A stretch of 64,000 bases of DNA from Thermoanaerobaculia bacterium (GCA_036395755.1 DASWCZ010000079.1:6363-70362); one strand, 5' to 3'; shown: positions 1-64,000, counted from the stretch's first letter. Made by a program: numbers and translations. The notes: a model not told the origin generated them from the sequence alone.

Positions 1-28
1 CTATCCCTCCGGAGACTTCATCGCCGCC

Positions 29-2002
29 ATGTCCACCCTGAAGAACGACGCCGACGTCGTCGTTCTGTCGACGGCCGACCGAAAGCTCTACCGCAACCTG
101 ACGAAGGGCTACACGACCCGCTACGAGTACATCGTCAGCCAGTGGTTGACGACCGGGCCCCTCGGCGGCGCAGACCTCGCGGTCTCGCCCGACGGCAACA
201 CGGTGGCCGTATTCGCGCGGCGCGAGCGCGGCCGCGAGTTGCTTCTCTTGAACGCGCTGGATGGCGGGATCCGGGAGCGCATCGAGATGCCCGGGCTCGA
301 CCAACAGCTGAACCCTGCCTTCTCTCCGGACAACAACACGGTCGTGTTCCGGGCGCTGAAGGGGGGACGCGCGGACATCTGGGCGTACTCGTTCTCCGCG
401 AAGACGCTCACGAACCTGACCGACGACGCGGCGTTCGATTTCGCGCCGGCGGTCTCCCCGGACGGGAAGTGGATCTATTACTCCTCCGTGCGCGGCACAA
501 AGGCGAAGATCTTTCGTTTCGATCCCTCCGCGCCCGGTTCGAGACAGCAGATCACCTACGGCGACTGGAACGACGAGGACGTCTCGGTGACTCCGGACAG
601 CAAGAGAATCTTCTTCACGTCCGACCGGGACGGCGGCATCTACAACATCTACTCGATCAACCTGGAAAACGGAGAGACGAACCTCCACACCAACGTGGTC
701 GCCGGCGCGTTCTCTCCTACGGTCTTCATCGGGAAGGACAACACGGAGAAGCTGGTCTTCTCCGCGTACTACAAGCGGCGGTTCACGCTCTACATCGCGG
801 ACTCGAAGAAGTCGGTCCGCCGGCTGCCGGAGCTCGCGCCGGCGGTCTCCCCCGCCGGTCCCGAATCCGAAGTGCCCTTCCAGCCCGCGATCGAGGTCTC
901 GGTCGATCCGGAGAAGATCAAGTCACGGGCGAGCCGCAAGCTCCAGCTCGAGGACGCGCAGGTGGTCGCGGGCGTCAACACGGACCAGACCTTCGTGTCG
1001 AACACCGTCCTCGTTTTCGGCGACAACCTGGGCGATCGCCGGCTGATCGCGGAGTTCCAGTCCCTGTCTTCGTTCACCAACTTCAACTTCATCTACTTCA
1101 ACCTCACGCACCGGTTGCAGAAGGGGTTCTCCCTTTTCGACGACCGGACCTTTTTCCTCGGCTTCGACCAGTCGACCGGGAACTTCACGCGCAGCCGCCG
1201 AATCTACCGGCAGACCGGGGCGCTGGCGCTCGCGAGCTATCCGCTGAATCGCTACTACCGGATCGATGGACAGCTCGGTTTCATTTCGCGATCTTTCGAT
1301 TTTCCGTTCGTGATCACGAACAGCGACGGGTCGCAGCAGTTCCTGATCGAGAACCGGCAGGACAACTTTCCCACCGCCGGGATCTCGCTCGTCGGAGACA
1401 CCGTCCTCTACCAGGAGTGGGGGCCCCTGTCCGGCCGACGATTCGCGCTGTCCTATTCCTACTCCCCCGACCTGAAGAAAGACACGACCAGCGGGGTTCC
1501 GGGCCAGCACAATTCCGGCACGCTCTCCTCGGACGTCACCGTCGACATCCGGCAGTACTTCAAGATCACCGCCCGCTCGCTCGTCGCCGTCCGACTTTTC
1601 GGCGCGCACTCGACCGGCAATTTCCCCAACATCTACTACTTCGGCGGGCTCGATACCCTGCGCGGCCTCGACTTCCGCGAGCAGATCGGGAACACCATCG
1701 CCTATGCGAATTTCGAGTACCGCTTTCCCCTGATCGACGTGCTGGCGTTTCCGTTCGGCGCGTTCCGCGACATCCGGGGGCAGATTTTCTTGGACGTCGG
1801 CGGCGCAGCGCTGAAGGACCAGAAGTTCGTTTTCTGGGACTCGCAAGACAATCATCTGAAGGACGGCAGGGCCTCCTACGGGATGGGGTTCCAGTTTTCA
1901 CTTCTGGGCCTCGACCTCCACTGGGACTTCGCGAAGCTGTGGGACTTCAAGAAGACCCTCTCCGGGCTGAGGACGTCCTTCTACATCGGGGCGCAGTTCT
2001 AA
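29..2002 (+). CDS. PD40 (TolB-like WD40-like beta-propeller) repeats fused to a C-terminal Omp85/D15 surface-antigen-type beta-barrel; probably 5'-partial because the frame stays open to position 1 and there is no signal peptide after the first Met
   Basis: Repeated SPDG/SPDxxxxxF PD40 motifs. C-terminal GGLDTLRGLDFRE...YGMGFQFSL...SFYIGAQF with a terminal Phe typical of OM barrels. Confidence 0.65.
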   Translation: MSTLKNDADVVVLSTADRKLYRNLTKGYTTRYEYIVSQWLTTGPLGGADLAVSPDGNTVAVFARRERGRELLLLNALDGGIRERIEMPGLDQQLNPAFSPDNNTVVFRALKGGRADIWAYSFSAKTLTNLTDDAAFDFAPAVSPDGKWIYYSSVRGTKAKIFRFDPSAPGSRQQITYGDWNDEDVSVTPDSKRIFFTSDRDGGIYNIYSINLENGETNLHTNVVAGAFSPTVFIGKDNTEKLVFSAYYKRRFTLYIADSKKSVRRLPELAPAVSPAGPESEVPFQPAIEVSVDPEKIKSRASRKLQLEDAQVVAGVNTDQTFVSNTVLVFGDNLGDRRLIAEFQSLSSFTNFNFIYFNLTHRLQKGFSLFDDRTFFLGFDQSTGNFTRSRRIYRQTGALALASYPLNRYYRIDGQLGFISRSFDFPFVITNSDGSQQFLIENRQDNFPTAGISLVGDTVLYQEWGPLSGRRFALSYSYSPDLKKDTTSGVPGQHNSGTLSSDVTVDIRQYFKITARSLVAVRLFGAHSTGNFPNIYYFGGLDTLRGLDFREQIGNTIAYANFEYRFPLIDVLAFPFGAFRDIRGQIFLDVGGAALKDQKFVFWDSQDNHLKDGRASYGMGFQFSLLGLDLHWDFAKLWDFKKTLSGLRTSFYIGAQF

Positions 2003-2005
2003 ACG

Positions 2006-2067
2006 GGGACAGATTTATTTAATCGCAGCGCGAAGAGAGATTCGAACGGTTAAATAAATCTGTCCCC
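2006..2067. repeat. Perfect 18-bp inverted repeat GGGGACAGATTTATTTAA / TTAAATAAATCTGTCCCC with a 26-nt spacer, directly after the stop of the first gene. Shares the GGGGACAG head of the REP family.
   Basis: Read directly; AT-only 10-bp core in a ~70% GC context. Confidence 0.6.
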
Positions 2068-2137
2068 TTATGCGCTCCCTAACGACCCCGACAAGCTCGT
2101 CGGCTTCAGAGAAGGTCTTCACGGGCCGTCCCACTTC

Positions 2138-2950
2138 GTGGGACGACCAGGGCGTAGAATCCATCTCCGATTGCCCCCCCGCAGCTCGTTGGCGATCCGG
2201 GTGCTCGGCACCTACGGCGGCTCCGCGCCAGGCTACCGGATGACGACTTTCCTGATCGACGGCGAGACCGCCCTGGACGCGGGCGCTCTGACCGAGTCGC
2301 TCCCGCTCGCCGCGCAGCGACGCATCCGGCGGGTCGCGCTGACCCACGCGCACTTCGATCACTTCGCCTCGCTTCCCTTTCTCGTCGCGAACCTCGCCGG
2401 ACGCGAGTCCGCGCCGCTCGAGGTCGCCGCGCCGGCGTCGGTCCTCGCGTCGATCCGCCGGCACGTGTTCAACGACTCGACCTGGCCGGACTTCACGCAC
2501 CTTCCCTCGGCGTCGCATCCCGCGCTCAAGTTTCGAACGATCGCCGAAGGGCGCCCGTACCGCGCGGGCTCCGTGACCCTGACGCCTGTGTCCGTCAACC
2601 ATCTGATTCCCGGTTACGGGTACATCGTTTCGAAGCCCGGCCGCTCGGTCGTCTTTTCGGGTGACACCGGGCCGACGGAGCGGCTCTGGAAGGTCGTCTC
2701 TCGGGTACGAAACCTGAAGGCGATCTTCCTCGAGGTGTCCTTCTCCGACGATCAGGAGGACCTCGCGCGGGACTCGAAGCACATGACGCCGCGGCTGGTG
2801 GCCCGAGAGCTCGTGAAAATGCCGGCGAGAGTGCCCGTGTACCTGTACCACATGAAGCCGCCGTCGCTCGCGCGCATCCGAAGGGAAATCGCCGCGCTCC
2901 GCGAGCCCCGGCTGAAGCTGCTGGAGTCCGAGCGCAGCTTCCGCTTCTGA
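2138..2950 (+). CDS. Metallo-beta-lactamase-fold hydrolase resembling class II 3',5'-cyclic-nucleotide phosphodiesterase
   Basis: VLGTYGG...FLIDGETALDAG and THAHFDHFASLPFLV (HxHxDH zinc motif). Confidence 0.55.
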   Translation: MGRPGRRIHLRLPPRSSLAIRVLGTYGGSAPGYRMTTFLIDGETALDAGALTESLPLAAQRRIRRVALTHAHFDHFASLPFLVANLAGRESAPLEVAAPASVLASIRRHVFNDSTWPDFTHLPSASHPALKFRTIAEGRPYRAGSVTLTPVSVNHLIPGYGYIVSKPGRSVVFSGDTGPTERLWKVVSRVRNLKAIFLEVSFSDDQEDLARDSKHMTPRLVARELVKMPARVPVYLYHMKPPSLARIRREIAALREPRLKLLESERSFRF

Positions 2951-2954
2951 AAAT

Positions 2955-2993
2955 GCCGCGGGGACAGGTCCCGCGGACCTGCACCCCGCCACC
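2955..2993 (+). repeat. REP-like palindromic element, consensus GCGGGGACAGGYCCYGCGGRCCTGCACCCGCCRC
   Basis: gccgcggggacaggtcccgcggacctgcaccccgccacc between convergent genes; internal stems CAGGTCC/GGACCTG and GCGGGG/CCCCGC. Confidence 0.6.
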
Positions 2994-2994
2994 T

Positions 2995-4188
2995 TCAGAT
3001 CCGCCGCGACCAGGCGAGGAGATCCACCGCGAGCGTACCGGCCATCCGTCCCCGCGCGGAGTCGTTCTTCAGAAGATCTTCGCGGGGGCCCGCGAGGACC
3101 GCTTCCCGGACGAGCCACGTTTCGCCGTCGTGCACGTCAACGCGCAACGAAAACGATCCCACGCGGCCGTCGCCGTAACGCCGCTCGACTTCGAGGGTCC
3201 GTCGGTCGGGATCGGGCCTGACGTCTTCCTCGAAGCCCGCCTCCGCCATCCCCGGAGGCGAGAGCCGGAAGTGCCAGCCCTCCCCCGTCACGTCGGAGAC
3301 GCTCTCCATCAGCCGCCGGTACCCCTCCGGGCTCGCAACCGCCCGGAACGCTTCCTCCGGACCGGCGTCGACCGAGAGATACGCCGCGATGCGCGCGTCG
3401 GCGATCTCGGGGGCCGGGTCACCCGCGATCGAGAACGCGCGGCGCAAAACTCCCTCTTCGATGCCGAAGAGCTCCGCGAGCTTGCCAGGGCGGTCGTCGG
3501 AAATCGGGATTCGCGTCCGCGTGTGCCGGTCGTCCACCCGCACCTCGCCGCGCGAGAACGTCGCGACCCGCGCGGCGTGGCGTCGTTGGAGCGAGACGTT
3601 TCGAAGGAACTTCGAGTCCGGCCGGAACGTGCGCCGCCAGTGGTCGAAGAACTCTTCCTCCGAGACGGGATCGCGGAAGACTTCCAGGTGGCGCGGCCCG
3701 TCGGGAATGCCCGAGGAGAACCGGACGAGCGTCCCCCGCTCGCTTTCAGCGGCCGACAGACCGAGGACTTCCGTCTCGACCTCGCCCCCGCAGGCCGGCA
3801 CGAGCGCCGGCAGCGGAAACCCGACGTCGGCGATCCACTCCTTCGCCCCGATCGAGATGAGGAGCGCGGCGTGGTCGAAGTCCTTCTCGACCCGTCCGAG
3901 CGCCTTCCGCGTCGCGAAATCGAGCTCGCGGGCGAGCGCGTCGAACGCGGCGACGCGAGCGTAGCAGGTCCCGCCGGTTCCTCTTTCGAGGAAGTCGCGC
4001 CAGAAAACGTCGGGAGTTCGGGGCCCGGCCGCCGGATCCGCGACGTCCGCGTTCCGAAGGATCTTCGAGGCGGTCTCGAACGGCACGCGCGCGAGGAACC
4101 GGCGGAAGAGCGTTTCCAGGAACTCGGTGGACGGCGGTTGCCCGGAGAGCTCGAGCGCGTCGAGCACGTCCTCGAGCGGGAGACTCAC
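2995..4188 (-). CDS. Arylamine N-acetyltransferase (NAT)-family protein with a ~120 aa C-terminal extension
   Basis: RGTGGTCYARVAAF (catalytic Cys region) and HAALLISIGAKEWIADVGFP resemble NAT motifs. GTG start overlaps the upstream stop (GTGA). Confidence 0.45.
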   Translation of the reverse strand: MSLPLEDVLDALELSGQPPSTEFLETLFRRFLARVPFETASKILRNADVADPAAGPRTPDVFWRDFLERGTGGTCYARVAAFDALARELDFATRKALGRVEKDFDHAALLISIGAKEWIADVGFPLPALVPACGGEVETEVLGLSAAESERGTLVRFSSGIPDGPRHLEVFRDPVSEEEFFDHWRRTFRPDSKFLRNVSLQRRHAARVATFSRGEVRVDDRHTRTRIPISDDRPGKLAELFGIEEGVLRRAFSIAGDPAPEIADARIAAYLSVDAGPEEAFRAVASPEGYRRLMESVSDVTGEGWHFRLSPPGMAEAGFEEDVRPDPDRRTLEVERRYGDGRVGSFSLRVDVHDGETWLVREAVLAGPREDLLKNDSARGRMAGTLAVDLLAWSRRI

Positions 4189-4934
4189 GCCTTCGTCGTC
4201 AGACGGGCGACGAGCGCTTCGATCCGACGCCGGGCTTCATCCGAGAACCAGAAGTCGAGAAACGGATCGGCGGCTCCCGCCCGGTCGAAACGCGCAAGCG
4301 TCTCCGCCCTCGCGCGCCGCTTGACCTCGGCGTAGGCGACGCGCGAGCGTCCGGCGAGCTGGCGCGCGCGATCGAGGGCGGCATCGAGAAGATCGGCGGC
4401 GGGGACGATGCGGTCGAGGAGTCCCGCCTCGAGAGCCCGCGCGCCGGACACGTTGTCGCCGGCGGCCGCGAGGCGTTCGGCTCCGCGATTGCCCAGGAGA
4501 TGCACGAAGATTTCGTAGCACGCTCGGGGAATCGGCACGCCGAGCGCGACCTCCGACAGCCCGAGTTCCCCGTTGCCTTCGGCCGCGATCCGCTCGTCGG
4601 CCGCGGACGCCAGGATCAGGCCTCCCGCGATCGCGTGGCCGGGAAGCGCGGCCACGAGGGGAGCCTCGAAGGTGAAGAGGTCGCGCATGAGCGCGGTAAA
4701 GTCGCCGAGAAACGCCTCCATCTCCCGGCGATCGAAACCGCTCACGACGGGGAGGTCCCACCCGGCCGAGAACAGCGTCTGCGACGACGTCAGAACGAGC
4801 GCGGAGGCCTCCGCGTGCTGCGCGAGCACGGCGCGCAATTCGAGAACGAGCGCCGGGCCGATGGCGTTCGCGCGCGGACGGTCGAGTGTGACGAGCGCGA
4901 TGCCGCCGTCGCGCCTCTCGGCCCGGACCGATTC
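4185..4934 (-). CDS. Enoyl-CoA hydratase/isomerase (crotonase-fold) protein; start codon uncertain
   Basis: GGIALVTLDRPRANAI...FSAGWDL...ALPGHAIAGGLILASAADERIAAE...LGLSEVALGVP. No ATG/GTG/TTG between the pdxT stop and the conserved N-terminal strand. Confidence 0.55.
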   Translation of the reverse strand, partial: ESVRAERRDGGIALVTLDRPRANAIGPALVLELRAVLAQHAEASALVLTSSQTLFSAGWDLPVVSGFDRREMEAFLGDFTALMRDLFTFEAPLVAALPGHAIAGGLILASAADERIAAEGNGELGLSEVALGVPIPRACYEIFVHLLGNRGAERLAAAGDNVSGARALEAGLLDRIVPAADLLDAALDRARQLAGRSRVAYAEVKRRARAETLARFDRAGAADPFLDFWFSDEARRRIEALVARLTTKA

Positions 4935-4942
4935 CGACGCGC

Positions 4943-5530
4943 TCAGGCGGTCCTCTGCGCGAAGCGGCGCGGGTCGAACGCGAGCTCGTGCACGGTCGCA
5001 TCGGACGTCAGCTCCGGGTGGAAGGTCGCGGCGATGACGTTTCCAGAGGCGACGAGCACCGGCTCGGAGTCGCGTGTCGCGAGCACCTCGACGCCGGGGC
5101 CGACCCGGCGGATCCGGGGCGCGCGGATGAACACCGCCGGAAGGGCTCCGCCCAAACCCGGCGCGTCGACCTCGCCCACGAACGAGTCGACCTGGCGGCC
5201 GTAAGCGTTTCGCTCGACCGTGATGTCGAGCAACCCGAGCCCGTTCTGCGCCGGATGGGTGACCTCGCGCGCGAGAACGATCGCGCCGGCGCACGTCCCG
5301 AGGACCGAGCGGCCAGTCGCCGCGAAGCGACGGATGGCGTCCTCCCACGGCGCCGACTCGAAGAACTTCCAGAGGGTCGTCGACTCGCCGCCGGGAACGA
5401 CGAGCCCCGTTGCGGGTTCGAGGTCTTCCGGCCTCCGGGCCTCGAACGAGTCGAGCCCCATCTCCCTGAGCCGCCGGCCGTGGGCCGCGAAGTCGCCCTG
5501 GAGAGCCAGGACCGCGATTCCGACTTTCAC
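4943..5530 (-). CDS. pdxT: Pyridoxal 5'-phosphate synthase glutaminase subunit PdxT
   Basis: MKVGIAVLALQGDFAAH...GTCAG...ATFHPEL; GTG start; class I glutamine amidotransferase triad context. Confidence 0.85.
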   Translation of the reverse strand: MKVGIAVLALQGDFAAHGRRLREMGLDSFEARRPEDLEPATGLVVPGGESTTLWKFFESAPWEDAIRRFAATGRSVLGTCAGAIVLAREVTHPAQNGLGLLDITVERNAYGRQVDSFVGEVDAPGLGGALPAVFIRAPRIRRVGPGVEVLATRDSEPVLVASGNVIAATFHPELTSDATVHELAFDPRRFAQRTA

Positions 5531-5681
5531 CAGCCCCTCCCCTGCATGCGCGCTTCGAGTTCACCTGTCATTCCGAGGGCCGCAGGCCCGAGGAATCCGC
5601 TCCCTGTCGAAGGCGCGGCCGAGATTCCTCGCTTCGCTCGGAATGACGGAGTCACCAGCCTCTCCCCTGCATGCGCGCTTC
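5528..5681. mobile_element. MITE-like 96-nt extended-hairpin element (5557-5652; arms GTCATTCCGAG/CTCGGAATGAC, inner CGAGGAATC/GATTCCTCG) flanked by 29-bp direct repeats CACCAGCC(C/T)CTCCCCTGCATGCGCGCTTC (5528-5556 and 5653-5681)
   Basis: Read directly. The left repeat carries the pdxT GTG start and the right repeat the pdxS stop, i.e. a duplicated pdxS/pdxT junction. Confidence 0.55.
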
Positions 5682-6542
5682 CTCCGGAAGACTCGCCGCT
5701 TCGATGCCCTTCATCCCGGTGCCGAGCGACTCCTCGGCCTCCACGAGCGCGTGCGCGTCCTGCCAGTGCGTCGTCGCTTTCACGATCGCGCGCGCGCGAA
5801 GCGCGGGATCGTCCGACTTGAAGATCCCGGAGCCGACGAAGATCGCCTCGGCGCCGAGCATCATGCAGAGCGCGGCGTCGGCCGGCGTCGCGACGCCGCC
5901 CGCGGCGAAGTTCGGCACGGGCATCCGGCCGCTCTCGGCGACTTCCTCCACGAGCTCGAACGGCGCAGCGAGGCGCTTGGCCTCGCGCATCCGTTCGTCC
6001 TTGCTCATCAGCGTCAGGTTGCGGATGTCGCGGTGCACTTCCCGCAGGTGCTTGACGGCGTGAACGATGTCGCCGGTGCCCGCCTCCCCCTTCGTGCGGA
6101 TCATCGCGGCGCCCTCGCCGATCCGGCGCAGTGCCTCCCCCAGGTTGCGGCAGCCGCACACGAACGGCACCGTGAAGTCGTGCTTGTAGACGTGGTTTTC
6201 CTCGTCGGCCGGAGTCAGGACCTCCGACTCGTCGATGAAGTCCACCTTCAGCGCCTCGAGGATCCGGGCCTCGGCGGCATGGCCGATCCGGCATTTCGCC
6301 ATGACGGGTATCGACACCGCCTCCTGGATCTCGCGGATCTTGGAGACCGGCGACATCCTCGCGACTCCCCCATCGCGGCGGATGTCCGCCGGCACGCGCT
6401 CGAGCGCCATGACCGCCGCGGCCCCTGCGGCTTCCGCGATGCGCGCCTGTTCGGCGTTGACGACGTCCATGATGACGCCGCCCTTCAGCATCTCGGCGAG
6501 CCCCACCTTGACCCGATACGAATCGGAATCGCTTCGCCTCAT
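5652..6542 (-). CDS. pdxS: Pyridoxal 5'-phosphate synthase lyase subunit PdxS
   Basis: Full-length match to the PdxS/SNZ signature (GGVIMDV...AEAAGA...KCRIGH...[11 protein letters not shown]...GTG...[14 protein letters not shown]). Confidence 0.9.
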
Positions 6543-6562
6543 GACGATCTCCTCCTATCCTG

Positions 6563-6596
6563 CTGCGGGTGAGGCCCGCAGGGCCTGTCCCCGCGA
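6563..6596 (-). repeat. REP-like palindromic element (reverse orientation)
   Basis: gcgggtgaggcccgcagggcctgtccccgc is the reverse complement of GCGGGGACAGGCCCTGCGGGCCTCACCCGC. Confidence 0.6.
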
Positions 6597-6601
6597 CTTG
6601 C

Positions 6602-8095
6602 TCAGACCACCGGCGCCGTCTCGAGGACCGAGGCCCTCGCGCGCGTTTCTCGAACTGCTTCCGCAAGGAGAGCGACGCCCCGCTCGATCGATTCCCGCTC
6701 CACGCGGGAGACCGAGAGCCGCAGCGCTCCCCGATCTTCGCCCTCCGGGTCGAAGTCTGCGCCCGCCGACACCGCGACACCCCGCGACGCGGCGGCCTCC
6801 GCGACTCTTCGGCCCGACACTGCCGGCGGCAGGACCATCCAGAAGATCGCGCTGCCCGGCTCGCCGCCCCACCACGAGAGATCCGGCAGATGTCTCGCGA
6901 GCGCGCCCGACATCTCTTTCCGCCGCGTCTCGACCTCGCGCGCCCGCGCGCTGCGCGCCTCGCGATCCAGACCCGCGCGCAGGAACGACGCGATCGCCGC
7001 CTGCAGCGGGAGCGGCGTCTGGAAGTCGGCCGTGCGCTTGACGAGGGCGAGGCGCTCGACCACCGCGCGCGGCGCCGCGAGCCAGCCGATCCGAAAGCCG
7101 GGCACGAGGTCCTTGGAAAGGGTGCCGAGCCACACGACCCGTTCGGGGCTGCGCGCCGCGAGCGGCGCCATTCCGGACTCCGGCTCCTCGTAACCGTCCT
7201 CGATGACGAGCGCGCCGGCGTCGACCGCCGCTTCCAGAATCTCCCTCCGCTTCTCGTCGGTCGCGGTGACGCCGGTCGGGTTTTGCCGCTCCGGCATGAC
7301 GTAGACGAGCTTCACGCGGCGCCCGCGCAACGCGGCGACGTCGGGCCCCTCCGGCGTCATCGGCATCGGCACGATCTCGACGCCGGCAAAACGGGCGAGA
7401 GCGAGCGCGCCCGGATACGACGGCGACTCCATCGCGACCGGATCGCGCGGGTCGGTAAAGGTTCGGAAGACGAGGTCGAGTCCCTGCTGCGCTCCGCTCG
7501 TCACCAGGATCTCTTCCGGCGACCGCGTTACGCCGCTCTCTTCCAGGCGTCGCGAGATCTCGACCCTCAACTCCTCGAGGCCGAGCGGGGGAGCGTACTG
7601 CCACAGCTCCGGCCGTCGGCTCCACGCTTCGGTCAAGGTCTGAGTGAAACGCTCGAGAGGGAAAAATCGCTCGTCCGGAGTCAGACGCGAGAAATCGGCG
7701 ACCATCGGAGCGGAAACCGGCGGGGGAGCCGCGGCCGGGATCGCGGACGCGCGGCGCGACACGAGCTCGAGCGCATCGAAGCGCCGGGAACTTCGCGCGT
7801 CGGCGCGGACGAGGGTCCCGCTCCCGACGCGCGTCGAAGCGAGGCCCTCTTCCTGGAGACGCCGGTACGCGGCCTGGACGCTGCCGCGGTTGACTCCGAG
7901 CGCCGCGGCGACTTCGCGCGTCGTCGGGAGCCGCGTCGACGCCGGGAAGAGACCGGTCTCGATGCGAGCGGCCAGAGCGGCGAACAGCTGCTCGGAGAGC
8001 GACTCTCTCGAGGCGCGATCGAGCGTGATCGAGGCGATGTGATCCAATTGGTCCGTCACCACACCAATTGTATCGGCGCAGGGAAGGAATCTCAA
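6602..8095 (-). CDS. MocR-family regulator (GntR wHTH fused to a PLP aminotransferase-like domain); PdxR-like given its position upstream of pdxST
   Basis: N-terminal GntR HTH (TTREVAAALGVNRGSVQAAYRRLQEEGL) and C-terminal fold-type I domain with LSKDLVPGFRIGWLAAP. Confidence 0.75.
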   Translation of the reverse strand: MRFLPCADTIGVVTDQLDHIASITLDRASRESLSEQLFAALAARIETGLFPASTRLPTTREVAAALGVNRGSVQAAYRRLQEEGLASTRVGSGTLVRADARSSRRFDALELVSRRASAIPAAAPPPVSAPMVADFSRLTPDERFFPLERFTQTLTEAWSRRPELWQYAPPLGLEELRVEISRRLEESGVTRSPEEILVTSGAQQGLDLVFRTFTDPRDPVAMESPSYPGALALARFAGVEIVPMPMTPEGPDVAALRGRRVKLVYVMPERQNPTGVTATDEKRREILEAAVDAGALVIEDGYEEPESGMAPLAARSPERVVWLGTLSKDLVPGFRIGWLAAPRAVVERLALVKRTADFQTPLPLQAAIASFLRAGLDREARSARAREVETRRKEMSGALARHLPDLSWWGGEPGSAIFWMVLPPAVSGRRVAEAAASRGVAVSAGADFDPEGEDRGALRLSVSRVERESIERGVALLAEAVRETRARASVLETAPVV

Positions 8096-8156
8096 GCGGT
8101 TTCGACGTTAACTATTGATGGGGAAGGAGAAAAAGGCATTTCAGCGGGGTCTTGAA

Positions 8157-8182
8157 GGGATAACCCAGCATCGAGGGATAAC
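8157..8182. promoter_or_regulatory. Two GGGATAAC direct repeats (8157-8164, 8175-8182; 18 bp apart) in the AT-richer promoter region of the MocR gene; candidate operator
   Basis: Read directly. MocR-type regulators characteristically bind direct repeats. Confidence 0.3.
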
Positions 8183-8208
8183 TCTCTACGCCATCAGTAA
8201 TTTGCCTC

Positions 8209-8475
8209 TCAGGCGCCGTGCTTTCTCAGCTCGTCGTCGAGGTTGCGTGCGAAGAGGAACTCCTCGTCTCGGGGAGACACGTTCTTGCGCTTGCCCAACG
8301 CGGTGCGGACCTTCTGCTCCATCGCGTCGAGCTCTTTGAACGACTCCGTCAGCTCACGGACGATCGCCCGCCGCACGGTGTCGTCGTCTGCCTTCTGCAC
8401 CAGGTTCAGGTTGTCCTTCAGCTTCTTCGCGATGACGCGCGAGAGATACAGCACGCGGTCGGGCGAAGGATTCAT
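8209..8475 (-). CDS. Small conserved hypothetical protein (88 aa), translationally coupled to tal (ATGA overlap)
   Basis: ORF MNPSPDRVLYLSRVIAKKL...; start overlaps the tal stop. Confidence 0.45.
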   Translation of the reverse strand: MNPSPDRVLYLSRVIAKKLKDNLNLVQKADDDTVRRAIVRELTESFKELDAMEQKVRTALGKRKNVSPRDEEFLFARNLDDELRKHGA

Positions 8476-9095
8476 CGCTCTCTTCCCGCGAGCAATTCGC
8501 CGGAGAGCGGATGCCGGAAGAGCTGTTCGATGACCGACGTGGAGATCGCGGCGACGTCGGCGCCCATCAGCGCCGCGTCGAGCACGTGGATCGGGTTGCG
8601 CAGCTCCGAGACCACGATCTGCGTCTGGAAGCCGTAGTTGTCGTACACGCGGATGATCTGCTCGACCAAATCCATGCCGATCGAGCCGACGTCGTCGAGC
8701 GCGCCCACCGCGGGAGCCACGTAGCTGACGTTCGATTTCGCCGCGATCAGCGCCTGCGCGGCGGAGTAACAGCCCGACGCGCAGACGGCGACCTGATCCT
8801 GCGCGAGCAGCCGCGCGACCCGCATTGCCTCGGGCTGCGCGGGTAGCTGCACGACGATGTCCTTTCCGAGCTTCGCGAGCTCGCGCGCCTCCTTGTACAT
8901 GCCCTTCGCGTCGGTCGAGACCGGACCGACGCAGACCGGGCCGTCGGTCAGCGAAGAGAGCTCGCGGGCGGCGCGACGTAAGTCGACCCCGGCCTTCTGA
9001 GCGGCCGCCGCGGAGAGCCAGACGCCGTCCAGAAGGCCCCACTCCCGCACTCTTTTCGCCTCATCGGCGATCGCGCTCTCGAGGAAAAACCGCAT
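8472..9095 (-). CDS. tal: Short-form transaldolase / fructose-6-phosphate aldolase family (TalC/Fsa-like, ~207 aa)
   Basis: MRFFLESA...MYKEARELAKLG..IVVQLP...VAPAVGALDD: typical short transaldolase family layout. Confidence 0.8.
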   Translation of the reverse strand: MRFFLESAIADEAKRVREWGLLDGVWLSAAAAQKAGVDLRRAARELSSLTDGPVCVGPVSTDAKGMYKEARELAKLGKDIVVQLPAQPEAMRVARLLAQDQVAVCASGCYSAAQALIAAKSNVSYVAPAVGALDDVGSIGMDLVEQIIRVYDNYGFQTQIVVSELRNPIHVLDAALMGADVAAISTSVIEQLFRHPLSGELLAGRER

Positions 9096-9189
9096 GGGTG
9101 GCGGGGGATTCTACCCCTCACCCTTTTCGCACAGGCTCCGCGGCGAATCCCTCGGGCCTCTCGGGTGAGTTCGTCCTCGGGATCGCGAC

Positions 9190-11838
9190 TTAAGGGAGGT
9201 CCTCGTCCAAGAACGGAGTGGGTTCCCCCATTCCTTTGGACTTGGGCCCAGGGTTCAGAGTCTGATCTCCGGTTCCGGGCAGCGCCGCCTGGGGCTCGTC
9301 GTCGTTCTCGTCCGGCTCGGCGAGCTTCGCGACGGCGACGACGCGGTCCCCTTCGTCCAAGTTGATCAGCCGGACCCCCTGGGCGGCGCGGCCCGTCTCC
9401 CGGATGTCTTTGACCTTGATCCGGATCAGCATCCCGCTCTGCGTGATGAGAAGGAGCTGGTCGACGTCGGTGACCGACTTGATGCCGGCGACTGGACCGT
9501 TCTTTTCGGTGACCTTGATGTTGATCACGCCGGAGCCGCCGCGCGCCTGGAACCGGTACTCGGACGCCTCGGACCGTTTCCCGTATCCCTTCTCGGTCAC
9601 CGTCAGAAGATGGCCGTGCTCCTCGACGACTTCCATCTCCACGACGTAGTCGCCGTCTTTCTTGAGAGCGATGCCCCAGACCCCCGTCGTGTCGCGGCCG
9701 GTCGGACGCACGTCGGTCTCCGCGAAGCGGATGCCCTGTCCGAGGTGGGTGCCGATGAAGATCTGGCGTGTTCCATCGGTGACGCGTACGGAGAGGAGCT
9801 CGTCCCCATCCTCGACGTTGATCGCGATGATCCCGCCGGAGCGGACGTTCGAGTACGCCGAGAGGGCGGTCTTCTTGACGAGCCCCTGTCGGGTCGCGAA
9901 GACGAGGTACTGGTCCTCCGGGAAGTCCTTCGTGGAGGCGAGCGCCACGACGCGCTCGTTCGGATCGAGGTTCAGCAGGTTGACGATCGCCTTACCGCGC
10001 GTGGCCGGGCCGAGCTGCGGGACCTCGTACACCTTGATCCAGTGCATCCGGCCGCGCGAGGTGAACGCGAGTATGTAGGCGTGCGTCGAAGCGACGAAGA
10101 GGTGCTCGACCACGTCCTCTTCCTTCGTCGTCGCGCCGATGCGGCCTTTGCCGCCGCGCCGCTGCGCGCGGTAGAGGGACAGGGGAGAGCGCTTGATGTA
10201 ACCGCCGCGGGAGACCGTGATCACCATGTCCTCTTCGACGATCAGGTCCTCGATGTCGATGTCCGACGCTTCCGCGATGATCTCGGTCCGGCGCTCGTCG
10301 CCGAAGAGTTTCTTCGCCTCCTGGAGCTCCTCGACGATGATCTCCAGGACGAGATTCTCGGACCCGAGGATCTCGCGCAGCCTGGCGATGAGCGCGAGCA
10401 CTTCCTGGAACTCGGCGACGATCTTTTCGCGCTCGAGTCCCGTCAGCCTCTGCAGGCGCATCTCGAGGATGGCCTGCGCCTGGACCTCGTCCAGCCGCAT
10501 GACGTCCTCGCTCTTCTTTCCTTTCGCCGGCGTGTCGCCGAGCTTCACTCCAGTGAATTTCTCGAGGCCCGCGCGCGTCATCGAGACTTCCGAGATCAAC
10601 CGTTCCTTCGCTTCCTTCGGGTCCTTCGATCCGCGGATGATCTTGATGACGAGGTCGATGTTCGCGAGGGCCAGCGCGAGGCCGCGCAGAAGGTGCGCGC
10701 GCTCCTCCGCCTTCTTGAGGTCGAACTGGGTGCGCCTGATGACCACCGACTTGCGGTGATCGATGAAGTGGCGCAGCAGGTCGGCGAGCGGGAGGATCTT
10801 CGGCTGGTTTTCGACGATCGCCAGGAAGATGATCCCGAAGGTCGACTGCATCGGGGTGAGCGCGTAGAGCTGGTTCAGGACGACCTGGGCGTTCTCCCCG
10901 CGCTTCAGCTCCACGACGACCCGGATTCCCTCGCGGCTCGACTCGTCGCGGAGGTCGGCGATCCCCTCGATCTTCTTTTCGTTGACGAGCTCGGCGATCC
11001 TCTCCACCAGCTTCGCCTTGTTGACCTGGTAGGGGATCTCGGTCAGGACGATCGATTCCTTTTCGCCGCGCGCCGCCTTTTCGATCACGGCCCGGGCGCG
11101 GACCTGCACGATGCCGCGGCCCGTTTTGTACGCGTCTCGAATCCCCTGGGCGCCGTGGATGAAACCGGCGGTGGGGAAGTCCGGGCCCTGCATCTTGCGC
11201 ATCAGCTGCGAAAGCGAGGCGTCGGGGTGCCGGATGAGCTCGATCGTCGCGTCGACGACCTCGCCCAGGTTGTGCGGCGGGATATTCGTCGCCATGCCGA
11301 CCGCGATGCCCGAAGATCCATTGACCAGAAGGTTGGGAAACTTGGCCGGCAACATCGTCGGCTCGACGAGCGAGCCGTCGTAGGTGGGCACCCAGTCGAC
11401 GGTCTCCTTGTCGATGTCCTCGCCGATCAGCTCCGCCGCGAGCCGCGTCAGGCGAACTTCGGTGTAGCGCATGGCCGCTGCGTTGTCGCCGTCGACCGAG
11501 CCGAAGTTGCCCTGTCCGTCGACGAGCGGATAGCGCATCGAGAAGTCCTGCGCCATCCGGACGATCGAGTCGTACACGGAGCCTTCGCCGTGGGGGTGGT
11601 ACTTGCCGAGCACGTCTCCGACGATGCGGGCGGACTTCTTGTACGGCCGGTTGTGGAAGTTGCTCTGCTCCCACATGCCGTAGAGGCAGCGGCGGTGGAC
11701 CGGCTTCAGCCCGTCGCGGACGTCGGGCAGCGCGCGGCCGATGATGACCGACATCGCATAGTCGAGGTAAGACCGGCGGACCTCGTCCTCGATCGTGACG
11801 GGGACTTTTTCTTCGGGGGTCAGGAGGTTCGGGCTCAT
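9190..11838 (-). CDS. gyrA: DNA gyrase subunit A
   Basis: N-terminal [25 protein letters not shown]-terminal beta-pinwheel repeats, acidic C-terminal tail. Confidence 0.95.
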
Positions 11839-11850
11839 TTATTCACGGAC

Positions 11851-11934
11851 CCCGCAGTCATTCCGAGGAGCGCAGCGACGAGGAATCTCCTCGGCGCAAG
11901 AGATCCCTCGCCGCGCTCGGGATGACCCTTCGGG
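11851..11934. repeat. Second copy of the long GTCATTCCGAGG...CGAGGAATC hairpin element, filling the gyrA-gyrB intergenic region
   Basis: gtcattccgagg...cgaggaatctcctcg...ctcgggatgac; the arms pair with 1 mismatch. Confidence 0.5.
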
Positions 11935-15469
<3,535 letters not shown>

Positions 15470-15503
15470 GATCGTTTCCGGTCGGACGACTGCGGAAGAT
15501 CCC

Positions 15504-16616
15504 TCACAGCCGCATCGGCATGACGACGTACAGGTATCGCGACGCGCCGTCGATCCCGCCCTCGGGGGAGCAGAGGCACTGCGTGTTTTCGTCTTTCAGC
15601 TCCAGCCTTACGTTCTCGGTCTCCGCCTCGTCGAAGAAGTCGAGAAGGTATTGCGCGTTCAGCCCGATCGACAGCGGCTCTCCGTCGTATCGCACGTCGA
15701 GCGTCTCGTTTCCCTCTCCGAGCTCCTGGCTCGCGGACGCGACCGTCAGGAGGTCCTTCTCGAACGAGAGGCGTACTCCGCGCGCCCTCTCCGGAGAAAA
15801 CAGGGCGACGCGCCGAATCGCGGACTGGCAGACGAGTCGCGGGACGATCGCGACCTTGTCGTTTCCCTTTCCGAGGATCTTTTCGTAGTCGGGGAAGTTG
15901 ACATCCAAGAGCCGCGCGATCAATTGCCGGCTGCCGACGCGGAAAAGGAGATGGTTTTCCGAATGCCGGATCTCGAGATCGCCGGCTTCGCCCGCGTCCA
16001 TCTTGAGGATCTCAGTCAGCGCCTTCTTGGGGATGAGGACGTTCGGGAGCGTTCCCTTTCCGTTCTCCCGCGCGAAATTGACGAGGGCCAGGCGGTGCCC
16101 GTCGGTTGCGACGAGCTCGAACTCCTTCCCTTTTTCCTTCAAGAGAGCGCCCATCAGCTGGAAGCGCGTCTCCTCCGAGGAGACGGCATACAAGACCTTA
16201 CGGGTCAGTCGTTTCCAGGCCTCGAGAGGAAAGGTCATCCCCCCCTTTCCCTCGACTTTCGGGACCGTCGGATAGTCCTCCGCGGGCTGCGCGACGAGCC
16301 GGAAGCTCGACCGCTCGCACGTCACGCCCAGGTAGTGGTTCTCCATCAGCTTTAAGCGGACGTCCGCCTCCGGAAGGTTGCGGATCAGATCGAACAGTTT
16401 GCGCGCGGGAACCGTCACGGCGCCCGGACGCGATACCCGCGCCTGCGCCGAAGAGAGCAACGTCAGGTCGAGATCGGTCGATGTGAGATCCAGGTGCCCG
16501 TCGGACGCTTTCAAGAGAATGTTGGAGAGAATCGGAATGGTGTTTTTCCTCTCGACGACGCCCTGCATGAGCGCAAGCTCGTTCAGAAAATCGCCCCGCT
16601 TGAGCGTCAATTCCAT
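15504..16616 (-). CDS. dnaN: DNA polymerase III beta sliding clamp
   Basis: Three-domain clamp, ~370 aa, positioned between dnaA and recF. Confidence 0.9.
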   Translation of the reverse strand: MELTLKRGDFLNELALMQGVVERKNTIPILSNILLKASDGHLDLTSTDLDLTLLSSAQARVSRPGAVTVPARKLFDLIRNLPEADVRLKLMENHYLGVTCERSSFRLVAQPAEDYPTVPKVEGKGGMTFPLEAWKRLTRKVLYAVSSEETRFQLMGALLKEKGKEFELVATDGHRLALVNFARENGKGTLPNVLIPKKALTEILKMDAGEAGDLEIRHSENHLLFRVGSRQLIARLLDVNFPDYEKILGKGNDKVAIVPRLVCQSAIRRVALFSPERARGVRLSFEKDLLTVASASQELGEGNETLDVRYDGEPLSIGLNAQYLLDFFDEAETENVRLELKDENTQCLCSPEGGIDGASRYLYVVMPMRL

Positions 16617-16856
16617 TGGGGGAATCCACCTCCGAATTGGAGAAAAAGTCTATCACATGTAGTTGTCGTAATAGGACTGTGCAGGAACGGCGCGACCTAG
16701 AAAAAAGGCAGGAAAAACGGGGCTGAAATGCTCGTCGCGCCTCCGCGAACGGCTGTGCGCCTGAGCGGAAACTTTGCCGAGCGGGGACGAACGAAGCGCG
16801 CTCGAAAGGATGTGGAAAAGCGCAAAGAGGAAGAACGGTCCGAAGACGCGAGCCGG
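16617..16856. promoter_or_regulatory. dnaA-dnaN intergenic region, relatively AT-rich, with a degenerate DnaA-box-like motif (TGTGGAAAA at ~16811); candidate oriC segment
   Basis: Read directly; weak matches only. Confidence 0.3.
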
Positions 16857-18176
16857 CTAGCGGTACGGCTGCTGGAAGCCCTCGATCACTTTGCGGAAAT
16901 CCGGATCGTCCTCCACCAACTTCTCGATCTTCTCGACGGAGTGCATGACCGTCGAATGGTGCTTGTCGTTGAACAGTCTTCCGATCTCCGGATACGAGAG
17001 GCCGGTCAGTCGCCGACAGAGATACATCGCGACCTGTCGCGGAAAAGCGATCGGTTTCGCGTTGGTCTTCGCCTTCAGATCCGACACGCGCAACCCGTAG
17101 TGCGACGCCACGGTTTTGATGATTTCCGAGGGAATTGCCCGGTTTTCGTCGCGTCCAAGGATGTCGCGGAGGGTTTCGCGCGCGAGCTCGATCGAAACCG
17201 GCTTTCCGGTCAGCGAGGAGAAGGCCAGGACGCGGTTCAGCCGCCCCTCGAGCTCCCGGACGTTCGACCGGACCGTTCCGGCGATGAAGAGCGCGACGTC
17301 GTTCGGGATCTCCGCTTTCTCCGCCGCGGCCTTCTTCCGGATGATCGCCACCTTCATCTCGAGATCCGGAGGCTGGATGTCGGCGATCAGGCCCCACTCG
17401 AACCGGGAGCGGAGGCGTTCTTCGAGCGTCGGAATCTCTTTCGGAAGCGCGTCGGACGTCACCACGATCTGCTTCTGCGCATCGTGGAGCGCGTTGAAGG
17501 TGTGGAAAAACTCTTCCTGCGTCGAGTCCTTGCCCGCGATGAACTGGATGTCGTCCATCAGGAGCACGTCGAGCTCGCGGTAACGGCTCTTGAACTCGTG
17601 CATCTTCTCGAACCGCAGCGCGTTGATCAGCTCGTTCAAGAATCGTTCCGCCGACAGGTACATCACCCGCAAGCCCGGCGATTTCCGGACGACCTCATGG
17701 GCGATCGCGTGAACGAGGTGAGTCTTGCCGAGCCCGACGCCGCCGTAGAGAAAGAGCGGGTTGTACGAGCGCGAGGGGGATTCGGCGACGGCGCGCGCCG
17801 CAGCGTGGGCGAACTGATTCGAGGAGCCGACAACGAAACTGTCGAAGGTGAAGCGCGGATTCAGGACCAGGCCGCGCGGCTCCCGAACGGCCGGGGCGGG
17901 CGCCGGCGGCGGAGGGATGTCGATCGCCGCGGCCTGGAAGCGGAAATCGAGCTCCGGGAACCCGGCGGCCGCCGCTTCCCGCTTGAGGAGGTCTCCGTGG
18001 CGTCCGCGGATCCAGTCGGCGAAGACGGGGCTCGGAACCGAAACGGTCAGCGCCGCCCGGGAATCGCCGGCGGGCTCGAAGGAGACCTGCCGGGTCGGGG
18101 CGAACCACGTCTTCAGTTCTTTCGGGTCGAGCTTCCCCTCGAGATTCCTGACGATTGAAGACCAGATCTCGGTCAT
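16857..18176 (-). CDS. dnaA: Chromosomal replication initiator DnaA
   Basis: AAA+ domain (LFLYGGVGLGKTHL), C-terminal DNA-binding domain (helix-turn-helix). Confidence 0.95.
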   Translation of the reverse strand: MTEIWSSIVRNLEGKLDPKELKTWFAPTRQVSFEPAGDSRAALTVSVPSPVFADWIRGRHGDLLKREAAAAGFPELDFRFQAAAIDIPPPPAPAPAVREPRGLVLNPRFTFDSFVVGSSNQFAHAAARAVAESPSRSYNPLFLYGGVGLGKTHLVHAIAHEVVRKSPGLRVMYLSAERFLNELINALRFEKMHEFKSRYRELDVLLMDDIQFIAGKDSTQEEFFHTFNALHDAQKQIVVTSDALPKEIPTLEERLRSRFEWGLIADIQPPDLEMKVAIIRKKAAAEKAEIPNDVALFIAGTVRSNVRELEGRLNRVLAFSSLTGKPVSIELARETLRDILGRDENRAIPSEIIKTVASHYGLRVSDLKAKTNAKPIAFPRQVAMYLCRRLTGLSYPEIGRLFNDKHHSTVMHSVEKIEKLVEDDPDFRKVIEGFQQPYR

Positions 18177-18185
18177 TGCCGACCC

Positions 18186-18218
18186 CGGTTTTCCGCAAGT
18201 TTTTCCGCAGCTGTGGAA
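18186..18218. promoter_or_regulatory. Cluster of three DnaA-box-like nonamers (TTTTCCGCA, TTTTCCGCA, and TGTGGAAAG on the opposite strand) immediately upstream of dnaA in the divergent dnaA/rpmH region; dnaA autoregulation and/or oriC
   Basis: ggttttccgcaagtttttccgcagctgtggaaag; each is 2 mismatches from TTATCCACA. Confidence 0.45.
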
Positions 18219-18289
18219 AGTCCCATCTGCGTGCCGCCGCCGTGGAAGGGGGCGGAGTATATACCCCGGCTGCCGGCCGCCCGGACACT

Positions 18290-18328
18290 CAGCGGGGACA
18301 GGTCCTGCGGACCTGCGCCCGCCACCGG
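18290..18328 (+). repeat. REP-like palindromic element
   Basis: cagcggggacaggtcctgcggacctgcgcccgccaccgg. Confidence 0.6.
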
Positions 18329-18356
18329 ACGACGCCGCAAAGGGGGCCCGCGCGGC

Positions 18357-18385
18357 TTGACTTATCGCACCGCCGCACCTAGCAT
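18357..18385 (+). promoter_or_regulatory. Candidate sigma70-type promoter for rpmH (TTGACT-N17-TAGCAT)
   Basis: Read directly, 12 nt upstream of the rpmH ATG; the -10 is a weak match. Confidence 0.3.
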
Positions 18386-18397
18386 GGCCCGTTTTTT

Positions 18398-18532
18398 ATG
18401 AAGCGGACCTATCAGCCCAACAATCGGCGGCGCCGGCGCACACACGGGTTCCTGGTGCGCATGCGGACCCGCTCGGGGCGCGCGGTGATCTCGGCGCGCC
18501 GGCGCAAGGGGCGCAAGAAACTCTCGGTGTGA
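18398..18532 (+). CDS. rpmH: 50S ribosomal protein L34
   Basis: [44 protein letters not shown], translated by eye; absent from the ORF track (below its size cutoff). Confidence 0.9.
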
Positions 18533-18942
18533 ATTCGGGCCCGGATCGTCGCCGGGAGACGTTCTCCCGCGACGACCGCCTTCGGAAACGACGGGAATTC
18601 GAAGAGTGCTACGCCTCCGGAGTGCGCGTCTCCGGGCGCCATCTCCAGCTTTTTCTGCTGCCGCCGGCGGGAGCGGGGGCGCCGATGACCCCCGCGCGGC
18701 CGCGGCTCGGCATTTCGGTGCCGCGCCGGGTCGGCGGAGCGGTCGTCCGCAACCGGGTGCGCCGGCGACTCCGCGAGATCTTCCGCCGAAGCCGGGAGCT
18801 CTTCGGTCAGCGGGGCGGGAACGTGGTCGTGAACGCGCGCCCCTCGGCATCGGAGGCGACCTTCGCGGAGCTCGCCGAAGAGTATCGGTCGCTTCTCGCG
18901 AAGAGCCTTTCCCGCCCGCCGGAGAATCGGCGTCCCGGATGA
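18529..18942 (+). CDS. rnpA: Ribonuclease P protein component
   Basis: [10 protein letters not shown]...HLQLFL... basic 137 aa protein; GTG start overlaps the rpmH stop. Confidence 0.85.
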
Positions 18943-19157
18943 GCGCGGGTGCCCGCGCAGCCTCCAGGGTCCTGCGTTTCTACAAAGCCATCCTCTCGCC
19001 TCTGCTGCCACGCGCCTGCCGGTACGAGCCGACCTGCTCGGTGTACGCCCGCGAGGCGATCGAGCGCTACGGTTTCCGGCGCGGCGCGGGTCTCGCGCTC
19101 GCAAGGCTCCTCCGCTGCCACCCGTTCCGGCCGGGCGGGTTCGATCCGGTCCCGTGA
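18939..19157 (+). CDS. yidD: Membrane protein insertion efficiency factor YidD
   Basis: [51 protein letters not shown]; ATG overlaps the rnpA stop. Confidence 0.85.
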
Positions 19158-19199
19158 GCGCGAAACCCGTTTTCTCGATCGAGCGCGCCTGAAACGACC

Positions 19200-20825
19200 G
19201 TGGAAAAGCGTCTCCTTCTCGCCGCGCTCCTGTCTCTCGGCATCCTGTTGCTCTGGGAGTGGATCGGTCCGCGTCCACCCCGGCGCGCGACGCTCCCCGT
19301 CGTCCCGACGAAGGGAGCTCTCGTCGTTTCGACGCCGGTGGCCGCCCGGGCGCCGGAGCCCGTCCCGGAAGGCGTGCGGATCGCGGGCACGCAGGAAGGC
19401 CTGACGACCGTCGAGAACGACGTCGCGCGAGCAACCTTCTCCAACCGGGGCGCGGTGCTGACGTCCTTCGTTCTCAGAAAGCATACCGACGACCAGAAGC
19501 GGCCGCTCGAGCTCGTCCGCGCCATCGGCGATCCGTCCGCGAAGTCGCTCGCCCTCGTGTTTCCGGGAAAACCGGACTTGACGCAGCTCGCTTCGAACGC
19601 GCTGTACGCCGTCGAGACCGGTCCCGCCCACACCGTGCGTTTCCGATACGGCGACGAGCGGCTCACGGTGACGAAGGAGGTTCGCCTCGGCGACGGGTAT
19701 CTCTTCGACGTCCAGGTCTCCGTCGCGGGTCCGGAGTTCACGCTCATCGTCGGAACGGGCCTGCGCAACCCGACCGTGGGCGAGCGAGCGTCGCGCTACG
19801 TGATGCCGCCGACCGCGGTCGCGAGCACGGACAGCGGTCTCCAGCGCGTCTCGGCCCAGAAGCTGGAGAAAGAAACCGCGTGGCCGGTCCCTGCCAACGG
19901 CTTCGTCGGGATCGAGGACAACTATTTCCTGACGGCGCTCGTTCCGCGGCATCCCGCGGCCGCGCGGATCTCTCGCTTCGCCCTGCCGGCAGCGCCCGGC
20001 GATCCAGCGGCGAAGCCGGAACCGCTGGTGTCCGTGGGAGTGGCGTCCTCCGGGACCCTGGAGGCGCGCGCCTTTTTCGGACCGAAAGACGTCGCGATCC
20101 TCGAGAGCGCCGGGCTCGGGCTCGAGCGCACCGTGAATTTCGGGTGGTTCGGAATCCTCGCGAGACCGCTGCTCTGGCTCCTGAAGAAGGCGTACGCCTG
20201 GTCGGGGAACTTCGGGCTGGCGATCCTGCTCGTGACTCTGCTGGTCCGGATCCTCCTCTTCCCGCTGATGCACAAGAGCTACGCGTCGATGAAGAAAATG
20301 CAGAAGCTCGCGCCCAAGATGAACGCCATCCGCGACCGTTACAAGAAGGCGAAGACCGACGCGGCGCAGCGCGCGAAGATGAACCAGGAGTTGATGGCGC
20401 TCTACCAGGCCGAGGGATACAACCCGATGAGCGGCTGCTTCCCGGTGGTGCTGCAGCTGCCGATCCTCGTCGCGTTCTACAACGTGCTTTCCCGGGCCGT
20501 GGAGCTGCGGCACGCCCCGTTCATGCTCTGGATCCGCGATCTGTCGGCAGTCGACCACACCTACGTGCTCCTGATCCTCATGATCGTGACGATGTACATC
20601 CAGCAAGCGATGACGCCTTCGACCGTCGACCCGATGCAGAAGAAGATCTTCATGGCCATGCCGCTCTTGTGGGGCTTCATGCTGAAGGACATGCCGTCCG
20701 GTCTCGTCCTCTACTGGCTGTTCTCGAACGTTTTGACGATCCTCCAGCAGATGCTGATCAACCGAATGGGCCGGGACGAACCGCAGGCGGGCAAGCCCGC
20801 GCGCGTCAAGATGGCGCGGGCGTAG
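19200..20825 (+). CDS. yidC: Membrane protein insertase YidC
   Basis: N-terminal TM segment, periplasmic domain, conserved C-terminal 5-TM core (FPLMHKSYASMKKMQKLAPKM...). Confidence 0.9.
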   Translation: MEKRLLLAALLSLGILLLWEWIGPRPPRRATLPVVPTKGALVVSTPVAARAPEPVPEGVRIAGTQEGLTTVENDVARATFSNRGAVLTSFVLRKHTDDQKRPLELVRAIGDPSAKSLALVFPGKPDLTQLASNALYAVETGPAHTVRFRYGDERLTVTKEVRLGDGYLFDVQVSVAGPEFTLIVGTGLRNPTVGERASRYVMPPTAVASTDSGLQRVSAQKLEKETAWPVPANGFVGIEDNYFLTALVPRHPAAARISRFALPAAPGDPAAKPEPLVSVGVASSGTLEARAFFGPKDVAILESAGLGLERTVNFGWFGILARPLLWLLKKAYAWSGNFGLAILLVTLLVRILLFPLMHKSYASMKKMQKLAPKMNAIRDRYKKAKTDAAQRAKMNQELMALYQAEGYNPMSGCFPVVLQLPILVAFYNVLSRAVELRHAPFMLWIRDLSAVDHTYVLLILMIVTMYIQQAMTPSTVDPMQKKIFMAMPLLWGFMLKDMPSGLVLYWLFSNVLTILQQMLINRMGRDEPQAGKPARVKMARA

Positions 20826-20849
20826 CCGAAGGCTGAAGGAGACGCAGCG

Positions 20850-21581
20850 ATGAGGTTCGAAGCGAAGACCGAAGCCGACGCCGTCGAGCAGGCCGCGCGC
20901 GCCTTCGGAAAATCCGCCGCGGAAGTCCGATACCGCGTCGTCCGCGACGAGAAATCGTTCTGGGGCGGCCGGATCGTGGAGATCGAAGTCGACGCGCCGG
21001 CGCCCGAGGAGAAAGCCGAAGCGATCGCGGAGGATGCCGGCGCGGTCCGCGCGGAAAGCGCGGAAGTCGAAATCCCAGTTCCCGATCGGGCGACCCGTCC
21101 GAGGAGAGAGGAGCCGGCGCCGCTCGACGAGGAGTCTTTCGCCGCCGTCGAATCGACGCTCTCCGAGTTGCTGTCGGTGGCCGGCTTCCTGGTCGAGACC
21201 CGCCGGAAGAGCTCGTCCGACGAGATGGTGATCGAGCTGATCGGAGATGACGTGGAGCCGCTCCTCGCCAACAAGGGCGAGGGCTTGAACGGCCTCGAGG
21301 TCCTGACGGGCCGCATCGCCAGCCGCCGCCTGGGACACCCGGTGTATCCGCGCCTGGACGCGGAGGGCTTCCGCGCGCACCAGCGCGAGTCGCTCGAAGA
21401 GCTGGCTCACCGATCCGCCGAAGAGGTCAAGCGCACGCGCCGGGCGACGCTCCTTCCCCCGCTCGCGCCCGGGGAACGTCGCCTCGTGCATCTCGCGCTC
21501 TCCTCCGATCCGGAGGTCGAGACCGAGAGCGAAGGCGAGGGTTATCTGAAGAGAGTCGCGGTCAAGCTCAAGTCGCTCTAG
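20850..21581 (+). CDS. jag: Jag/KhpB RNA-binding protein (KH + R3H)
   Basis: Position after yidC; C-terminal R3H-like LVHLALSSDPEVETESEGEG. Confidence 0.75.
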   Translation: MRFEAKTEADAVEQAARAFGKSAAEVRYRVVRDEKSFWGGRIVEIEVDAPAPEEKAEAIAEDAGAVRAESAEVEIPVPDRATRPRREEPAPLDEESFAAVESTLSELLSVAGFLVETRRKSSSDEMVIELIGDDVEPLLANKGEGLNGLEVLTGRIASRRLGHPVYPRLDAEGFRAHQRESLEELAHRSAEEVKRTRRATLLPPLAPGERRLVHLALSSDPEVETESEGEGYLKRVAVKLKSL

Positions 21582-21596
21582 GCCGGGGGTGAGGGC

Positions 21597-22988
21597 ATGC
21601 GTCCCTCCGCCGAATCGATTCTCGACACGATCGCCGCGCTGGCGACTCCAATCGGTCGTTCCGCGATCGCGCTCGTGCGGATCTCCGGAGAGCGCACGCG
21701 CGAGATCCTCTCTCGCGTGGCGCGCGAGCTGCCGAATCCGGTCGAGCCGCGCCGGCCCTATCTCGTCGGGCTTACCGATCTCCATGGCGAGCCGATCGAT
21801 CGCGGCTTCGTCACCCTCTTTCCCGCGCCGGCTTCCTTCACGGGAGAAGACGTGGCCGAGCTGTCGGTTCACGGAAGCCCGGTCGTCGTCGAGACGCTGA
21901 TTCGCGCCTTGATCGGAAGCGGCGCGCGCCCCGCGAGGCCGGGCGAGTTCACGGAGAGGGCCTTCCGACTGGGGAAGATGGATCTCGTTCGCGCCGAGGC
22001 GATCCGTGACCTGATCGATTCGCGCACCGAGGCGGCCGCCCGCGCTTCCTCCCGGCGCCTGGAGGGCGCGCTGTCGTCGAGGTTGACGGGGGCGCGGGAG
22101 AACCTGCTGGCCGCCGCGGCGAGCCTCGCGGCGACGATCGACTTCTCCGAAGACGTCGGAGAGGCCGTCGATCCTTCCGTCCTCCTTCATCTCACGGCCG
22201 CGCGCGACTCGCTCGCGCGCCTCGCCGCGACTTACGACCGGGGTCGGCTTCTCTCCGCGGGCTGCCGCGTCGCGATCCTCGGCCGCGTGAACGCAGGGAA
22301 ATCGACCCTCTTCAATGCGCTCCTCGGAACGGCGCGCGCGATCGTCACGGAAATTCCGGGGACTACTCGCGACACGATCGAAGCGACGATCGACGTCCGC
22401 GGCATTCCCGTCGAGCTCGTCGACACCGCGGGTCTGCGCGAGACCGACGACCACGTCGAGAAGCTCGGCGTCGAGCGCGCGCGGGAAGAAGGGAAGACCG
22501 CGGCCGCGATCCTCTATGTCTTCGACGCGTCGGCCGGCTGGGCGGAGGAAGACGCCGCGGTCCTGGCGGCGCTCGACGGAAAGCCCGTGGCGGTGGTCGC
22601 GAACAAGATCGACCGCCTGGAGGCGCCCGATCGCCCGGGCGTGACGCGCCTCGAGCCGGCCGGAGCCGCACGGCCGGCGCTCCTCCTCTGCGGCCTCGCG
22701 CCCGAAGCCGGGGCGAGCCTGCGAGCGCTGCTGGCGCAGACGATCGCGGCGGACGTGCCGGGCGAGGCAGAGTCGGGGATCCTCGCGTCTCTGCGGCAGC
22801 TCGATCTGGTCGAACGAGCGCACGCCGCCGTCGGCGACGCCCTCGCCGCGCTCGCGAGCGGCGTTTCTCTGGAATACGCCGCCACCCACGTCGATTCCGG
22901 ACTCGCGGCGCTCGCCGACGTCTTCGGCGAGGCGACCTCGGAAGACGTGCTCCAACGTATTTTTTCGACCTTCTGCATCGGGAAATGA
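21597..22988 (+). CDS. mnmE: tRNA modification GTPase MnmE
   Basis: GRVNAGKSTLFNALLG G-domain; C-terminal CIGK. Confidence 0.9.
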   Translation: MRPSAESILDTIAALATPIGRSAIALVRISGERTREILSRVARELPNPVEPRRPYLVGLTDLHGEPIDRGFVTLFPAPASFTGEDVAELSVHGSPVVVETLIRALIGSGARPARPGEFTERAFRLGKMDLVRAEAIRDLIDSRTEAAARASSRRLEGALSSRLTGARENLLAAAASLAATIDFSEDVGEAVDPSVLLHLTAARDSLARLAATYDRGRLLSAGCRVAILGRVNAGKSTLFNALLGTARAIVTEIPGTTRDTIEATIDVRGIPVELVDTAGLRETDDHVEKLGVERAREEGKTAAAILYVFDASAGWAEEDAAVLAALDGKPVAVVANKIDRLEAPDRPGVTRLEPAGAARPALLLCGLAPEAGASLRALLAQTIAADVPGEAESGILASLRQLDLVERAHAAVGDALAALASGVSLEYAATHVDSGLAALADVFGEATSEDVLQRIFSTFCIGK

Positions 22989-24865
22989 ACGGCTCGGCGA
23001 CGTTCGACGTGATCGTCGTGGGCGCCGGCCACGCCGGCTGCGAAGCGGCCCACGCGGCGGCGCGCATGGGTCGGACGACCGCGCTTCTCTCGGGAGATCT
23101 CTCGGCGATCGCGCGGATGTCGTGCAATCCGGCAATCGGCGGTCTCGCGAAGGGGCAGCTCGTCAAGGAGGTCGACGCACTCGGCGGTCTGATGGGGCGC
23201 CTCGCCGACGCGGCGGGGATTCAATTCAAGATCCTCAATCGCTCGCGGGGCCCGGCGGTGTGGGGGCCGCGGGCACAGTGCGACAAGGCGCTCTACTCGC
23301 GGCTCGCCGCACAGGCCCTCTCGGAAACGCCGAACCTCCAGCTCGTGGAAGGCATGGCGGAGGAGCTCGTTGAGGAAGAGGGACGGGTCGCCGGCGTCGT
23401 CACGGGGAATGGAACGCGGCTCGGCGCCCGGGCCGTCGTCGTGACGACCGGAACCTTTCTGCGCGGTCTCATGCACACCGGGGAGCGGCGGACGGAGGGA
23501 GGCCGCGTCGGCGAAGCGGCTGCGGTCGGCCTGTCCGCGGCGCTCGCTCGGGCCGGGCTCGCACTCGGACGGTTCAAGACCGGCACGCCGCCGCGCGTCG
23601 AGCGGGACACCGTCGACTACGATCTCTGCGAGCCGCAGCGCGGCGACGATCCCCCCGTTCCCTTCTCCTTCCGGACCGTCGCGCTGCCCTCGCACCAGGC
23701 TCTCTGCTGGCTGACGAGCACGAATGAGCGCGTTCACGACCTGATCCGCGCCAACCTCCACTTGAGCCCGATGTACTCCGGACGGATCGTCGGCATCGGA
23801 CCGCGCTACTGCCCTTCCGTGGAAGACAAGGTGGTCAAGTTCGCCGACAAGCCGCGGCACTCGATCTTTCTGGAGCCGGAAGGATGGGACGCGCCGGAGA
23901 TCTACATCAACGGTCTCTCGACGTCTCTGCCCGAGGAAGTGCAACGCGCGATCCTCCGGGAGGTCGCCGGTCTCGCAAACGCGGAGATGATCCGGCCGGG
24001 CTACGCCGTCGAATACGACTTCTCGTTTCCCGACCAGCTCCGGGGCACGCTCGAAGCCCGCGACGTCCCCGGACTCTTCCTCGCCGGCCAGATCAACGGC
24101 ACCTCGGGATACGAAGAAGCTGCGGCGCAAGGGATCTGGGCGGGCATCAACGCGGCCCTCGCGGTGCGCGGAGAGGAACCGTTCGTGCTCGATCGTTCGG
24201 AAGCGTACGCCGCCGTCATGGTCGACGACTTGACGACGAAGGGCCTGGAGGAGCCCTACCGGCTTTTCACATCGCGAGCGGAGCACCGACTGCTCCTCGG
24301 CGTGGACTCCGTTCTGCCCCGCCTCCTGCCTCACGCACGCCGTATCGGGCTCGTGTCTTCCGCGGAGTACTCGCGGGCGATGCGATCCGAGGAGCGTCTG
24401 CGCCGAGCCGAGTCGGAGCTGCGGGCAGCGGAGATCCATCCGGACCGCGAGACGCGCGAAGAGTTCGAGAAGACGATCGGGATTCAGCTCGCCGAGCCGA
24501 CGACTCTACATAAACTGCTGAAAAGACAGGACTTATCTGTAGAGCTGCTGATGCCTTACGGCCCGGAGAGTCTCGGGGCGCTCTGCCGCGAAGAGCGGGC
24601 GATCCTGGAGAGCCGCGTGCGTTACGAGGGATACATTCGCCGCGAGACCGATCGGGTCGAGAGGATGAAGCCGCTCGAGGGTCGCCGGATTCCGGAAGAC
24701 TTCGAGTACGAATCCCTCCCCGGGCTCTCGCGCGAGGTCATCCAAAGCTGCACGCGGAAACGTCCCCGCACGCTCGGCGAAGCGGGCCGGATCCCCGGAG
24801 TTACTCCCGCCGCCGTCGCGATAATCTGCGCGCATGTCGTCCGGTCCCGAACCTCTTCGGCCTGA
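22985..24865 (+). CDS. mnmG: tRNA uridine 5-carboxymethylaminomethyl modification enzyme MnmG
   Basis: FDVIVVGAGHAGCEAA FAD motif; ~626 aa. Confidence 0.9.
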   Translation: MNGSATFDVIVVGAGHAGCEAAHAAARMGRTTALLSGDLSAIARMSCNPAIGGLAKGQLVKEVDALGGLMGRLADAAGIQFKILNRSRGPAVWGPRAQCDKALYSRLAAQALSETPNLQLVEGMAEELVEEEGRVAGVVTGNGTRLGARAVVVTTGTFLRGLMHTGERRTEGGRVGEAAAVGLSAALARAGLALGRFKTGTPPRVERDTVDYDLCEPQRGDDPPVPFSFRTVALPSHQALCWLTSTNERVHDLIRANLHLSPMYSGRIVGIGPRYCPSVEDKVVKFADKPRHSIFLEPEGWDAPEIYINGLSTSLPEEVQRAILREVAGLANAEMIRPGYAVEYDFSFPDQLRGTLEARDVPGLFLAGQINGTSGYEEAAAQGIWAGINAALAVRGEEPFVLDRSEAYAAVMVDDLTTKGLEEPYRLFTSRAEHRLLLGVDSVLPRLLPHARRIGLVSSAEYSRAMRSEERLRRAESELRAAEIHPDRETREEFEKTIGIQLAEPTTLHKLLKRQDLSVELLMPYGPESLGALCREERAILESRVRYEGYIRRETDRVERMKPLEGRRIPEDFEYESLPGLSREVIQSCTRKRPRTLGEAGRIPGVTPAAVAIICAHVVRSRTSSA

Positions 24866-25466
24866 GGCATTTCGAGACCTTCTCCAGAAAAAGCTCTCCG
24901 ACTTCCGGCTGGAGCTGGACGATCTGAAAGAGGCTCGCCTGGCCCGATTCCTCGCCGAGCTCGACCGCTGGCGGCGAACCGTCAATCTGACGGGCCGGCT
25001 TTCCCCGGATGGGCTGGTCTTGCATGCCCTCGAATCGGCATTCGGCGCAAACCTACTGCCGCTGCGTGATTCCGTCGTCGACATCGGCACAGGAGGAGGG
25101 TTTCCGGGAGTGCCGCTGGCGGTCTGCCGGCCGGACCTCCGGTGGATCTGGCTCGAGCCGCGGGAAAAGAGGGCTGCTTTTCTGCGTCACGTCGCGCGAA
25201 CGGTCCCGGTCGAAAACGCCGAGGTGGTCCCCGGCCGATCCGACGAGCTCGCCGTCGAGGGCTTCGATTCCGCGACGTCGCGCGGGCTGAAGCTCGACGC
25301 CACAATGATCGCCGGCCTTCTCCGGCCGGGCGGCGGCCTCTTTCTTTGGACGACGCGGGAGAATGCGACGAAAAACGCGCTCTTGTCCCTTCGCTTTCGG
25401 CTCGAGCAGACTCTGCCAATTCCGGAAACCCGCCATCGGGTGATCGCGCTCTTTCGCAGGAACTGA
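24834..25466 (+). CDS. rsmG: 16S rRNA (guanine527-N7)-methyltransferase RsmG
   Basis: DIGTGGGFPGVPLA SAM motif; gene order mnmG-rsmG-parA-parB. Confidence 0.85.
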   Translation: MSSGPEPLRPEAFRDLLQKKLSDFRLELDDLKEARLARFLAELDRWRRTVNLTGRLSPDGLVLHALESAFGANLLPLRDSVVDIGTGGGFPGVPLAVCRPDLRWIWLEPREKRAAFLRHVARTVPVENAEVVPGRSDELAVEGFDSATSRGLKLDATMIAGLLRPGGGLFLWTTRENATKNALLSLRFRLEQTLPIPETRHRVIALFRRN

Positions 25467-25481
25467 CGGCGCACGGGCAAC

Positions 25482-25495
25482 GTTCCACGTGGAAC
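25482..25495. promoter_or_regulatory. parS-like centromere site: perfect palindrome GTTCCACGTGGAAC (canonical parS is tGTTnCACGTGAAACa)
   Basis: Read directly in the rsmG-parA intergenic region. Confidence 0.6.
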
Positions 25496-25576
25496 GTCAT
25501 CCGGATCGCGACGGTGACAATCCATTAAGAGGCCTGCGCGGCTCAAATCTTTCTATTTGAGCGCGAAGGCTCCACA

Positions 25577-26353
25577 ATGCGAAAAATGGGGCGCGTGATC
25601 GCAATTGCGAACCAGAAGGGGGGAGTCGGTAAGACCACCACGGCTATCAACCTCGGCGCTGCTCTGGCGGCGTTCGACCGAACGGTCGTCCTCGTCGACT
25701 TCGACCCCCAGGCGAACGCAACCTCCGGTCTGGGCCTGGCCGACCGCAAGAACGGGTCGAACGCCTACGACGTTCTGCTCGGGGCCGACCCCGCGCAAGC
25801 GCTTCTCCAGAGTGGATTTCCCAATTTTTCGGTCCTGCCGTCCGGCCGGGACCTCGTCGGGGCGGAGATCGAGTTGGTCGGCCAGGACGGGCGCGAACGC
25901 CGGCTCCGGGAAGCGATCGACTGCATCCGGAACCAGTTCGATTTCATGTTCGTCGACTGCCCGCCATCGCTCTCGCTCTTGACCGTAAATGCCCTCACCG
26001 CCGCGGACTCGGTGCTGATTCCCCTCCAGACCGAGTATTTCGCGCTCGAGGGGTTGAGCGAGCTGCTCGAGTCGGTCGAACGGGTTCGCCACTCCTTCAA
26101 TCCGGGCCTGGAGATCGAGGGGATTCTCCTGACCCTGTACGATGAGCGAACGAACCTCGGCCGACAGGTCGTGGAGGACATCCGTCAGCACTTCGGAAAA
26201 CTGGTCTACGACACCGTGATCCCGCGCAACGTGAAGCTCGGAGAGGCACCCTCTTTCGGCAAGCCGGTCCTGGCCTACGACGTCAAATCGAAGGGGGCAG
26301 CGGCCTATCTCTCTCTCGGACGAGAGGTTTTGAAGAGGAGGGCGGTTCGATGA
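25577..26353 (+). CDS. parA: Chromosome partitioning ATPase ParA/Soj
   Basis: IAIANQKGGVGKTTTAINL deviant Walker A. Confidence 0.9.
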   Translation: MRKMGRVIAIANQKGGVGKTTTAINLGAALAAFDRTVVLVDFDPQANATSGLGLADRKNGSNAYDVLLGADPAQALLQSGFPNFSVLPSGRDLVGAEIELVGQDGRERRLREAIDCIRNQFDFMFVDCPPSLSLLTVNALTAADSVLIPLQTEYFALEGLSELLESVERVRHSFNPGLEIEGILLTLYDERTNLGRQVVEDIRQHFGKLVYDTVIPRNVKLGEAPSFGKPVLAYDVKSKGAAAYLSLGREVLKRRAVR

Positions 26354-27201
26354 CCCAGAAGCAGGCTCTCGGACGGGGTCTTTCGGCGCTCCTGCCCGGG
26401 CGGGAGGAGGTTCCACGGGAAACGAGTGGTGCGCGGGAGGTGGAGATCGGCCATCTCGTGCCGAACCGTTTCCAGCCGCGACGGGACTTTTCCGAGGCGG
26501 GGCTCGCCGAGCTCGCCGCTTCGATCCGCGAACAGGGGATCGTCCAGCCGATCGTGGTCACGCCGCGGGGCGAAAAGCTCGAGATCGTCGCGGGTGAGAG
26601 ACGGTGGCGCGCCGCGGCGATCGCCGGGCTGACGAAAGTACCGGTCGTGTTCCGGGAACGGCAGTCGGAGACCGATCTTCTCGAGGCCGCCCTCGTCGAG
26701 AACCTCCAGCGCGAGGACCTGAACCCGCTCGACGCGGCCGAAGCGTATGCCCGGCTCAAAGAGCAGTTTCGAATGTCTCACGAGAGGATCGCCGACCGGG
26801 TCGGCAAGGACCGCACGACGATCTCGAATGCCCTGCGGCTTCTGAAGCTTCCTTCGAGCGTGAAAGATCGGGTGCGCTCCGGGCTTCTTTCGGGAGGGCA
26901 CGCCCGCGCGCTCGCGTCTCTGACGTCGGCGGACGATCAGGAGCGGCTCGCGGAGGAGATCGTCCGCCGCGGTCTTTCGGTCCGGCAGGCCGAAAAACGC
27001 GTCGCGAGCTTCGGGAGAGCGGATAAGCTTCGGCGAGAACACCGTCGCGATCCGTTTACCCGGGACGCCGAGGAGAAACTCTCCCGGCGCCTGCGGTCGC
27101 GCGTGCGAATCGTGCGCCGCCGTCGCGGAGGGAGGGTCGAGATCGCTTTCGGTTCGGAAGAGGAGCTCATCGGTCTTTACGATCGGCTTGCGCGCGCCTG
27201 A
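26350..27201 (+). CDS. parB: Chromosome partitioning protein ParB/Spo0J
   Basis: GERRWRAA ParB box, HTH, overlap with parA. Confidence 0.9.
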   Translation: MTQKQALGRGLSALLPGREEVPRETSGAREVEIGHLVPNRFQPRRDFSEAGLAELAASIREQGIVQPIVVTPRGEKLEIVAGERRWRAAAIAGLTKVPVVFRERQSETDLLEAALVENLQREDLNPLDAAEAYARLKEQFRMSHERIADRVGKDRTTISNALRLLKLPSSVKDRVRSGLLSGGHARALASLTSADDQERLAEEIVRRGLSVRQAEKRVASFGRADKLRREHRRDPFTRDAEEKLSRRLRSRVRIVRRRRGGRVEIAFGSEEELIGLYDRLARA

Positions 27202-27269
27202 GGCGAGGGCGCGGCGAGCCGGAAGCTGTGGATGGAATCAGGGCGGATCGAACCAGGAAGGAAGGGGTC

Positions 27270-27665
27270 ATGAAAGGGAAGACAGAGGAAGCGACGTTGA
27301 ACGGGTTTCTGGATCGTGGGAGCCACCTGAGCGGTGATCTCAAGTTCGAGGACGGGTTCCGCATCGACGGAAAGTTCGAAGGAAAGATCACCTCGGGGAG
27401 CGAGCTCGTCGTCGGCGAGAACGCGGACGTCGAAGCGGAGATCCACGTCGAGAGACTCTCGGTCAACGGCACTCTGCGGGGAAACGTCGTCGCGACCGAG
27501 CGGATCGAGCTTCACCCGAAGGCCCGCGTGCTCGCGGATCTGACGACACCCGCGCTCGCCATCGAGGAAGGAGCGTTCTTCCAGGGCTCTTGCAAGATGG
27601 GACAGGAAGCGCCCTCGAACGTGGTGGGGATGCCAGCGCCGGCAGCTGGAGAGCGGCGGGGCTAA
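27270..27665 (+). CDS. Bactofilin (DUF583) cytoskeletal protein
   Basis: Beta-helical repeat pattern (G.L.G...G.V.G); RBS GGAAGGAAGGGG before ATG 27270. The track ORF starts 14 codons earlier. Confidence 0.7.
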   Translation: MKGKTEEATLNGFLDRGSHLSGDLKFEDGFRIDGKFEGKITSGSELVVGENADVEAEIHVERLSVNGTLRGNVVATERIELHPKARVLADLTTPALAIEEGAFFQGSCKMGQEAPSNVVGMPAPAAGERRG

Positions 27666-27738
27666 ACTACTGAATATACGTAACTTAGAGACATAAGCCT
27701 TCGATCCCAGCCCTCGGTCAAGCGTCCTTCCGTCCGGG

Positions 27739-27763
27739 TGATCTTGGACTTTGATCTTGGACT
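27739..27763. repeat. 13-bp tandem duplication TGATCTTGGACTT x2 in the leader of the ATP synthase operon
   Basis: Read directly. Confidence 0.5.
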
Positions 27764-27887
27764 GCTCGTCGGTTTGACCGCTTCGGGAGCGTGTGCTATT
27801 CATCCGCGCTCCGGCGCGGTCACACAAGCGGTCTTCGTTCTCTCCCGGTCCGATCCCTAAAATCGCGAGGAAGGCGACGCCAGCTCC

Positions 27888-28322
27888 ATGATCAAAGCCC
27901 CCGACGTGACGCTTCTCTACGTGATGTTCGCGTTCGTCCTCTCGTACGCGATCCTGAAGCGCTTCCTCTTCGGGCCTCTCGGCGCGATCCTGGCGGAGCG
28001 GGACCGGGAAGGGCGCGAGGCGTCCCGGATTCACCAGGAGAGCTTGAGGGAGCTCGAGCGAACGGTCGCGGAGGCAGAGCGCCGGCTCGCGGAAGCGCGG
28101 CGCGAGGCGTTGAGGGAGCGCGAAGCGCTTCGCGCCGAAGGCCTCGCGAAATTCGAAAGCCAGCTGGCGCAGGCGCGCCAGGAAGCGACGACGTCCATCG
28201 AAGCCGCGAGTCGAGAGATCGGCGCCGAAGTGCAAAAGGCAGCGGCCGAGCTCTCGACCCGGGCGCGGGCGCTCGCCGTCCTGCTGGCGGAAAAAATCCT
28301 CGGACGGAAGCTCGCCGCGTGA
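27888..28322 (+). CDS. atpF: F-type ATP synthase subunit b' (one N-terminal TM, then an Ala/Glu/Arg-rich coiled coil)
   Basis: TM then REALREREALRAEGLAKFESQL...; precedes a second b-type gene. Confidence 0.7.
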   Translation: MIKAPDVTLLYVMFAFVLSYAILKRFLFGPLGAILAERDREGREASRIHQESLRELERTVAEAERRLAEARREALREREALRAEGLAKFESQLAQARQEATTSIEAASREIGAEVQKAAAELSTRARALAVLLAEKILGRKLAA

Positions 28323-28933
28323 TCGACGGCCGGAAGAGCGTTTCGGACGCGGGTCGGCGTCCGCTCGTCTGGGGGCTGTTCGGGAGCGTCCCGCTCGCGC
28401 AGCAGGAGGCCGGCGAGCACGCGGCCACTTTCCTGGGTCTGCCCCTCTGGCTCTGGCAGATCGTCAACCTGATCCTCTTTCTGGGCGTGATGCTGTATTT
28501 CGTGGCGCGGCCGCTCGCGGCGATGTTTCGAAAGCGCCAGCTCGAGGTCGAACAGCGGCTCGAGGAAGCGAAGGAGCTTCGCGCGGAAGCGGCGCGGCTC
28601 GAAGCGCAGGTGCACGACCGGATGGTCCGCCTCGACCAGGAAATCGTGGAGATCCGGGCCCGCGGGGTGGCGGAGGGAGAAGCCGAGCGCGCCGCTCTGT
28701 CGGAGAAGGCGGACCTGGAGGTGGAGCGCGTGCGCCGGGAGGCGGAAGAGGAAATCGGGCGACGTCTGGCCGCCGCGAAACAGGAGCTGCGTCGAACGGC
28801 AGCGGATCTGACCGCGGGCGCGGCGCGCGAGCTGCTTGCCGGAGAGATCAACGACGAGGACCGCCGGCGGCTCCTCGAGGAAAGTGTCGCGCGGCTCGCG
28901 GAGAAGAAGCGCTCGGAGAACGCGGGATCGTGA
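28319..28933 (+). CDS. atpF: F-type ATP synthase subunit b
   Basis: GTG start overlapping the upstream stop; TM (LWQIVNLILFLGVMLYFV) followed by a coiled coil. Confidence 0.7.
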   Translation: MIDGRKSVSDAGRRPLVWGLFGSVPLAQQEAGEHAATFLGLPLWLWQIVNLILFLGVMLYFVARPLAAMFRKRQLEVEQRLEEAKELRAEAARLEAQVHDRMVRLDQEIVEIRARGVAEGEAERAALSEKADLEVERVRREAEEEIGRRLAAAKQELRRTAADLTAGAARELLAGEINDEDRRRLLEESVARLAEKKRSENAGS

Positions 28934-29460
28934 GCCGATTCGCACGTCCCTACGCGCAGGCGTTTCTCGAGACGGTTCCGACGGGCTATGACGTCGAAGC
29001 TTTTCTCGCGGCGGCGGGGGCGATTCAGCGGGCGATCGCACAGGACGCGCGCCTGAAGCACTTCCTCATGGCTCCAGCCATTCCGGTCGACGCGAAGCGC
29101 CGGGTCTCAGATGACCTTGCCGCCCGGGCCGGCGTCGACGAATTCGGCCGCCGGTTCCTCCGACTCGTCCTCGAGAAGCGGAGGATCGTGGCGCTGGCCG
29201 AGATCCTTTCGGCGATTCGCGCCGTGCACGATCGAAAATCCGGGATCATGGAGGCGCGGGTCACGGTCGCTGCCCCGCTCGACGCCGCGGAGAGGGCCCG
29301 GATCGAGCAAGCGCTCGCACAGCAGATAAACCGCCGCGTGCGGATGAACGTCGAGGTGGATCCGAAGATCCTGGCCGGTTTCGTGGCGAGGGTCGGCAGC
29401 GAAGTCTTCGATGCGTCCGCGGCGCGGGCGATCGAGAGGTTCCACGAAACGGCTGGGTAA
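28930..29460 (+). CDS. atpH: F-type ATP synthase subunit delta (OSCP)
   Basis: OSCP-like 176 aa; position b-delta-alpha. Confidence 0.8.
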   Translation: MSRFARPYAQAFLETVPTGYDVEAFLAAAGAIQRAIAQDARLKHFLMAPAIPVDAKRRVSDDLAARAGVDEFGRRFLRLVLEKRRIVALAEILSAIRAVHDRKSGIMEARVTVAAPLDAAERARIEQALAQQINRRVRMNVEVDPKILAGFVARVGSEVFDASAARAIERFHETAG

Positions 29461-29467
29461 CCACGCT

Positions 29468-29495
29468 TGGGGACAGGTTTTAACCTGCACCCGGA
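29468..29495 (+). repeat. Degenerate REP-like element between atpH and atpA
   Basis: ttggggacaggttttaacctgcacccgg keeps GGGGACAGG and CCTGCACCCG. Confidence 0.35.
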
Positions 29496-29508
29496 TGTAC
29501 GGAGTGTT

Positions 29509-31041
<1,533 letters not shown>

Positions 31042-31075
31042 AGTTATTCGTACTTACGACTGAACTCCGGAAACC

Positions 31076-31957
31076 GTGGCTTCGCTCATCGACATCCGCC
31101 GGCGACTGAAGTCGGTCAAGAACACACAGCAGATCACCCGGGCCATGAAGATGGTCTCGGCGGCGAAGCTGCGGCGGGCGCAGGACCGGGTCATCGCCGC
31201 GCGGCCTTACGCGAAGGCGTTGCGCGAGGTCCTCGCCTCCGTCTCTTCGCGGGTGAAGGAAGCGCAGCACCCGCTCCTGGCCGCCCGCGAGGAGAGGCAC
31301 GTCGCGCTCCTCGTCGTCGAGGGCGACAAGGGTCTGGCGGGGGCCTTCAACGCGAACATCAACCGCGCGGTCGCGGCCCTCCTCGCCGAGAAGAAGGAGT
31401 GGCAATCCGTCACGATCCTCCCGATCGGGAAGCGGGCGTTCGATTACTTCCGGCGGCGCAAGGCGACCCTCGCGCCGAAGGCCTATCCCGGAATCTTCGC
31501 GCGCGTGGAATACGCGCACGCGAAGGAGATCGCCGACTACCTGACGGCGGAGTTCGTGGAGGGCCGGATCGACGCGGCCTACGCGGTGTACAACGAGTTC
31601 AAGTCGGTCATGACGCAGATCGTGCGCCGCGACCGGATCCTCCCGATCTCCCGGTCGGAGACCGCGATCGCGGAAGCGGCCGCCTCGGGGGCTCCCGCCG
31701 TCGAGTACATCTACGAGCCGGATCCGGAGACCATCCTCGCGAAGCTTCTCCCGCGGTATCTCGAGTTCGTGATCTTCCGGATGCTGCTCGAATCGGCCGC
31801 CGCGGAGCACGGTGCGCGGATGACCGCGATGGAGTCGGCGACGAAGAACGCCGGCGACATGATCGACTCGCTGACGCTGACCTACAACCGCGCGCGCCAG
31901 GCGCGGATCACGAAGGAATTGATCGAGATCGTGTCGGGCGCGACGGCGCTCGAGTAG
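31076..31957 (+). CDS. atpG: F-type ATP synthase subunit gamma
   Basis: MASLIDIRRRLKSVKNTQQITRAMKMVSAAKLRRAQ. Confidence 0.9.
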   Translation: MASLIDIRRRLKSVKNTQQITRAMKMVSAAKLRRAQDRVIAARPYAKALREVLASVSSRVKEAQHPLLAAREERHVALLVVEGDKGLAGAFNANINRAVAALLAEKKEWQSVTILPIGKRAFDYFRRRKATLAPKAYPGIFARVEYAHAKEIADYLTAEFVEGRIDAAYAVYNEFKSVMTQIVRRDRILPISRSETAIAEAAASGAPAVEYIYEPDPETILAKLLPRYLEFVIFRMLLESAAAEHGARMTAMESATKNAGDMIDSLTLTYNRARQARITKELIEIVSGATALE

Positions 31958-33427
<1,470 letters not shown>

Positions 33428-33452
33428 GACGGCTGTCGTAGCGCGCCGTCTA

Positions 33453-33538
33453 ACATGGCGTTGCGGCGGACTCGCCGCCTCGCATTCGCTCGAGCCGCTC
33501 GCTACGCTCGCTCGGCTCACCGCTGAACGCCCGACCGT
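33453..33538 (+). repeat. Copy 1 of an ~85-95 nt imperfect direct repeat (ACATGG..GCGGACTCGCCGNCCTCGCATTCGCTCGRGCC..GCTCGCTCGGC..GAACGYCCG) right after atpD
   Basis: Aligned by eye to 34391-34475; ~75-80% identity. Confidence 0.5.
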
Positions 33539-33584
33539 TAGGCGTGCTTAGATGATCATTGAACGTAGGGTTCTGGAATAATAA

Positions 33585-34230
33585 ATGACGATATTCGGCA
33601 GACTTCGCTCGTCTCTCGCGATTGCGGCGCTGATTCCTTGCGGAGTCGCCACCGCGCAGAACCTCATTCGGGACCCGACGTTCTCGTCGGGGATCGGGGC
33701 TTGGACCACGCGAGGCGCACTGCCCTCAAGATTGGACTGGAATGGAGGTCCAGGGGCTGATGGAGCAGTTGGCTTCGCCCGACTGAGCGCACTGACTGGA
33801 GGTCCAGGAGCGTTCTTCGGAAGAGTCTGCCTTCCAGCCCGACCAGGGGTGGTCTATTTATGGGGGCGGCTATCTCCGATTTCTGTCTGCCCCAGATGCT
33901 AGTGCCCAGTTCACCCTTAGCTTCTCGGGGGACTCCGCTTGCGCAGGTCCTATTCTCCTTCACGCTGGTGGTCCCCAACTCTCTGGCTCTCTGGCGAGCC
34001 CTAACACGTGGTATCTGAGACCAGGGCAAGATGTCGCTGCTCCCTCAGGCGCCAACAGCGTTAGCTTTGAGATTCAGCTCACCACCTTGTCTAACCCTCT
34101 CCGCAGTGTTGACTTCGACAATGTATATTTCGGCCCCCCAGCCGTCGTTCCGATGCTTTCAATCTCGAACCTACTGCTTCTGGCCGCCGCAATGGCAGCC
34201 GTAGGTCTCTGGCGCTTAGCGAGTCGATGA
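33585..34230 (+). pseudogene. Frameshifted gene for a secreted protein: signal peptide plus N-terminal part in frame 0 (33585-33902), then the C-terminal part in the +1 frame ending in a hydrophobic segment and basic tail (VPMLSISNLLLLAAAMAAVGLWRLASR)
   Basis: The frame-C translation runs from ~33790 to the TGA at 34228-34230 without an M start. G5 homopolymer at ~33862. Markedly lower GC than the surroundings. Confidence 0.4.
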
Positions 34231-34390
34231 ATGTCTCTGCCCCAAGAACTGGCTTCATTCTGGATCCGCCATTGAAGCCGCAAACTGTATGCTCTTAGCA
34301 TATCTGGCTGTTGCCGATATTTCAGACTTAGGTAGGAATGGAGACGGCCGCCAGGCCGAGCGAGCGGTCCGACCGGGGAACAACGGCCAT

Positions 34391-34475
34391 ACATGGTATT
34401 GAAGCGGACTCGCCGGCCTCGCATTCGCTCGGGCCCAGGTTTTGCTCGCTCGGCCTGGCGCGGAACGTCCGTCTC
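34391..34475 (+). repeat. Copy 2 of the direct repeat flanking the frameshifted secreted-protein gene
   Basis: See copy 1. Confidence 0.5.
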
Positions 34476-34609
34476 GACTGGAGACTTCTATGGGCAGGAT
34501 CACTCGTCGCGACTTCGTAAGTATTAGTGCCGCGGGCGGGCTCATAGCTCTTGGATCTGATCCGGCACGCTTTGACCGCCGGCGGGATGAAAGCAAAGGA
34601 GGAAGACCG

Positions 34610-34942
34610 ATGCCGTTCTATCTGACCCGGTTCAGTTACACGCCAGCGACTTGGGCGAAGCTCATCAAGAACCCCGAAGACCGCCGAGCGGCAGCCAGGC
34701 AGTACATCGAGGCGGTCGGCGGAAAGCTGCACGGTTTCTGGTATGCCTTAGGCGATCACGACGGATACAATTTGTGGGAGGCTCCGGATAACGTCTCGAT
34801 AGCAGCCACGACGATCGCGATCAACGCCGGCGGAGCGCTGAGCTCCCTCCAGACGACTGCCTTGCTGACCGTCGAGGAGACGCTCGCAGCCCTGAAGAAA
34901 GCCTCATCGATCAAGTATCGGCCACCGGGAGAAAAGGGATAG
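34610..34942 (+). CDS. GYD-domain protein (110 aa from the ATG with strong RBS AAAGGAGG). An in-frame upstream extension from TTG 34442 / ATG 34490 encodes a Tat-type signal (RRDFVSISAAGGLIALGS).
   Basis: MPFYLTRFSYTPATWAKLIKNPEDRRAAARQYIEAVGGKLHGFWYALGDHDGYNLWEAPDNVSIAA matches the GYD family. Confidence 0.55.
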   Translation: MPFYLTRFSYTPATWAKLIKNPEDRRAAARQYIEAVGGKLHGFWYALGDHDGYNLWEAPDNVSIAATTIAINAGGALSSLQTTALLTVEETLAALKKASSIKYRPPGEKG

Positions 34943-35158
34943 CAGCACTCCCCGCTCGAATCGGTCTTGGTCTATCAACGCTCGGCGCCTGACCAGGAGT
35001 TGTGGGTTCGGCGCCGCGCTTCGCCAGGCGACCGTTGGCCGTCGATGGTGAGGTGCCCTACCCGAGACCCGGTGCCTCGACAGACTTCGACCATCCCGAC
35101 CGAGGGGAGAACAGCGCCGTCTGAGGTTGCGAGGCGCCTTCGGTGATAATCCGGCGCC

Positions 35159-35953
35159 ATGGATCTCGGAATCGCCGGCCGCGTGGCGATGGTCGCGGCA
35201 GCGAGCAAGGGCATCGGGCGAGGGGTCGCGACGGCGCTCCTCGGCGAAGGATGCCGCGTGTCGATCTGCGCGCGGACGGCGGAGCAGCTCGAGTCGGCGC
35301 GGGAGGAAATGGCCGCGGCGGCGCCGATCACGGAAGTCCTGGGCGTTCCGTGCGACGTGACCAAGGAGGAAGAGCTCGCCGCCTGGCACCGCGTGACCGT
35401 GTCCCGGTTCGGCCCGGTCGAGATCCTCGTCACGAACACGGGAGGACCGCCCGCCGCGCGATTCCTGGACCTGACGGAAGCCCAGTGGCGCGAGGGGATC
35501 GAAGGGGTGCTCTTCAACGTCGTGCGCCTCTGCCGGCTCGTCCTTCCGGAGATGCGCAAGCGCCGCTGGGGCCGGATCGTGCACCTGACCTCGCTCGCCG
35601 CGAAGCAGCCGATCGAGCTCCTGACCGTGTCGAGCACCCTGCGCGCCGGCCTCTCCGCGCTCACCAAGACGATGTCCAACGAGTTCGCGGGCGAAGGCGT
35701 CCTCGTCAACGCGGTCATGCCCGGGCACATCCTGACGGACCGCCAGGTCGAATTGAACGAAATCCGCTCCCGCGAGGAGGGAATCTCCGCCGACGACTAC
35801 ACTCGACGGCTCGCTGCGGCGATCCCGCTCCACCGCCATGGCCGGCCGGAAGAGATCGGCGACGTCGTCGCCTTTCTCGCGAGCGAGCGGGCGAGTTACG
35901 TCACGGGCGCCACCCTGCAGGTGGACGGCGGAGTCATTCAGAGCACGTTCTGA
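35159..35953 (+). CDS. Short-chain dehydrogenase/reductase (SDR) family oxidoreductase
   Basis: [12 protein letters not shown] cofactor motif; 264 aa. Confidence 0.8.
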
Positions 35954-35966
35954 CGAGAGGAAGCCG

Positions 35967-36362
35967 ATGAAACTCAAGCTGAAGGTCGTCACGCCCACCC
36001 GCACCGTGGTCGATTCCGAGGCCGACTTTGTCGAGATGCCCGGCGAGCTCGGTTACCTGGGCATCCTGCCAGGACACACTCCGCTCATCACGGTCGTCAA
36101 GACGGGCGTCCTCTCCTTCAAGAGTGACGGTTCCGAGCGCGCCCTTGCGATTACGGCGGGCTTCGCGGAGGTCTCGAACGACGTCGTGACCGTTCTCGCG
36201 GACTCGGCCGACCAACCGTCCGAGGTCGACGTCGCGGCGGCGGAGCGGGAGCGCGCGCAGGCGGAGGAGGAATTGAAGACGGCGGGCCGGGAAACGCTCG
36301 AGCAGATCCGATCGAAGCTCGAGCTGGCCGAGGCGAGGCTCGCGGTGGCGAAGCGGAGCTGA
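35967..36362 (+). CDS. atpC: F-type ATP synthase subunit epsilon
   Basis: MKLKLKVVTPTRTVVDSEADFVEMPGELGYLGILPGHTPLIT; RBS GAGGAAG; separated from atpD by a 2.5 kb insertion. Confidence 0.85.
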   Translation: MKLKLKVVTPTRTVVDSEADFVEMPGELGYLGILPGHTPLITVVKTGVLSFKSDGSERALAITAGFAEVSNDVVTVLADSADQPSEVDVAAAERERAQAEEELKTAGRETLEQIRSKLELAEARLAVAKRS

Positions 36363-36364
36363 CT

Positions 36365-38098
36365 TCAGAAGACCGATGCCATCGAAACGGCGGGCACGAA
36401 GCCGGACGGTGACGGTCGGCTCCAACCCGGTCCGCGAAGCGCTCGGCCCGGCGTCCTGCCGGTCAGCTTTCCTCCGTCCACGACGAGCACGCCGTTGACG
36501 GCGACGAAGCGGAACCCTTCGCTGTAGCGGTTCGGGGCCTCGAACGTCGCGACGTCGCTGACCGTCCGGGGATCGAAGACCGCCAGGTCCGCGGGGAAGC
36601 CCTCCTTGACGAGACCGCGGTCGGAGAGCCCCGCGGCCTCCGCCGCAAACGACGTCATCTTCCGGATGGCCTCTTCCAGCCGCAGAATTTTCTCGTCGCG
36701 GACGTAGTGCCCGAGGATCCGCGCCGCCGAGCCCCAGCCCCGCGGGTGCGATCCCTCGTGCGAGAAAGGCCCGTCGGTCGCCTTCGCGGGCGAGTCGGTT
36801 CCGAAGGAGACGAGCGGGTGGGCGAGAGCGGCCCGGACGTCCTTCTCGTCCATGATCGAGATGATGCAGGACACGTTGGCGCGATCAGCGAGGACGAGGT
36901 CGATGAGCGCGTCGCGCGGGTCTTTTTTTTCTTCGTCGGCGATTTTCGCGATCGTCTTGCCTTCGTAAGCCTTGAGCTTGTCGGAGAGGACCGATCCGAC
37001 CATGACGCCTTCCGGACCGCCGGAGCCCAGGTACTGGTTCTCCCAGTCGGTCGTGTCGCGCGCCATGTCCTCGCGGGCGCGCTCGCGCGTCGCCGGGTCG
37101 GAGAGGCGTTTCAGGAGGGCCTCGCGTCCGCCCTCGCGGACCCAGGGGGGGAGGCAGGCGTCCAGGCCGTTGGACGCGCGGTTGTACGGGTACTGGTTCG
37201 CACTGACGTCGAGACCCTCCGTGCGCGCCGCCTCGATCTTCTTCAAGACCTCGGGCATCCGCCCCCAGTTCGGCTTGTAGGCGGTTTTCAGATGCCAGAT
37301 CTGTGTTCGCACCTTCGCGTTGCGCGCGATCGAGAAGACCTCCTCGAGCGAGGAGTCGATGCGAGAAGACTCCGACCGCTGGTGCGTGAAATAGGCGCCG
37401 CCGTGGCGCGCGGCGACTTTCGAGAGCGCCGTGAGCTCCTCGGTCGTCGAGTAGATGTTGGGAATGTACTGGAGCGATGACGAGACGCCGAGCGCGCCCT
37501 CGCGCATCGCCTGTTCCAGCAGCGACTGCATCGAGGCGATCTCGGTCGACGTCGCCGCGCGCCTCTCTTTGCCGATGACGTAACTCCGAAGCCCTCCGGA
37601 ACCGATGAACGTTCCGAGGTTGATCGCGGTGCCGCGCCTCTCCAGCGTCTTGAAGTAGCCGTCCAGGGTCCGCCAGTCCGGCCACACGCCGTATTTCTTG
37701 TAGGTGTCACGCTCCTCGTCGATCAGCCCCTGGTTGAGCGGCGCGATCGACACGCCTTCGCCCGTCACTTCGGTCGTGATCCCCTGCGTCACTTTCGACG
37801 CGGCCCGTCCGTCGACGAGGACGTTGTACTCGGACTGTCCCAGGAGATCGATGAACCCGGGCGCGACGATAAGACCGCGCGCGTCGATCCGCCGTTTCGC
37901 CGGGCGCTTCCCGAGCGGTCCGATCGCGACGATCCGACCGTCGCGGACCGCTACGTCCGCGACGAACCAGGGCGCGCCGGTTCCGTCCACGACGCGGCCA
38001 CCCTCGAAGACGAGGTCGTCGATCGCCGGAGCGCGCGGTGCGAAAAGCGCGATGGACGGCAAAGCCAGGAGGGCTCCGACCGCGATGAGCTTCTTCAT
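36365..38098 (-). CDS. Secreted amidohydrolase of the D-aminoacylase / N-acyl-D-amino-acid deacylase family
   Basis: Signal peptide MKKLIAVGALLALPSIALFA; GGRVVDGTGAPWF..DVAVRDGRIVAIG..IDARGLIVAPGFID. Confidence 0.7.
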   Translation of the reverse strand: MKKLIAVGALLALPSIALFAPRAPAIDDLVFEGGRVVDGTGAPWFVADVAVRDGRIVAIGPLGKRPAKRRIDARGLIVAPGFIDLLGQSEYNVLVDGRAASKVTQGITTEVTGEGVSIAPLNQGLIDEERDTYKKYGVWPDWRTLDGYFKTLERRGTAINLGTFIGSGGLRSYVIGKERRAATSTEIASMQSLLEQAMREGALGVSSSLQYIPNIYSTTEELTALSKVAARHGGAYFTHQRSESSRIDSSLEEVFSIARNAKVRTQIWHLKTAYKPNWGRMPEVLKKIEAARTEGLDVSANQYPYNRASNGLDACLPPWVREGGREALLKRLSDPATRERAREDMARDTTDWENQYLGSGGPEGVMVGSVLSDKLKAYEGKTIAKIADEEKKDPRDALIDLVLADRANVSCIISIMDEKDVRAALAHPLVSFGTDSPAKATDGPFSHEGSHPRGWGSAARILGHYVRDEKILRLEEAIRKMTSFAAEAAGLSDRGLVKEGFPADLAVFDPRTVSDVATFEAPNRYSEGFRFVAVNGVLVVDGGKLTGRTPGRALRGPGWSRPSPSGFVPAVSMASVF

Positions 38099-38123
38099 GG
38101 CTTCAAGTCTATGATCGCCGCCG

Positions 38124-39191
38124 ATGCAGTCCGACGCGGTTTCGCCAGGCGCCGGCGCGCGGGCGGTGGACCTCCTCGAGCGGCTGGTCGAGATCCCGTC
38201 GGTGACCGGCGCCGAGAAGCCGCTGCTCTCGTTTCTGGAAGAGCGTTACCGGGGATCGGGCTGGACCGTCGAGTCCATGGAGGTCGGTCCCGACCGGCGC
38301 AACCTCTTCATCCACCGCGGGCACCCGAGCGTCGTCCTGACGACGCACGCGGACACGGTGCCTCCGTTCTTTCCGCCGCGCCAGGAGGCGAATTCCTTGA
38401 TCGGCCGCGGAGCCTGCGACGCGAAGGCGAGCCTCGCCGCGCAGGCGATTGCCTTGGAAGAGCTGGCGCGGGACCGAGGGGGCGAGGTCGGGCTCCTCGT
38501 GCTCGTCGGAGAGGAGCGCGGTTCCGACGGCGCGCTCGCGGCCAACCGGCGCCCGCATCTCGCTCGATATTTGATCGGCGGCGAGCCGACCGGCAGCCGC
38601 TTCGTCACCGGTTCGAAAGGCTGCCTGCGGATCGAGGTCGAAGCGCGCGGCGTGTCGGGGCACTCGTCGATTCCGGAGAGCGGCCGCTCCGCGGTCGATC
38701 CGCTGCTCGACTTTCTGAACGACCTGCGCGAGCTGAAGCTGCCGGAGCATCCGGCGTTCGGGCGGACGACGATGAACATCGGCCTGATCCAGGCCGGCAC
38801 CGCGCCGAACGTCATCGCGGAGAGCGCGCGCGCCGAAGTCATTTTCCGCACGGGACAGCCGATCGAGATGCTGCTCGCGCACATCCGCCCGATGGCGCAG
38901 GGCCGGGTCGGGCTCGCCGTCGGCTACCGCTCGGATCCCGTTTCGTTCCGTCGCCCGAAGGGGGAGCCGGGTGACGTCGTCTCCTTCGCCTGCGACCTGC
39001 CGCTCCTGCCGGCGTGGGGCGAGCCAATCCTCTTCGGGCCCGGCTCGATCCGCGACGCGCACGGTGCGGAGGAAAAAGTGGAGCTCGCGGAGGTCGAGGC
39101 GGCGGTCGCGGTCTACGCCCGGCTCGTGCGGGGCCTTCTGGCGCGCGGCGACGCGTGCCTGGAACCCCGGAACACCGGGACCGTCCGATAG
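38124..39191 (+). CDS. M20-family metallopeptidase (ArgE/DapE/CPG2-like)
   Basis: LLERLVEIPSVTGAEKP, HADTV, GACDAKAS, GEERGSDG motifs. Confidence 0.75.
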   Translation: MQSDAVSPGAGARAVDLLERLVEIPSVTGAEKPLLSFLEERYRGSGWTVESMEVGPDRRNLFIHRGHPSVVLTTHADTVPPFFPPRQEANSLIGRGACDAKASLAAQAIALEELARDRGGEVGLLVLVGEERGSDGALAANRRPHLARYLIGGEPTGSRFVTGSKGCLRIEVEARGVSGHSSIPESGRSAVDPLLDFLNDLRELKLPEHPAFGRTTMNIGLIQAGTAPNVIAESARAEVIFRTGQPIEMLLAHIRPMAQGRVGLAVGYRSDPVSFRRPKGEPGDVVSFACDLPLLPAWGEPILFGPGSIRDAHGAEEKVELAEVEAAVAVYARLVRGLLARGDACLEPRNTGTVR

Positions 39192-39202
39192 CGGGAAATA
39201 GA

Positions 39203-40591
39203 ATGCCCGCGGTGAAGGTGCGTTTCGCGCTCGTCCCTCTGATGACCCTGTCCCTGCTCGTGCCGGGGCGCGCGGCCGGCCAGGAGGAGAAAAAGCTCGC
39301 GGTTCCCTACACCGAGTTCACCCTCCCGAACGGCCTCGACGTGATCCTCCACGAGGACCACAAGGTTCCGCTCGTCGCGGTCAGCGCCTGGTACCACGTC
39401 GGCTCCGCGCGCGAGAAGCCGGGTCGAACCGGGTTCGCCCACCTCTTCGAGCACATCATGTTCGAAGGGTCGGGGCACGTGGCCGAAGGGAATTTCGACA
39501 ACTGGCTCGAGTCCGCCGGCGGCGACAACAACGGCTCGACGGACAACGACCGGACGAACTACTGGGAAACGGTCCCCTCCAACGCGCTCGAGCTGGCGCT
39601 CTTCCTCGAGTCCGACCGGATGGGCTACCTGCTCGATTCGTTGAATCTCGAGAAAGTCAACGTGCAACGCGACGTGGTCAAGAACGAGCGCCGGCAGTCG
39701 TATGAGAACCGTCCATACGGAATGGCGTTCCTGAAGCTGCCCGAAGAGCTCTTCCCTCCCAACCACCCGTACCACTGGCCGGTGATCGGCTCGATGGAAG
39801 ACCTGACCGCGGCGAGCTACGAGGACGTGGTCCAGTTCTTCAAGAGCTGGTACCGGCCGAACAACACGAGCCTCGTCGTCGCGGGGGACATCGATCCCGC
39901 CGACGCGCGGCGGAAGGTCGAAAAGTGGTTCTCCGACGTTCCCCGGGGGGCGGCCGTGCCGCCGATCGCCGCGCCGCCCGCGGTCCTGACTTCGGAGAAG
40001 CGGCTGACGCTCGAGGACCGGGTCCAGCTGCCGCGTCTGTATCTCGCGTGGCTCTCCCCCCAGCTCTTCGCGCCCGGCGACGAAGCGATGAACGTCCTTT
40101 CACGCGTGCTCGCGTCCGGCAAGAACTCCCGGCTCTACAAGAGGCTCGTCTACGACCTCCAGATCGCCCAGGACGTGTCGGCGAGCCAGAACTCCGGTCC
40201 TCTCGGTTCCTCTTTCCTTCTGATCGTCACGGCCCGCGAAGGCCACGGTCTCTCCGAGATCGAGAAAGTGGTCTCCGAGGAGCTCGCGAGAGTGAAGCGG
40301 GACCCGCCTACGCCCCGCGAGCTCGAACGCGCCGTCAACCAGATCGAGGCCGCGTTCTACGGCGGGATGGAGCGCGTGGGCGGATTCGGAGGGGTTGCGG
40401 ATCAGCTGAACGCGTACGAGTTTTACGCGGGCCGGCCGGATTACTTCGCGGAGGATCTCGCGCGTTACACGTCTCTCGACACCCAGGACATCCAGGCGGC
40501 CGCAAACCGCTATCTGCGGGACGACGCGCGCCTCGTCCTCTCGGTCGTGCCGCAGGGGAAGAAGACCCTGGCCGCGGAAAAGAAGCCATGA
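39203..40591 (+). CDS. Secreted M16-family zinc peptidase (pitrilysin-like, active subunit with HxxEH)
   Basis: Signal peptide; GFAHLFEHIMFEGS inverted zincin motif. Confidence 0.8.
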   Translation: MPAVKVRFALVPLMTLSLLVPGRAAGQEEKKLAVPYTEFTLPNGLDVILHEDHKVPLVAVSAWYHVGSAREKPGRTGFAHLFEHIMFEGSGHVAEGNFDNWLESAGGDNNGSTDNDRTNYWETVPSNALELALFLESDRMGYLLDSLNLEKVNVQRDVVKNERRQSYENRPYGMAFLKLPEELFPPNHPYHWPVIGSMEDLTAASYEDVVQFFKSWYRPNNTSLVVAGDIDPADARRKVEKWFSDVPRGAAVPPIAAPPAVLTSEKRLTLEDRVQLPRLYLAWLSPQLFAPGDEAMNVLSRVLASGKNSRLYKRLVYDLQIAQDVSASQNSGPLGSSFLLIVTAREGHGLSEIEKVVSEELARVKRDPPTPRELERAVNQIEAAFYGGMERVGGFGGVADQLNAYEFYAGRPDYFAEDLARYTSLDTQDIQAAANRYLRDDARLVLSVVPQGKKTLAAEKKP

Positions 40592-42048
40592 GACGGGCGG
40601 ACGTCCCCGTCGCATTGCTCCTCCTCATTCTCGCCCTGCCCGCGTCCGGGCAGACTCCGTCGCCCGGAAAGCCCGATCGTTCGAAACCACCGGCGCTCGG
40701 ACCCGTTCGGCCGTTGAAGCTTCCGCCCGTCCAGGAGCTCCATCTTTCGAACGGCGTGCCCGTGTTCTTAATCGAGCGGCACGAGGTGCCGGTCGTGCAG
40801 GTCGACACGGTCGTCCGCGCGGGGGCGGGAAACGACCCGCTCGAGAAGCCCGGCCTCGCGAGCCTGACCGCCGACATGCTGGATGAAGGCGCCGCAGGCA
40901 AAAGCGCGCTCGAGATCTCCGACGAAGTCGACTACCTCGGCGCGGACCTGGCGTCGGAGGCGGGCTGGGACGCGACCGTCGTCGCACTCCAGGTTCCGGT
41001 CAAGCGCGTCGAGAAGGCTCTTCCGATCCTCGCCGACGTGGTGGTACATCCGACGTTCCCCGCAGGCGAGATCGAACGCGTGCGGACGGACCGCCTGACC
41101 GAGCTCCTCCAGTGGCGCGACGAGCCGCGGGCCATCGCGTCCGTCGCGTTCGCCCGCGCCCTGTACGGCCGCAAGCACCGCTATGGAACTGCGACCCTCG
41201 GGACCGAATCTTCGGTGCGCGGGTTCTCGCGCGCGGACCTAGCCGCTTTCCATTCGCAGGCCTTCCGGCCGGACAACGCCGCGATCGTCGTCGTGGGCGA
41301 CGTGACCGCCGCTTCGATCCAGCCCCGGCTCGAGAAGGCTTTCGGCGGCTGGAAATCCGCCGGCAACCGGGCCGCGGCCGAGGTCCCGGCGGCGCCGCAG
41401 ATTCCCGGGCGGGAGATCTGGATCATCGACCGGCCCGGATCGGCGCAATCCGAGATCCGCATCGGACGGATCGGGCCGCCGCGCTCGACGCCCGACTACT
41501 TTGCTCTGACGGTCATGAACACGATTCTCGGCGGCTCCTTCACTTCCCGGCTGATGCAGAACCTGCGCGAGCAGCACGGCTACGCGTATGGGGCGCGATC
41601 ATCGTTCGACTACCGTCTGTCGACCGGGCCGTTCGTGGCCGCGGCCGCCGTCCAGACCGACAAGACCGCTCCGGCGGTGACCGAGTTCTTCAAGGAGCTC
41701 GATGCGATTCGTAAGACGATCACGGACGCCGAGGTCGCGAAAGCGAAAAACTACGTTGCCCTGTCGTTCCCGTCCGAGGTGGAGACGACGGGCGACCTCG
41801 CTTCCCGGCTCGCGCAGCAGTTCATCTACCGCCTGCCCAACGACTGGCTCGAGACGTACGTCGCTCGGATCGCCGCCGTCACCGTCGCGGACGTGCGTCG
41901 CGTGGCGAGCCAGTACCTGGATCCAGAGAAGGTCGCGGTCGTCGTGGTCGGAGACCGGAGCAAGATCGAAGGGGAATTGAAAACGCTGAACCTGGGTCCG
42001 GTGAAGACGCTGTCGGTCGACGAGCTCTTCGCGGCCGAGAAGAAGTAG
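40588..42048 (+). CDS. Secreted M16-family peptidase partner subunit (no HxxEH)
   Basis: Signal peptide MRRADVPVALLLLILALPASG; M16 fold without the zinc motif; ATGA overlap with the upstream gene. Confidence 0.75.
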   Translation: MRRADVPVALLLLILALPASGQTPSPGKPDRSKPPALGPVRPLKLPPVQELHLSNGVPVFLIERHEVPVVQVDTVVRAGAGNDPLEKPGLASLTADMLDEGAAGKSALEISDEVDYLGADLASEAGWDATVVALQVPVKRVEKALPILADVVVHPTFPAGEIERVRTDRLTELLQWRDEPRAIASVAFARALYGRKHRYGTATLGTESSVRGFSRADLAAFHSQAFRPDNAAIVVVGDVTAASIQPRLEKAFGGWKSAGNRAAAEVPAAPQIPGREIWIIDRPGSAQSEIRIGRIGPPRSTPDYFALTVMNTILGGSFTSRLMQNLREQHGYAYGARSSFDYRLSTGPFVAAAAVQTDKTAPAVTEFFKELDAIRKTITDAEVAKAKNYVALSFPSEVETTGDLASRLAQQFIYRLPNDWLETYVARIAAVTVADVRRVASQYLDPEKVAVVVVGDRSKIEGELKTLNLGPVKTLSVDELFAAEKK

Positions 42049-42057
42049 CTTCGGCCG

Positions 42058-42723
42058 ATGGCGAAACCGATCGTCCGGAAACTGCTTCTTGGCGTTCTCG
42101 CCGTCATTGTCCTTCTCGTCGCCGCCTTCGTCTGGAGAATCGGGCCGAGAAACGTCTTCGGGATGCTCCGGTACGACCAGCGCCGCGAAGGGAACCTCGC
42201 GGTCGGCCATGCCGCTCCCGACGTCTCGCTCTATTCGCTCGACGGCCGAACCCGCGTGCGACTCGCGGACGAGATCGGCGTGAAGCCTCTGGTGATCATT
42301 TTCGGCAGCTACACCTGACCGCCGTTCCGGCGCTCGGTCGAGCGCGTCCAAAAAGCGTACCGGCAGTATCGGGACCGCGCCCGTTTTCTGACCGTCTACA
42401 TCAAGGAGGCGCACCCGGAAGACGAGTGGCAGATGGATTCGAACGAGAAGGAGAGCGTCTGTTACCCGCAGCCGCGCACGCTCTCGCAGCGGGTCGCGAT
42501 CGCCAACGACTTCGTGAAGCGCTTCCACTACGAAATCCCGATTGCCGTCGACGACATGGACAATCGGGCGAATCAGCTCTATGCCGGCTGGCCGGAGCGC
42601 TTCTACATCGTCGACGAGAGCGGAAAGATCGTCTTCAAGGGCAAGCCCGGACCGTTCGGGTACCACCCCGAAGAGGTGGAGTCGTGGCTCGCAAAGAGAT
42701 TTCCTCCTCCGACCGGTAGCTGA
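42058..42723 (+). CDS. Selenocysteine-containing iodothyronine-deiodinase-like (thioredoxin-fold) protein, membrane-anchored by an N-terminal TM helix; Sec encoded by in-frame TGA 42316-42318
   Basis: Track ORFs 42058..42318 and 42433..42723 are in the same frame. The joined sequence reads VIIFGSYT-U-PPFRRSVERVQKAYRQYRDRARFLTVYIKEAHPEDEW, matching the deiodinase active-site motif FGS(C/A)TUPPF and the downstream YI(D/E)EAHxxDGW region. Confidence 0.65.
42330..42345 (+). promoter_or_regulatory. SECIS-like hairpin GCGCUC-GGUC-GAGCGC; the GGUC apical loop begins 17 nt after the UGA (E. coli fdhF: 18 nt, same GGUC loop)
   Basis: Read directly; a smaller hairpin CGCCG-UUC-CGGCG sits immediately 5' of it. 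Confidence 0.5.
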
Positions 42724-42809
42724 TCGAATCGGCGACCGACGAACCGCGCTGCACAACTCACTGTGCATTCGCGAGGGCAACACCAGATTTTAGACAGCAA
42801 TTCGATGAG

Positions 42810-43220
42810 GTGGTTCCGCGTGAGGCGGGTTGCGTTACCTCCCAGCGCACTGATGTCACACTCAGGATGGAGGAGAAGATGGCAGGTCATACCGTTGTCT
42901 CGATCCGGGCGGATGGATATGGCTTTGGCATCGGTCTCATATTCTTCGGCTGTGAGTGTCTCGTTCTGGGGTATCTGATTCGGAGATCGGGCTATCTGCC
43001 CGGGGTTCTCGGCGTTCTGATGCAAGTCGCGGGCTTGTGCTACCTGACGAATAGCTTCGCGCTGCTTCTGGCCCCGAACTTCGCAAGCCGGATATTCCCC
43101 GCGATTCTCCTTCCTGCCTTTGCCGCGGAGCTGTCGCTCTGCCTTTGGCTTCTCGTGAAGGGCGTGGACGTGCCGAAGTGGGAAGAGCGAGCAAACGCGG
43201 GACGGGTTAGCGGAGGCTAG
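42810..43220 (+). pseudogene. C-terminal fragment of a DUF4386-type membrane protein in a lower-GC patch; the N-terminal half is missing
   Basis: GLIFFGCECLVLGYLIRRSGYLPGVLGVLMQVAGLCYL...ELSLCLWLLVKGV corresponds to the C-terminal half of the family. Confidence 0.4.
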
Positions 43221-43234
43221 GCTCGGGGTTCGCG

Positions 43235-44131
43235 ATGCGTGCCCCTCTGCCGGTCCTTCTCAATCGCTCTTCCGGGAGCCCGGCGGATCGCGACGCGGTC
43301 GACCGGGTCCGGGCGGCTTTCCGTTCGGCGGGCGCGGAGGCGGACGTCCAGCTCGCGCCGAGCGGCAAAGACGTCATCGCCCTCGCCCGACGCGCGGCGT
43401 CTGGCGGTAGCGACGTCGTCGTCGCCGGAGGAGGCGACGGCACCGTCAGCTCCGTCGCTTCCGTCCTCGCGGGAAGCGAGAAGACGCTCGGCATTCTCCC
43501 GCTCGGTACGCTCAACCACTTCGCGAAGGACCTTAGGATTCCCATGGACTTCGAAGAGGCGGCGAGAAACGTTGTCGAAGGCCGCATCGCTCTGGTCGAC
43601 GTCGGAGAGGTCAACGGGAACGTCTTCGTGAACAACTCCAGCCTCGGCCTCTATCCGCGCATCGTTCGGCATCGGGAGGAGCTCCAGCAGCGGCTCGGAC
43701 AGGGGAAATGGCCGGCGTTCGCCTGGGCGACCCTTCACGCACTTCACCGGCATGCGTCCAGCCTCGAGCTCACTCTTTCCATCGACGGCCGCGAGATCCG
43801 CCGGCGCACTCCTTTCGTGTTCGTCGGCAATAATTTTTACGAGATGGAGGGTTTCAAGATCGGGAAACGCGACCGGCTCGACTTAGGAGAGCTTTCCGTC
43901 TATCTTGCTCCCGACGCGCGCCCTTTCGACTTGATCTTCCTGGCCATTCGCGCTTTCTTCGGACGACTGCGCGCCGCCGGCGACTTCGAAGCGCTGCGAA
44001 CCAGGGAGCTTCGAATCGAGACGCGGACCGGCCGGTTTCAGGTCGCGACCGACGGCGAGATCTCCATGCTGGACACGCCGCTCCTCTACCGCGTGCGGCC
44101 GCAGGACCTTCGCGTCGTCGTGCCGCGATGA
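43235..44131 (+). CDS. Diacylglycerol/lipid kinase catalytic-domain protein (YegS/BmrU-like)
   Basis: VVAGGGDGTVSSVASVL, GILPLGTLNHFA. Confidence 0.7.
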   Translation: MRAPLPVLLNRSSGSPADRDAVDRVRAAFRSAGAEADVQLAPSGKDVIALARRAASGGSDVVVAGGGDGTVSSVASVLAGSEKTLGILPLGTLNHFAKDLRIPMDFEEAARNVVEGRIALVDVGEVNGNVFVNNSSLGLYPRIVRHREELQQRLGQGKWPAFAWATLHALHRHASSLELTLSIDGREIRRRTPFVFVGNNFYEMEGFKIGKRDRLDLGELSVYLAPDARPFDLIFLAIRAFFGRLRAAGDFEALRTRELRIETRTGRFQVATDGEISMLDTPLLYRVRPQDLRVVVPR

Positions 44132-44982
44132 AGGTTCTGCTCCACCTCTCCGACCTTCACTTCGGCCGCGTCGATCCGGCGACGCTCGATCCGCTGGTCG
44201 CGGCAGCAGAGACGATCCATCCCGACGTCCTGATCGTCTCCGGCGACCTGACGCAACGCGCTCGGCGCGCGGAGTTCCGCGCCGCCCGCGACTTCCTGGC
44301 GAGGCTTCCGAGGCCCCAGATCGTCGTGCCGGGAAACCATGACGTTCCGCTCTACAACGTCCTCTTCCGTTTTCTCCGGCCGCTCGGTGGCTACCGGCGG
44401 TACATCACGGATGATCTCGAACCGTACTACCAGGACGAAGAGATTGCGGTCATCGGGATCAATACCGCGCGCTCCCTGGCGTTCAAAGGGGGGCGCATCA
44501 ACGAGCGCCAGGTCGGCCGCGTGCGCGATCGGCTCTGCGCGCTTCCCGACGCGACCGTGCGGGTCATCGTCACGCATCACCCTTTCGATCTGCCGGAGGG
44601 CCGAATGGACGCGGACGTCGTCGGGCGAGCCCGGATGGCGATGGAAACGTTCGTCGAATGCGGCGCGGACGTCATCGCCTCCGGCCACTTACACGTGTCT
44701 CACACGGCGCACACGGCGATCCGCTACAAGATACCGGGGCGCTCGGCGCTCCTCGTCCAGGCCGGAACCGCGACCTCGACCCGGGAGAGAGGGGAGCAGA
44801 ACTCCTTCAACGTGCTCCGGATTGAGCGCCCGCAGATCTCGGTGGAGCGTTACGTCTGGCAGCCGCTCGAGCGGCGGTTCGCGCCGGCAGCGCTCGAGAC
44901 CTTCCTCCGCACCGACGAAGGCTGGGAGCGCGCGACGCCGCCGAAGCCCGCAGACGAACAGCCCCCGTCCGTCAGCCGCTAG
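44128..44982 (+). CDS. Calcineurin-like metallophosphoesterase
   Basis: LSDLHFG, GDLT, GNHD, VTHHP motifs; ATGA overlap with the lipid kinase gene. Confidence 0.7.
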   Translation: MKVLLHLSDLHFGRVDPATLDPLVAAAETIHPDVLIVSGDLTQRARRAEFRAARDFLARLPRPQIVVPGNHDVPLYNVLFRFLRPLGGYRRYITDDLEPYYQDEEIAVIGINTARSLAFKGGRINERQVGRVRDRLCALPDATVRVIVTHHPFDLPEGRMDADVVGRARMAMETFVECGADVIASGHLHVSHTAHTAIRYKIPGRSALLVQAGTATSTRERGEQNSFNVLRIERPQISVERYVWQPLERRFAPAALETFLRTDEGWERATPPKPADEQPPSVSR

Positions 44983-45028
44983 CCCCTCGGATACAATCCG
45001 CGCGGTTTTTCGTCGAGAGGTGCCGGCG

Positions 45029-45784
45029 ATGTCCGAAGCTCGCGGCGTTGCCGCTCGGAGCCGTTTCGGGGAAACACTGCGCCGCGACGTCTGGTGGGTG
45101 GAGATCCTGCCGGTCGTCGCGTTGCTCGGCCTCTTCGCGATCTACGCCACAGCGCGCGCGTTCGAGGGGCGTTGGTTCGAGTGGGGGCCGTATATCTCCC
45201 CCTTCTACTCGCCCTTGATCGACCGCAATCACCACTGGTGGCCTTTCTCACCGGCGCTCTTGATCCTCGGCGGCCCTCTCGGATTCCGGGCGACGTGTTA
45301 CTACTACCGCAAGGCGTATTACCGGGCGTTCTTCCTCGATCCACCGGCCTGCGCGGTCGGCGAGGCGCGCCGCGGCTACCGGGGCGAGACCGCCTTTCCG
45401 TTCGTGTTGCAGAACCTCCACCGCTTTTTCCTCTATCTCGCGATCCTCTTCCTCGGGTTTCTCTGGTACGACGCGATCCGGTCGTTCCGCTTCGACGGCC
45501 GGTTCGGCGTCGGGGTCGGATCGCTCGTGCTGACGGCGAACGTCGTCCTCCTGACGCTGTACACGTTTTCCTGTCACTCGCTGCGGCACCTCGCGGGCGG
45601 GCAGGTCGACTGCTTCTCCTGTTCGGCGTCGGGCCGCGCGCGTCACCGCTTCTGGGGCTGGGCGAGCGCGCTCAACGAACGCCACATGCTGTTCGCCTGG
45701 ATGAGCCTGGTCGCCGTCGGTCTCGCCGACCTCTACGTGCGCGCGCTCGCGTGCGGCGCGATCCACGATCTGCGGCTGCTCTGA
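45029..45784 (+). CDS. sdhC: Succinate dehydrogenase/fumarate reductase cytochrome b membrane subunit (single large subunit type)
   Basis: ~5 TM helices with conserved His; directly precedes sdhA and sdhB. Confidence 0.7.
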   Translation: MSEARGVAARSRFGETLRRDVWWVEILPVVALLGLFAIYATARAFEGRWFEWGPYISPFYSPLIDRNHHWWPFSPALLILGGPLGFRATCYYYRKAYYRAFFLDPPACAVGEARRGYRGETAFPFVLQNLHRFFLYLAILFLGFLWYDAIRSFRFDGRFGVGVGSLVLTANVVLLTLYTFSCHSLRHLAGGQVDCFSCSASGRARHRFWGWASALNERHMLFAWMSLVAVGLADLYVRALACGAIHDLRLL

Positions 45785-47499
45785 TGAGCCTCCCTTACGA
45801 GATTCACGAGCACGACGTCCTCGTCGTGGGCGCCGGAGGGGCGGGCCTGCGGGCCGCCATCGAAGCGCTCGCGCACGGGGCGAGCGTCGGAGTCGTCTGC
45901 AAGTCTCTGCTCGGCAAGGCGCACACGGTCATGGCGGAAGGGGGCATCGCCGCCGCGATGGCGAACGTCGATCGGGGCGACGACTGGCGCACCCATTTCC
46001 GCGACACGATGCGCGGCGGCAAGTACCTGAACAACTGGCGGATGGCGCAGATCCACGCGCAGGAGGCGCCGGACCGGGTGAGGGAGCTCGAGCAATGGGG
46101 CGCTCTCTTCGATCGCACGGCCGAGGGCGACATCCTCCAGCGGGCGTTCGGTGGTCATACGTTCAAGCGGCTGTGTCACGTCGGCGACCGCACGGGACTC
46201 GAGATGATCCGCACTCTTCAGGACCGGGGAGTCCAGATGGGCTTTCACGTCTACATGGAGTGCGCAGTGACGAGGCTGCTCACGGACGGCAAACGGGTCT
46301 GCGGCGCGGTCGGATACTGGCGCGAGCAGGGGCGTTTCGTCGTGTTCCGGGCGAAGTCTGTCGTGCTCGCCACCGGAGGGATCGGCAAGGCCTGGAAAAT
46401 CACGTCGAACTCCTGGGAGTACACCGGCGACGGGATAGCGCTCGCCTACGACGCCGGCGCGGAGTTGCTCGACATGGAGTTCGTCCAGTTCCACCCGACC
46501 GGAATGGTCTGGCCGCCGGGCGTGCAGGGCCTTCTCGTCACCGAGGCCGTCCGCGGCGAAGGAGGCGTGCTCCGCAATCGCCTGGGCGAGCGGTTCATGG
46601 AGCGCTACGACCCGGAGAAGCTGGATCTCTCGACCCGCGACGTCGTCGCCCGGGCGATCTACACGGAGGTGCGGGAGGGGCGCGGAACGGAGCACGGCGG
46701 CGCGTTCCTCGACATTTCCCAGAAGCCGGCGGAGTACGTGAAGCGCAAGCTCCCGAGCATGTACCACCAGTTCTTAGAGCTCGCCGACGTCGACATCACG
46801 AAAGGGCCGATGGAGGTCGGACCCACCTGCCATTACATGATGGGCGGCGTGCGCGTGGACGCGGAAACGGCGGAGACGACCGTGCCCGGCCTGTACGCGG
46901 CGGGGGAGGTCGCGGCCGGACTCCACGGAGCGAACCGGCTGGGGGGAAACTCCCTCTCCGACCTGCTGGTCTTCGGGCGGCGCGCCGGGCTCGCGGCCGC
47001 CGAGCGGGCCGACCGGGCTCCGTCGGGCTCTTCGGACGACGGACAGATCGAGGAGGCCACGAGGGAGATGCTCGCTTTCTTCGAGCGGCCGGAGGGGGAG
47101 AGCCCGTACGCCGTCCACCGGGACTTGACCGAGACGATGCAGAGCCTCGTCGGGATTTTCCGCAATGAAAAGGACCTCGAGGACGGCCTCGCGAAGATCC
47201 GGGAGCTCCAGGATCGCGCCGGTCGCGTCCGAGTCGAAGGCTCGAGGCTGTTCAACCCCGGGTGGCACCTTGCGCGAGATCTGAAGGCGATGCTGACGGT
47301 CTCCGAGGCGGTCGCGCGGAGCGCTCTTCTCCGCAGGGAGAGTCGCGGCGCGCACAGCCGGACGGATTTTGCGAAGAGCGATCCGGAGTGGGGGAAGAGG
47401 AACATCGTCGTCTCGCGTCGGGGCGGCGCGATGGAGCTGTCGGAGCGATCGGTCCCCGAGGCGCCGCCGGACTTGAAGGCGCTCATGGAGTCACAATGA
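45784..47499 (+). CDS. sdhA: Succinate dehydrogenase/fumarate reductase flavoprotein subunit
   Basis: HDVLVVGAGGAGLRAA FAD motif, HTVMAEGG, RLGGNSL. Confidence 0.9.
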   Translation: MSLPYEIHEHDVLVVGAGGAGLRAAIEALAHGASVGVVCKSLLGKAHTVMAEGGIAAAMANVDRGDDWRTHFRDTMRGGKYLNNWRMAQIHAQEAPDRVRELEQWGALFDRTAEGDILQRAFGGHTFKRLCHVGDRTGLEMIRTLQDRGVQMGFHVYMECAVTRLLTDGKRVCGAVGYWREQGRFVVFRAKSVVLATGGIGKAWKITSNSWEYTGDGIALAYDAGAELLDMEFVQFHPTGMVWPPGVQGLLVTEAVRGEGGVLRNRLGERFMERYDPEKLDLSTRDVVARAIYTEVREGRGTEHGGAFLDISQKPAEYVKRKLPSMYHQFLELADVDITKGPMEVGPTCHYMMGGVRVDAETAETTVPGLYAAGEVAAGLHGANRLGGNSLSDLLVFGRRAGLAAAERADRAPSGSSDDGQIEEATREMLAFFERPEGESPYAVHRDLTETMQSLVGIFRNEKDLEDGLAKIRELQDRAGRVRVEGSRLFNPGWHLARDLKAMLTVSEAVARSALLRRESRGAHSRTDFAKSDPEWGKRNIVVSRRGGAMELSERSVPEAPPDLKALMESQ

Positions 47500-48230
47500 A
47501 GGAAGCGACCCTTCACGTCTTCCGCGGAACGGCGGACGGCGGCGACCTCGTTGCGTACCGCGTGCCCGTCGCGCCGGGGATGGTCGTGCTCGACGCGCTC
47601 CATCACATCCAGGGTTATCTCGCGCCGGACCTCGCCGTGCGCTGGAACTGCAAGGCCGGCAAGTGCGGGTCGTGCTCGGCCGAGGTCAACGGCCGTCCAC
47701 GGCTGACGTGCAAAACGCGAATGGATTCCCTGCCGCTCGAACGCCCGGTGGTCGTGACTCCGATGAAGTCGTTTCCCGTCATCCGCGACCTGGTGACGGA
47801 CGTCTCCTGGAACTACGAGGTCAACCGGAAGATCCCGCCTTTTTCTCCGCGCCCCGGCACCGACTGGAAGATGTCGCAGGCCGACGTCGACCGGGTGCAG
47901 GAGTTCCGCAAGTGCATCGAGTGCTTCCTCTGCCAGAACGTCTGTCACGTTCTGCGGGACCACGGAAAGAAGGCGGAGTTCGGCGGCCCCCGTTTCTTCG
48001 TCCGCGTCGCCGCCCTCGAGATGCACCCTCTCGACGGCGTATCGCGGACGAAGCTCCTGAAGGAGGAGCTCGGACTGGGCTACTGCAACATCACCAAGTG
48101 CTGTACCGAAGTCTGCCCGGAGGACATTCGCATCACGGACAACGCGATCATTCCCTTGAAGGAGCGCGTCGTCGACGACTTCTACGACCCGGTGGCGAAG
48201 CTCCTGCGCAAAGTCTTCGGTCGGAAATGA
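47496..48230 (+). CDS. sdhB: Succinate dehydrogenase/fumarate reductase iron-sulfur subunit
   Basis: CKAGKCGSC (2Fe-2S), CIECFLCQNVC and CNITKCCTEVCP cysteine clusters. Confidence 0.85.
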   Translation: MKEATLHVFRGTADGGDLVAYRVPVAPGMVVLDALHHIQGYLAPDLAVRWNCKAGKCGSCSAEVNGRPRLTCKTRMDSLPLERPVVVTPMKSFPVIRDLVTDVSWNYEVNRKIPPFSPRPGTDWKMSQADVDRVQEFRKCIECFLCQNVCHVLRDHGKKAEFGGPRFFVRVAALEMHPLDGVSRTKLLKEELGLGYCNITKCCTEVCPEDIRITDNAIIPLKERVVDDFYDPVAKLLRKVFGRK

Positions 48231-48244
48231 GAATTGGAGGCCTC

Positions 48245-48754
48245 ATGGAACACCAGTTGAAGACCATTTCGAAAGAGGCGATTCCCGAGGCGACCGCCAA
48301 GGCGGACTGGTACCGGCTGTTGAACGAGCCGGGCGAGGCGGAATCGATCTGCCGCGACGTGCTCGCCGTCGATCCGGCAGACCAGACGGCTCTGCGCCTT
48401 CTCGGGCTCGCGATCACCGATCAGTTCAGCGGAGCGCCGTCGGACCGCCGCGCGGAGGCGGAGGGGATCTTCCAGAAGCTCGGGGATCCCTACGAGCGGC
48501 TCTATTACGCCGGCATCGTGCGCGAGCGGTTCGCGAAAGCACAACTCTCGGCCGGCCGTCCCCCGCACACGTTGATCGTCCTCTTCGAGGACGCGCTCAA
48601 ATGGTTCGAGGAGGCCGAGAAGATCCGGCCGCCGGGCAACGACGAAGCGATCCTCCGGTGGAATCGTTGCGTGCGGATCCTGAAGAACCTCGCCGTCTCC
48701 GACCGCGAGCGCGAGCACGCCCACTTCGAGCCGAGCGACAGCCCGCCGCTCTAA
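48245..48754 (+). CDS. Hypothetical protein co-transcribed with sdhCAB (14-bp gap)
   Basis: ORF only; no recognised motif. Confidence 0.4.
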   Translation: MEHQLKTISKEAIPEATAKADWYRLLNEPGEAESICRDVLAVDPADQTALRLLGLAITDQFSGAPSDRRAEAEGIFQKLGDPYERLYYAGIVRERFAKAQLSAGRPPHTLIVLFEDALKWFEEAEKIRPPGNDEAILRWNRCVRILKNLAVSDREREHAHFEPSDSPPL

Positions 48755-48770
48755 GAGAATGTCGCGTGAG

Positions 48771-48812
48771 TTCGGTGGCGGGTGCAGGTCCGCAGGATCT
48801 GTCCCCGCGACA
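48771..48812 (-). repeat. REP-like palindromic element (reverse orientation)
   Basis: Reverse complement reads gcggggacagatcctgcggacctgcacccgccaccgaa. Confidence 0.6.
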
Positions 48813-48867
48813 TTCTCTCGGGCAAGTGGAGACATGACCCCTCCCCGGATCGTCTAGACTCAAAGCG

Positions 48868-49170
48868 ATGCTCAAATTGAAGGGGATGCGGGAGGCGGCT
48901 CCCGGGAAACGGCTCTTCGTGATCGAGGACGAAGGGCAGCCCGCTTCCGCCGAGGCGCTGGAACGCCTCGCTTCGATCGCCCGCCGGCTCGTCGAGGAAA
49001 ACGCGCTTCCCGGCGAGTTCGAGGTCTTCGGAGAAGGCCTGCTCGCTCTGAACCTTCGCGCCTCCGACCGGACCTTCTTCCACGACGGCATCGTGTTCGC
49101 CGCTCTCGACGCCGTCAACGATCCGGGCCGCAATCCCACGCTCACGCGGATCTCAAACGAGGTCGACTAG
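48868..49170 (+). CDS. Hypothetical small protein
   Basis: ORF only. Confidence 0.3.
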   Translation: MLKLKGMREAAPGKRLFVIEDEGQPASAEALERLASIARRLVEENALPGEFEVFGEGLLALNLRASDRTFFHDGIVFAALDAVNDPGRNPTLTRISNEVD

Positions 49171-49907
49171 CCCAGGACGAGCTTCGCCGCTGCGATTAGG
49201 AGAACGAGGGCGAGGAGCCGCCGGATCGCGATCGGCACGAGTCGTTTCGCGCCAAGCCAGGACCCGAGGAGTCCCCCGGCGAGCGCGACCGCGGTCAGCG
49301 GCGCCGCCGCGGCCGGAACGCCGCCTCCGCCGGCAAGATGACCGGCGAGACCGGCAGCCGAGTTCACGAGGATGAACACCGCGGAGGCGCCAGCGGTGCG
49401 CCGCGGCTCCTCCCATCGCGCGAGGATCAGGAGAGGAGAGAGAAAGATCCCCCCGCCGACGCCCGTCAGGCCCGCCACGAATCCGAAGAGGACGCCGATC
49501 GAGGCGAGCGCGACTGCCGGGGGCGGGGGCCGCAACGAATCGCCGGAGTACCGCATTGCCAGGCGAATCGCGGCGAACAGCAGAGCCGCGCCGAGCAGGA
49601 CCCGGTGCGAGCGCGTCGGGAGCGCAATCATGCCGCCGACGTACGCCGCCGGTATCGAACCGGCGCAGAGGGTGCCGACCAAACGCCACGGCACGAGAGA
49701 CGCGGACGCGAAGCGCAAGCTTCCCACGCCCGCGACGGCGAGGTTCATGACGAGAGCGGCCGGTTTCGTCACCGGCGCGGGCACGCCGAAGAGCGCCATC
49801 GCAGCGAGGTATGCCGAGGCGCCCCCGTGCCCGACCGACGAATACAGAACGGCGGCGATCGCAACCAGACCCAGCAGGACGGCGAGCGTTTGCGGATCGT
49901 CCGGCAT
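49167..49907 (-). CDS. TauE/SafE (DUF81) family anion exporter membrane protein
   Basis: Hydrophobic 246 aa; GHGGAS...G.G.G motifs duplicated in the two halves. Confidence 0.7.
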   Translation of the reverse strand: MPDDPQTLAVLLGLVAIAAVLYSSVGHGGASAYLAAMALFGVPAPVTKPAALVMNLAVAGVGSLRFASASLVPWRLVGTLCAGSIPAAYVGGMIALPTRSHRVLLGAALLFAAIRLAMRYSGDSLRPPPPAVALASIGVLFGFVAGLTGVGGGIFLSPLLILARWEEPRRTAGASAVFILVNSAAGLAGHLAGGGGVPAAAAPLTAVALAGGLLGSWLGAKRLVPIAIRRLLALVLLIAAAKLVLG

Positions 49908-49939
49908 CGACTCGAAGGATAGGACGAACGTCGGCGCGC

Positions 49940-49993
49940 GTTCACCTTCGGTTCATCGTGCCCCGCGCCAGAATTCATTCACGCGGCGTTCAC
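49940..49993 (+). promoter_or_regulatory. Two copies of the direct-repeat operator GTTCAC-N5-GTTCAT-(CG)GTGCCCC (49940-49956) and TTCAC-N6-GTTCAC-CGCGTGCCCC (49978-49993), 11-bp half-site spacing typical of OmpR-family regulators
   Basis: Read directly, 40-95 bp upstream of the 50034 ATG. Confidence 0.45.
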
Positions 49994-50033
49994 CGCGTGC
50001 CCCTTACGCTCCTCAATGAAAAGGAGGACCGCT

Positions 50034-50351
50034 ATGAGGAAAACAGCCTGGCTCTCGTTGATCGCGTTCGTTCTCGCGATCGGCGTCGCGTCCACATCGA
50101 TGGCAAAAGGCAAGAATCACGCGATGACGATGGAGGGAACGGTGTCCTCGGTCGACCAGAGCAGGAAGACATTTTCCCTGACGAACAAGGCGGGGAAAGC
50201 GACTTCGATCTCGTGGACTGCCGCCACGAAAGTCCGGGGAGGATCGCTCAAGGACGGAGAGCGCGCCCAGGTCAGCGTCCTGACGAAAGACGGCAAGAAC
50301 ATTGCGACTTCGATTCGGATCGCTTCCGCGAAGATGGCAAAAGCTTCTTAG
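50034..50351 (+). CDS. Small secreted/periplasmic protein (signal peptide MRKTAWLSLIAFVLAIGVASTSMA), likely target of the adjacent two-component system
   Basis: RBS AAGGAGG 8 nt before ATG 50034; beta-rich Lys/Thr-rich mature part. Confidence 0.5.
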   Translation: MRKTAWLSLIAFVLAIGVASTSMAKGKNHAMTMEGTVSSVDQSRKTFSLTNKAGKATSISWTAATKVRGGSLKDGERAQVSVLTKDGKNIATSIRIASAKMAKAS

Positions 50352-50441
50352 CTTGAGCGGGGGCCTTGCGGTCCCGCGAGCCCCTCGCGGAGCACATCCC
50401 CCTCCAACCGGCCGGAGCCGAGAGGCTCCGGCCGCTTTTTC

Positions 50442-51845
50442 TCACGCTGCGGGCAGCACTGCCCGAAAGATCGCGCCCCCTCCGGAGCGCTCTTCGACCT
50501 CGATGCGTCCGCCATGCGTCCTGGCGACCTGTTGGACGATAGCGAGGCCGAGACCGGACCCCTCCGGGTGTCTCGCGCGGGCGCTGTCGAGCCGCACGAA
50601 GCGCTCGAAGATCCGCGAGCGATCCGTCTCCGGCACGCCCGGCCCGCGGTCGCGCACCTCGAAGACCACGTCCTGTCCGCGCGTTCCCGCGACGACTTCG
50701 ACGGAAGTGCCGGGGTCGGAATAGACCGCCGCGTTCGACACGAGATTCGTGGCAAGCCGAAAGAGCGCCGCCGGGTCGCCCCGCACGCTCGCCCCGTTCT
50801 CCCGGAAAAGGTCGATCTGCACGTTCCGCAGAGCGGCGATCGCCCGGGAAGCCTGGACCGACCGCTCGACGATCGCGCCGAAGTCCACCACCTCGAACGG
50901 GGGGGTCGGCGCCGTGTCGGCGCGCGCGAGGGACAGCAGGTTCTCGGCTTCACGGGCGAGCCCTCGGGCGGTGCGCTCGATCGTCTCGAGCGACCGGCGC
51001 CGGTCTTCGGGGGCCGTTTCCGGCCGCAGCGCGTCCTGGGCCTCCCCGAGAAGCACCGCGATCGGCGTCTTCAGTTCGTGCGCGGCGTCGGCGACGAGAC
51101 GGCGCTGAGCCTGGAAGGCACCCTGCAGCCGTTCGAGGAGGGAGTTGATGACGCCGGTCAATCTCTGGAACTCGTCGCCGCCCGTGGAAACGCGAACGCG
51201 GCGCGAGAGGTCGGAAGCTTCGACGGATTCCGCCAGCCGCGTGACTTCCTCGACCGGGCGCAACGCCCGGTCGAGGACGAAAGCCAGGATCGCAGCGGTC
51301 CCGACGAAACCGATCAGCACCAGGCCGGCGAGCGTGCGGTCGAGGCGGGCCAGAGTCCTCAACGCCGGCTCGATGGATCGGAAGATCACCAGAGTCGCGC
51401 CGACCGCCTTTCCTCGGAGTCGCAACACGAGGAACCGGCAGATCCGGCGCTGACCGCTGTAAGGCTCGACGGCGGTGTACGCATCTTCCGTGCGGCCGCG
51501 ATACGGCGAGAGGCTGAAAGAGCGGCTCGGGCGGACCAGGTCGCCCGAAACGGTCAGCGCGCGCTCCCCGTCGAAGAGAATCGCGGAGTGGTTCTGGAGA
51601 CGGAATTCGAAGACGTTCGCTTCCAGACCTTTCGCGAGGGACTCCTGATAACCGAGCCCCTCCATCTCGAAGTCGGAGCCGACCGCGACGGCGAGCGTCC
51701 GCAGCTCCTCATCGATGTCGCGGAAGGTGAGCTCCCGGACCGTGGTCCGGGCCCCGAGAGCGAGGAGCAGCAGGAGAACCGCGGAGAGAGCCGCTCCCGC
51801 CAACGCGATGCGAGTGCGGGCTTTCCGCGGCCGGGGCAGGATCAC
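50442..51845 (-). CDS. Sensor histidine kinase (2 TM, periplasmic sensor domain, HAMP, HisKA, HATPase_c)
   Basis: AAHELKTPIAVL H-box; GSGLGLAIV G2 box; GTG start overlaps the response-regulator stop. Confidence 0.8.
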   Translation of the reverse strand: MILPRPRKARTRIALAGAALSAVLLLLLALGARTTVRELTFRDIDEELRTLAVAVGSDFEMEGLGYQESLAKGLEANVFEFRLQNHSAILFDGERALTVSGDLVRPSRSFSLSPYRGRTEDAYTAVEPYSGQRRICRFLVLRLRGKAVGATLVIFRSIEPALRTLARLDRTLAGLVLIGFVGTAAILAFVLDRALRPVEEVTRLAESVEASDLSRRVRVSTGGDEFQRLTGVINSLLERLQGAFQAQRRLVADAAHELKTPIAVLLGEAQDALRPETAPEDRRRSLETIERTARGLAREAENLLSLARADTAPTPPFEVVDFGAIVERSVQASRAIAALRNVQIDLFRENGASVRGDPAALFRLATNLVSNAAVYSDPGTSVEVVAGTRGQDVVFEVRDRGPGVPETDRSRIFERFVRLDSARARHPEGSGLGLAIVQQVARTHGGRIEVEERSGGGAIFRAVLPAA

Positions 51846-52507
51846 GTCAGGCGGTATCCCACTCCGCGAACGGTTTCGATTCGCGAAGAAGATCCGCACG
51901 CGTCGAGCTTCCTTCGGAGACGCGCGATCAGCACGTCGATCGTGTTGCTCATCGGCTCTTCCCGCTCGCCCCACGCCTGCTCCAGGATTTCTTCGCGGGA
52001 AAGGACGCTGCCTTCCCGGCGCATGAGCGTTTCCAGGATCGCGAACTCGCGGGCGGTCAGGGAGAGCTCGGCGCCATCGTGCCACGCCATACGGCGACCC
52101 GGGTCGAGCCGCAGGCTTCCGCAGACGAGCTGCGATGGCGCGCGACGCTCGTTGCGGCGAAGGAGAGCGTGGGCGCGCGCCACCAGAACGTCGAGGTCGA
52201 ACGGCTTGCCGAGATAGTCGTCCGCGCCGTCGGAGAGTCCCTCGACGGTCGCCGCGGGGTCGTCGAGCGCGGTCAAGATCAGGATCGAACGGCCGAACCC
52301 CTTCCGGCGCGCCCGGCGACAGACCTCCAACCCGTCGCCGTCCGGCAGGCGCCGGTCGAGCACCAGGAGGTCGTAGTCGTGGACCGAGAGGAGCTCTTCC
52401 GCTTCCGAGATCCGCGCCGCTTCGTCGCAGGCGAGGCCAGCGCGTGCTAATGTCCTCACGACCAGCGAACGGAGCCGCTGATCGTCTTCCACTACGAGCG
52501 CTCTCAC
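51842..52507 (-). CDS. OmpR-family response regulator (receiver + winged-helix)
   Basis: MRALVVEDD...DLLVLDRRLPDGDG...ADDYLGKPF; C-terminal RGVGYRLT. Confidence 0.85.
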   Translation of the reverse strand: MRALVVEDDQRLRSLVVRTLARAGLACDEAARISEAEELLSVHDYDLLVLDRRLPDGDGLEVCRRARRKGFGRSILILTALDDPAATVEGLSDGADDYLGKPFDLDVLVARAHALLRRNERRAPSQLVCGSLRLDPGRRMAWHDGAELSLTAREFAILETLMRREGSVLSREEILEQAWGEREEPMSNTIDVLIARLRRKLDACGSSSRIETVRGVGYRLT

Positions 52508-52519
52508 GAAAACGACCCC

Positions 52520-52535
52520 TTCATCCCGTGTTCAC
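52520..52535. promoter_or_regulatory. TTCAT-N6-TTCAC direct repeat (11-bp spacing) in the short divergent region between the response-regulator gene and the Omp85-family gene
   Basis: Read directly; same half-site family as 49940 and 62781. Confidence 0.3.
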
Positions 52536-52538
52536 GGT

Positions 52539-54161
52539 ATGGATTCTAGTGTGCGGTCTCTGCACGGGAACGGGGGGCGCGCCCTCGTGCTCGTCCTGGG
52601 CATTCTGTTTTCCGCGGGCATCGGGATCGCCCCGGCGTCCGCGGAGGCCCCCCCGCGCATCCGATACATCCGCATCGAGACGGAGAACGTCTTCCAGGAC
52701 GCGGAGTCTTCCTTTCTGGCCCGGGCCGCCGACGCCATCCACGGCGTCACACGGGCCGAGGTCGTCCGTCGCGAGCTGCTCTTCGCCGAGGGCGACGCGC
52801 TCGATCCGACCAAGCTCGCCGAGACCGAGAGGAACCTGCGCGCGCTCGGGCTCTTTCGGACCGTGACCATTACCTCCCAGCCGGTCGGTGAAGGGGAGGT
52901 CGACGTTCTGGTCCGAGCGCGCGACTCCTGGACCACGGAGGTCTCCGGGTCTCTCGGCCGGGCGGGCGGCAAGGTGCATTACGGCGTCTCGCTCGTGGAG
53001 AAGAACCTCTTCGGACAGGGCAAGAAAGTGTCGCTCGGGGCGGACGAACGGCCCGAGCGGTCGACGCGCGAGGTCCTCTACTCCGATCCGCAGTTCCTCG
53101 GAAGGCGCCTGTCACTCGACCTGCTCTACGACCACAACAGCGACGGCGACCGGCGCCTCTTCGATTTCACGAGCGGTTTCCGCTCCCTCGATTCCCCGGC
53201 GGGAGAGACGCTCCTGTACGACCAGGGGAGACAGCAGACCCGGCTCTACGCGGAAGGCAGCGAAATTGCGCGCTTCGCGATGCGCACCCGATCTTACGAG
53301 CTGTCGGGAGGGCAGAGGCTCTCGGCCGAAGGCGACCGACCCGTCGCGCGGCTTTTCGCCGGCTACCGCCGCGAGGAGGTGACGTTCGGACCGGTCCTTC
53401 GCGAACCCGAAGGTTTCGTCCTTCCGGACGAGCGCCGCTTCGGTTATTTCTTTGCGAGGCTCGAGCTCGCGCGACCGGTTTTTTCGGTCCAGCACGACGT
53501 GGAGTTCTTTCTGCGCGACGAGGACTTCGACCTGGGAGAAGCGCTCTCCTTCGAGCTCGGCTATTCCCCCCAGGTCTGGCGCGCGCAGGAGGCGGTCCGG
53601 GCGGCCCTCCAGTGGTCGCACGGGCTCGTCTTCCCGCGAGGATTCCTGGTCGGCTCTCTCACCGCGGCGACCCGCGCCCGTGGAGGCTCTTTCGAGAACA
53701 CGCTCGCCGAAGGACAGGTCTTCGGCGTCTGGCGCCCGGACGAGCGCTCGGCCCAGACGTTCGCCGGGCGAGTCCTTCTCTCGTGGGGAGAGCGCCTCGA
53801 CAAAGAAGTCCAGCTCGAGGCCGACGGCGCGAACGGTTTGCGCGCCTACCGGCTCCACGCTTTCGCCGGCGACCGGCGCCTGATCGTCAACCTGGAAGAC
53901 CGCATCCGGTTGACGCCCGAGCTCCTCCATCTGATCGTGCTGGGCGCGGCGGCTTTCGTGGATGCGGGCTATGCATGGCCTCCCGGAAGCCCCATGCGCC
54001 TCTCCGATCTACGCGCCGACGCCGGCGTGGGATTGCGCGTAGGCCTGCCGCGCGCGTCGAGGCACGCGCTCGTCCGCTTCGACCTCGCCTACGCCTTGCG
54101 GCCGGACCTGAAGGGCCGCCGCGGCTGGCTCGTCTCCTTCTCGAGCTCGCAGGCCTTTTGA
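52539..54161 (+). CDS. Omp85/BamA/TamA-family outer-membrane protein (signal peptide, POTRA-like N-terminus, C-terminal beta-barrel ending in Phe)
   Basis: Architecture and the terminal ...WLVSFSSSQAF. Confidence 0.6.
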   Translation: MDSSVRSLHGNGGRALVLVLGILFSAGIGIAPASAEAPPRIRYIRIETENVFQDAESSFLARAADAIHGVTRAEVVRRELLFAEGDALDPTKLAETERNLRALGLFRTVTITSQPVGEGEVDVLVRARDSWTTEVSGSLGRAGGKVHYGVSLVEKNLFGQGKKVSLGADERPERSTREVLYSDPQFLGRRLSLDLLYDHNSDGDRRLFDFTSGFRSLDSPAGETLLYDQGRQQTRLYAEGSEIARFAMRTRSYELSGGQRLSAEGDRPVARLFAGYRREEVTFGPVLREPEGFVLPDERRFGYFFARLELARPVFSVQHDVEFFLRDEDFDLGEALSFELGYSPQVWRAQEAVRAALQWSHGLVFPRGFLVGSLTAATRARGGSFENTLAEGQVFGVWRPDERSAQTFAGRVLLSWGERLDKEVQLEADGANGLRAYRLHAFAGDRRLIVNLEDRIRLTPELLHLIVLGAAAFVDAGYAWPPGSPMRLSDLRADAGVGLRVGLPRASRHALVRFDLAYALRPDLKGRRGWLVSFSSSQAF

Positions 54162-54167
54162 AGAGGT

Positions 54168-54248
54168 TGCGGGGACAGGCCCCCTGCGGGCCTGCACCCG
54201 CCGCGGTCCAACGGGGACAGGCCCTGCGGGCCTGCACCCGCCGCAGTC
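54168..54248 (+). repeat. Two tandem REP-like palindromic elements (54168-54204 and 54213-54248)
   Basis: gcggggacaggccccctgcgggcctgcacccgccgc ggtccaac ggggacaggccctgcgggcctgcacccgccgc. Confidence 0.65.
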
Positions 54249-54284
54249 CACTGCGGCGCTTCCCGCCATAAGATTTTCCTCACC

Positions 54285-56894
54285 GTGACACTCCCCACCG
54301 GGTTCCGGCTGGGCCCCTACGAGATCCTCGCTCCGCTCGGTTCGGGCGGAATGGGCGAGGTCTATCGCGCTCGCGACGCCCGGCTCGGCCGCGAGGTCGC
54401 GTTGAAGGTGCTCCCCGAGGATCTCTCGCAGGACCAGGACCGGCTCTCGCGCTTCGAGAAGGAGGCTCGGTCGGCGTCCGCGTTGAATCACCCCAACATC
54501 GTCACGATCTACGAAGTCGGTTCTCACGATTCGAACTCCTACATCGCGATGGAGCTGGTCGAGGGAAAGACGCTGCGAGAGCTCCTGTTGCCGGGTCTTC
54601 TTCCGGTGAAGCGGGCCATCCCGATTGCAACGCAGGTGGCCGAGGGCCTTGCGAGAGCGCACGAAGCGGGAATCGTTCACAGGGACTTGAAGCCCGAGAA
54701 CCTGATGGTCACCCGGGACGGCCTGGTCAAGATCCTCGACTTCGGGCTGGCCAAACTGATTTCCACGGGCGAAGGGAGCAGCGAAGTCACGAGTCTTCCG
54801 ACCGAGACGGGGACGCAGGCGGGGGTCATTCTCGGAACGGTCGGCTACATGTCGCCGGAACAGGCGAGCGGCCAGCCTGCCGACCATCGCTCCGACCAGT
54901 TCTCCTTCGGTTCGATCCTCTATGAGATCGCGTGCGGCCGGAGGGCATTTCAGAAGAAGACGACGGCGGAGACCTTGACGGCCATCATCCGGGACGAGCC
55001 GGAGCCGATCGGGAAAGTTCGACCGGAAGTCCCGTCGCCGCTCCGCTGGATCGTGGAGCGGTGTCTCGCGAAGGATCCGGAGGAACGTTACGTCTCGACC
55101 CGCGACCTCGCTCGCGACCTCGCGAGCGTTCGCGACCACGTCTCGGAGATCACGAGTGCGCCGGAGCAGGCGTTTTCTTTGGGACCGAGACCCCTTCGCC
55201 GGCTCCGGCGGTCCACGGTTCTCGCGTCGGCTCTTCTTCTGCTCCTCGTCGGTGGCGTCGCCGGATGGCTCGTCGCTTCGAATAGGATACTCAGGACCTC
55301 CGCGCCCACCTTCCAGCGCCTGACGTTCCGCTCCGCCGCGCTGGAGAACGCCCGCTTCACGCCGGACGGGCAGACGATTGTCTACGGCGCAGCGCTCGCG
55401 GGCGAGCCGCGAGGGTTGTATGCCGTTCGTCCGGAGAGTCCCGAATCGCGCTCGTTCGGCATGGACGCGGACATTCTGGCGATTTCCCGCTCCGGCGAAA
55501 TGGCACTTCTGATAAATGAAGTCGGCCCCTTCGGAACCCTGGCCCGCGTCCCGTTCGCCGGCGGAGCCCCGCGGCCGGCGATCGAGCACGTCACTTACGC
55601 CGGAGCCGATTTTTCGCCCGGCGGCGAGGAGCTCGCGATCGTTCGGGGCGTGGGCGAGCGGGTTCGGCTCGAGTTCCCCATCGGGAAAGTCCTGTACGAA
55701 GGGCAGCAGATCGGGTCGCCGCGGTTCTCCCCGGGAGGCGACCAGATCGCGTTCTTCGATTACGACGGCGGTTCGGTGATGGTCGTCGGGAGAGCCGGTG
55801 GGCCCCCGCGCGTGCTCGTCAGGGGGTTCAACCTGCCGGGCGGCGCTCCCTGCTGGTCTCTCAACGGGAAGGAGGTGTGGTTCACCGGATCGACCGAGCC
55901 GGGAAAACCGAGCGGGCTCCACGCCGTCGATCGGCGGGGAAAGCTGCGGCTGGTGGCTCAAATGCCGGGCGAGCTCGAGCTCGACGACATCTCGCGCGAC
56001 GGCCACGTGCTTCTCGCTCATCACTCGATCATCAACGGGCTGTGGGGTTCCGGCCCCGGCGATTCCGCCGAACGTGACCTGACTTGGCTTGACTGGCCCG
56101 AGCCTTTCGATCTCACTTCCGACGGGAAGGCGGTCCTGTTCAACGAGATCGGCGAAGGCGGAGGGCGAAAGGGATCCGTTTACCTCCGCAGGACGGACGG
56201 GTCTCCTGCAGTCCGATTGGGCGAGGGCCGTGGCCTCGCGCGGTCGGCCGACGGGAGCACCGTGCTGGTCAAGTTCCCCGATGCGGCGGAAGGACTTCGT
56301 CTCGTCCCGACGGGCACGGGAGAACCCCGCGCCCTGCCCTCCATCCGGTTCGAAGAAATCTCCAACGCGGTCTGGCTGCCCGACGGGAAATCGTTCCTCC
56401 TATCCGCGCGCGAGCCCGGGAAAAACTGGCGGATCCACAGGGTCGACCTGGCGGACGGAAAGCCGCGTCCGGTGAGCCCGGAGGGTGTCGCCATTCCCTA
56501 TTTCGTCACGAAAGCACTCTCCCCGGACGGGCACTGGCTGCTCGCCGCGCAGCGACCGGGCAATTTCGTTCGGTACCCGCTCGATGGCGGAACGTCGCGT
56601 CCGATCGCGGGCCTCATGGAGCGGGAAGTCCCGATCGGCTGGACGTCGGACGGCCGGACGATCTTCGTCTCCGAGGGTCTCATGGTCCCGATCGCGATCC
56701 GGGCGGTGCACCCGGTCAAAACGATCCGGCACCTGGATCCGGATACCGGCCGAAGAGGCGTCGTCAAGGAGATCCGGCCGGTGGACGCGGCCGGCAACGT
56801 GAACCGTATCGTCGTGGCCCCCGACGGTCGGGCTCTCGCGTACGCCCTGCGGCGAGGCAACTCGCAGCTCTACGTCGTCGAGGGACTCCGCTGA
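54285..56894 (+). CDS. Ser/Thr protein kinase with a TM segment and a C-terminal TolB-like PD40 beta-propeller sensor domain
   Basis: GSGGMGEVYRA...ALK, HRDLKPEN, DFGLAK, GTVGYMSPEQ; then a TM segment and PD40-type repeats. Confidence 0.8.
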   Translation: MTLPTGFRLGPYEILAPLGSGGMGEVYRARDARLGREVALKVLPEDLSQDQDRLSRFEKEARSASALNHPNIVTIYEVGSHDSNSYIAMELVEGKTLRELLLPGLLPVKRAIPIATQVAEGLARAHEAGIVHRDLKPENLMVTRDGLVKILDFGLAKLISTGEGSSEVTSLPTETGTQAGVILGTVGYMSPEQASGQPADHRSDQFSFGSILYEIACGRRAFQKKTTAETLTAIIRDEPEPIGKVRPEVPSPLRWIVERCLAKDPEERYVSTRDLARDLASVRDHVSEITSAPEQAFSLGPRPLRRLRRSTVLASALLLLLVGGVAGWLVASNRILRTSAPTFQRLTFRSAALENARFTPDGQTIVYGAALAGEPRGLYAVRPESPESRSFGMDADILAISRSGEMALLINEVGPFGTLARVPFAGGAPRPAIEHVTYAGADFSPGGEELAIVRGVGERVRLEFPIGKVLYEGQQIGSPRFSPGGDQIAFFDYDGGSVMVVGRAGGPPRVLVRGFNLPGGAPCWSLNGKEVWFTGSTEPGKPSGLHAVDRRGKLRLVAQMPGELELDDISRDGHVLLAHHSIINGLWGSGPGDSAERDLTWLDWPEPFDLTSDGKAVLFNEIGEGGGRKGSVYLRRTDGSPAVRLGEGRGLARSADGSTVLVKFPDAAEGLRLVPTGTGEPRALPSIRFEEISNAVWLPDGKSFLLSAREPGKNWRIHRVDLADGKPRPVSPEGVAIPYFVTKALSPDGHWLLAAQRPGNFVRYPLDGGTSRPIAGLMEREVPIGWTSDGRTIFVSEGLMVPIAIRAVHPVKTIRHLDPDTGRRGVVKEIRPVDAAGNVNRIVVAPDGRALAYALRRGNSQLYVVEGLR

Positions 56895-56928
56895 TTCGAT
56901 ACGATCCTGATTCTTCACGGAGGACGAA

Positions 56929-58323
56929 ATGACGATCAGTCGCCGTTCGCTTCTCGCAACGACCGGCGCGGCCGCAGCGGGCTCTCTCCTCGCGCGGACC
57001 GCCGCTGCGCAGACCGGGGTCGACGGCTCGAAGTCCGCGGCGCTCTTCCTCAAGGAGGACGACGGCCTCGCGCCCGCCACGGTCGACCGGCTGCCGCTTG
57101 AGTGGCACAAGGGCCGCGTCAAGCTCCTGCAGGAGTATCTCCAGGACCAGGGCTACGCGGGCGCGCTCCTGTCGGACCGCTGGAACATCATCTACTTCAC
57201 GGGTCTCTTTCACTCGACGACCGAGCGCCCGTTCTCGGTCTTCCTCCCCGCGGACAAGATGGCCGCGATCTGGTTCCATCCGGGCCTCGATCGCGACCTC
57301 GTCAAGAGCTGGTGGGCCACGGAAACCGAGTCCTACTTCGACTTTCAGCACGCCGAAGGCGCGTTCCCGAACCTCGGCAAGGTTCAACAGGGAGAAAAAG
57401 TCAATCTCTACGAGTGGGTCTTGAAGGGGCTGAAGAAACGGGGCTACGACGGAAAGCGGATCGCGACCGATCGCGAGCAGAACAGCCGGCAGAAGGAGTC
57501 GGCCGCGAAGATCTTCACCAAGCCGACCGAGTTCAACTCGATTTCCGAACGCTGCGAAAAGATGCGCATGGTCAAGACGCCCGAGGAGCTCGCGCTGTGG
57601 CGCCGCGCGTACCGCGTCTTCGATGAAACGCACGCGTTCGCCCGCGATCTGCTGCTCGCGAAGGGCACGGACCTGACCGACTACGAGCTCGGCCACGCGG
57701 CCGAGGAGTTCGGGACCAACCTCCTGATGAAAGGAATCCGGCGGGACGGGACGCCGCACACCGCGGTCGGCATCGAGTTGGGCGTCGGGGTCCGCGTGGG
57801 CCGGGGGACCGGTTACCCCCACCCGAACCAGTTCCACCACAACCGAATCCAGAAAGGGCAGGCTCTGCAGATCGCGGGCGGCGTCGAGATCGGCGGATGC
57901 GGTGGCGAGCTGTATCGCGCTTTCCTCCTCCATCCGTGGACCGACCACCAGAAGAAGGTCTGGACCGTCTCGCGCGACTGCTGCCTCATGCAGAAAGACC
58001 TCTCGCGCGAGGGGATCGCCTGCTCGACGGTCGCGTATCAGATCCACCAGTTCCAGGTGAAGGAAGGGATGCAGAAGTACATCTACCACCGCCCCGCGCA
58101 CGGCATGGGCATGGAGGGGCATCAGCCGCCGTATCTCGCGCTCGGCGACTACACGATGCTCGAGCCGGGGATGATCTTTTCCGTCGAGCCGGGTCTCTAC
58201 GACCCGGAGAACGGGTTCGGCGTGAACTTCAGCGACGGCTTTGCCGTTGCCACGGCCGGCAAGCCCTCGCTCCAGATGTCGCGGCTGCCGTGGTCCGAGG
58301 AGTGGTGCCTGGTCAAGTTGTAG
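56929..58323 (+). CDS. M24-family metallopeptidase (Xaa-Pro aminopeptidase/creatinase fold) with a twin-arginine signal peptide
   Basis: MTISRRSLLATTGAAAAGSLLARTAAAQ Tat signal. Pita-bread fold metal ligands (D, D, H, E, E) within a 464 aa protein. Confidence 0.7.
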   Translation: MTISRRSLLATTGAAAAGSLLARTAAAQTGVDGSKSAALFLKEDDGLAPATVDRLPLEWHKGRVKLLQEYLQDQGYAGALLSDRWNIIYFTGLFHSTTERPFSVFLPADKMAAIWFHPGLDRDLVKSWWATETESYFDFQHAEGAFPNLGKVQQGEKVNLYEWVLKGLKKRGYDGKRIATDREQNSRQKESAAKIFTKPTEFNSISERCEKMRMVKTPEELALWRRAYRVFDETHAFARDLLLAKGTDLTDYELGHAAEEFGTNLLMKGIRRDGTPHTAVGIELGVGVRVGRGTGYPHPNQFHHNRIQKGQALQIAGGVEIGGCGGELYRAFLLHPWTDHQKKVWTVSRDCCLMQKDLSREGIACSTVAYQIHQFQVKEGMQKYIYHRPAHGMGMEGHQPPYLALGDYTMLEPGMIFSVEPGLYDPENGFGVNFSDGFAVATAGKPSLQMSRLPWSEEWCLVKL

Positions 58324-58325
58324 CG

Positions 58326-60673
58326 TGACGCTTTTCCCCGGCACTCGCCTCGGTCCCTACGAGATCGTCGCCCCTCTCGGCGCCGGAGGCATGGGCGAGG
58401 TCTACCGCGCGCGCGATCGCCGTCTCGATCGCGACGTCGCGATCAAGGTCCTTCCCGACCGGTTGGCGGCGGATCCGCAGGCCCTCTCGCGGTTCGAGCG
58501 GGAGGCGAAGGCCGTTGCGGCACTCTCACACCCGAACATCCTCGCGATCCATGACCTCGGGAGCGAGGGTGACGTCCGCTATGCGGTCATGGAGCTCTTG
58601 GACGGACGCACGCTTCGGGACCACCTCGAGGGAGGAACGGTCACGCCGCATCGCGCGGCGGAGTACGCGATTCAGATCGCTCAAGGTCTGGCGGCCGCTC
58701 ATGAAAGAGGGATCCTCCATCGGGATCTCAAGCCCGAGAACCTCTTCGTCACGCGCGACGGGCACGTGAAGATCCTCGACTTCGGCCTCGCTAAGGCGGT
58801 CGCGCCCGGCGCCGATGGCACCGGAGCGTTGACGGCATCGGAGGGCACTGAGCCCGGCACGATACTCGGCACGATCGGATACATGTCGCCCGAGCAGGTC
58901 CGCGGGCAGAGCGTCGACGGCCGATCGGACATCTTTTCGTTCGGCGCGGTCTTCTTCGAGATGCTGGCGGGCCGCCGCGCCTTCCGCGCGGAATCCGCGG
59001 TCGAGACGATGAACGCGATCCTCACGGAGGAGCCCGACTTCTCGGGAGCCGGAAAGAGCGTGCCCGCCGGGCTCGAGCGCGTCGCGCGGCGTTGCCTCGA
59101 GAAGGATCCCGCGCACCGCTTTCAGAACGCCCGGGACCTGGGCTTCGCGATCGAGGCGGTCTGGGGCTTGAGCGCTGCAGAGGCGGCGCCGCTGGCGGCC
59201 GCAGAACCGACCGCCGGAAGGCGGTCCATCGCCGTACTCCTGTTCAAGGACCTCGCACGGAATTCGGAGAACGCCCACCTCGGGCTGGGACTGGCCGATG
59301 CGACGATCACCGAACTCGCGACCGTCAAGTCGCTCCTCGTGCGGCCCACCGCCGCGATCCTGCGCTATCAGGACAGAACCGTCGACCCGCAGCAGGCGGG
59401 GCGGGAACTGGCAGTCGACGCGGTGGTCGACGGGAGCTTTCAGCGCGCGGGGTCGCGGCTCCGGGTCACGGTGCAGCTCGTCCGGACCTCCGACGGCCGA
59501 TCGCTGTGGGGCTCGAAGATCGATACGACGCTCGATGACATCTTCGAGATGCAGGATCAGGTCTCGCGAAAGATCGCGGAGGCTCTGCAGGTCGAGCTGA
59601 CTCCTTCCGAAGAGCGTCGCCTCGCTCGGTCGGCGCGCCCCGCAGGGGGAGCTTACGAGCTTTACATGAAAGGGAGGCTTCACCTTTCCCGCGAGACGAT
59701 CGACGACGTCAACGCGGCGATCGAATCTTTCGAGAAGGCCGCGGAGGCCGACCCGCGCTTCGCGCTCGCCTGGGCGGGTCTCTCCGCCGCTTTTGCCAGG
59801 ATGGGTTTCAGCTTCGACCCGGAGGGTGACTGGTGGGATCGCGCCCACGCGATGTGCGAGAAGGCGCTCGCTTTGGAGCCGGGCCTGCCGGAAGCACGGT
59901 ACACCCGCGCGATCCTGCTCTGGAGCCCGGTCCGCGGATTCGACGTCGCCGGAGCGCTGCCCCAGTTCGCCGCCGCGATCGCCGGCCGCCCCAGCCTCGG
60001 GGATGCGCACGAGCGCCTCGCGGTCATGCTCGTCCACATCTCGATGTTCGAAGAGGGAGCGCGGCACTTCGGGCGCGCTCTCGAAATCAATCCGAACGAC
60101 ATGATGGCCCAGACCCATCTCGCTCTCTGCCGTTACTATCAGGGCCGCTACCGCGAGTCGCTCGACTCGTCGCAGCTCGCGATTCGCGAGGCGGCTTCGG
60201 CCTGGGGCACGTACCACTTGGCGCTCTGCCAGCTGCGTCTGGGCCTGCTAGCGGAGGCGGAGCAGACGGCCGAGCTCGGCGCCCGCCGCTTTCCGGGCGA
60301 CGTTCTCGTATTCGGCGTCCGCGGACTCGTCGCCGCGTCTCGAGGCGAGGCCGCGCGCGCCCGCGATCAGATACAACTCACGATCCAGCACCGTCGTTCG
60401 TTCGGTCATTACCACCATGCGCAGTACGACGTCGCCTGCATTTATGCGCAGCTCGGCGAGAGAGAGCAGGCGCTCGACTGGCTGACCGACGCCGCGCGCA
60501 ATGGGTTCCCGTGCTACGGCTTTTTCGAGACCGATCCGCTCCTCGGGTCCATCCGCGGAGAGGAGCGATTCCGCGCCCTCATGTCCGAGCTCCGCGAAGA
60601 GTGTGCCGGCTATCGGCGGCTCTACGAAGAGTTGCGCCGCTCGCACAGCGGCTCGGGCGAGACCGCGGCTTAG
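58326..60673 (+). CDS. Ser/Thr protein kinase with a C-terminal TPR-repeat domain
   Basis: GTG start just after the M24 stop; GAGGMGEVYRA, HRDLKPEN, DFGLAK; C-terminal TPR-like helices. Confidence 0.8.
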
Positions 60674-60688
60674 GCGCGCCTTCGTCCT

Positions 60689-61417
60689 TCAAAAGAGAAA
60701 CTGGCCTCCGACATATCCGAGCAGCCGCGGCTTCTCCCGGGTCCGGTTTCCCAGTCCCGTCCCCGAGGCAACGAGCAGCAGGAGCCTTTCGCTGAGCCTT
60801 CCGCGCAGGCCGACGTTCAGAAGGAACTCCGACCGCCGAATGCCGAGCGGCCTCGAGCCGAACACCTCTCCGATGACTTCCACGTTCTTGGAAACCTCCC
60901 GTCCGATCGCGAGTCCGTAAATCCATTCGTCTTCCTCGCGCGGCCGGTATTCGAAGCCGATCTCGGCGTTTGCGGAGACCGGCCCGAGTTTCTTCTGCGC
61001 GGAAAGGGGGAGCAGGTACAGTCGGTCCGTCTCTCCGAGGCCACGCTTACGCGACGCCGCGGGGGCTCGGAGCCCGGCCTGGGGGTAGAGGGACAATGCG
61101 ACTCCGTGGGTATCCTCATCGAGAAACCGCCACTTGATCCCAAGGAGCAGGTTTCCCAGGCCGTTCTCGCCGTTTCCGACGAGCCACGGCGCTTCGATCT
61201 TGAGCTGGATCCGATCGCCGACTCCGTAGTTTGCGTCGATGAGTGGCACGCTGAAAGTCCGACCCGCGCGGCTGTCCTCTACGGTGAAGGCGACATTGAC
61301 CTCCCACCGCCGGTTTCCGGGCGTGCCCGGATCGTCGGTCAGCATCGGAGGACCGCCCTGCGCCAAAGCCGCCGAAGCAGGGAATGCCACCGCTCCCAAT
61401 AGAGAGGTCAGCCGCAT
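60689..61417 (-). CDS. Putative outer-membrane beta-barrel protein (signal peptide, alternating amphipathic strands, C-terminal Phe)
   Basis: MRLTSLLGAVAFPASAALAQ...YVGGQFLF. Confidence 0.5.
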   Translation of the reverse strand: MRLTSLLGAVAFPASAALAQGGPPMLTDDPGTPGNRRWEVNVAFTVEDSRAGRTFSVPLIDANYGVGDRIQLKIEAPWLVGNGENGLGNLLLGIKWRFLDEDTHGVALSLYPQAGLRAPAASRKRGLGETDRLYLLPLSAQKKLGPVSANAEIGFEYRPREEDEWIYGLAIGREVSKNVEVIGEVFGSRPLGIRRSEFLLNVGLRGRLSERLLLLVASGTGLGNRTREKPRLLGYVGGQFLF

Positions 61418-61468
61418 GGGACCGCTACCCTCTCACGGTTCGGATTCTCGGGGAACGTCGCGGGGCGG

Positions 61469-62668
61469 ATGAACGTCGGTCGCCGCCGCGCCGCCCGTTT
61501 CACGGACTACTTCGGGCTCGAGCGCAACGTCGTCGCGGTCGGCTCCGCGATGTTCCTGCTCGGCCTGGGGGAAAACCTCTGGAAGAGTTTCCTCCCGAAA
61601 TATCTCCAGGCGTTGGGCGCGCCGGTGCTCGCGATCGGGCTCTACGGGACCCTGAAGGACTTCTTGGATGGCGCGTATCAGTATCCGGGAGGGTGGATCG
61701 CGGACCGATACGGTCGGAGACGCGCTCTCCTCCTCTTCGTGGGTCTCGCGTCCGTCGGGTACCTGATCTACGCGCTCGCTCCCTCCTGGCCGTTCGTTCT
61801 CGTCGGCCTCGTGTTCAGCATGGCGTGGGTGAGCATGGCGAGCCCGACCCTCTTCGCGGTCGTGGGAGATGCGCTTCCCCGGGAGCGGCGTGCGATCGGT
61901 TTTACGGCCCAGGCCATCTTGAAGAGGCTTCCGATCGTGGTCGCGCCGACGCTCGGAGGGCTTGCGATCGCCGCTTACGGAGTGCGCACCGGCGTTCGGC
62001 TCGGCCTCGCGGTCACCGTGGCGCTCGCGCTCGCCACGTTCACCGTGGTCGCGAGAGTCCGGATCCCGCTCGTCGGGGAAGAGATCCCGACCCGGATCGG
62101 GGGCGTCTGGCGGTCCCTGCCCGGTCCGCTCAAGTGGCTCCTCTTCTCCGACATTTTCATCCGGACGTGCGAGGGCTTGGTCGACGTCTTTCTCGTCCTG
62201 TACGCGACGAACGTCGTGGGAGTGAGCGCGCCTCGCTACGGCGCGCTCATCGCCGTTCAGATGGCGACGGCGATCCTGGTCTACGTTCCCGCTTCGAAAA
62301 TCGCCGACCGCGCCGGAAGGAAGCCCTTCGTCATCACGACCTTCCTCTGTTTCGCGGCCTTCCCCGTCGCCGTCGTGCTCTCGCGGAGCTTTCCGGCGCT
62401 CGTCGCCGCGTTCGTGGTCGGGGGCCTTCGCGAAGTCGGCGAGCCCGCTCGAAAAGCCATGATCGTGGATCTCGCGCGCCCCGACATCCGGGCGCGGTCG
62501 ATCGGCCTCTACTACCTCGTCCGCAGCTCCGCCATCGCCCCGGCGGCATTCGCGGGCGGGCTCCTCTGGAAGATCGCGCCGTCCGTGCCGTTTCTGGCCG
62601 CCGGAGCGGTCGGCCTGGCGGGCACTCTTCTCTTTGCGCTGACGGTGGAGGAGCGCTACGCGGCGTGA
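61469..62668 (+). CDS. MFS transporter
   Basis: 12 predicted TM helices; GWIADRYGRRRALL motif A. Confidence 0.8.
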   Translation: MNVGRRRAARFTDYFGLERNVVAVGSAMFLLGLGENLWKSFLPKYLQALGAPVLAIGLYGTLKDFLDGAYQYPGGWIADRYGRRRALLLFVGLASVGYLIYALAPSWPFVLVGLVFSMAWVSMASPTLFAVVGDALPRERRAIGFTAQAILKRLPIVVAPTLGGLAIAAYGVRTGVRLGLAVTVALALATFTVVARVRIPLVGEEIPTRIGGVWRSLPGPLKWLLFSDIFIRTCEGLVDVFLVLYATNVVGVSAPRYGALIAVQMATAILVYVPASKIADRAGRKPFVITTFLCFAAFPVAVVLSRSFPALVAAFVVGGLREVGEPARKAMIVDLARPDIRARSIGLYYLVRSSAIAPAAFAGGLLWKIAPSVPFLAAGAVGLAGTLLFALTVEERYAA

Positions 62669-62780
62669 TCCCCGGAGCGCGACTTGCTTCGAATTGGAGC
62701 GGAGGACGGGCGTCGGAGAACTCGACCTCGAACGCAATTCGGACGAAGGCGCCGTTCTCGCCTGCGACGTCCTGCCGCCT

Positions 62781-62797
62781 GTTCACTCTCTGTTCAT
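62781..62797 (+). promoter_or_regulatory. GTTCAC-N5-GTTCAT direct repeat (same operator as 49940), 72-88 bp upstream of the 62869 ATG
   Basis: cctgttcactctctgttcatctcgg, read directly. Confidence 0.45.
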
Positions 62798-62868
62798 CTC
62801 GGCAAACGCTGTCACGCTTTTTGCTCTGGTTTCTTGTGGCCACATTCCTGTGGCCAGGAGGGTGACAA

Positions 62869-63552
62869 GTGATGAAGCGCGTAATTGGAATTGCGGCTGC
62901 TTTCTGCTTCCTCATTGGAGCACAGGCGGCCCTCGCCCAGACCACGGCCCACACGGAGACCAAGATGAAGCAGACGGGCCCCGGACCGAACGTCAAGGTC
63001 AAGACCGAGACCGTCGTCGGCACCGTCAAGGAATACGAGGCGGGCAAGAAGATCAAGATCACGGGTCCGAACAACAAGAACTATTCGTTCGACCTCGACG
63101 AGACTGTCCGGGTCGACGGTGCGGTCACCGTTGGCCAGATGGCGAAAGTCGAATGGGCGAAGGGGAAGGACGGCAAGGAACGCGTGAACGTGATCGCTCT
63201 CTACACCGCCCCGCCGGGAGTCGGTACCGCCGCCAGCACGGCGAAGACGATGCCGGCAGTGCACCAGAAGACGGAAAAGGTCGTCCACAAGCCCGGGCCG
63301 GACATCAAGGTCAAGACCGAAACCGTCATCGGAACCGTGAAGGAGTACGAGCCGGGCAAAAAGATCAAGGTCACGGGTCCGAACGACAAGGACTATTCGT
63401 TCGACCTGGATGAAAACGTTTCGATGAAGAAACCCGTCGCGGTCGGCCAGCGCGTCAAAGTCGAGTACACGAAGGGCGACATGGGCAACCACGTCTCGGT
63501 CGTCTCCCTCGTGAAGGGGATGAAGAGCAAAAAGGCACGCAAAGCGGCCTGA
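62869..63552 (+). CDS. Secreted protein made of two tandem ~100 aa repeats (KVKTETV(V/I)GTVKEYE(A/P)GKKIK(I/V)TGPN.K.YSFDLDE.V...VGQ..KVE..KG), lower GC
   Basis: Signal peptide MMKRVIGIAAAFCFLIGAQAALA; internal duplication read directly. Confidence 0.5.
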   Translation: MMKRVIGIAAAFCFLIGAQAALAQTTAHTETKMKQTGPGPNVKVKTETVVGTVKEYEAGKKIKITGPNNKNYSFDLDETVRVDGAVTVGQMAKVEWAKGKDGKERVNVIALYTAPPGVGTAASTAKTMPAVHQKTEKVVHKPGPDIKVKTETVIGTVKEYEPGKKIKVTGPNDKDYSFDLDENVSMKKPVAVGQRVKVEYTKGDMGNHVSVVSLVKGMKSKKARKAA

Positions 63553-63564
63553 AGCGTTCGCGCC

Positions 63565-64000
63565 TCAGCGCGGAACAGTCGCCGACAGATCCGTGTTCGC
63601 CAGACGCTGCGCGGCCTCGCGCAGCGTCTCTTCTTTTTTCGCAAAATTGAAACGCGCCCGCGTTCTGCCTCCATTCGTCGCGTAGAAGCTCGACCCCGGG
63701 ACCGCGACGACGCCCGCCCGCCGGGCCAGGATTTCGACGAACGACCGATCGTCCCGCCACCCGAGCGCCGCGGCGTCGGCCATCACGTAGTACGCGCCCT
63801 GCGGCGGCGTGAAGGCGAGTCCGGCGCTCTCGAGTCCCGCGAGCAGAATTTCGCGGCGTTCGGCATACGCCCGGCGAAGCTTCCGGTAGTACGAATCGGG
63901 AAGCGCGAGCGCGGCCCGGCCAGCCTCCTGAAACGGCACCGGCGCGCAGATCGTCAGGTAGTCGTGGACCTTCCGGATTCGGGAAGTGAGCGGCGCGGCC
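63565..64000 (-). CDS. C-terminal part of a class I/II PLP-dependent aminotransferase; the gene continues beyond the window end
   Basis: GQRVALAEPTYPVYSDAVRLA... (track ORF 63565..63939, frame open to 64000). Confidence 0.55.
   Translation of the reverse strand, partial: AAPLTSRIRKVHDYLTICAPVPFQEAGRAALALPDSYYRKLRRAYAERREILLAGLESAGLAFTPPQGAYYVMADAAALGWRDDRSFVEILARRAGVVAVPGSSFYATNGGRTRARFNFAKKEETLREAAQRLANTDLSATVPR

Follow-up and report, generated by a model that had tools for sequence, protein, structure and literature searches.

Genes at the locus

The window, by which we mean the whole 64-kb stretch of DNA analysed here, carries a two-component system encoded by two overlapping genes on the minus strand. 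The response-regulator gene (51842..52507) specifies a 221-aa protein of the OmpR/PhoB family with Response_reg and Trans_reg_C domains (82 and 98 bits in Pfam), and the adjoining gene for its cognate sensor histidine kinase (50442..51845, 467 aa) begins with a GTG that overlaps the regulator's stop codon (GTGA). The kinase has two transmembrane segments, a periplasmic domain and HAMP, HisKA and HATPase domains. Convergent with the kinase gene, and separated from it by an intrinsic terminator hairpin with a T-run (50409..50434, plus strand), lies a gene for a small secreted DUF5666-like protein (50034..50351, plus strand, 105 aa). On the other side of the operon, a divergent gene (52539..54161, plus strand) encodes an Omp85-family outer-membrane protein (Pfam Omp85 and POTRA) with a BamA-like POTRA region. 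A further plus-strand gene, 62872..63552, encodes a secreted Lys-rich protein of 226 aa. The initial annotation had described both secreted proteins as repeat proteins; this applies to the 62872 product, whose two halves are 60% identical, whereas the 50034 product is a single domain.

We found 64 homologues of the small protein and 708 of the repeat protein. The signal peptide of the small protein can be read straight from its sequence. Its score against Pfam DUF5666 (PF18914), 24.8 bits, is under the cut-off of 27, and many of its close homologues have a precomputed PF18914 match. The AlphaFold model of the small protein has a core pLDDT above 90, and its best Foldseek matches are CusF (E 5e-5, TM 0.72-0.76), consistent with a single CusF-like OB-fold barrel. 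The model of the repeat protein is of low confidence (pLDDT 57.6); its domains match CusF and CSD folds, which suggests two tandem CusF/cold-shock-like OB-fold barrels, and hhalign relates the repeat protein to the small-protein family with a probability of 71% (E 3.6e-5). According to these models, both proteins are made of CusF-like OB-fold barrels. In the small protein, an N-terminal H-x-M-x-M motif is present in the window copy and in close relatives; H29 and W61 hardly vary, and the Met pair is confined to close relatives.

The closest solved relatives of the regulator are BasR/PmrA (E 4.5e-43), and PmrA/BasR is also its best NCBIfam match. Assignment as a PmrA/BasR orthologue was rejected at 182.7 bits against an equivalog cut-off of 330, and none of the NCBIfam equivalog models reached its cut-off with this protein. 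The score against the heavy-metal subfamily was 164.9, under the cut-off of 279.2; for the kinase, the heavy-metal sensor subfamily was the best NCBIfam match, at 203.9 bits and likewise under its cut-off of 292.55. A PhoB/PhoR system was also considered and rejected: the regulator scored 162.5 against the PhoB cut-off of 296.2 and the kinase 154 against 334.2 for PhoR, so the pair is not itself the Pho system. The kinase aligned with the PhoR models over the kinase core only, and no PAS domain was found in it. Judged by these models, the regulator is an orthologue of no named regulator and is closest to PmrA/BasR. The aligned orthologues share an almost unchanged recognition helix, PMSNTIDVLIARLR.

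A paired direct repeat at four intergenic places

The exact pattern GTTCAY-N5-GTTCAY occurs twice in the window and nowhere else in it, at 49940-49956 (GTTCAC-cttcg-GTTCAT) and at 62781-62797 (GTTCAC-tctct-GTTCAT), compared with 0.00 occurrences expected from 100 shuffles. The relaxed pattern TTCAY-N6-TTCAY has four matches in the 64 kb, starting at 49941, 49978, 52520 and 62782, against 0.09 expected and a maximum of one in any shuffle. All four are on the plus strand and intergenic, lying between the TauE gene and the small gene, between the regulator and Omp85-family genes, and between an MFS gene and the repeat-protein gene. Thus, every half-site pair reported in the initial annotation (at 49940, 49978, 52520 and 62781) was recovered, as were its placements of one site between the regulator and Omp85-family genes and of sites 70-95 bp upstream of the two secreted-protein genes: the sites are 94 bp (49940 to 50034) and 91 bp (62781-62797 site to 62872) from the start codons. 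Allowing up to two mismatches, we found no further site in the window comparable to these four. In a weight-matrix scan of the window they scored 19.3-27.4 bits and the next best match 12.3, the matrix having been trained partly on these same four sites.

Counting related loci, directly repeated half-site pairs, spaced by roughly one turn of the helix, occur at the four places in the window and at 25 distinct sites across loci. Across these 25 sites, positions 2-5 and 13-16 are invariant or nearly so, and the spacer is variable. The sequence GTGCCCC, which the initial annotation had noted after both small-gene sites, is indeed present there (49958 and 49997). However, neither it nor the flanks and spacers are conserved at orthologous loci, so GTGCCCC is incidental and lies outside the element.

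Conservation of the sites in related genomes

The motif is conserved among related uncultured soil Acidobacteriota. For the small DUF5666 gene, orthologues at 14 distinct loci have the repeats in front of them; for the Omp85-family gene the number is 8, and most orthologues of the repeat-protein gene have them too. The gene order TauE, small gene, kinase, regulator, Omp85 is conserved, with the motif on both sides of the orthologous operon. Because the sites are kept upstream of orthologues of three genes while flanks and spacers have diverged, these comparisons show, at the level of sequence, that the four repeats are functional sites. The loci of orthologous regulators contain six exact matches in 122 kb, and control loci around paralogous regulators from other phyla contain none in 1.23 Mb. 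At three loci of orthologous regulators (L006-L008, one with full 10-kb flanks), no site was found.

These data bear on whether the repeats might have arisen by chance, or be left over from a repeated or mobile element, with no regulatory role. Single GTTCAY hexamers are mildly over-represented across the window (52 versus 33.7 expected), as such a reading would have it. By contrast, four paired sites far exceed the chance expectation, position and orientation are conserved across genomes in which spacers and flanks have diverged, and exact matches are absent from the control loci. We consider this reading extremely improbable, and effectively refuted by the comparative data.

Copies of the motif were also seen at other positions. 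L003 has one extra site, ahead of a gene for a sulfatase-family membrane protein, and L099 carries an inverted copy 6 bp upstream of the TATAGT box of a Ser/Thr-kinase gene.

Promoter geometry at the small and Omp85-family genes

The small gene has two sites. The distal one (49940..49956, plus strand) is kept in L097, L098, L099, L102 and L110-L115 with a non-conserved spacer, and the half-sites of the proximal one (49977..49993, plus strand; ATTCAC-N5-GTTCAC) are invariant in every listed dual-site relative. The small proteins of the dual-site relatives (L097-L102 and L110-L115) are 63-89% identical. L001, L002, L004 and L005, whose regulators are 71-79% identical and whose small gene is as much as 8 kb away from the two-component system, have a single site that corresponds to the proximal one. 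The proximal site covers the -35 position of the promoter. Exactly 11 bp past it is a -10 box, TACGCT (50005..50010, plus strand), followed by a Shine-Dalgarno sequence, AGGAGG (50022-50027, plus strand). We found a TAnnnT box at this same distance in all small-gene orthologues examined (TACGCT, TAATCT, TAGGCT, TAGTCT, TAGCCT, TAACCT or TAGAGT), and no canonical -35/-10 promoter in the small-gene region. The distal and proximal sites are offset by about 35-37 bp, as measured in four relatives, which is not a multiple of 11; the distal site probably adds cooperative binding.

Between the regulator and Omp85-family genes, the site CTTCAT-N5-GTTCAC (52519..52535, plus strand) is kept in L097, L099, L003, L110-L112, L114 and L115. 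L102 has a truncated Omp85 gene whose site has decayed, whereas its small-gene sites persist. Next to the site is a block, ATTCTAGTGT (52543..52552), that is conserved in all loci, including positions that are non-coding in L003, L099 and L110-L115. It contains two overlapping candidate -10 boxes: TAGTGT on the plus strand, 11 bp past the site on the Omp85-gene side, and TAGAAT on the minus strand, on the side of the regulator operon. The N11-TAnnnT spacing is thus fixed in all small- and Omp85-gene promoters examined. In relatives, the Omp85 gene starts 7 nt past the TAGTGT box, that is, leaderless. Candidate starts in the window are ATG 52539, CTG 52560 and GTG 52587; the sole canonical in-frame start near the site is the ATG, 3 nt past it, a position at odds with a simple class-II promoter. 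The orientation and spacing of the site are those expected of an element in the promoter of the Omp85-family gene, which makes this gene a probable third target by its sequence context, in addition to the two secreted-protein genes named in the initial annotation.

A different layout at the repeat-protein gene

The site upstream of the repeat-protein gene (62781..62797, plus strand) is conserved in L081-L091, L095, L104 and L106/L107. Loci with different upstream neighbours still become alike precisely where the motif begins, and the sequence 5' of the site is unrelated between loci. The operator is absent from the orthologues in L092/93, L105 and L108/109. Downstream of it is a conserved core-promoter block of ambiguous type, TGTCACGCTTTTTGCT (62810..62825, plus strand), whose core C-G-CA-G--T-TTG is invariant in all orthologues, including those that lack the operator. 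The operator and this block are 11-13 bp apart (22 bp in L106/L107). The class-II geometry (N11-TAnnnT) holds for the small and Omp85-family genes, and the repeat-protein promoter is laid out differently. The block differs from the sigma-54 -24/-12 consensus TGGCACG-N4-TTGCW by one mismatch (GG becomes GT) and was the sole match in the 64 kb when up to two mismatches were allowed; chance gives 0.26 matches at one mismatch or fewer. Orthologues have either GT..GC or GG..GA at this block. In sequence it is closer to a sigma-54 -24/-12 element than to a sigma-70 -10 box. A hairpin in the 5' untranslated region (62829..62866, plus strand; inner stem 62837-62856) has a lower stem in which a pyrimidine run pairs with the Shine-Dalgarno sequence GGAGG.

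A proposed envelope regulon

The initial annotation had proposed a regulon under the control of the adjacent kinase and regulator; phylogenetic footprinting, synteny, the paralogue control and class-II geometry all support this at the sequence level. We consider it likely that the adjacent regulator, bound at the repeats, is a class-II activator of the small and Omp85-family genes and also controls the repeat-protein gene, and we infer from its linkage to the sites that this particular regulator is the protein that binds. In this model, the membrane kinase (50442-51845) would phosphorylate the regulator, and a phosphorylated dimer would bind head-to-tail on two GTTCAY hexamers set 11 bp apart. 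At the proximal small-gene site and the Omp85 site, where the repeat ends exactly 11 bp before the TAnnnT box and hence lies at about -40 to -24, the bound repeat would replace the -35 element and recruit sigma-70 RNA polymerase, as PhoB and PmrA do. At the repeat-protein gene (62872), the same regulator would act from a site that precedes a distinct, conserved core promoter. The output would be a small envelope regulon of two secreted CusF-like OB-fold proteins and an Omp85-type outer-membrane protein. Our best guess for the controlling signal is envelope or metal stress. Counting against this model are the three orthologous regulator loci without a site, the deviating layout at the repeat-protein gene, the ATG so close to the Omp85 site and the offset between the two small-gene sites. 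Because the 52519-52535 site is just downstream of the conserved TAGAAT on the regulator strand, it may also serve autoregulation and dampen expression of the regulator operon, in the manner of TorR.

Alternatively, the adjacent regulator could bind the sites but act chiefly in repression or modulation, either blocking the divergent promoters of TauE and the regulator gene or tuning a promoter of sigma-54 type in front of the repeat-protein gene. The 52519-52535 site, 7 bp downstream of the TAGAAT box, would suit occlusion, as would the distal site at 49940, which coincides with the -35 position of a minus-strand TATCCT box for TauE (read from the sequence), and the inverted L099 copy close to a TATAGT box. 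However, genomes differ in the gap to the TauE box (1 to 17 bp), and a strict N11-TAnnnT without a -35 element, as at the small and Omp85-family genes, is the hallmark of promoters that depend on an activator. Modulation would fit the core promoter of the repeat-protein gene, which is retained where the site is missing and has the look of a -24/-12 element, but its TGTCAC variant does not have the GG present in nearly all sigma-54 promoters. We regard this alternative as rather unlikely.

The half-site is the core of the Streptomyces PhoP PHO box, whose direct-repeat units are GTTCACC (PMC4415409), with the same 11-bp period. A different OmpR/PhoB-family regulator of the same genome, such as a phosphate regulator, could therefore bind the operators, and the adjacency of the two-component system would then not mean control. 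The weight matrix derived here also finds a conserved ATTCAT-N5-GTTCAY upstream of PhoX genes at six Streptomyces loci; the extra L003 site and L008, which has the two-component system and no site within 10 kb, would fit this explanation too. Against it, many genomes have sites at both ends of the operon, also in the region upstream of the regulator gene itself, and the clade that keeps the motif unchanged has a nearly invariant recognition helix in this regulator. The adjacent pair falls below the PhoB/PhoR cut-offs, and, unlike in PhoB and PhoP systems, no phosphate-acquisition genes are among the targets or neighbours, with no pst, phoU or phosphatase genes in the flanks of the window locus or the related loci. 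Binding by another regulator seems unlikely to us.

Activation by the adjacent regulator has parallels in several systems. The PmrA box consists of two hexamers 5 nt apart that overlap the -35 element in sigma-70 class-II activation, and PhoB occupies -25 to -41 at pstS (PMC10570014). The operators here share the two-hexamer, 5-nt-gap format with PmrA/BasR of Enterobacteria, in which the regulator gene is likewise in an operon with its kinase, and share with the pho box 11-bp-period direct repeats in place of -35 (about -24 to -40 here). The L003 sulfatase-family gene belongs to the EptA superfamily, a further likeness to PmrA/BasR. By contrast, the PmrA half-site is YTTAAK rather than GTTCAY, the window targets encode OB-fold secreted proteins and an Omp85 protein rather than LPS-modification enzymes, and the phylum is Acidobacteriota.

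TorR binds CTGTTCATAT, and tor sites lie in the divergent intergenic region between regulator and target (PMC9239176); according to Ansaldi et al. 2000, as cited in PMC5294996, torR autoregulation and torCAD activation share a TorR site of high affinity. The locus here has the same half-site (62779-62797 reads CTGTTCACTCTCTGTTCAT), sites are likewise found in a divergent regulator/target intergenic region, and the recognition helix T-x-D-V-L-I-x-R-L-R is common to both regulators. However, tor boxes 1 and 2 have a period of 10 bp rather than 11, TorR is 33% identical to this regulator, its targets are unrelated, and TorS, unlike the kinase here, is of the hybrid type and works with a separate binding protein. 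Because the half-site matches both the Streptomyces PHO-box core and the E. coli TorR box, the motif is of a known type. The proposed local regulon is well supported but of an ordinary kind.

CusRS-CusF resembles the locus in the family match of the kinase to the heavy-metal sensors and in the predicted CusF fold of the small target. It differs in that the kinase is under the subfamily cut-off, no RND efflux system is present here, and the Met residues are not kept in more distant small-protein orthologues. The CusR box is a different, palindromic sequence.

Four intergenic operator sites accompany a two-component system

The motif strings that the initial annotation had reported upstream of two secreted-protein genes and beside a two-component system were found where it placed them. 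Four sites of the GTTCAY-N5-GTTCAY type, all intergenic, lie upstream of the gene for a small secreted protein (distal site, 49940–49956, +, GTTCACcttcgGTTCAT; proximal site, 49977–49993, +, aTTCACgcggcGTTCAC), between the regulator and Omp85 genes (52519–52535, +, cTTCATcccgtGTTCAC) and upstream of the repeat-protein gene (62781–62797, +, GTTCACtctctGTTCAT). The exact pattern matched twice in the window (0.00 expected), and the relaxed pattern TTCAY-N6-TTCAY matched four times (0.09 expected), in all cases on the + strand; allowing two mismatches added only unconvincing matches within genes. A weight matrix of 25 non-redundant sites, the training set of which partly consists of these same four sites, scored them at 19.3–27.4 bits, compared with 12.3 bits for the next best window position. 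Single GTTCAY hexamers are over-represented across the whole window (52 compared with 33.7 expected).

Gene identities were taken from Pfam and NCBIfam. A TauE-family permease gene (49167–49907, −) is followed by the small gene (50034–50351, +), which encodes a DUF5666-like secreted protein of 105 amino acids and has an intrinsic terminator on its 3′ side (50409–50434). The HAMP/HisKA/HATPase sensor kinase gene (50442–51845, −) has a GTG start that overlaps the stop codon of the OmpR/PhoB-type regulator gene (51842–52507, −), and an Omp85/POTRA gene (52539–54161, +) comes next. Two Ser/Thr kinases, an M24 peptidase, a hypothetical protein and an MFS transporter are encoded between the Omp85 gene and the gene for a secreted repeat protein of 226 amino acids (62872–63552, +). 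The spacer from the Omp85 stop codon to the start of the Ser/Thr-kinase gene contains a 40-bp unit in two tandem copies (54170–54250; 92% match), each holding a GC-rich hairpin, CAGGCCC..GGGCCTG; this repeat is a possible terminator or REP-like element.

The nearest solved relatives of the regulator are BasR/PmrA. Neither the regulator nor the kinase reached an NCBIfam equivalog cut-off, the best matches being PmrA for the regulator (182.7 against a cut-off of 330) and the heavy-metal sensor kinase subfamily for the kinase (203.9 against 292.55). The closest regulator orthologues (71–79% identity) come from Acidobacteriota/Thermoanaerobaculia MAGs.

Conservation and linkage of the operator

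The order TauE–small gene–kinase–regulator(–Omp85) recurs in the comparison loci L097 (the closest relative, in which TauE is absent), L098, L099, L102 and L110–L115, with small proteins 63–89% identical to that of the window. All of these loci retain both the distal GTTCAY-N5-GTTCAT and the proximal ATTCAC-N5-GTTCAC, whereas the 5-nt spacers and the inter-site segment vary. The heptamer GTGCCCC, noted in the initial annotation after both small-gene sites, does follow them (at 49958 and 49997) and occurs twice in the window, but it is likewise variable in relatives; we therefore rejected it as part of the element and regard it as incidental. The distal site was also considered as a TauE operator and rejected, because its spacing to the TauE −10 box ranges from 1 to 17 bp and it persists in L097 without TauE. 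The TauE box itself, TATCCT (TATNCT in relatives), lies at 49917–49922 on the − strand. Only 9 nt separate it from the downstream TauE start codon, so the TauE mRNA may be nearly leaderless. In the window, the −35 position that belongs to this box falls on the distal operator's first half-site; the spacing varies among relatives.

Loci of more distant regulator orthologues (L001, L002, L004 and L005) carry one exact site upstream of a DUF5666 homologue, which lies 8 kb from the two-component system in L001 and 5 kb from it in L004. Around eight regulator orthologues, 122 kb held six exact matches; as a control, the surroundings of 72 paralogous regulators from other phyla (1.23 Mb) held 0. Three regulator loci (L006–L008) had no site, weaker ones included in the search.

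The half-site is already known, being the same as the core of the Streptomyces PhoP PHO box, GTTCACC (PMC4415409). In an incidental sample, the matrix found a conserved ATTCAT-N5-GTTCAY about 95 bp upstream of PhoX alkaline phosphatase genes in six Streptomyces loci (L026, L037, L038, L048 at 13792–13808, L052 and L064), presumably PhoP PHO boxes. In E. coli, the boxes bound by TorR are of the form CTGTTCATAT and lie in the divergent torR–torC region, where boxes 1 and 2 have a 10-bp period (PMC9239176), and a title cited in PMC5294996 ascribes both autoregulation and activation to a high-affinity TorR site. The GTTCAY/11-bp box of Streptomyces PhoP and E. coli TorR would also serve a PmrA-like regulator of another phylum, which means that motif similarity alone cannot assign regulators. 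Several regulators share this type of motif, and the chief alternative is therefore that these sites are bound by another OmpR-family protein encoded in the same genome. The tight and recurrent linkage of the sites to the two-component system, including the regulator's own upstream region, makes this alternative less likely. Aligned regulator orthologues have a nearly invariant recognition helix, PMSNTIDVLIARLR, the core of which, DVLI, is common to this regulator and TorR (PhoB has DVHI and BasR EVHI), a likeness that is suggestive only. Site conservation and linkage thus argue for control by the adjacent kinase–regulator pair, as had first been proposed from the window.

Promoter geometry at the small and Omp85 genes

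Every small-gene promoter has a TAnnnT box exactly 11 bp after the promoter-proximal or sole site (TACGCT at 50005–50010 in the window), and the Omp85 gene obeys the same rule (TAGTGT at 52547–52552; TAGCTT in the comparison locus L003). Taking the −10 box as −12 to −7, the operator lies at about −40 to −24. This position is similar to that of PhoB at pstS (−25 to −41) and to that of the PmrA box, in which two hexanucleotide repeats with a five-nucleotide gap overlap the −35 region (PMC10570014). No canonical −35/−10 pair was detectable in 49800–52700, which fits activator-dependent promoters. Just 7–9 nt separate the −10 box from the start codon that follows it (ATG or GTG), without a Shine–Dalgarno sequence, in the DUF5666 genes of L001, L002, L004 and L005 and in the Omp85 genes of L003, L099, L110, L112 and L114, and these mRNAs therefore appear to be leaderless. 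The window small gene differs in having a 23-nt leader with AGGAGG.

The regulator/Omp85 site is retained in L097, L099, L003, L110–L112, L114 and L115, and the Omp85 gene is likely to be the third regulon member. L102 has an Omp85 gene truncated to 241 amino acids (11765–12178), with a decayed operator, and intact small-gene operators; an IS element with a DDE_3 transposase (8368–9420) lies between small gene and kinase there. Next to the operator, the block ATTCTAGTGT (52543–52552), which all related loci conserve, contains a −10-like hexamer on each strand, TAGTGT (+) and TAGAAT (−), with CTAG in common. TAGAAT, on the regulator's strand and 7 bp from the operator, is kept in all loci, including L102. 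This arrangement suggests overlapping divergent −10 boxes beside one operator, and negative autoregulation of the regulator operon is possible. The start codon of the window Omp85 gene is uncertain, because CTG (52560) stands at the position where relatives start, and there is an in-frame ATG just 3 nt past the site; L097 has the same CTG at the equivalent codon and an in-frame ATG at the same distance from the site. A 21-bp duplication in L097 (5335–5357, ggcATGAATTCTgcttccgc), between the operator and the Omp85 start, copies the ATG together with some of the −10 block.

A different promoter at the repeat-protein gene

The repeat-protein site occurs in 12 orthologous loci from metagenomes (L081–L091 and L095; 74–100% identity) and in the orthologues of L104 and L106/L107 (59–65% identity); the orthologues L094 and L096 come without an upstream region. 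Conservation begins exactly at the motif, even with a different upstream neighbour. L092/93, L105 and L108/109 lack the site and yet retain the core promoter. An invariant block, TGTCACGCTTTTTGCT (62810–62825), follows the operator after 11–13 bp (22 bp in L106/L107) and is also kept by the orthologues that have no operator. It makes a poor sigma-70 −10 box and differs by one mismatch from the sigma-54 consensus TGGCACG-N4-TTGCW, with a spacing that fits −24/−12; one match of this quality is not unlikely by chance (0.26 expected). Within 2 mismatches, no other position of the 64-kb window matches this consensus; either GG or GC is imperfect in every case. We rejected ECF-type and −35 (TTGCTC) readings, for which the downstream partner is not conserved, and TGTCAC as a third in-phase half-site, which is 18 bp out of phase (direct reading). 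This promoter differs from the other two, and its core may be sigma-54-like.

A 5′-UTR hairpin (62829–62866) lies just before the repeat-protein start codon, in the same place in L082–L106, and all orthologues can form one. In its lower stem a pyrimidine run pairs with the Shine–Dalgarno sequence GGAGG, and stem sequences vary among orthologues (TGGCCAC/GTGGCCA compared with CGGCCGC/GCGGCCG). The hairpin could serve translational control or mRNA stabilization. RNAalifold returned no consensus structure for the 5′ UTR, because the 3′ arm is displaced by one column in the alignment, and single-sequence folds were used instead. A long-range TGTCAC/GTGACA pairing was rejected, as it was predicted for the window alone and not for orthologues. 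Rfam gave no relevant family in 49000–64000.

Products and scope of the putative regulon

Both secreted proteins had been described as repeat proteins. This holds for the 226-amino-acid protein, the halves of which are 60% identical, but not for the small protein; the two nevertheless share one fold. The small-protein model is a six-stranded barrel with a confident core (pLDDT >90) that matches the periplasmic Cu/Ag chaperone CusF best (E 5e-5, TM 0.72–0.76), with OB-fold and cold-shock domains as the next matches. For the repeat protein, the model is weak (pLDDT 57.6) and has two such barrels, matching multi-CSD proteins and CusF. Profile–profile comparison of the two families gave 71% probability (E 3.6e-5). 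Lysine content is 11% in the small protein and 15% in the repeat protein. In the small protein, H29 and W61 are almost invariant, but H-x-M-x-M is restricted to close relatives, and metal binding is thus possible and unproven.

The system is probably an OmpR/PhoB class-II local regulon, a very well known type. As the mechanism is textbook, the value of these findings is annotational, not conceptual. They provide a testable operator, a promoter layout and a three-gene core regulon for a two-component system of Thermoanaerobaculia (Acidobacteriota), a widespread lineage of soils in which hardly any experimental genetics has been done, as well as a regulatory context for two secreted families of unknown function, the DUF5666-like family and a tandem OB-fold family of more than 700 members. 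A bolder reading, which we consider rather improbable, is an undescribed, self-contained envelope module of uncultured Thermoanaerobaculia. Here the operator in the overlapping back-to-back −10 boxes (TAGAAT/TAGTGT, sharing CTAG) would act as a toggle: on a metal or envelope signal, phosphorylated regulator would activate the (leaderless) Omp85/POTRA transporter gene, throttle its own operon and co-induce CusF-like OB-fold proteins as cargo or partners of the transporter, while the site by the sigma-54-like core would give OmpR-type input to a −24/−12 promoter.

Some relatives carry further sites. In L003, an exact N11-type site (12117–12133) lies upstream of a gene for a 662-amino-acid membrane protein with a sulfatase domain (LtaS/EptA superfamily), and sulfatase-family genes also adjoin the two-component system in L098 and L102; together these hint at an envelope-remodelling theme, by analogy with PmrA. 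In L099, an exact repeat in inverted orientation (12192–12208) lies 6 bp upstream of the TATAGT box of a Ser/Thr-kinase gene; it has no window counterpart and may be a lineage-specific extra target.
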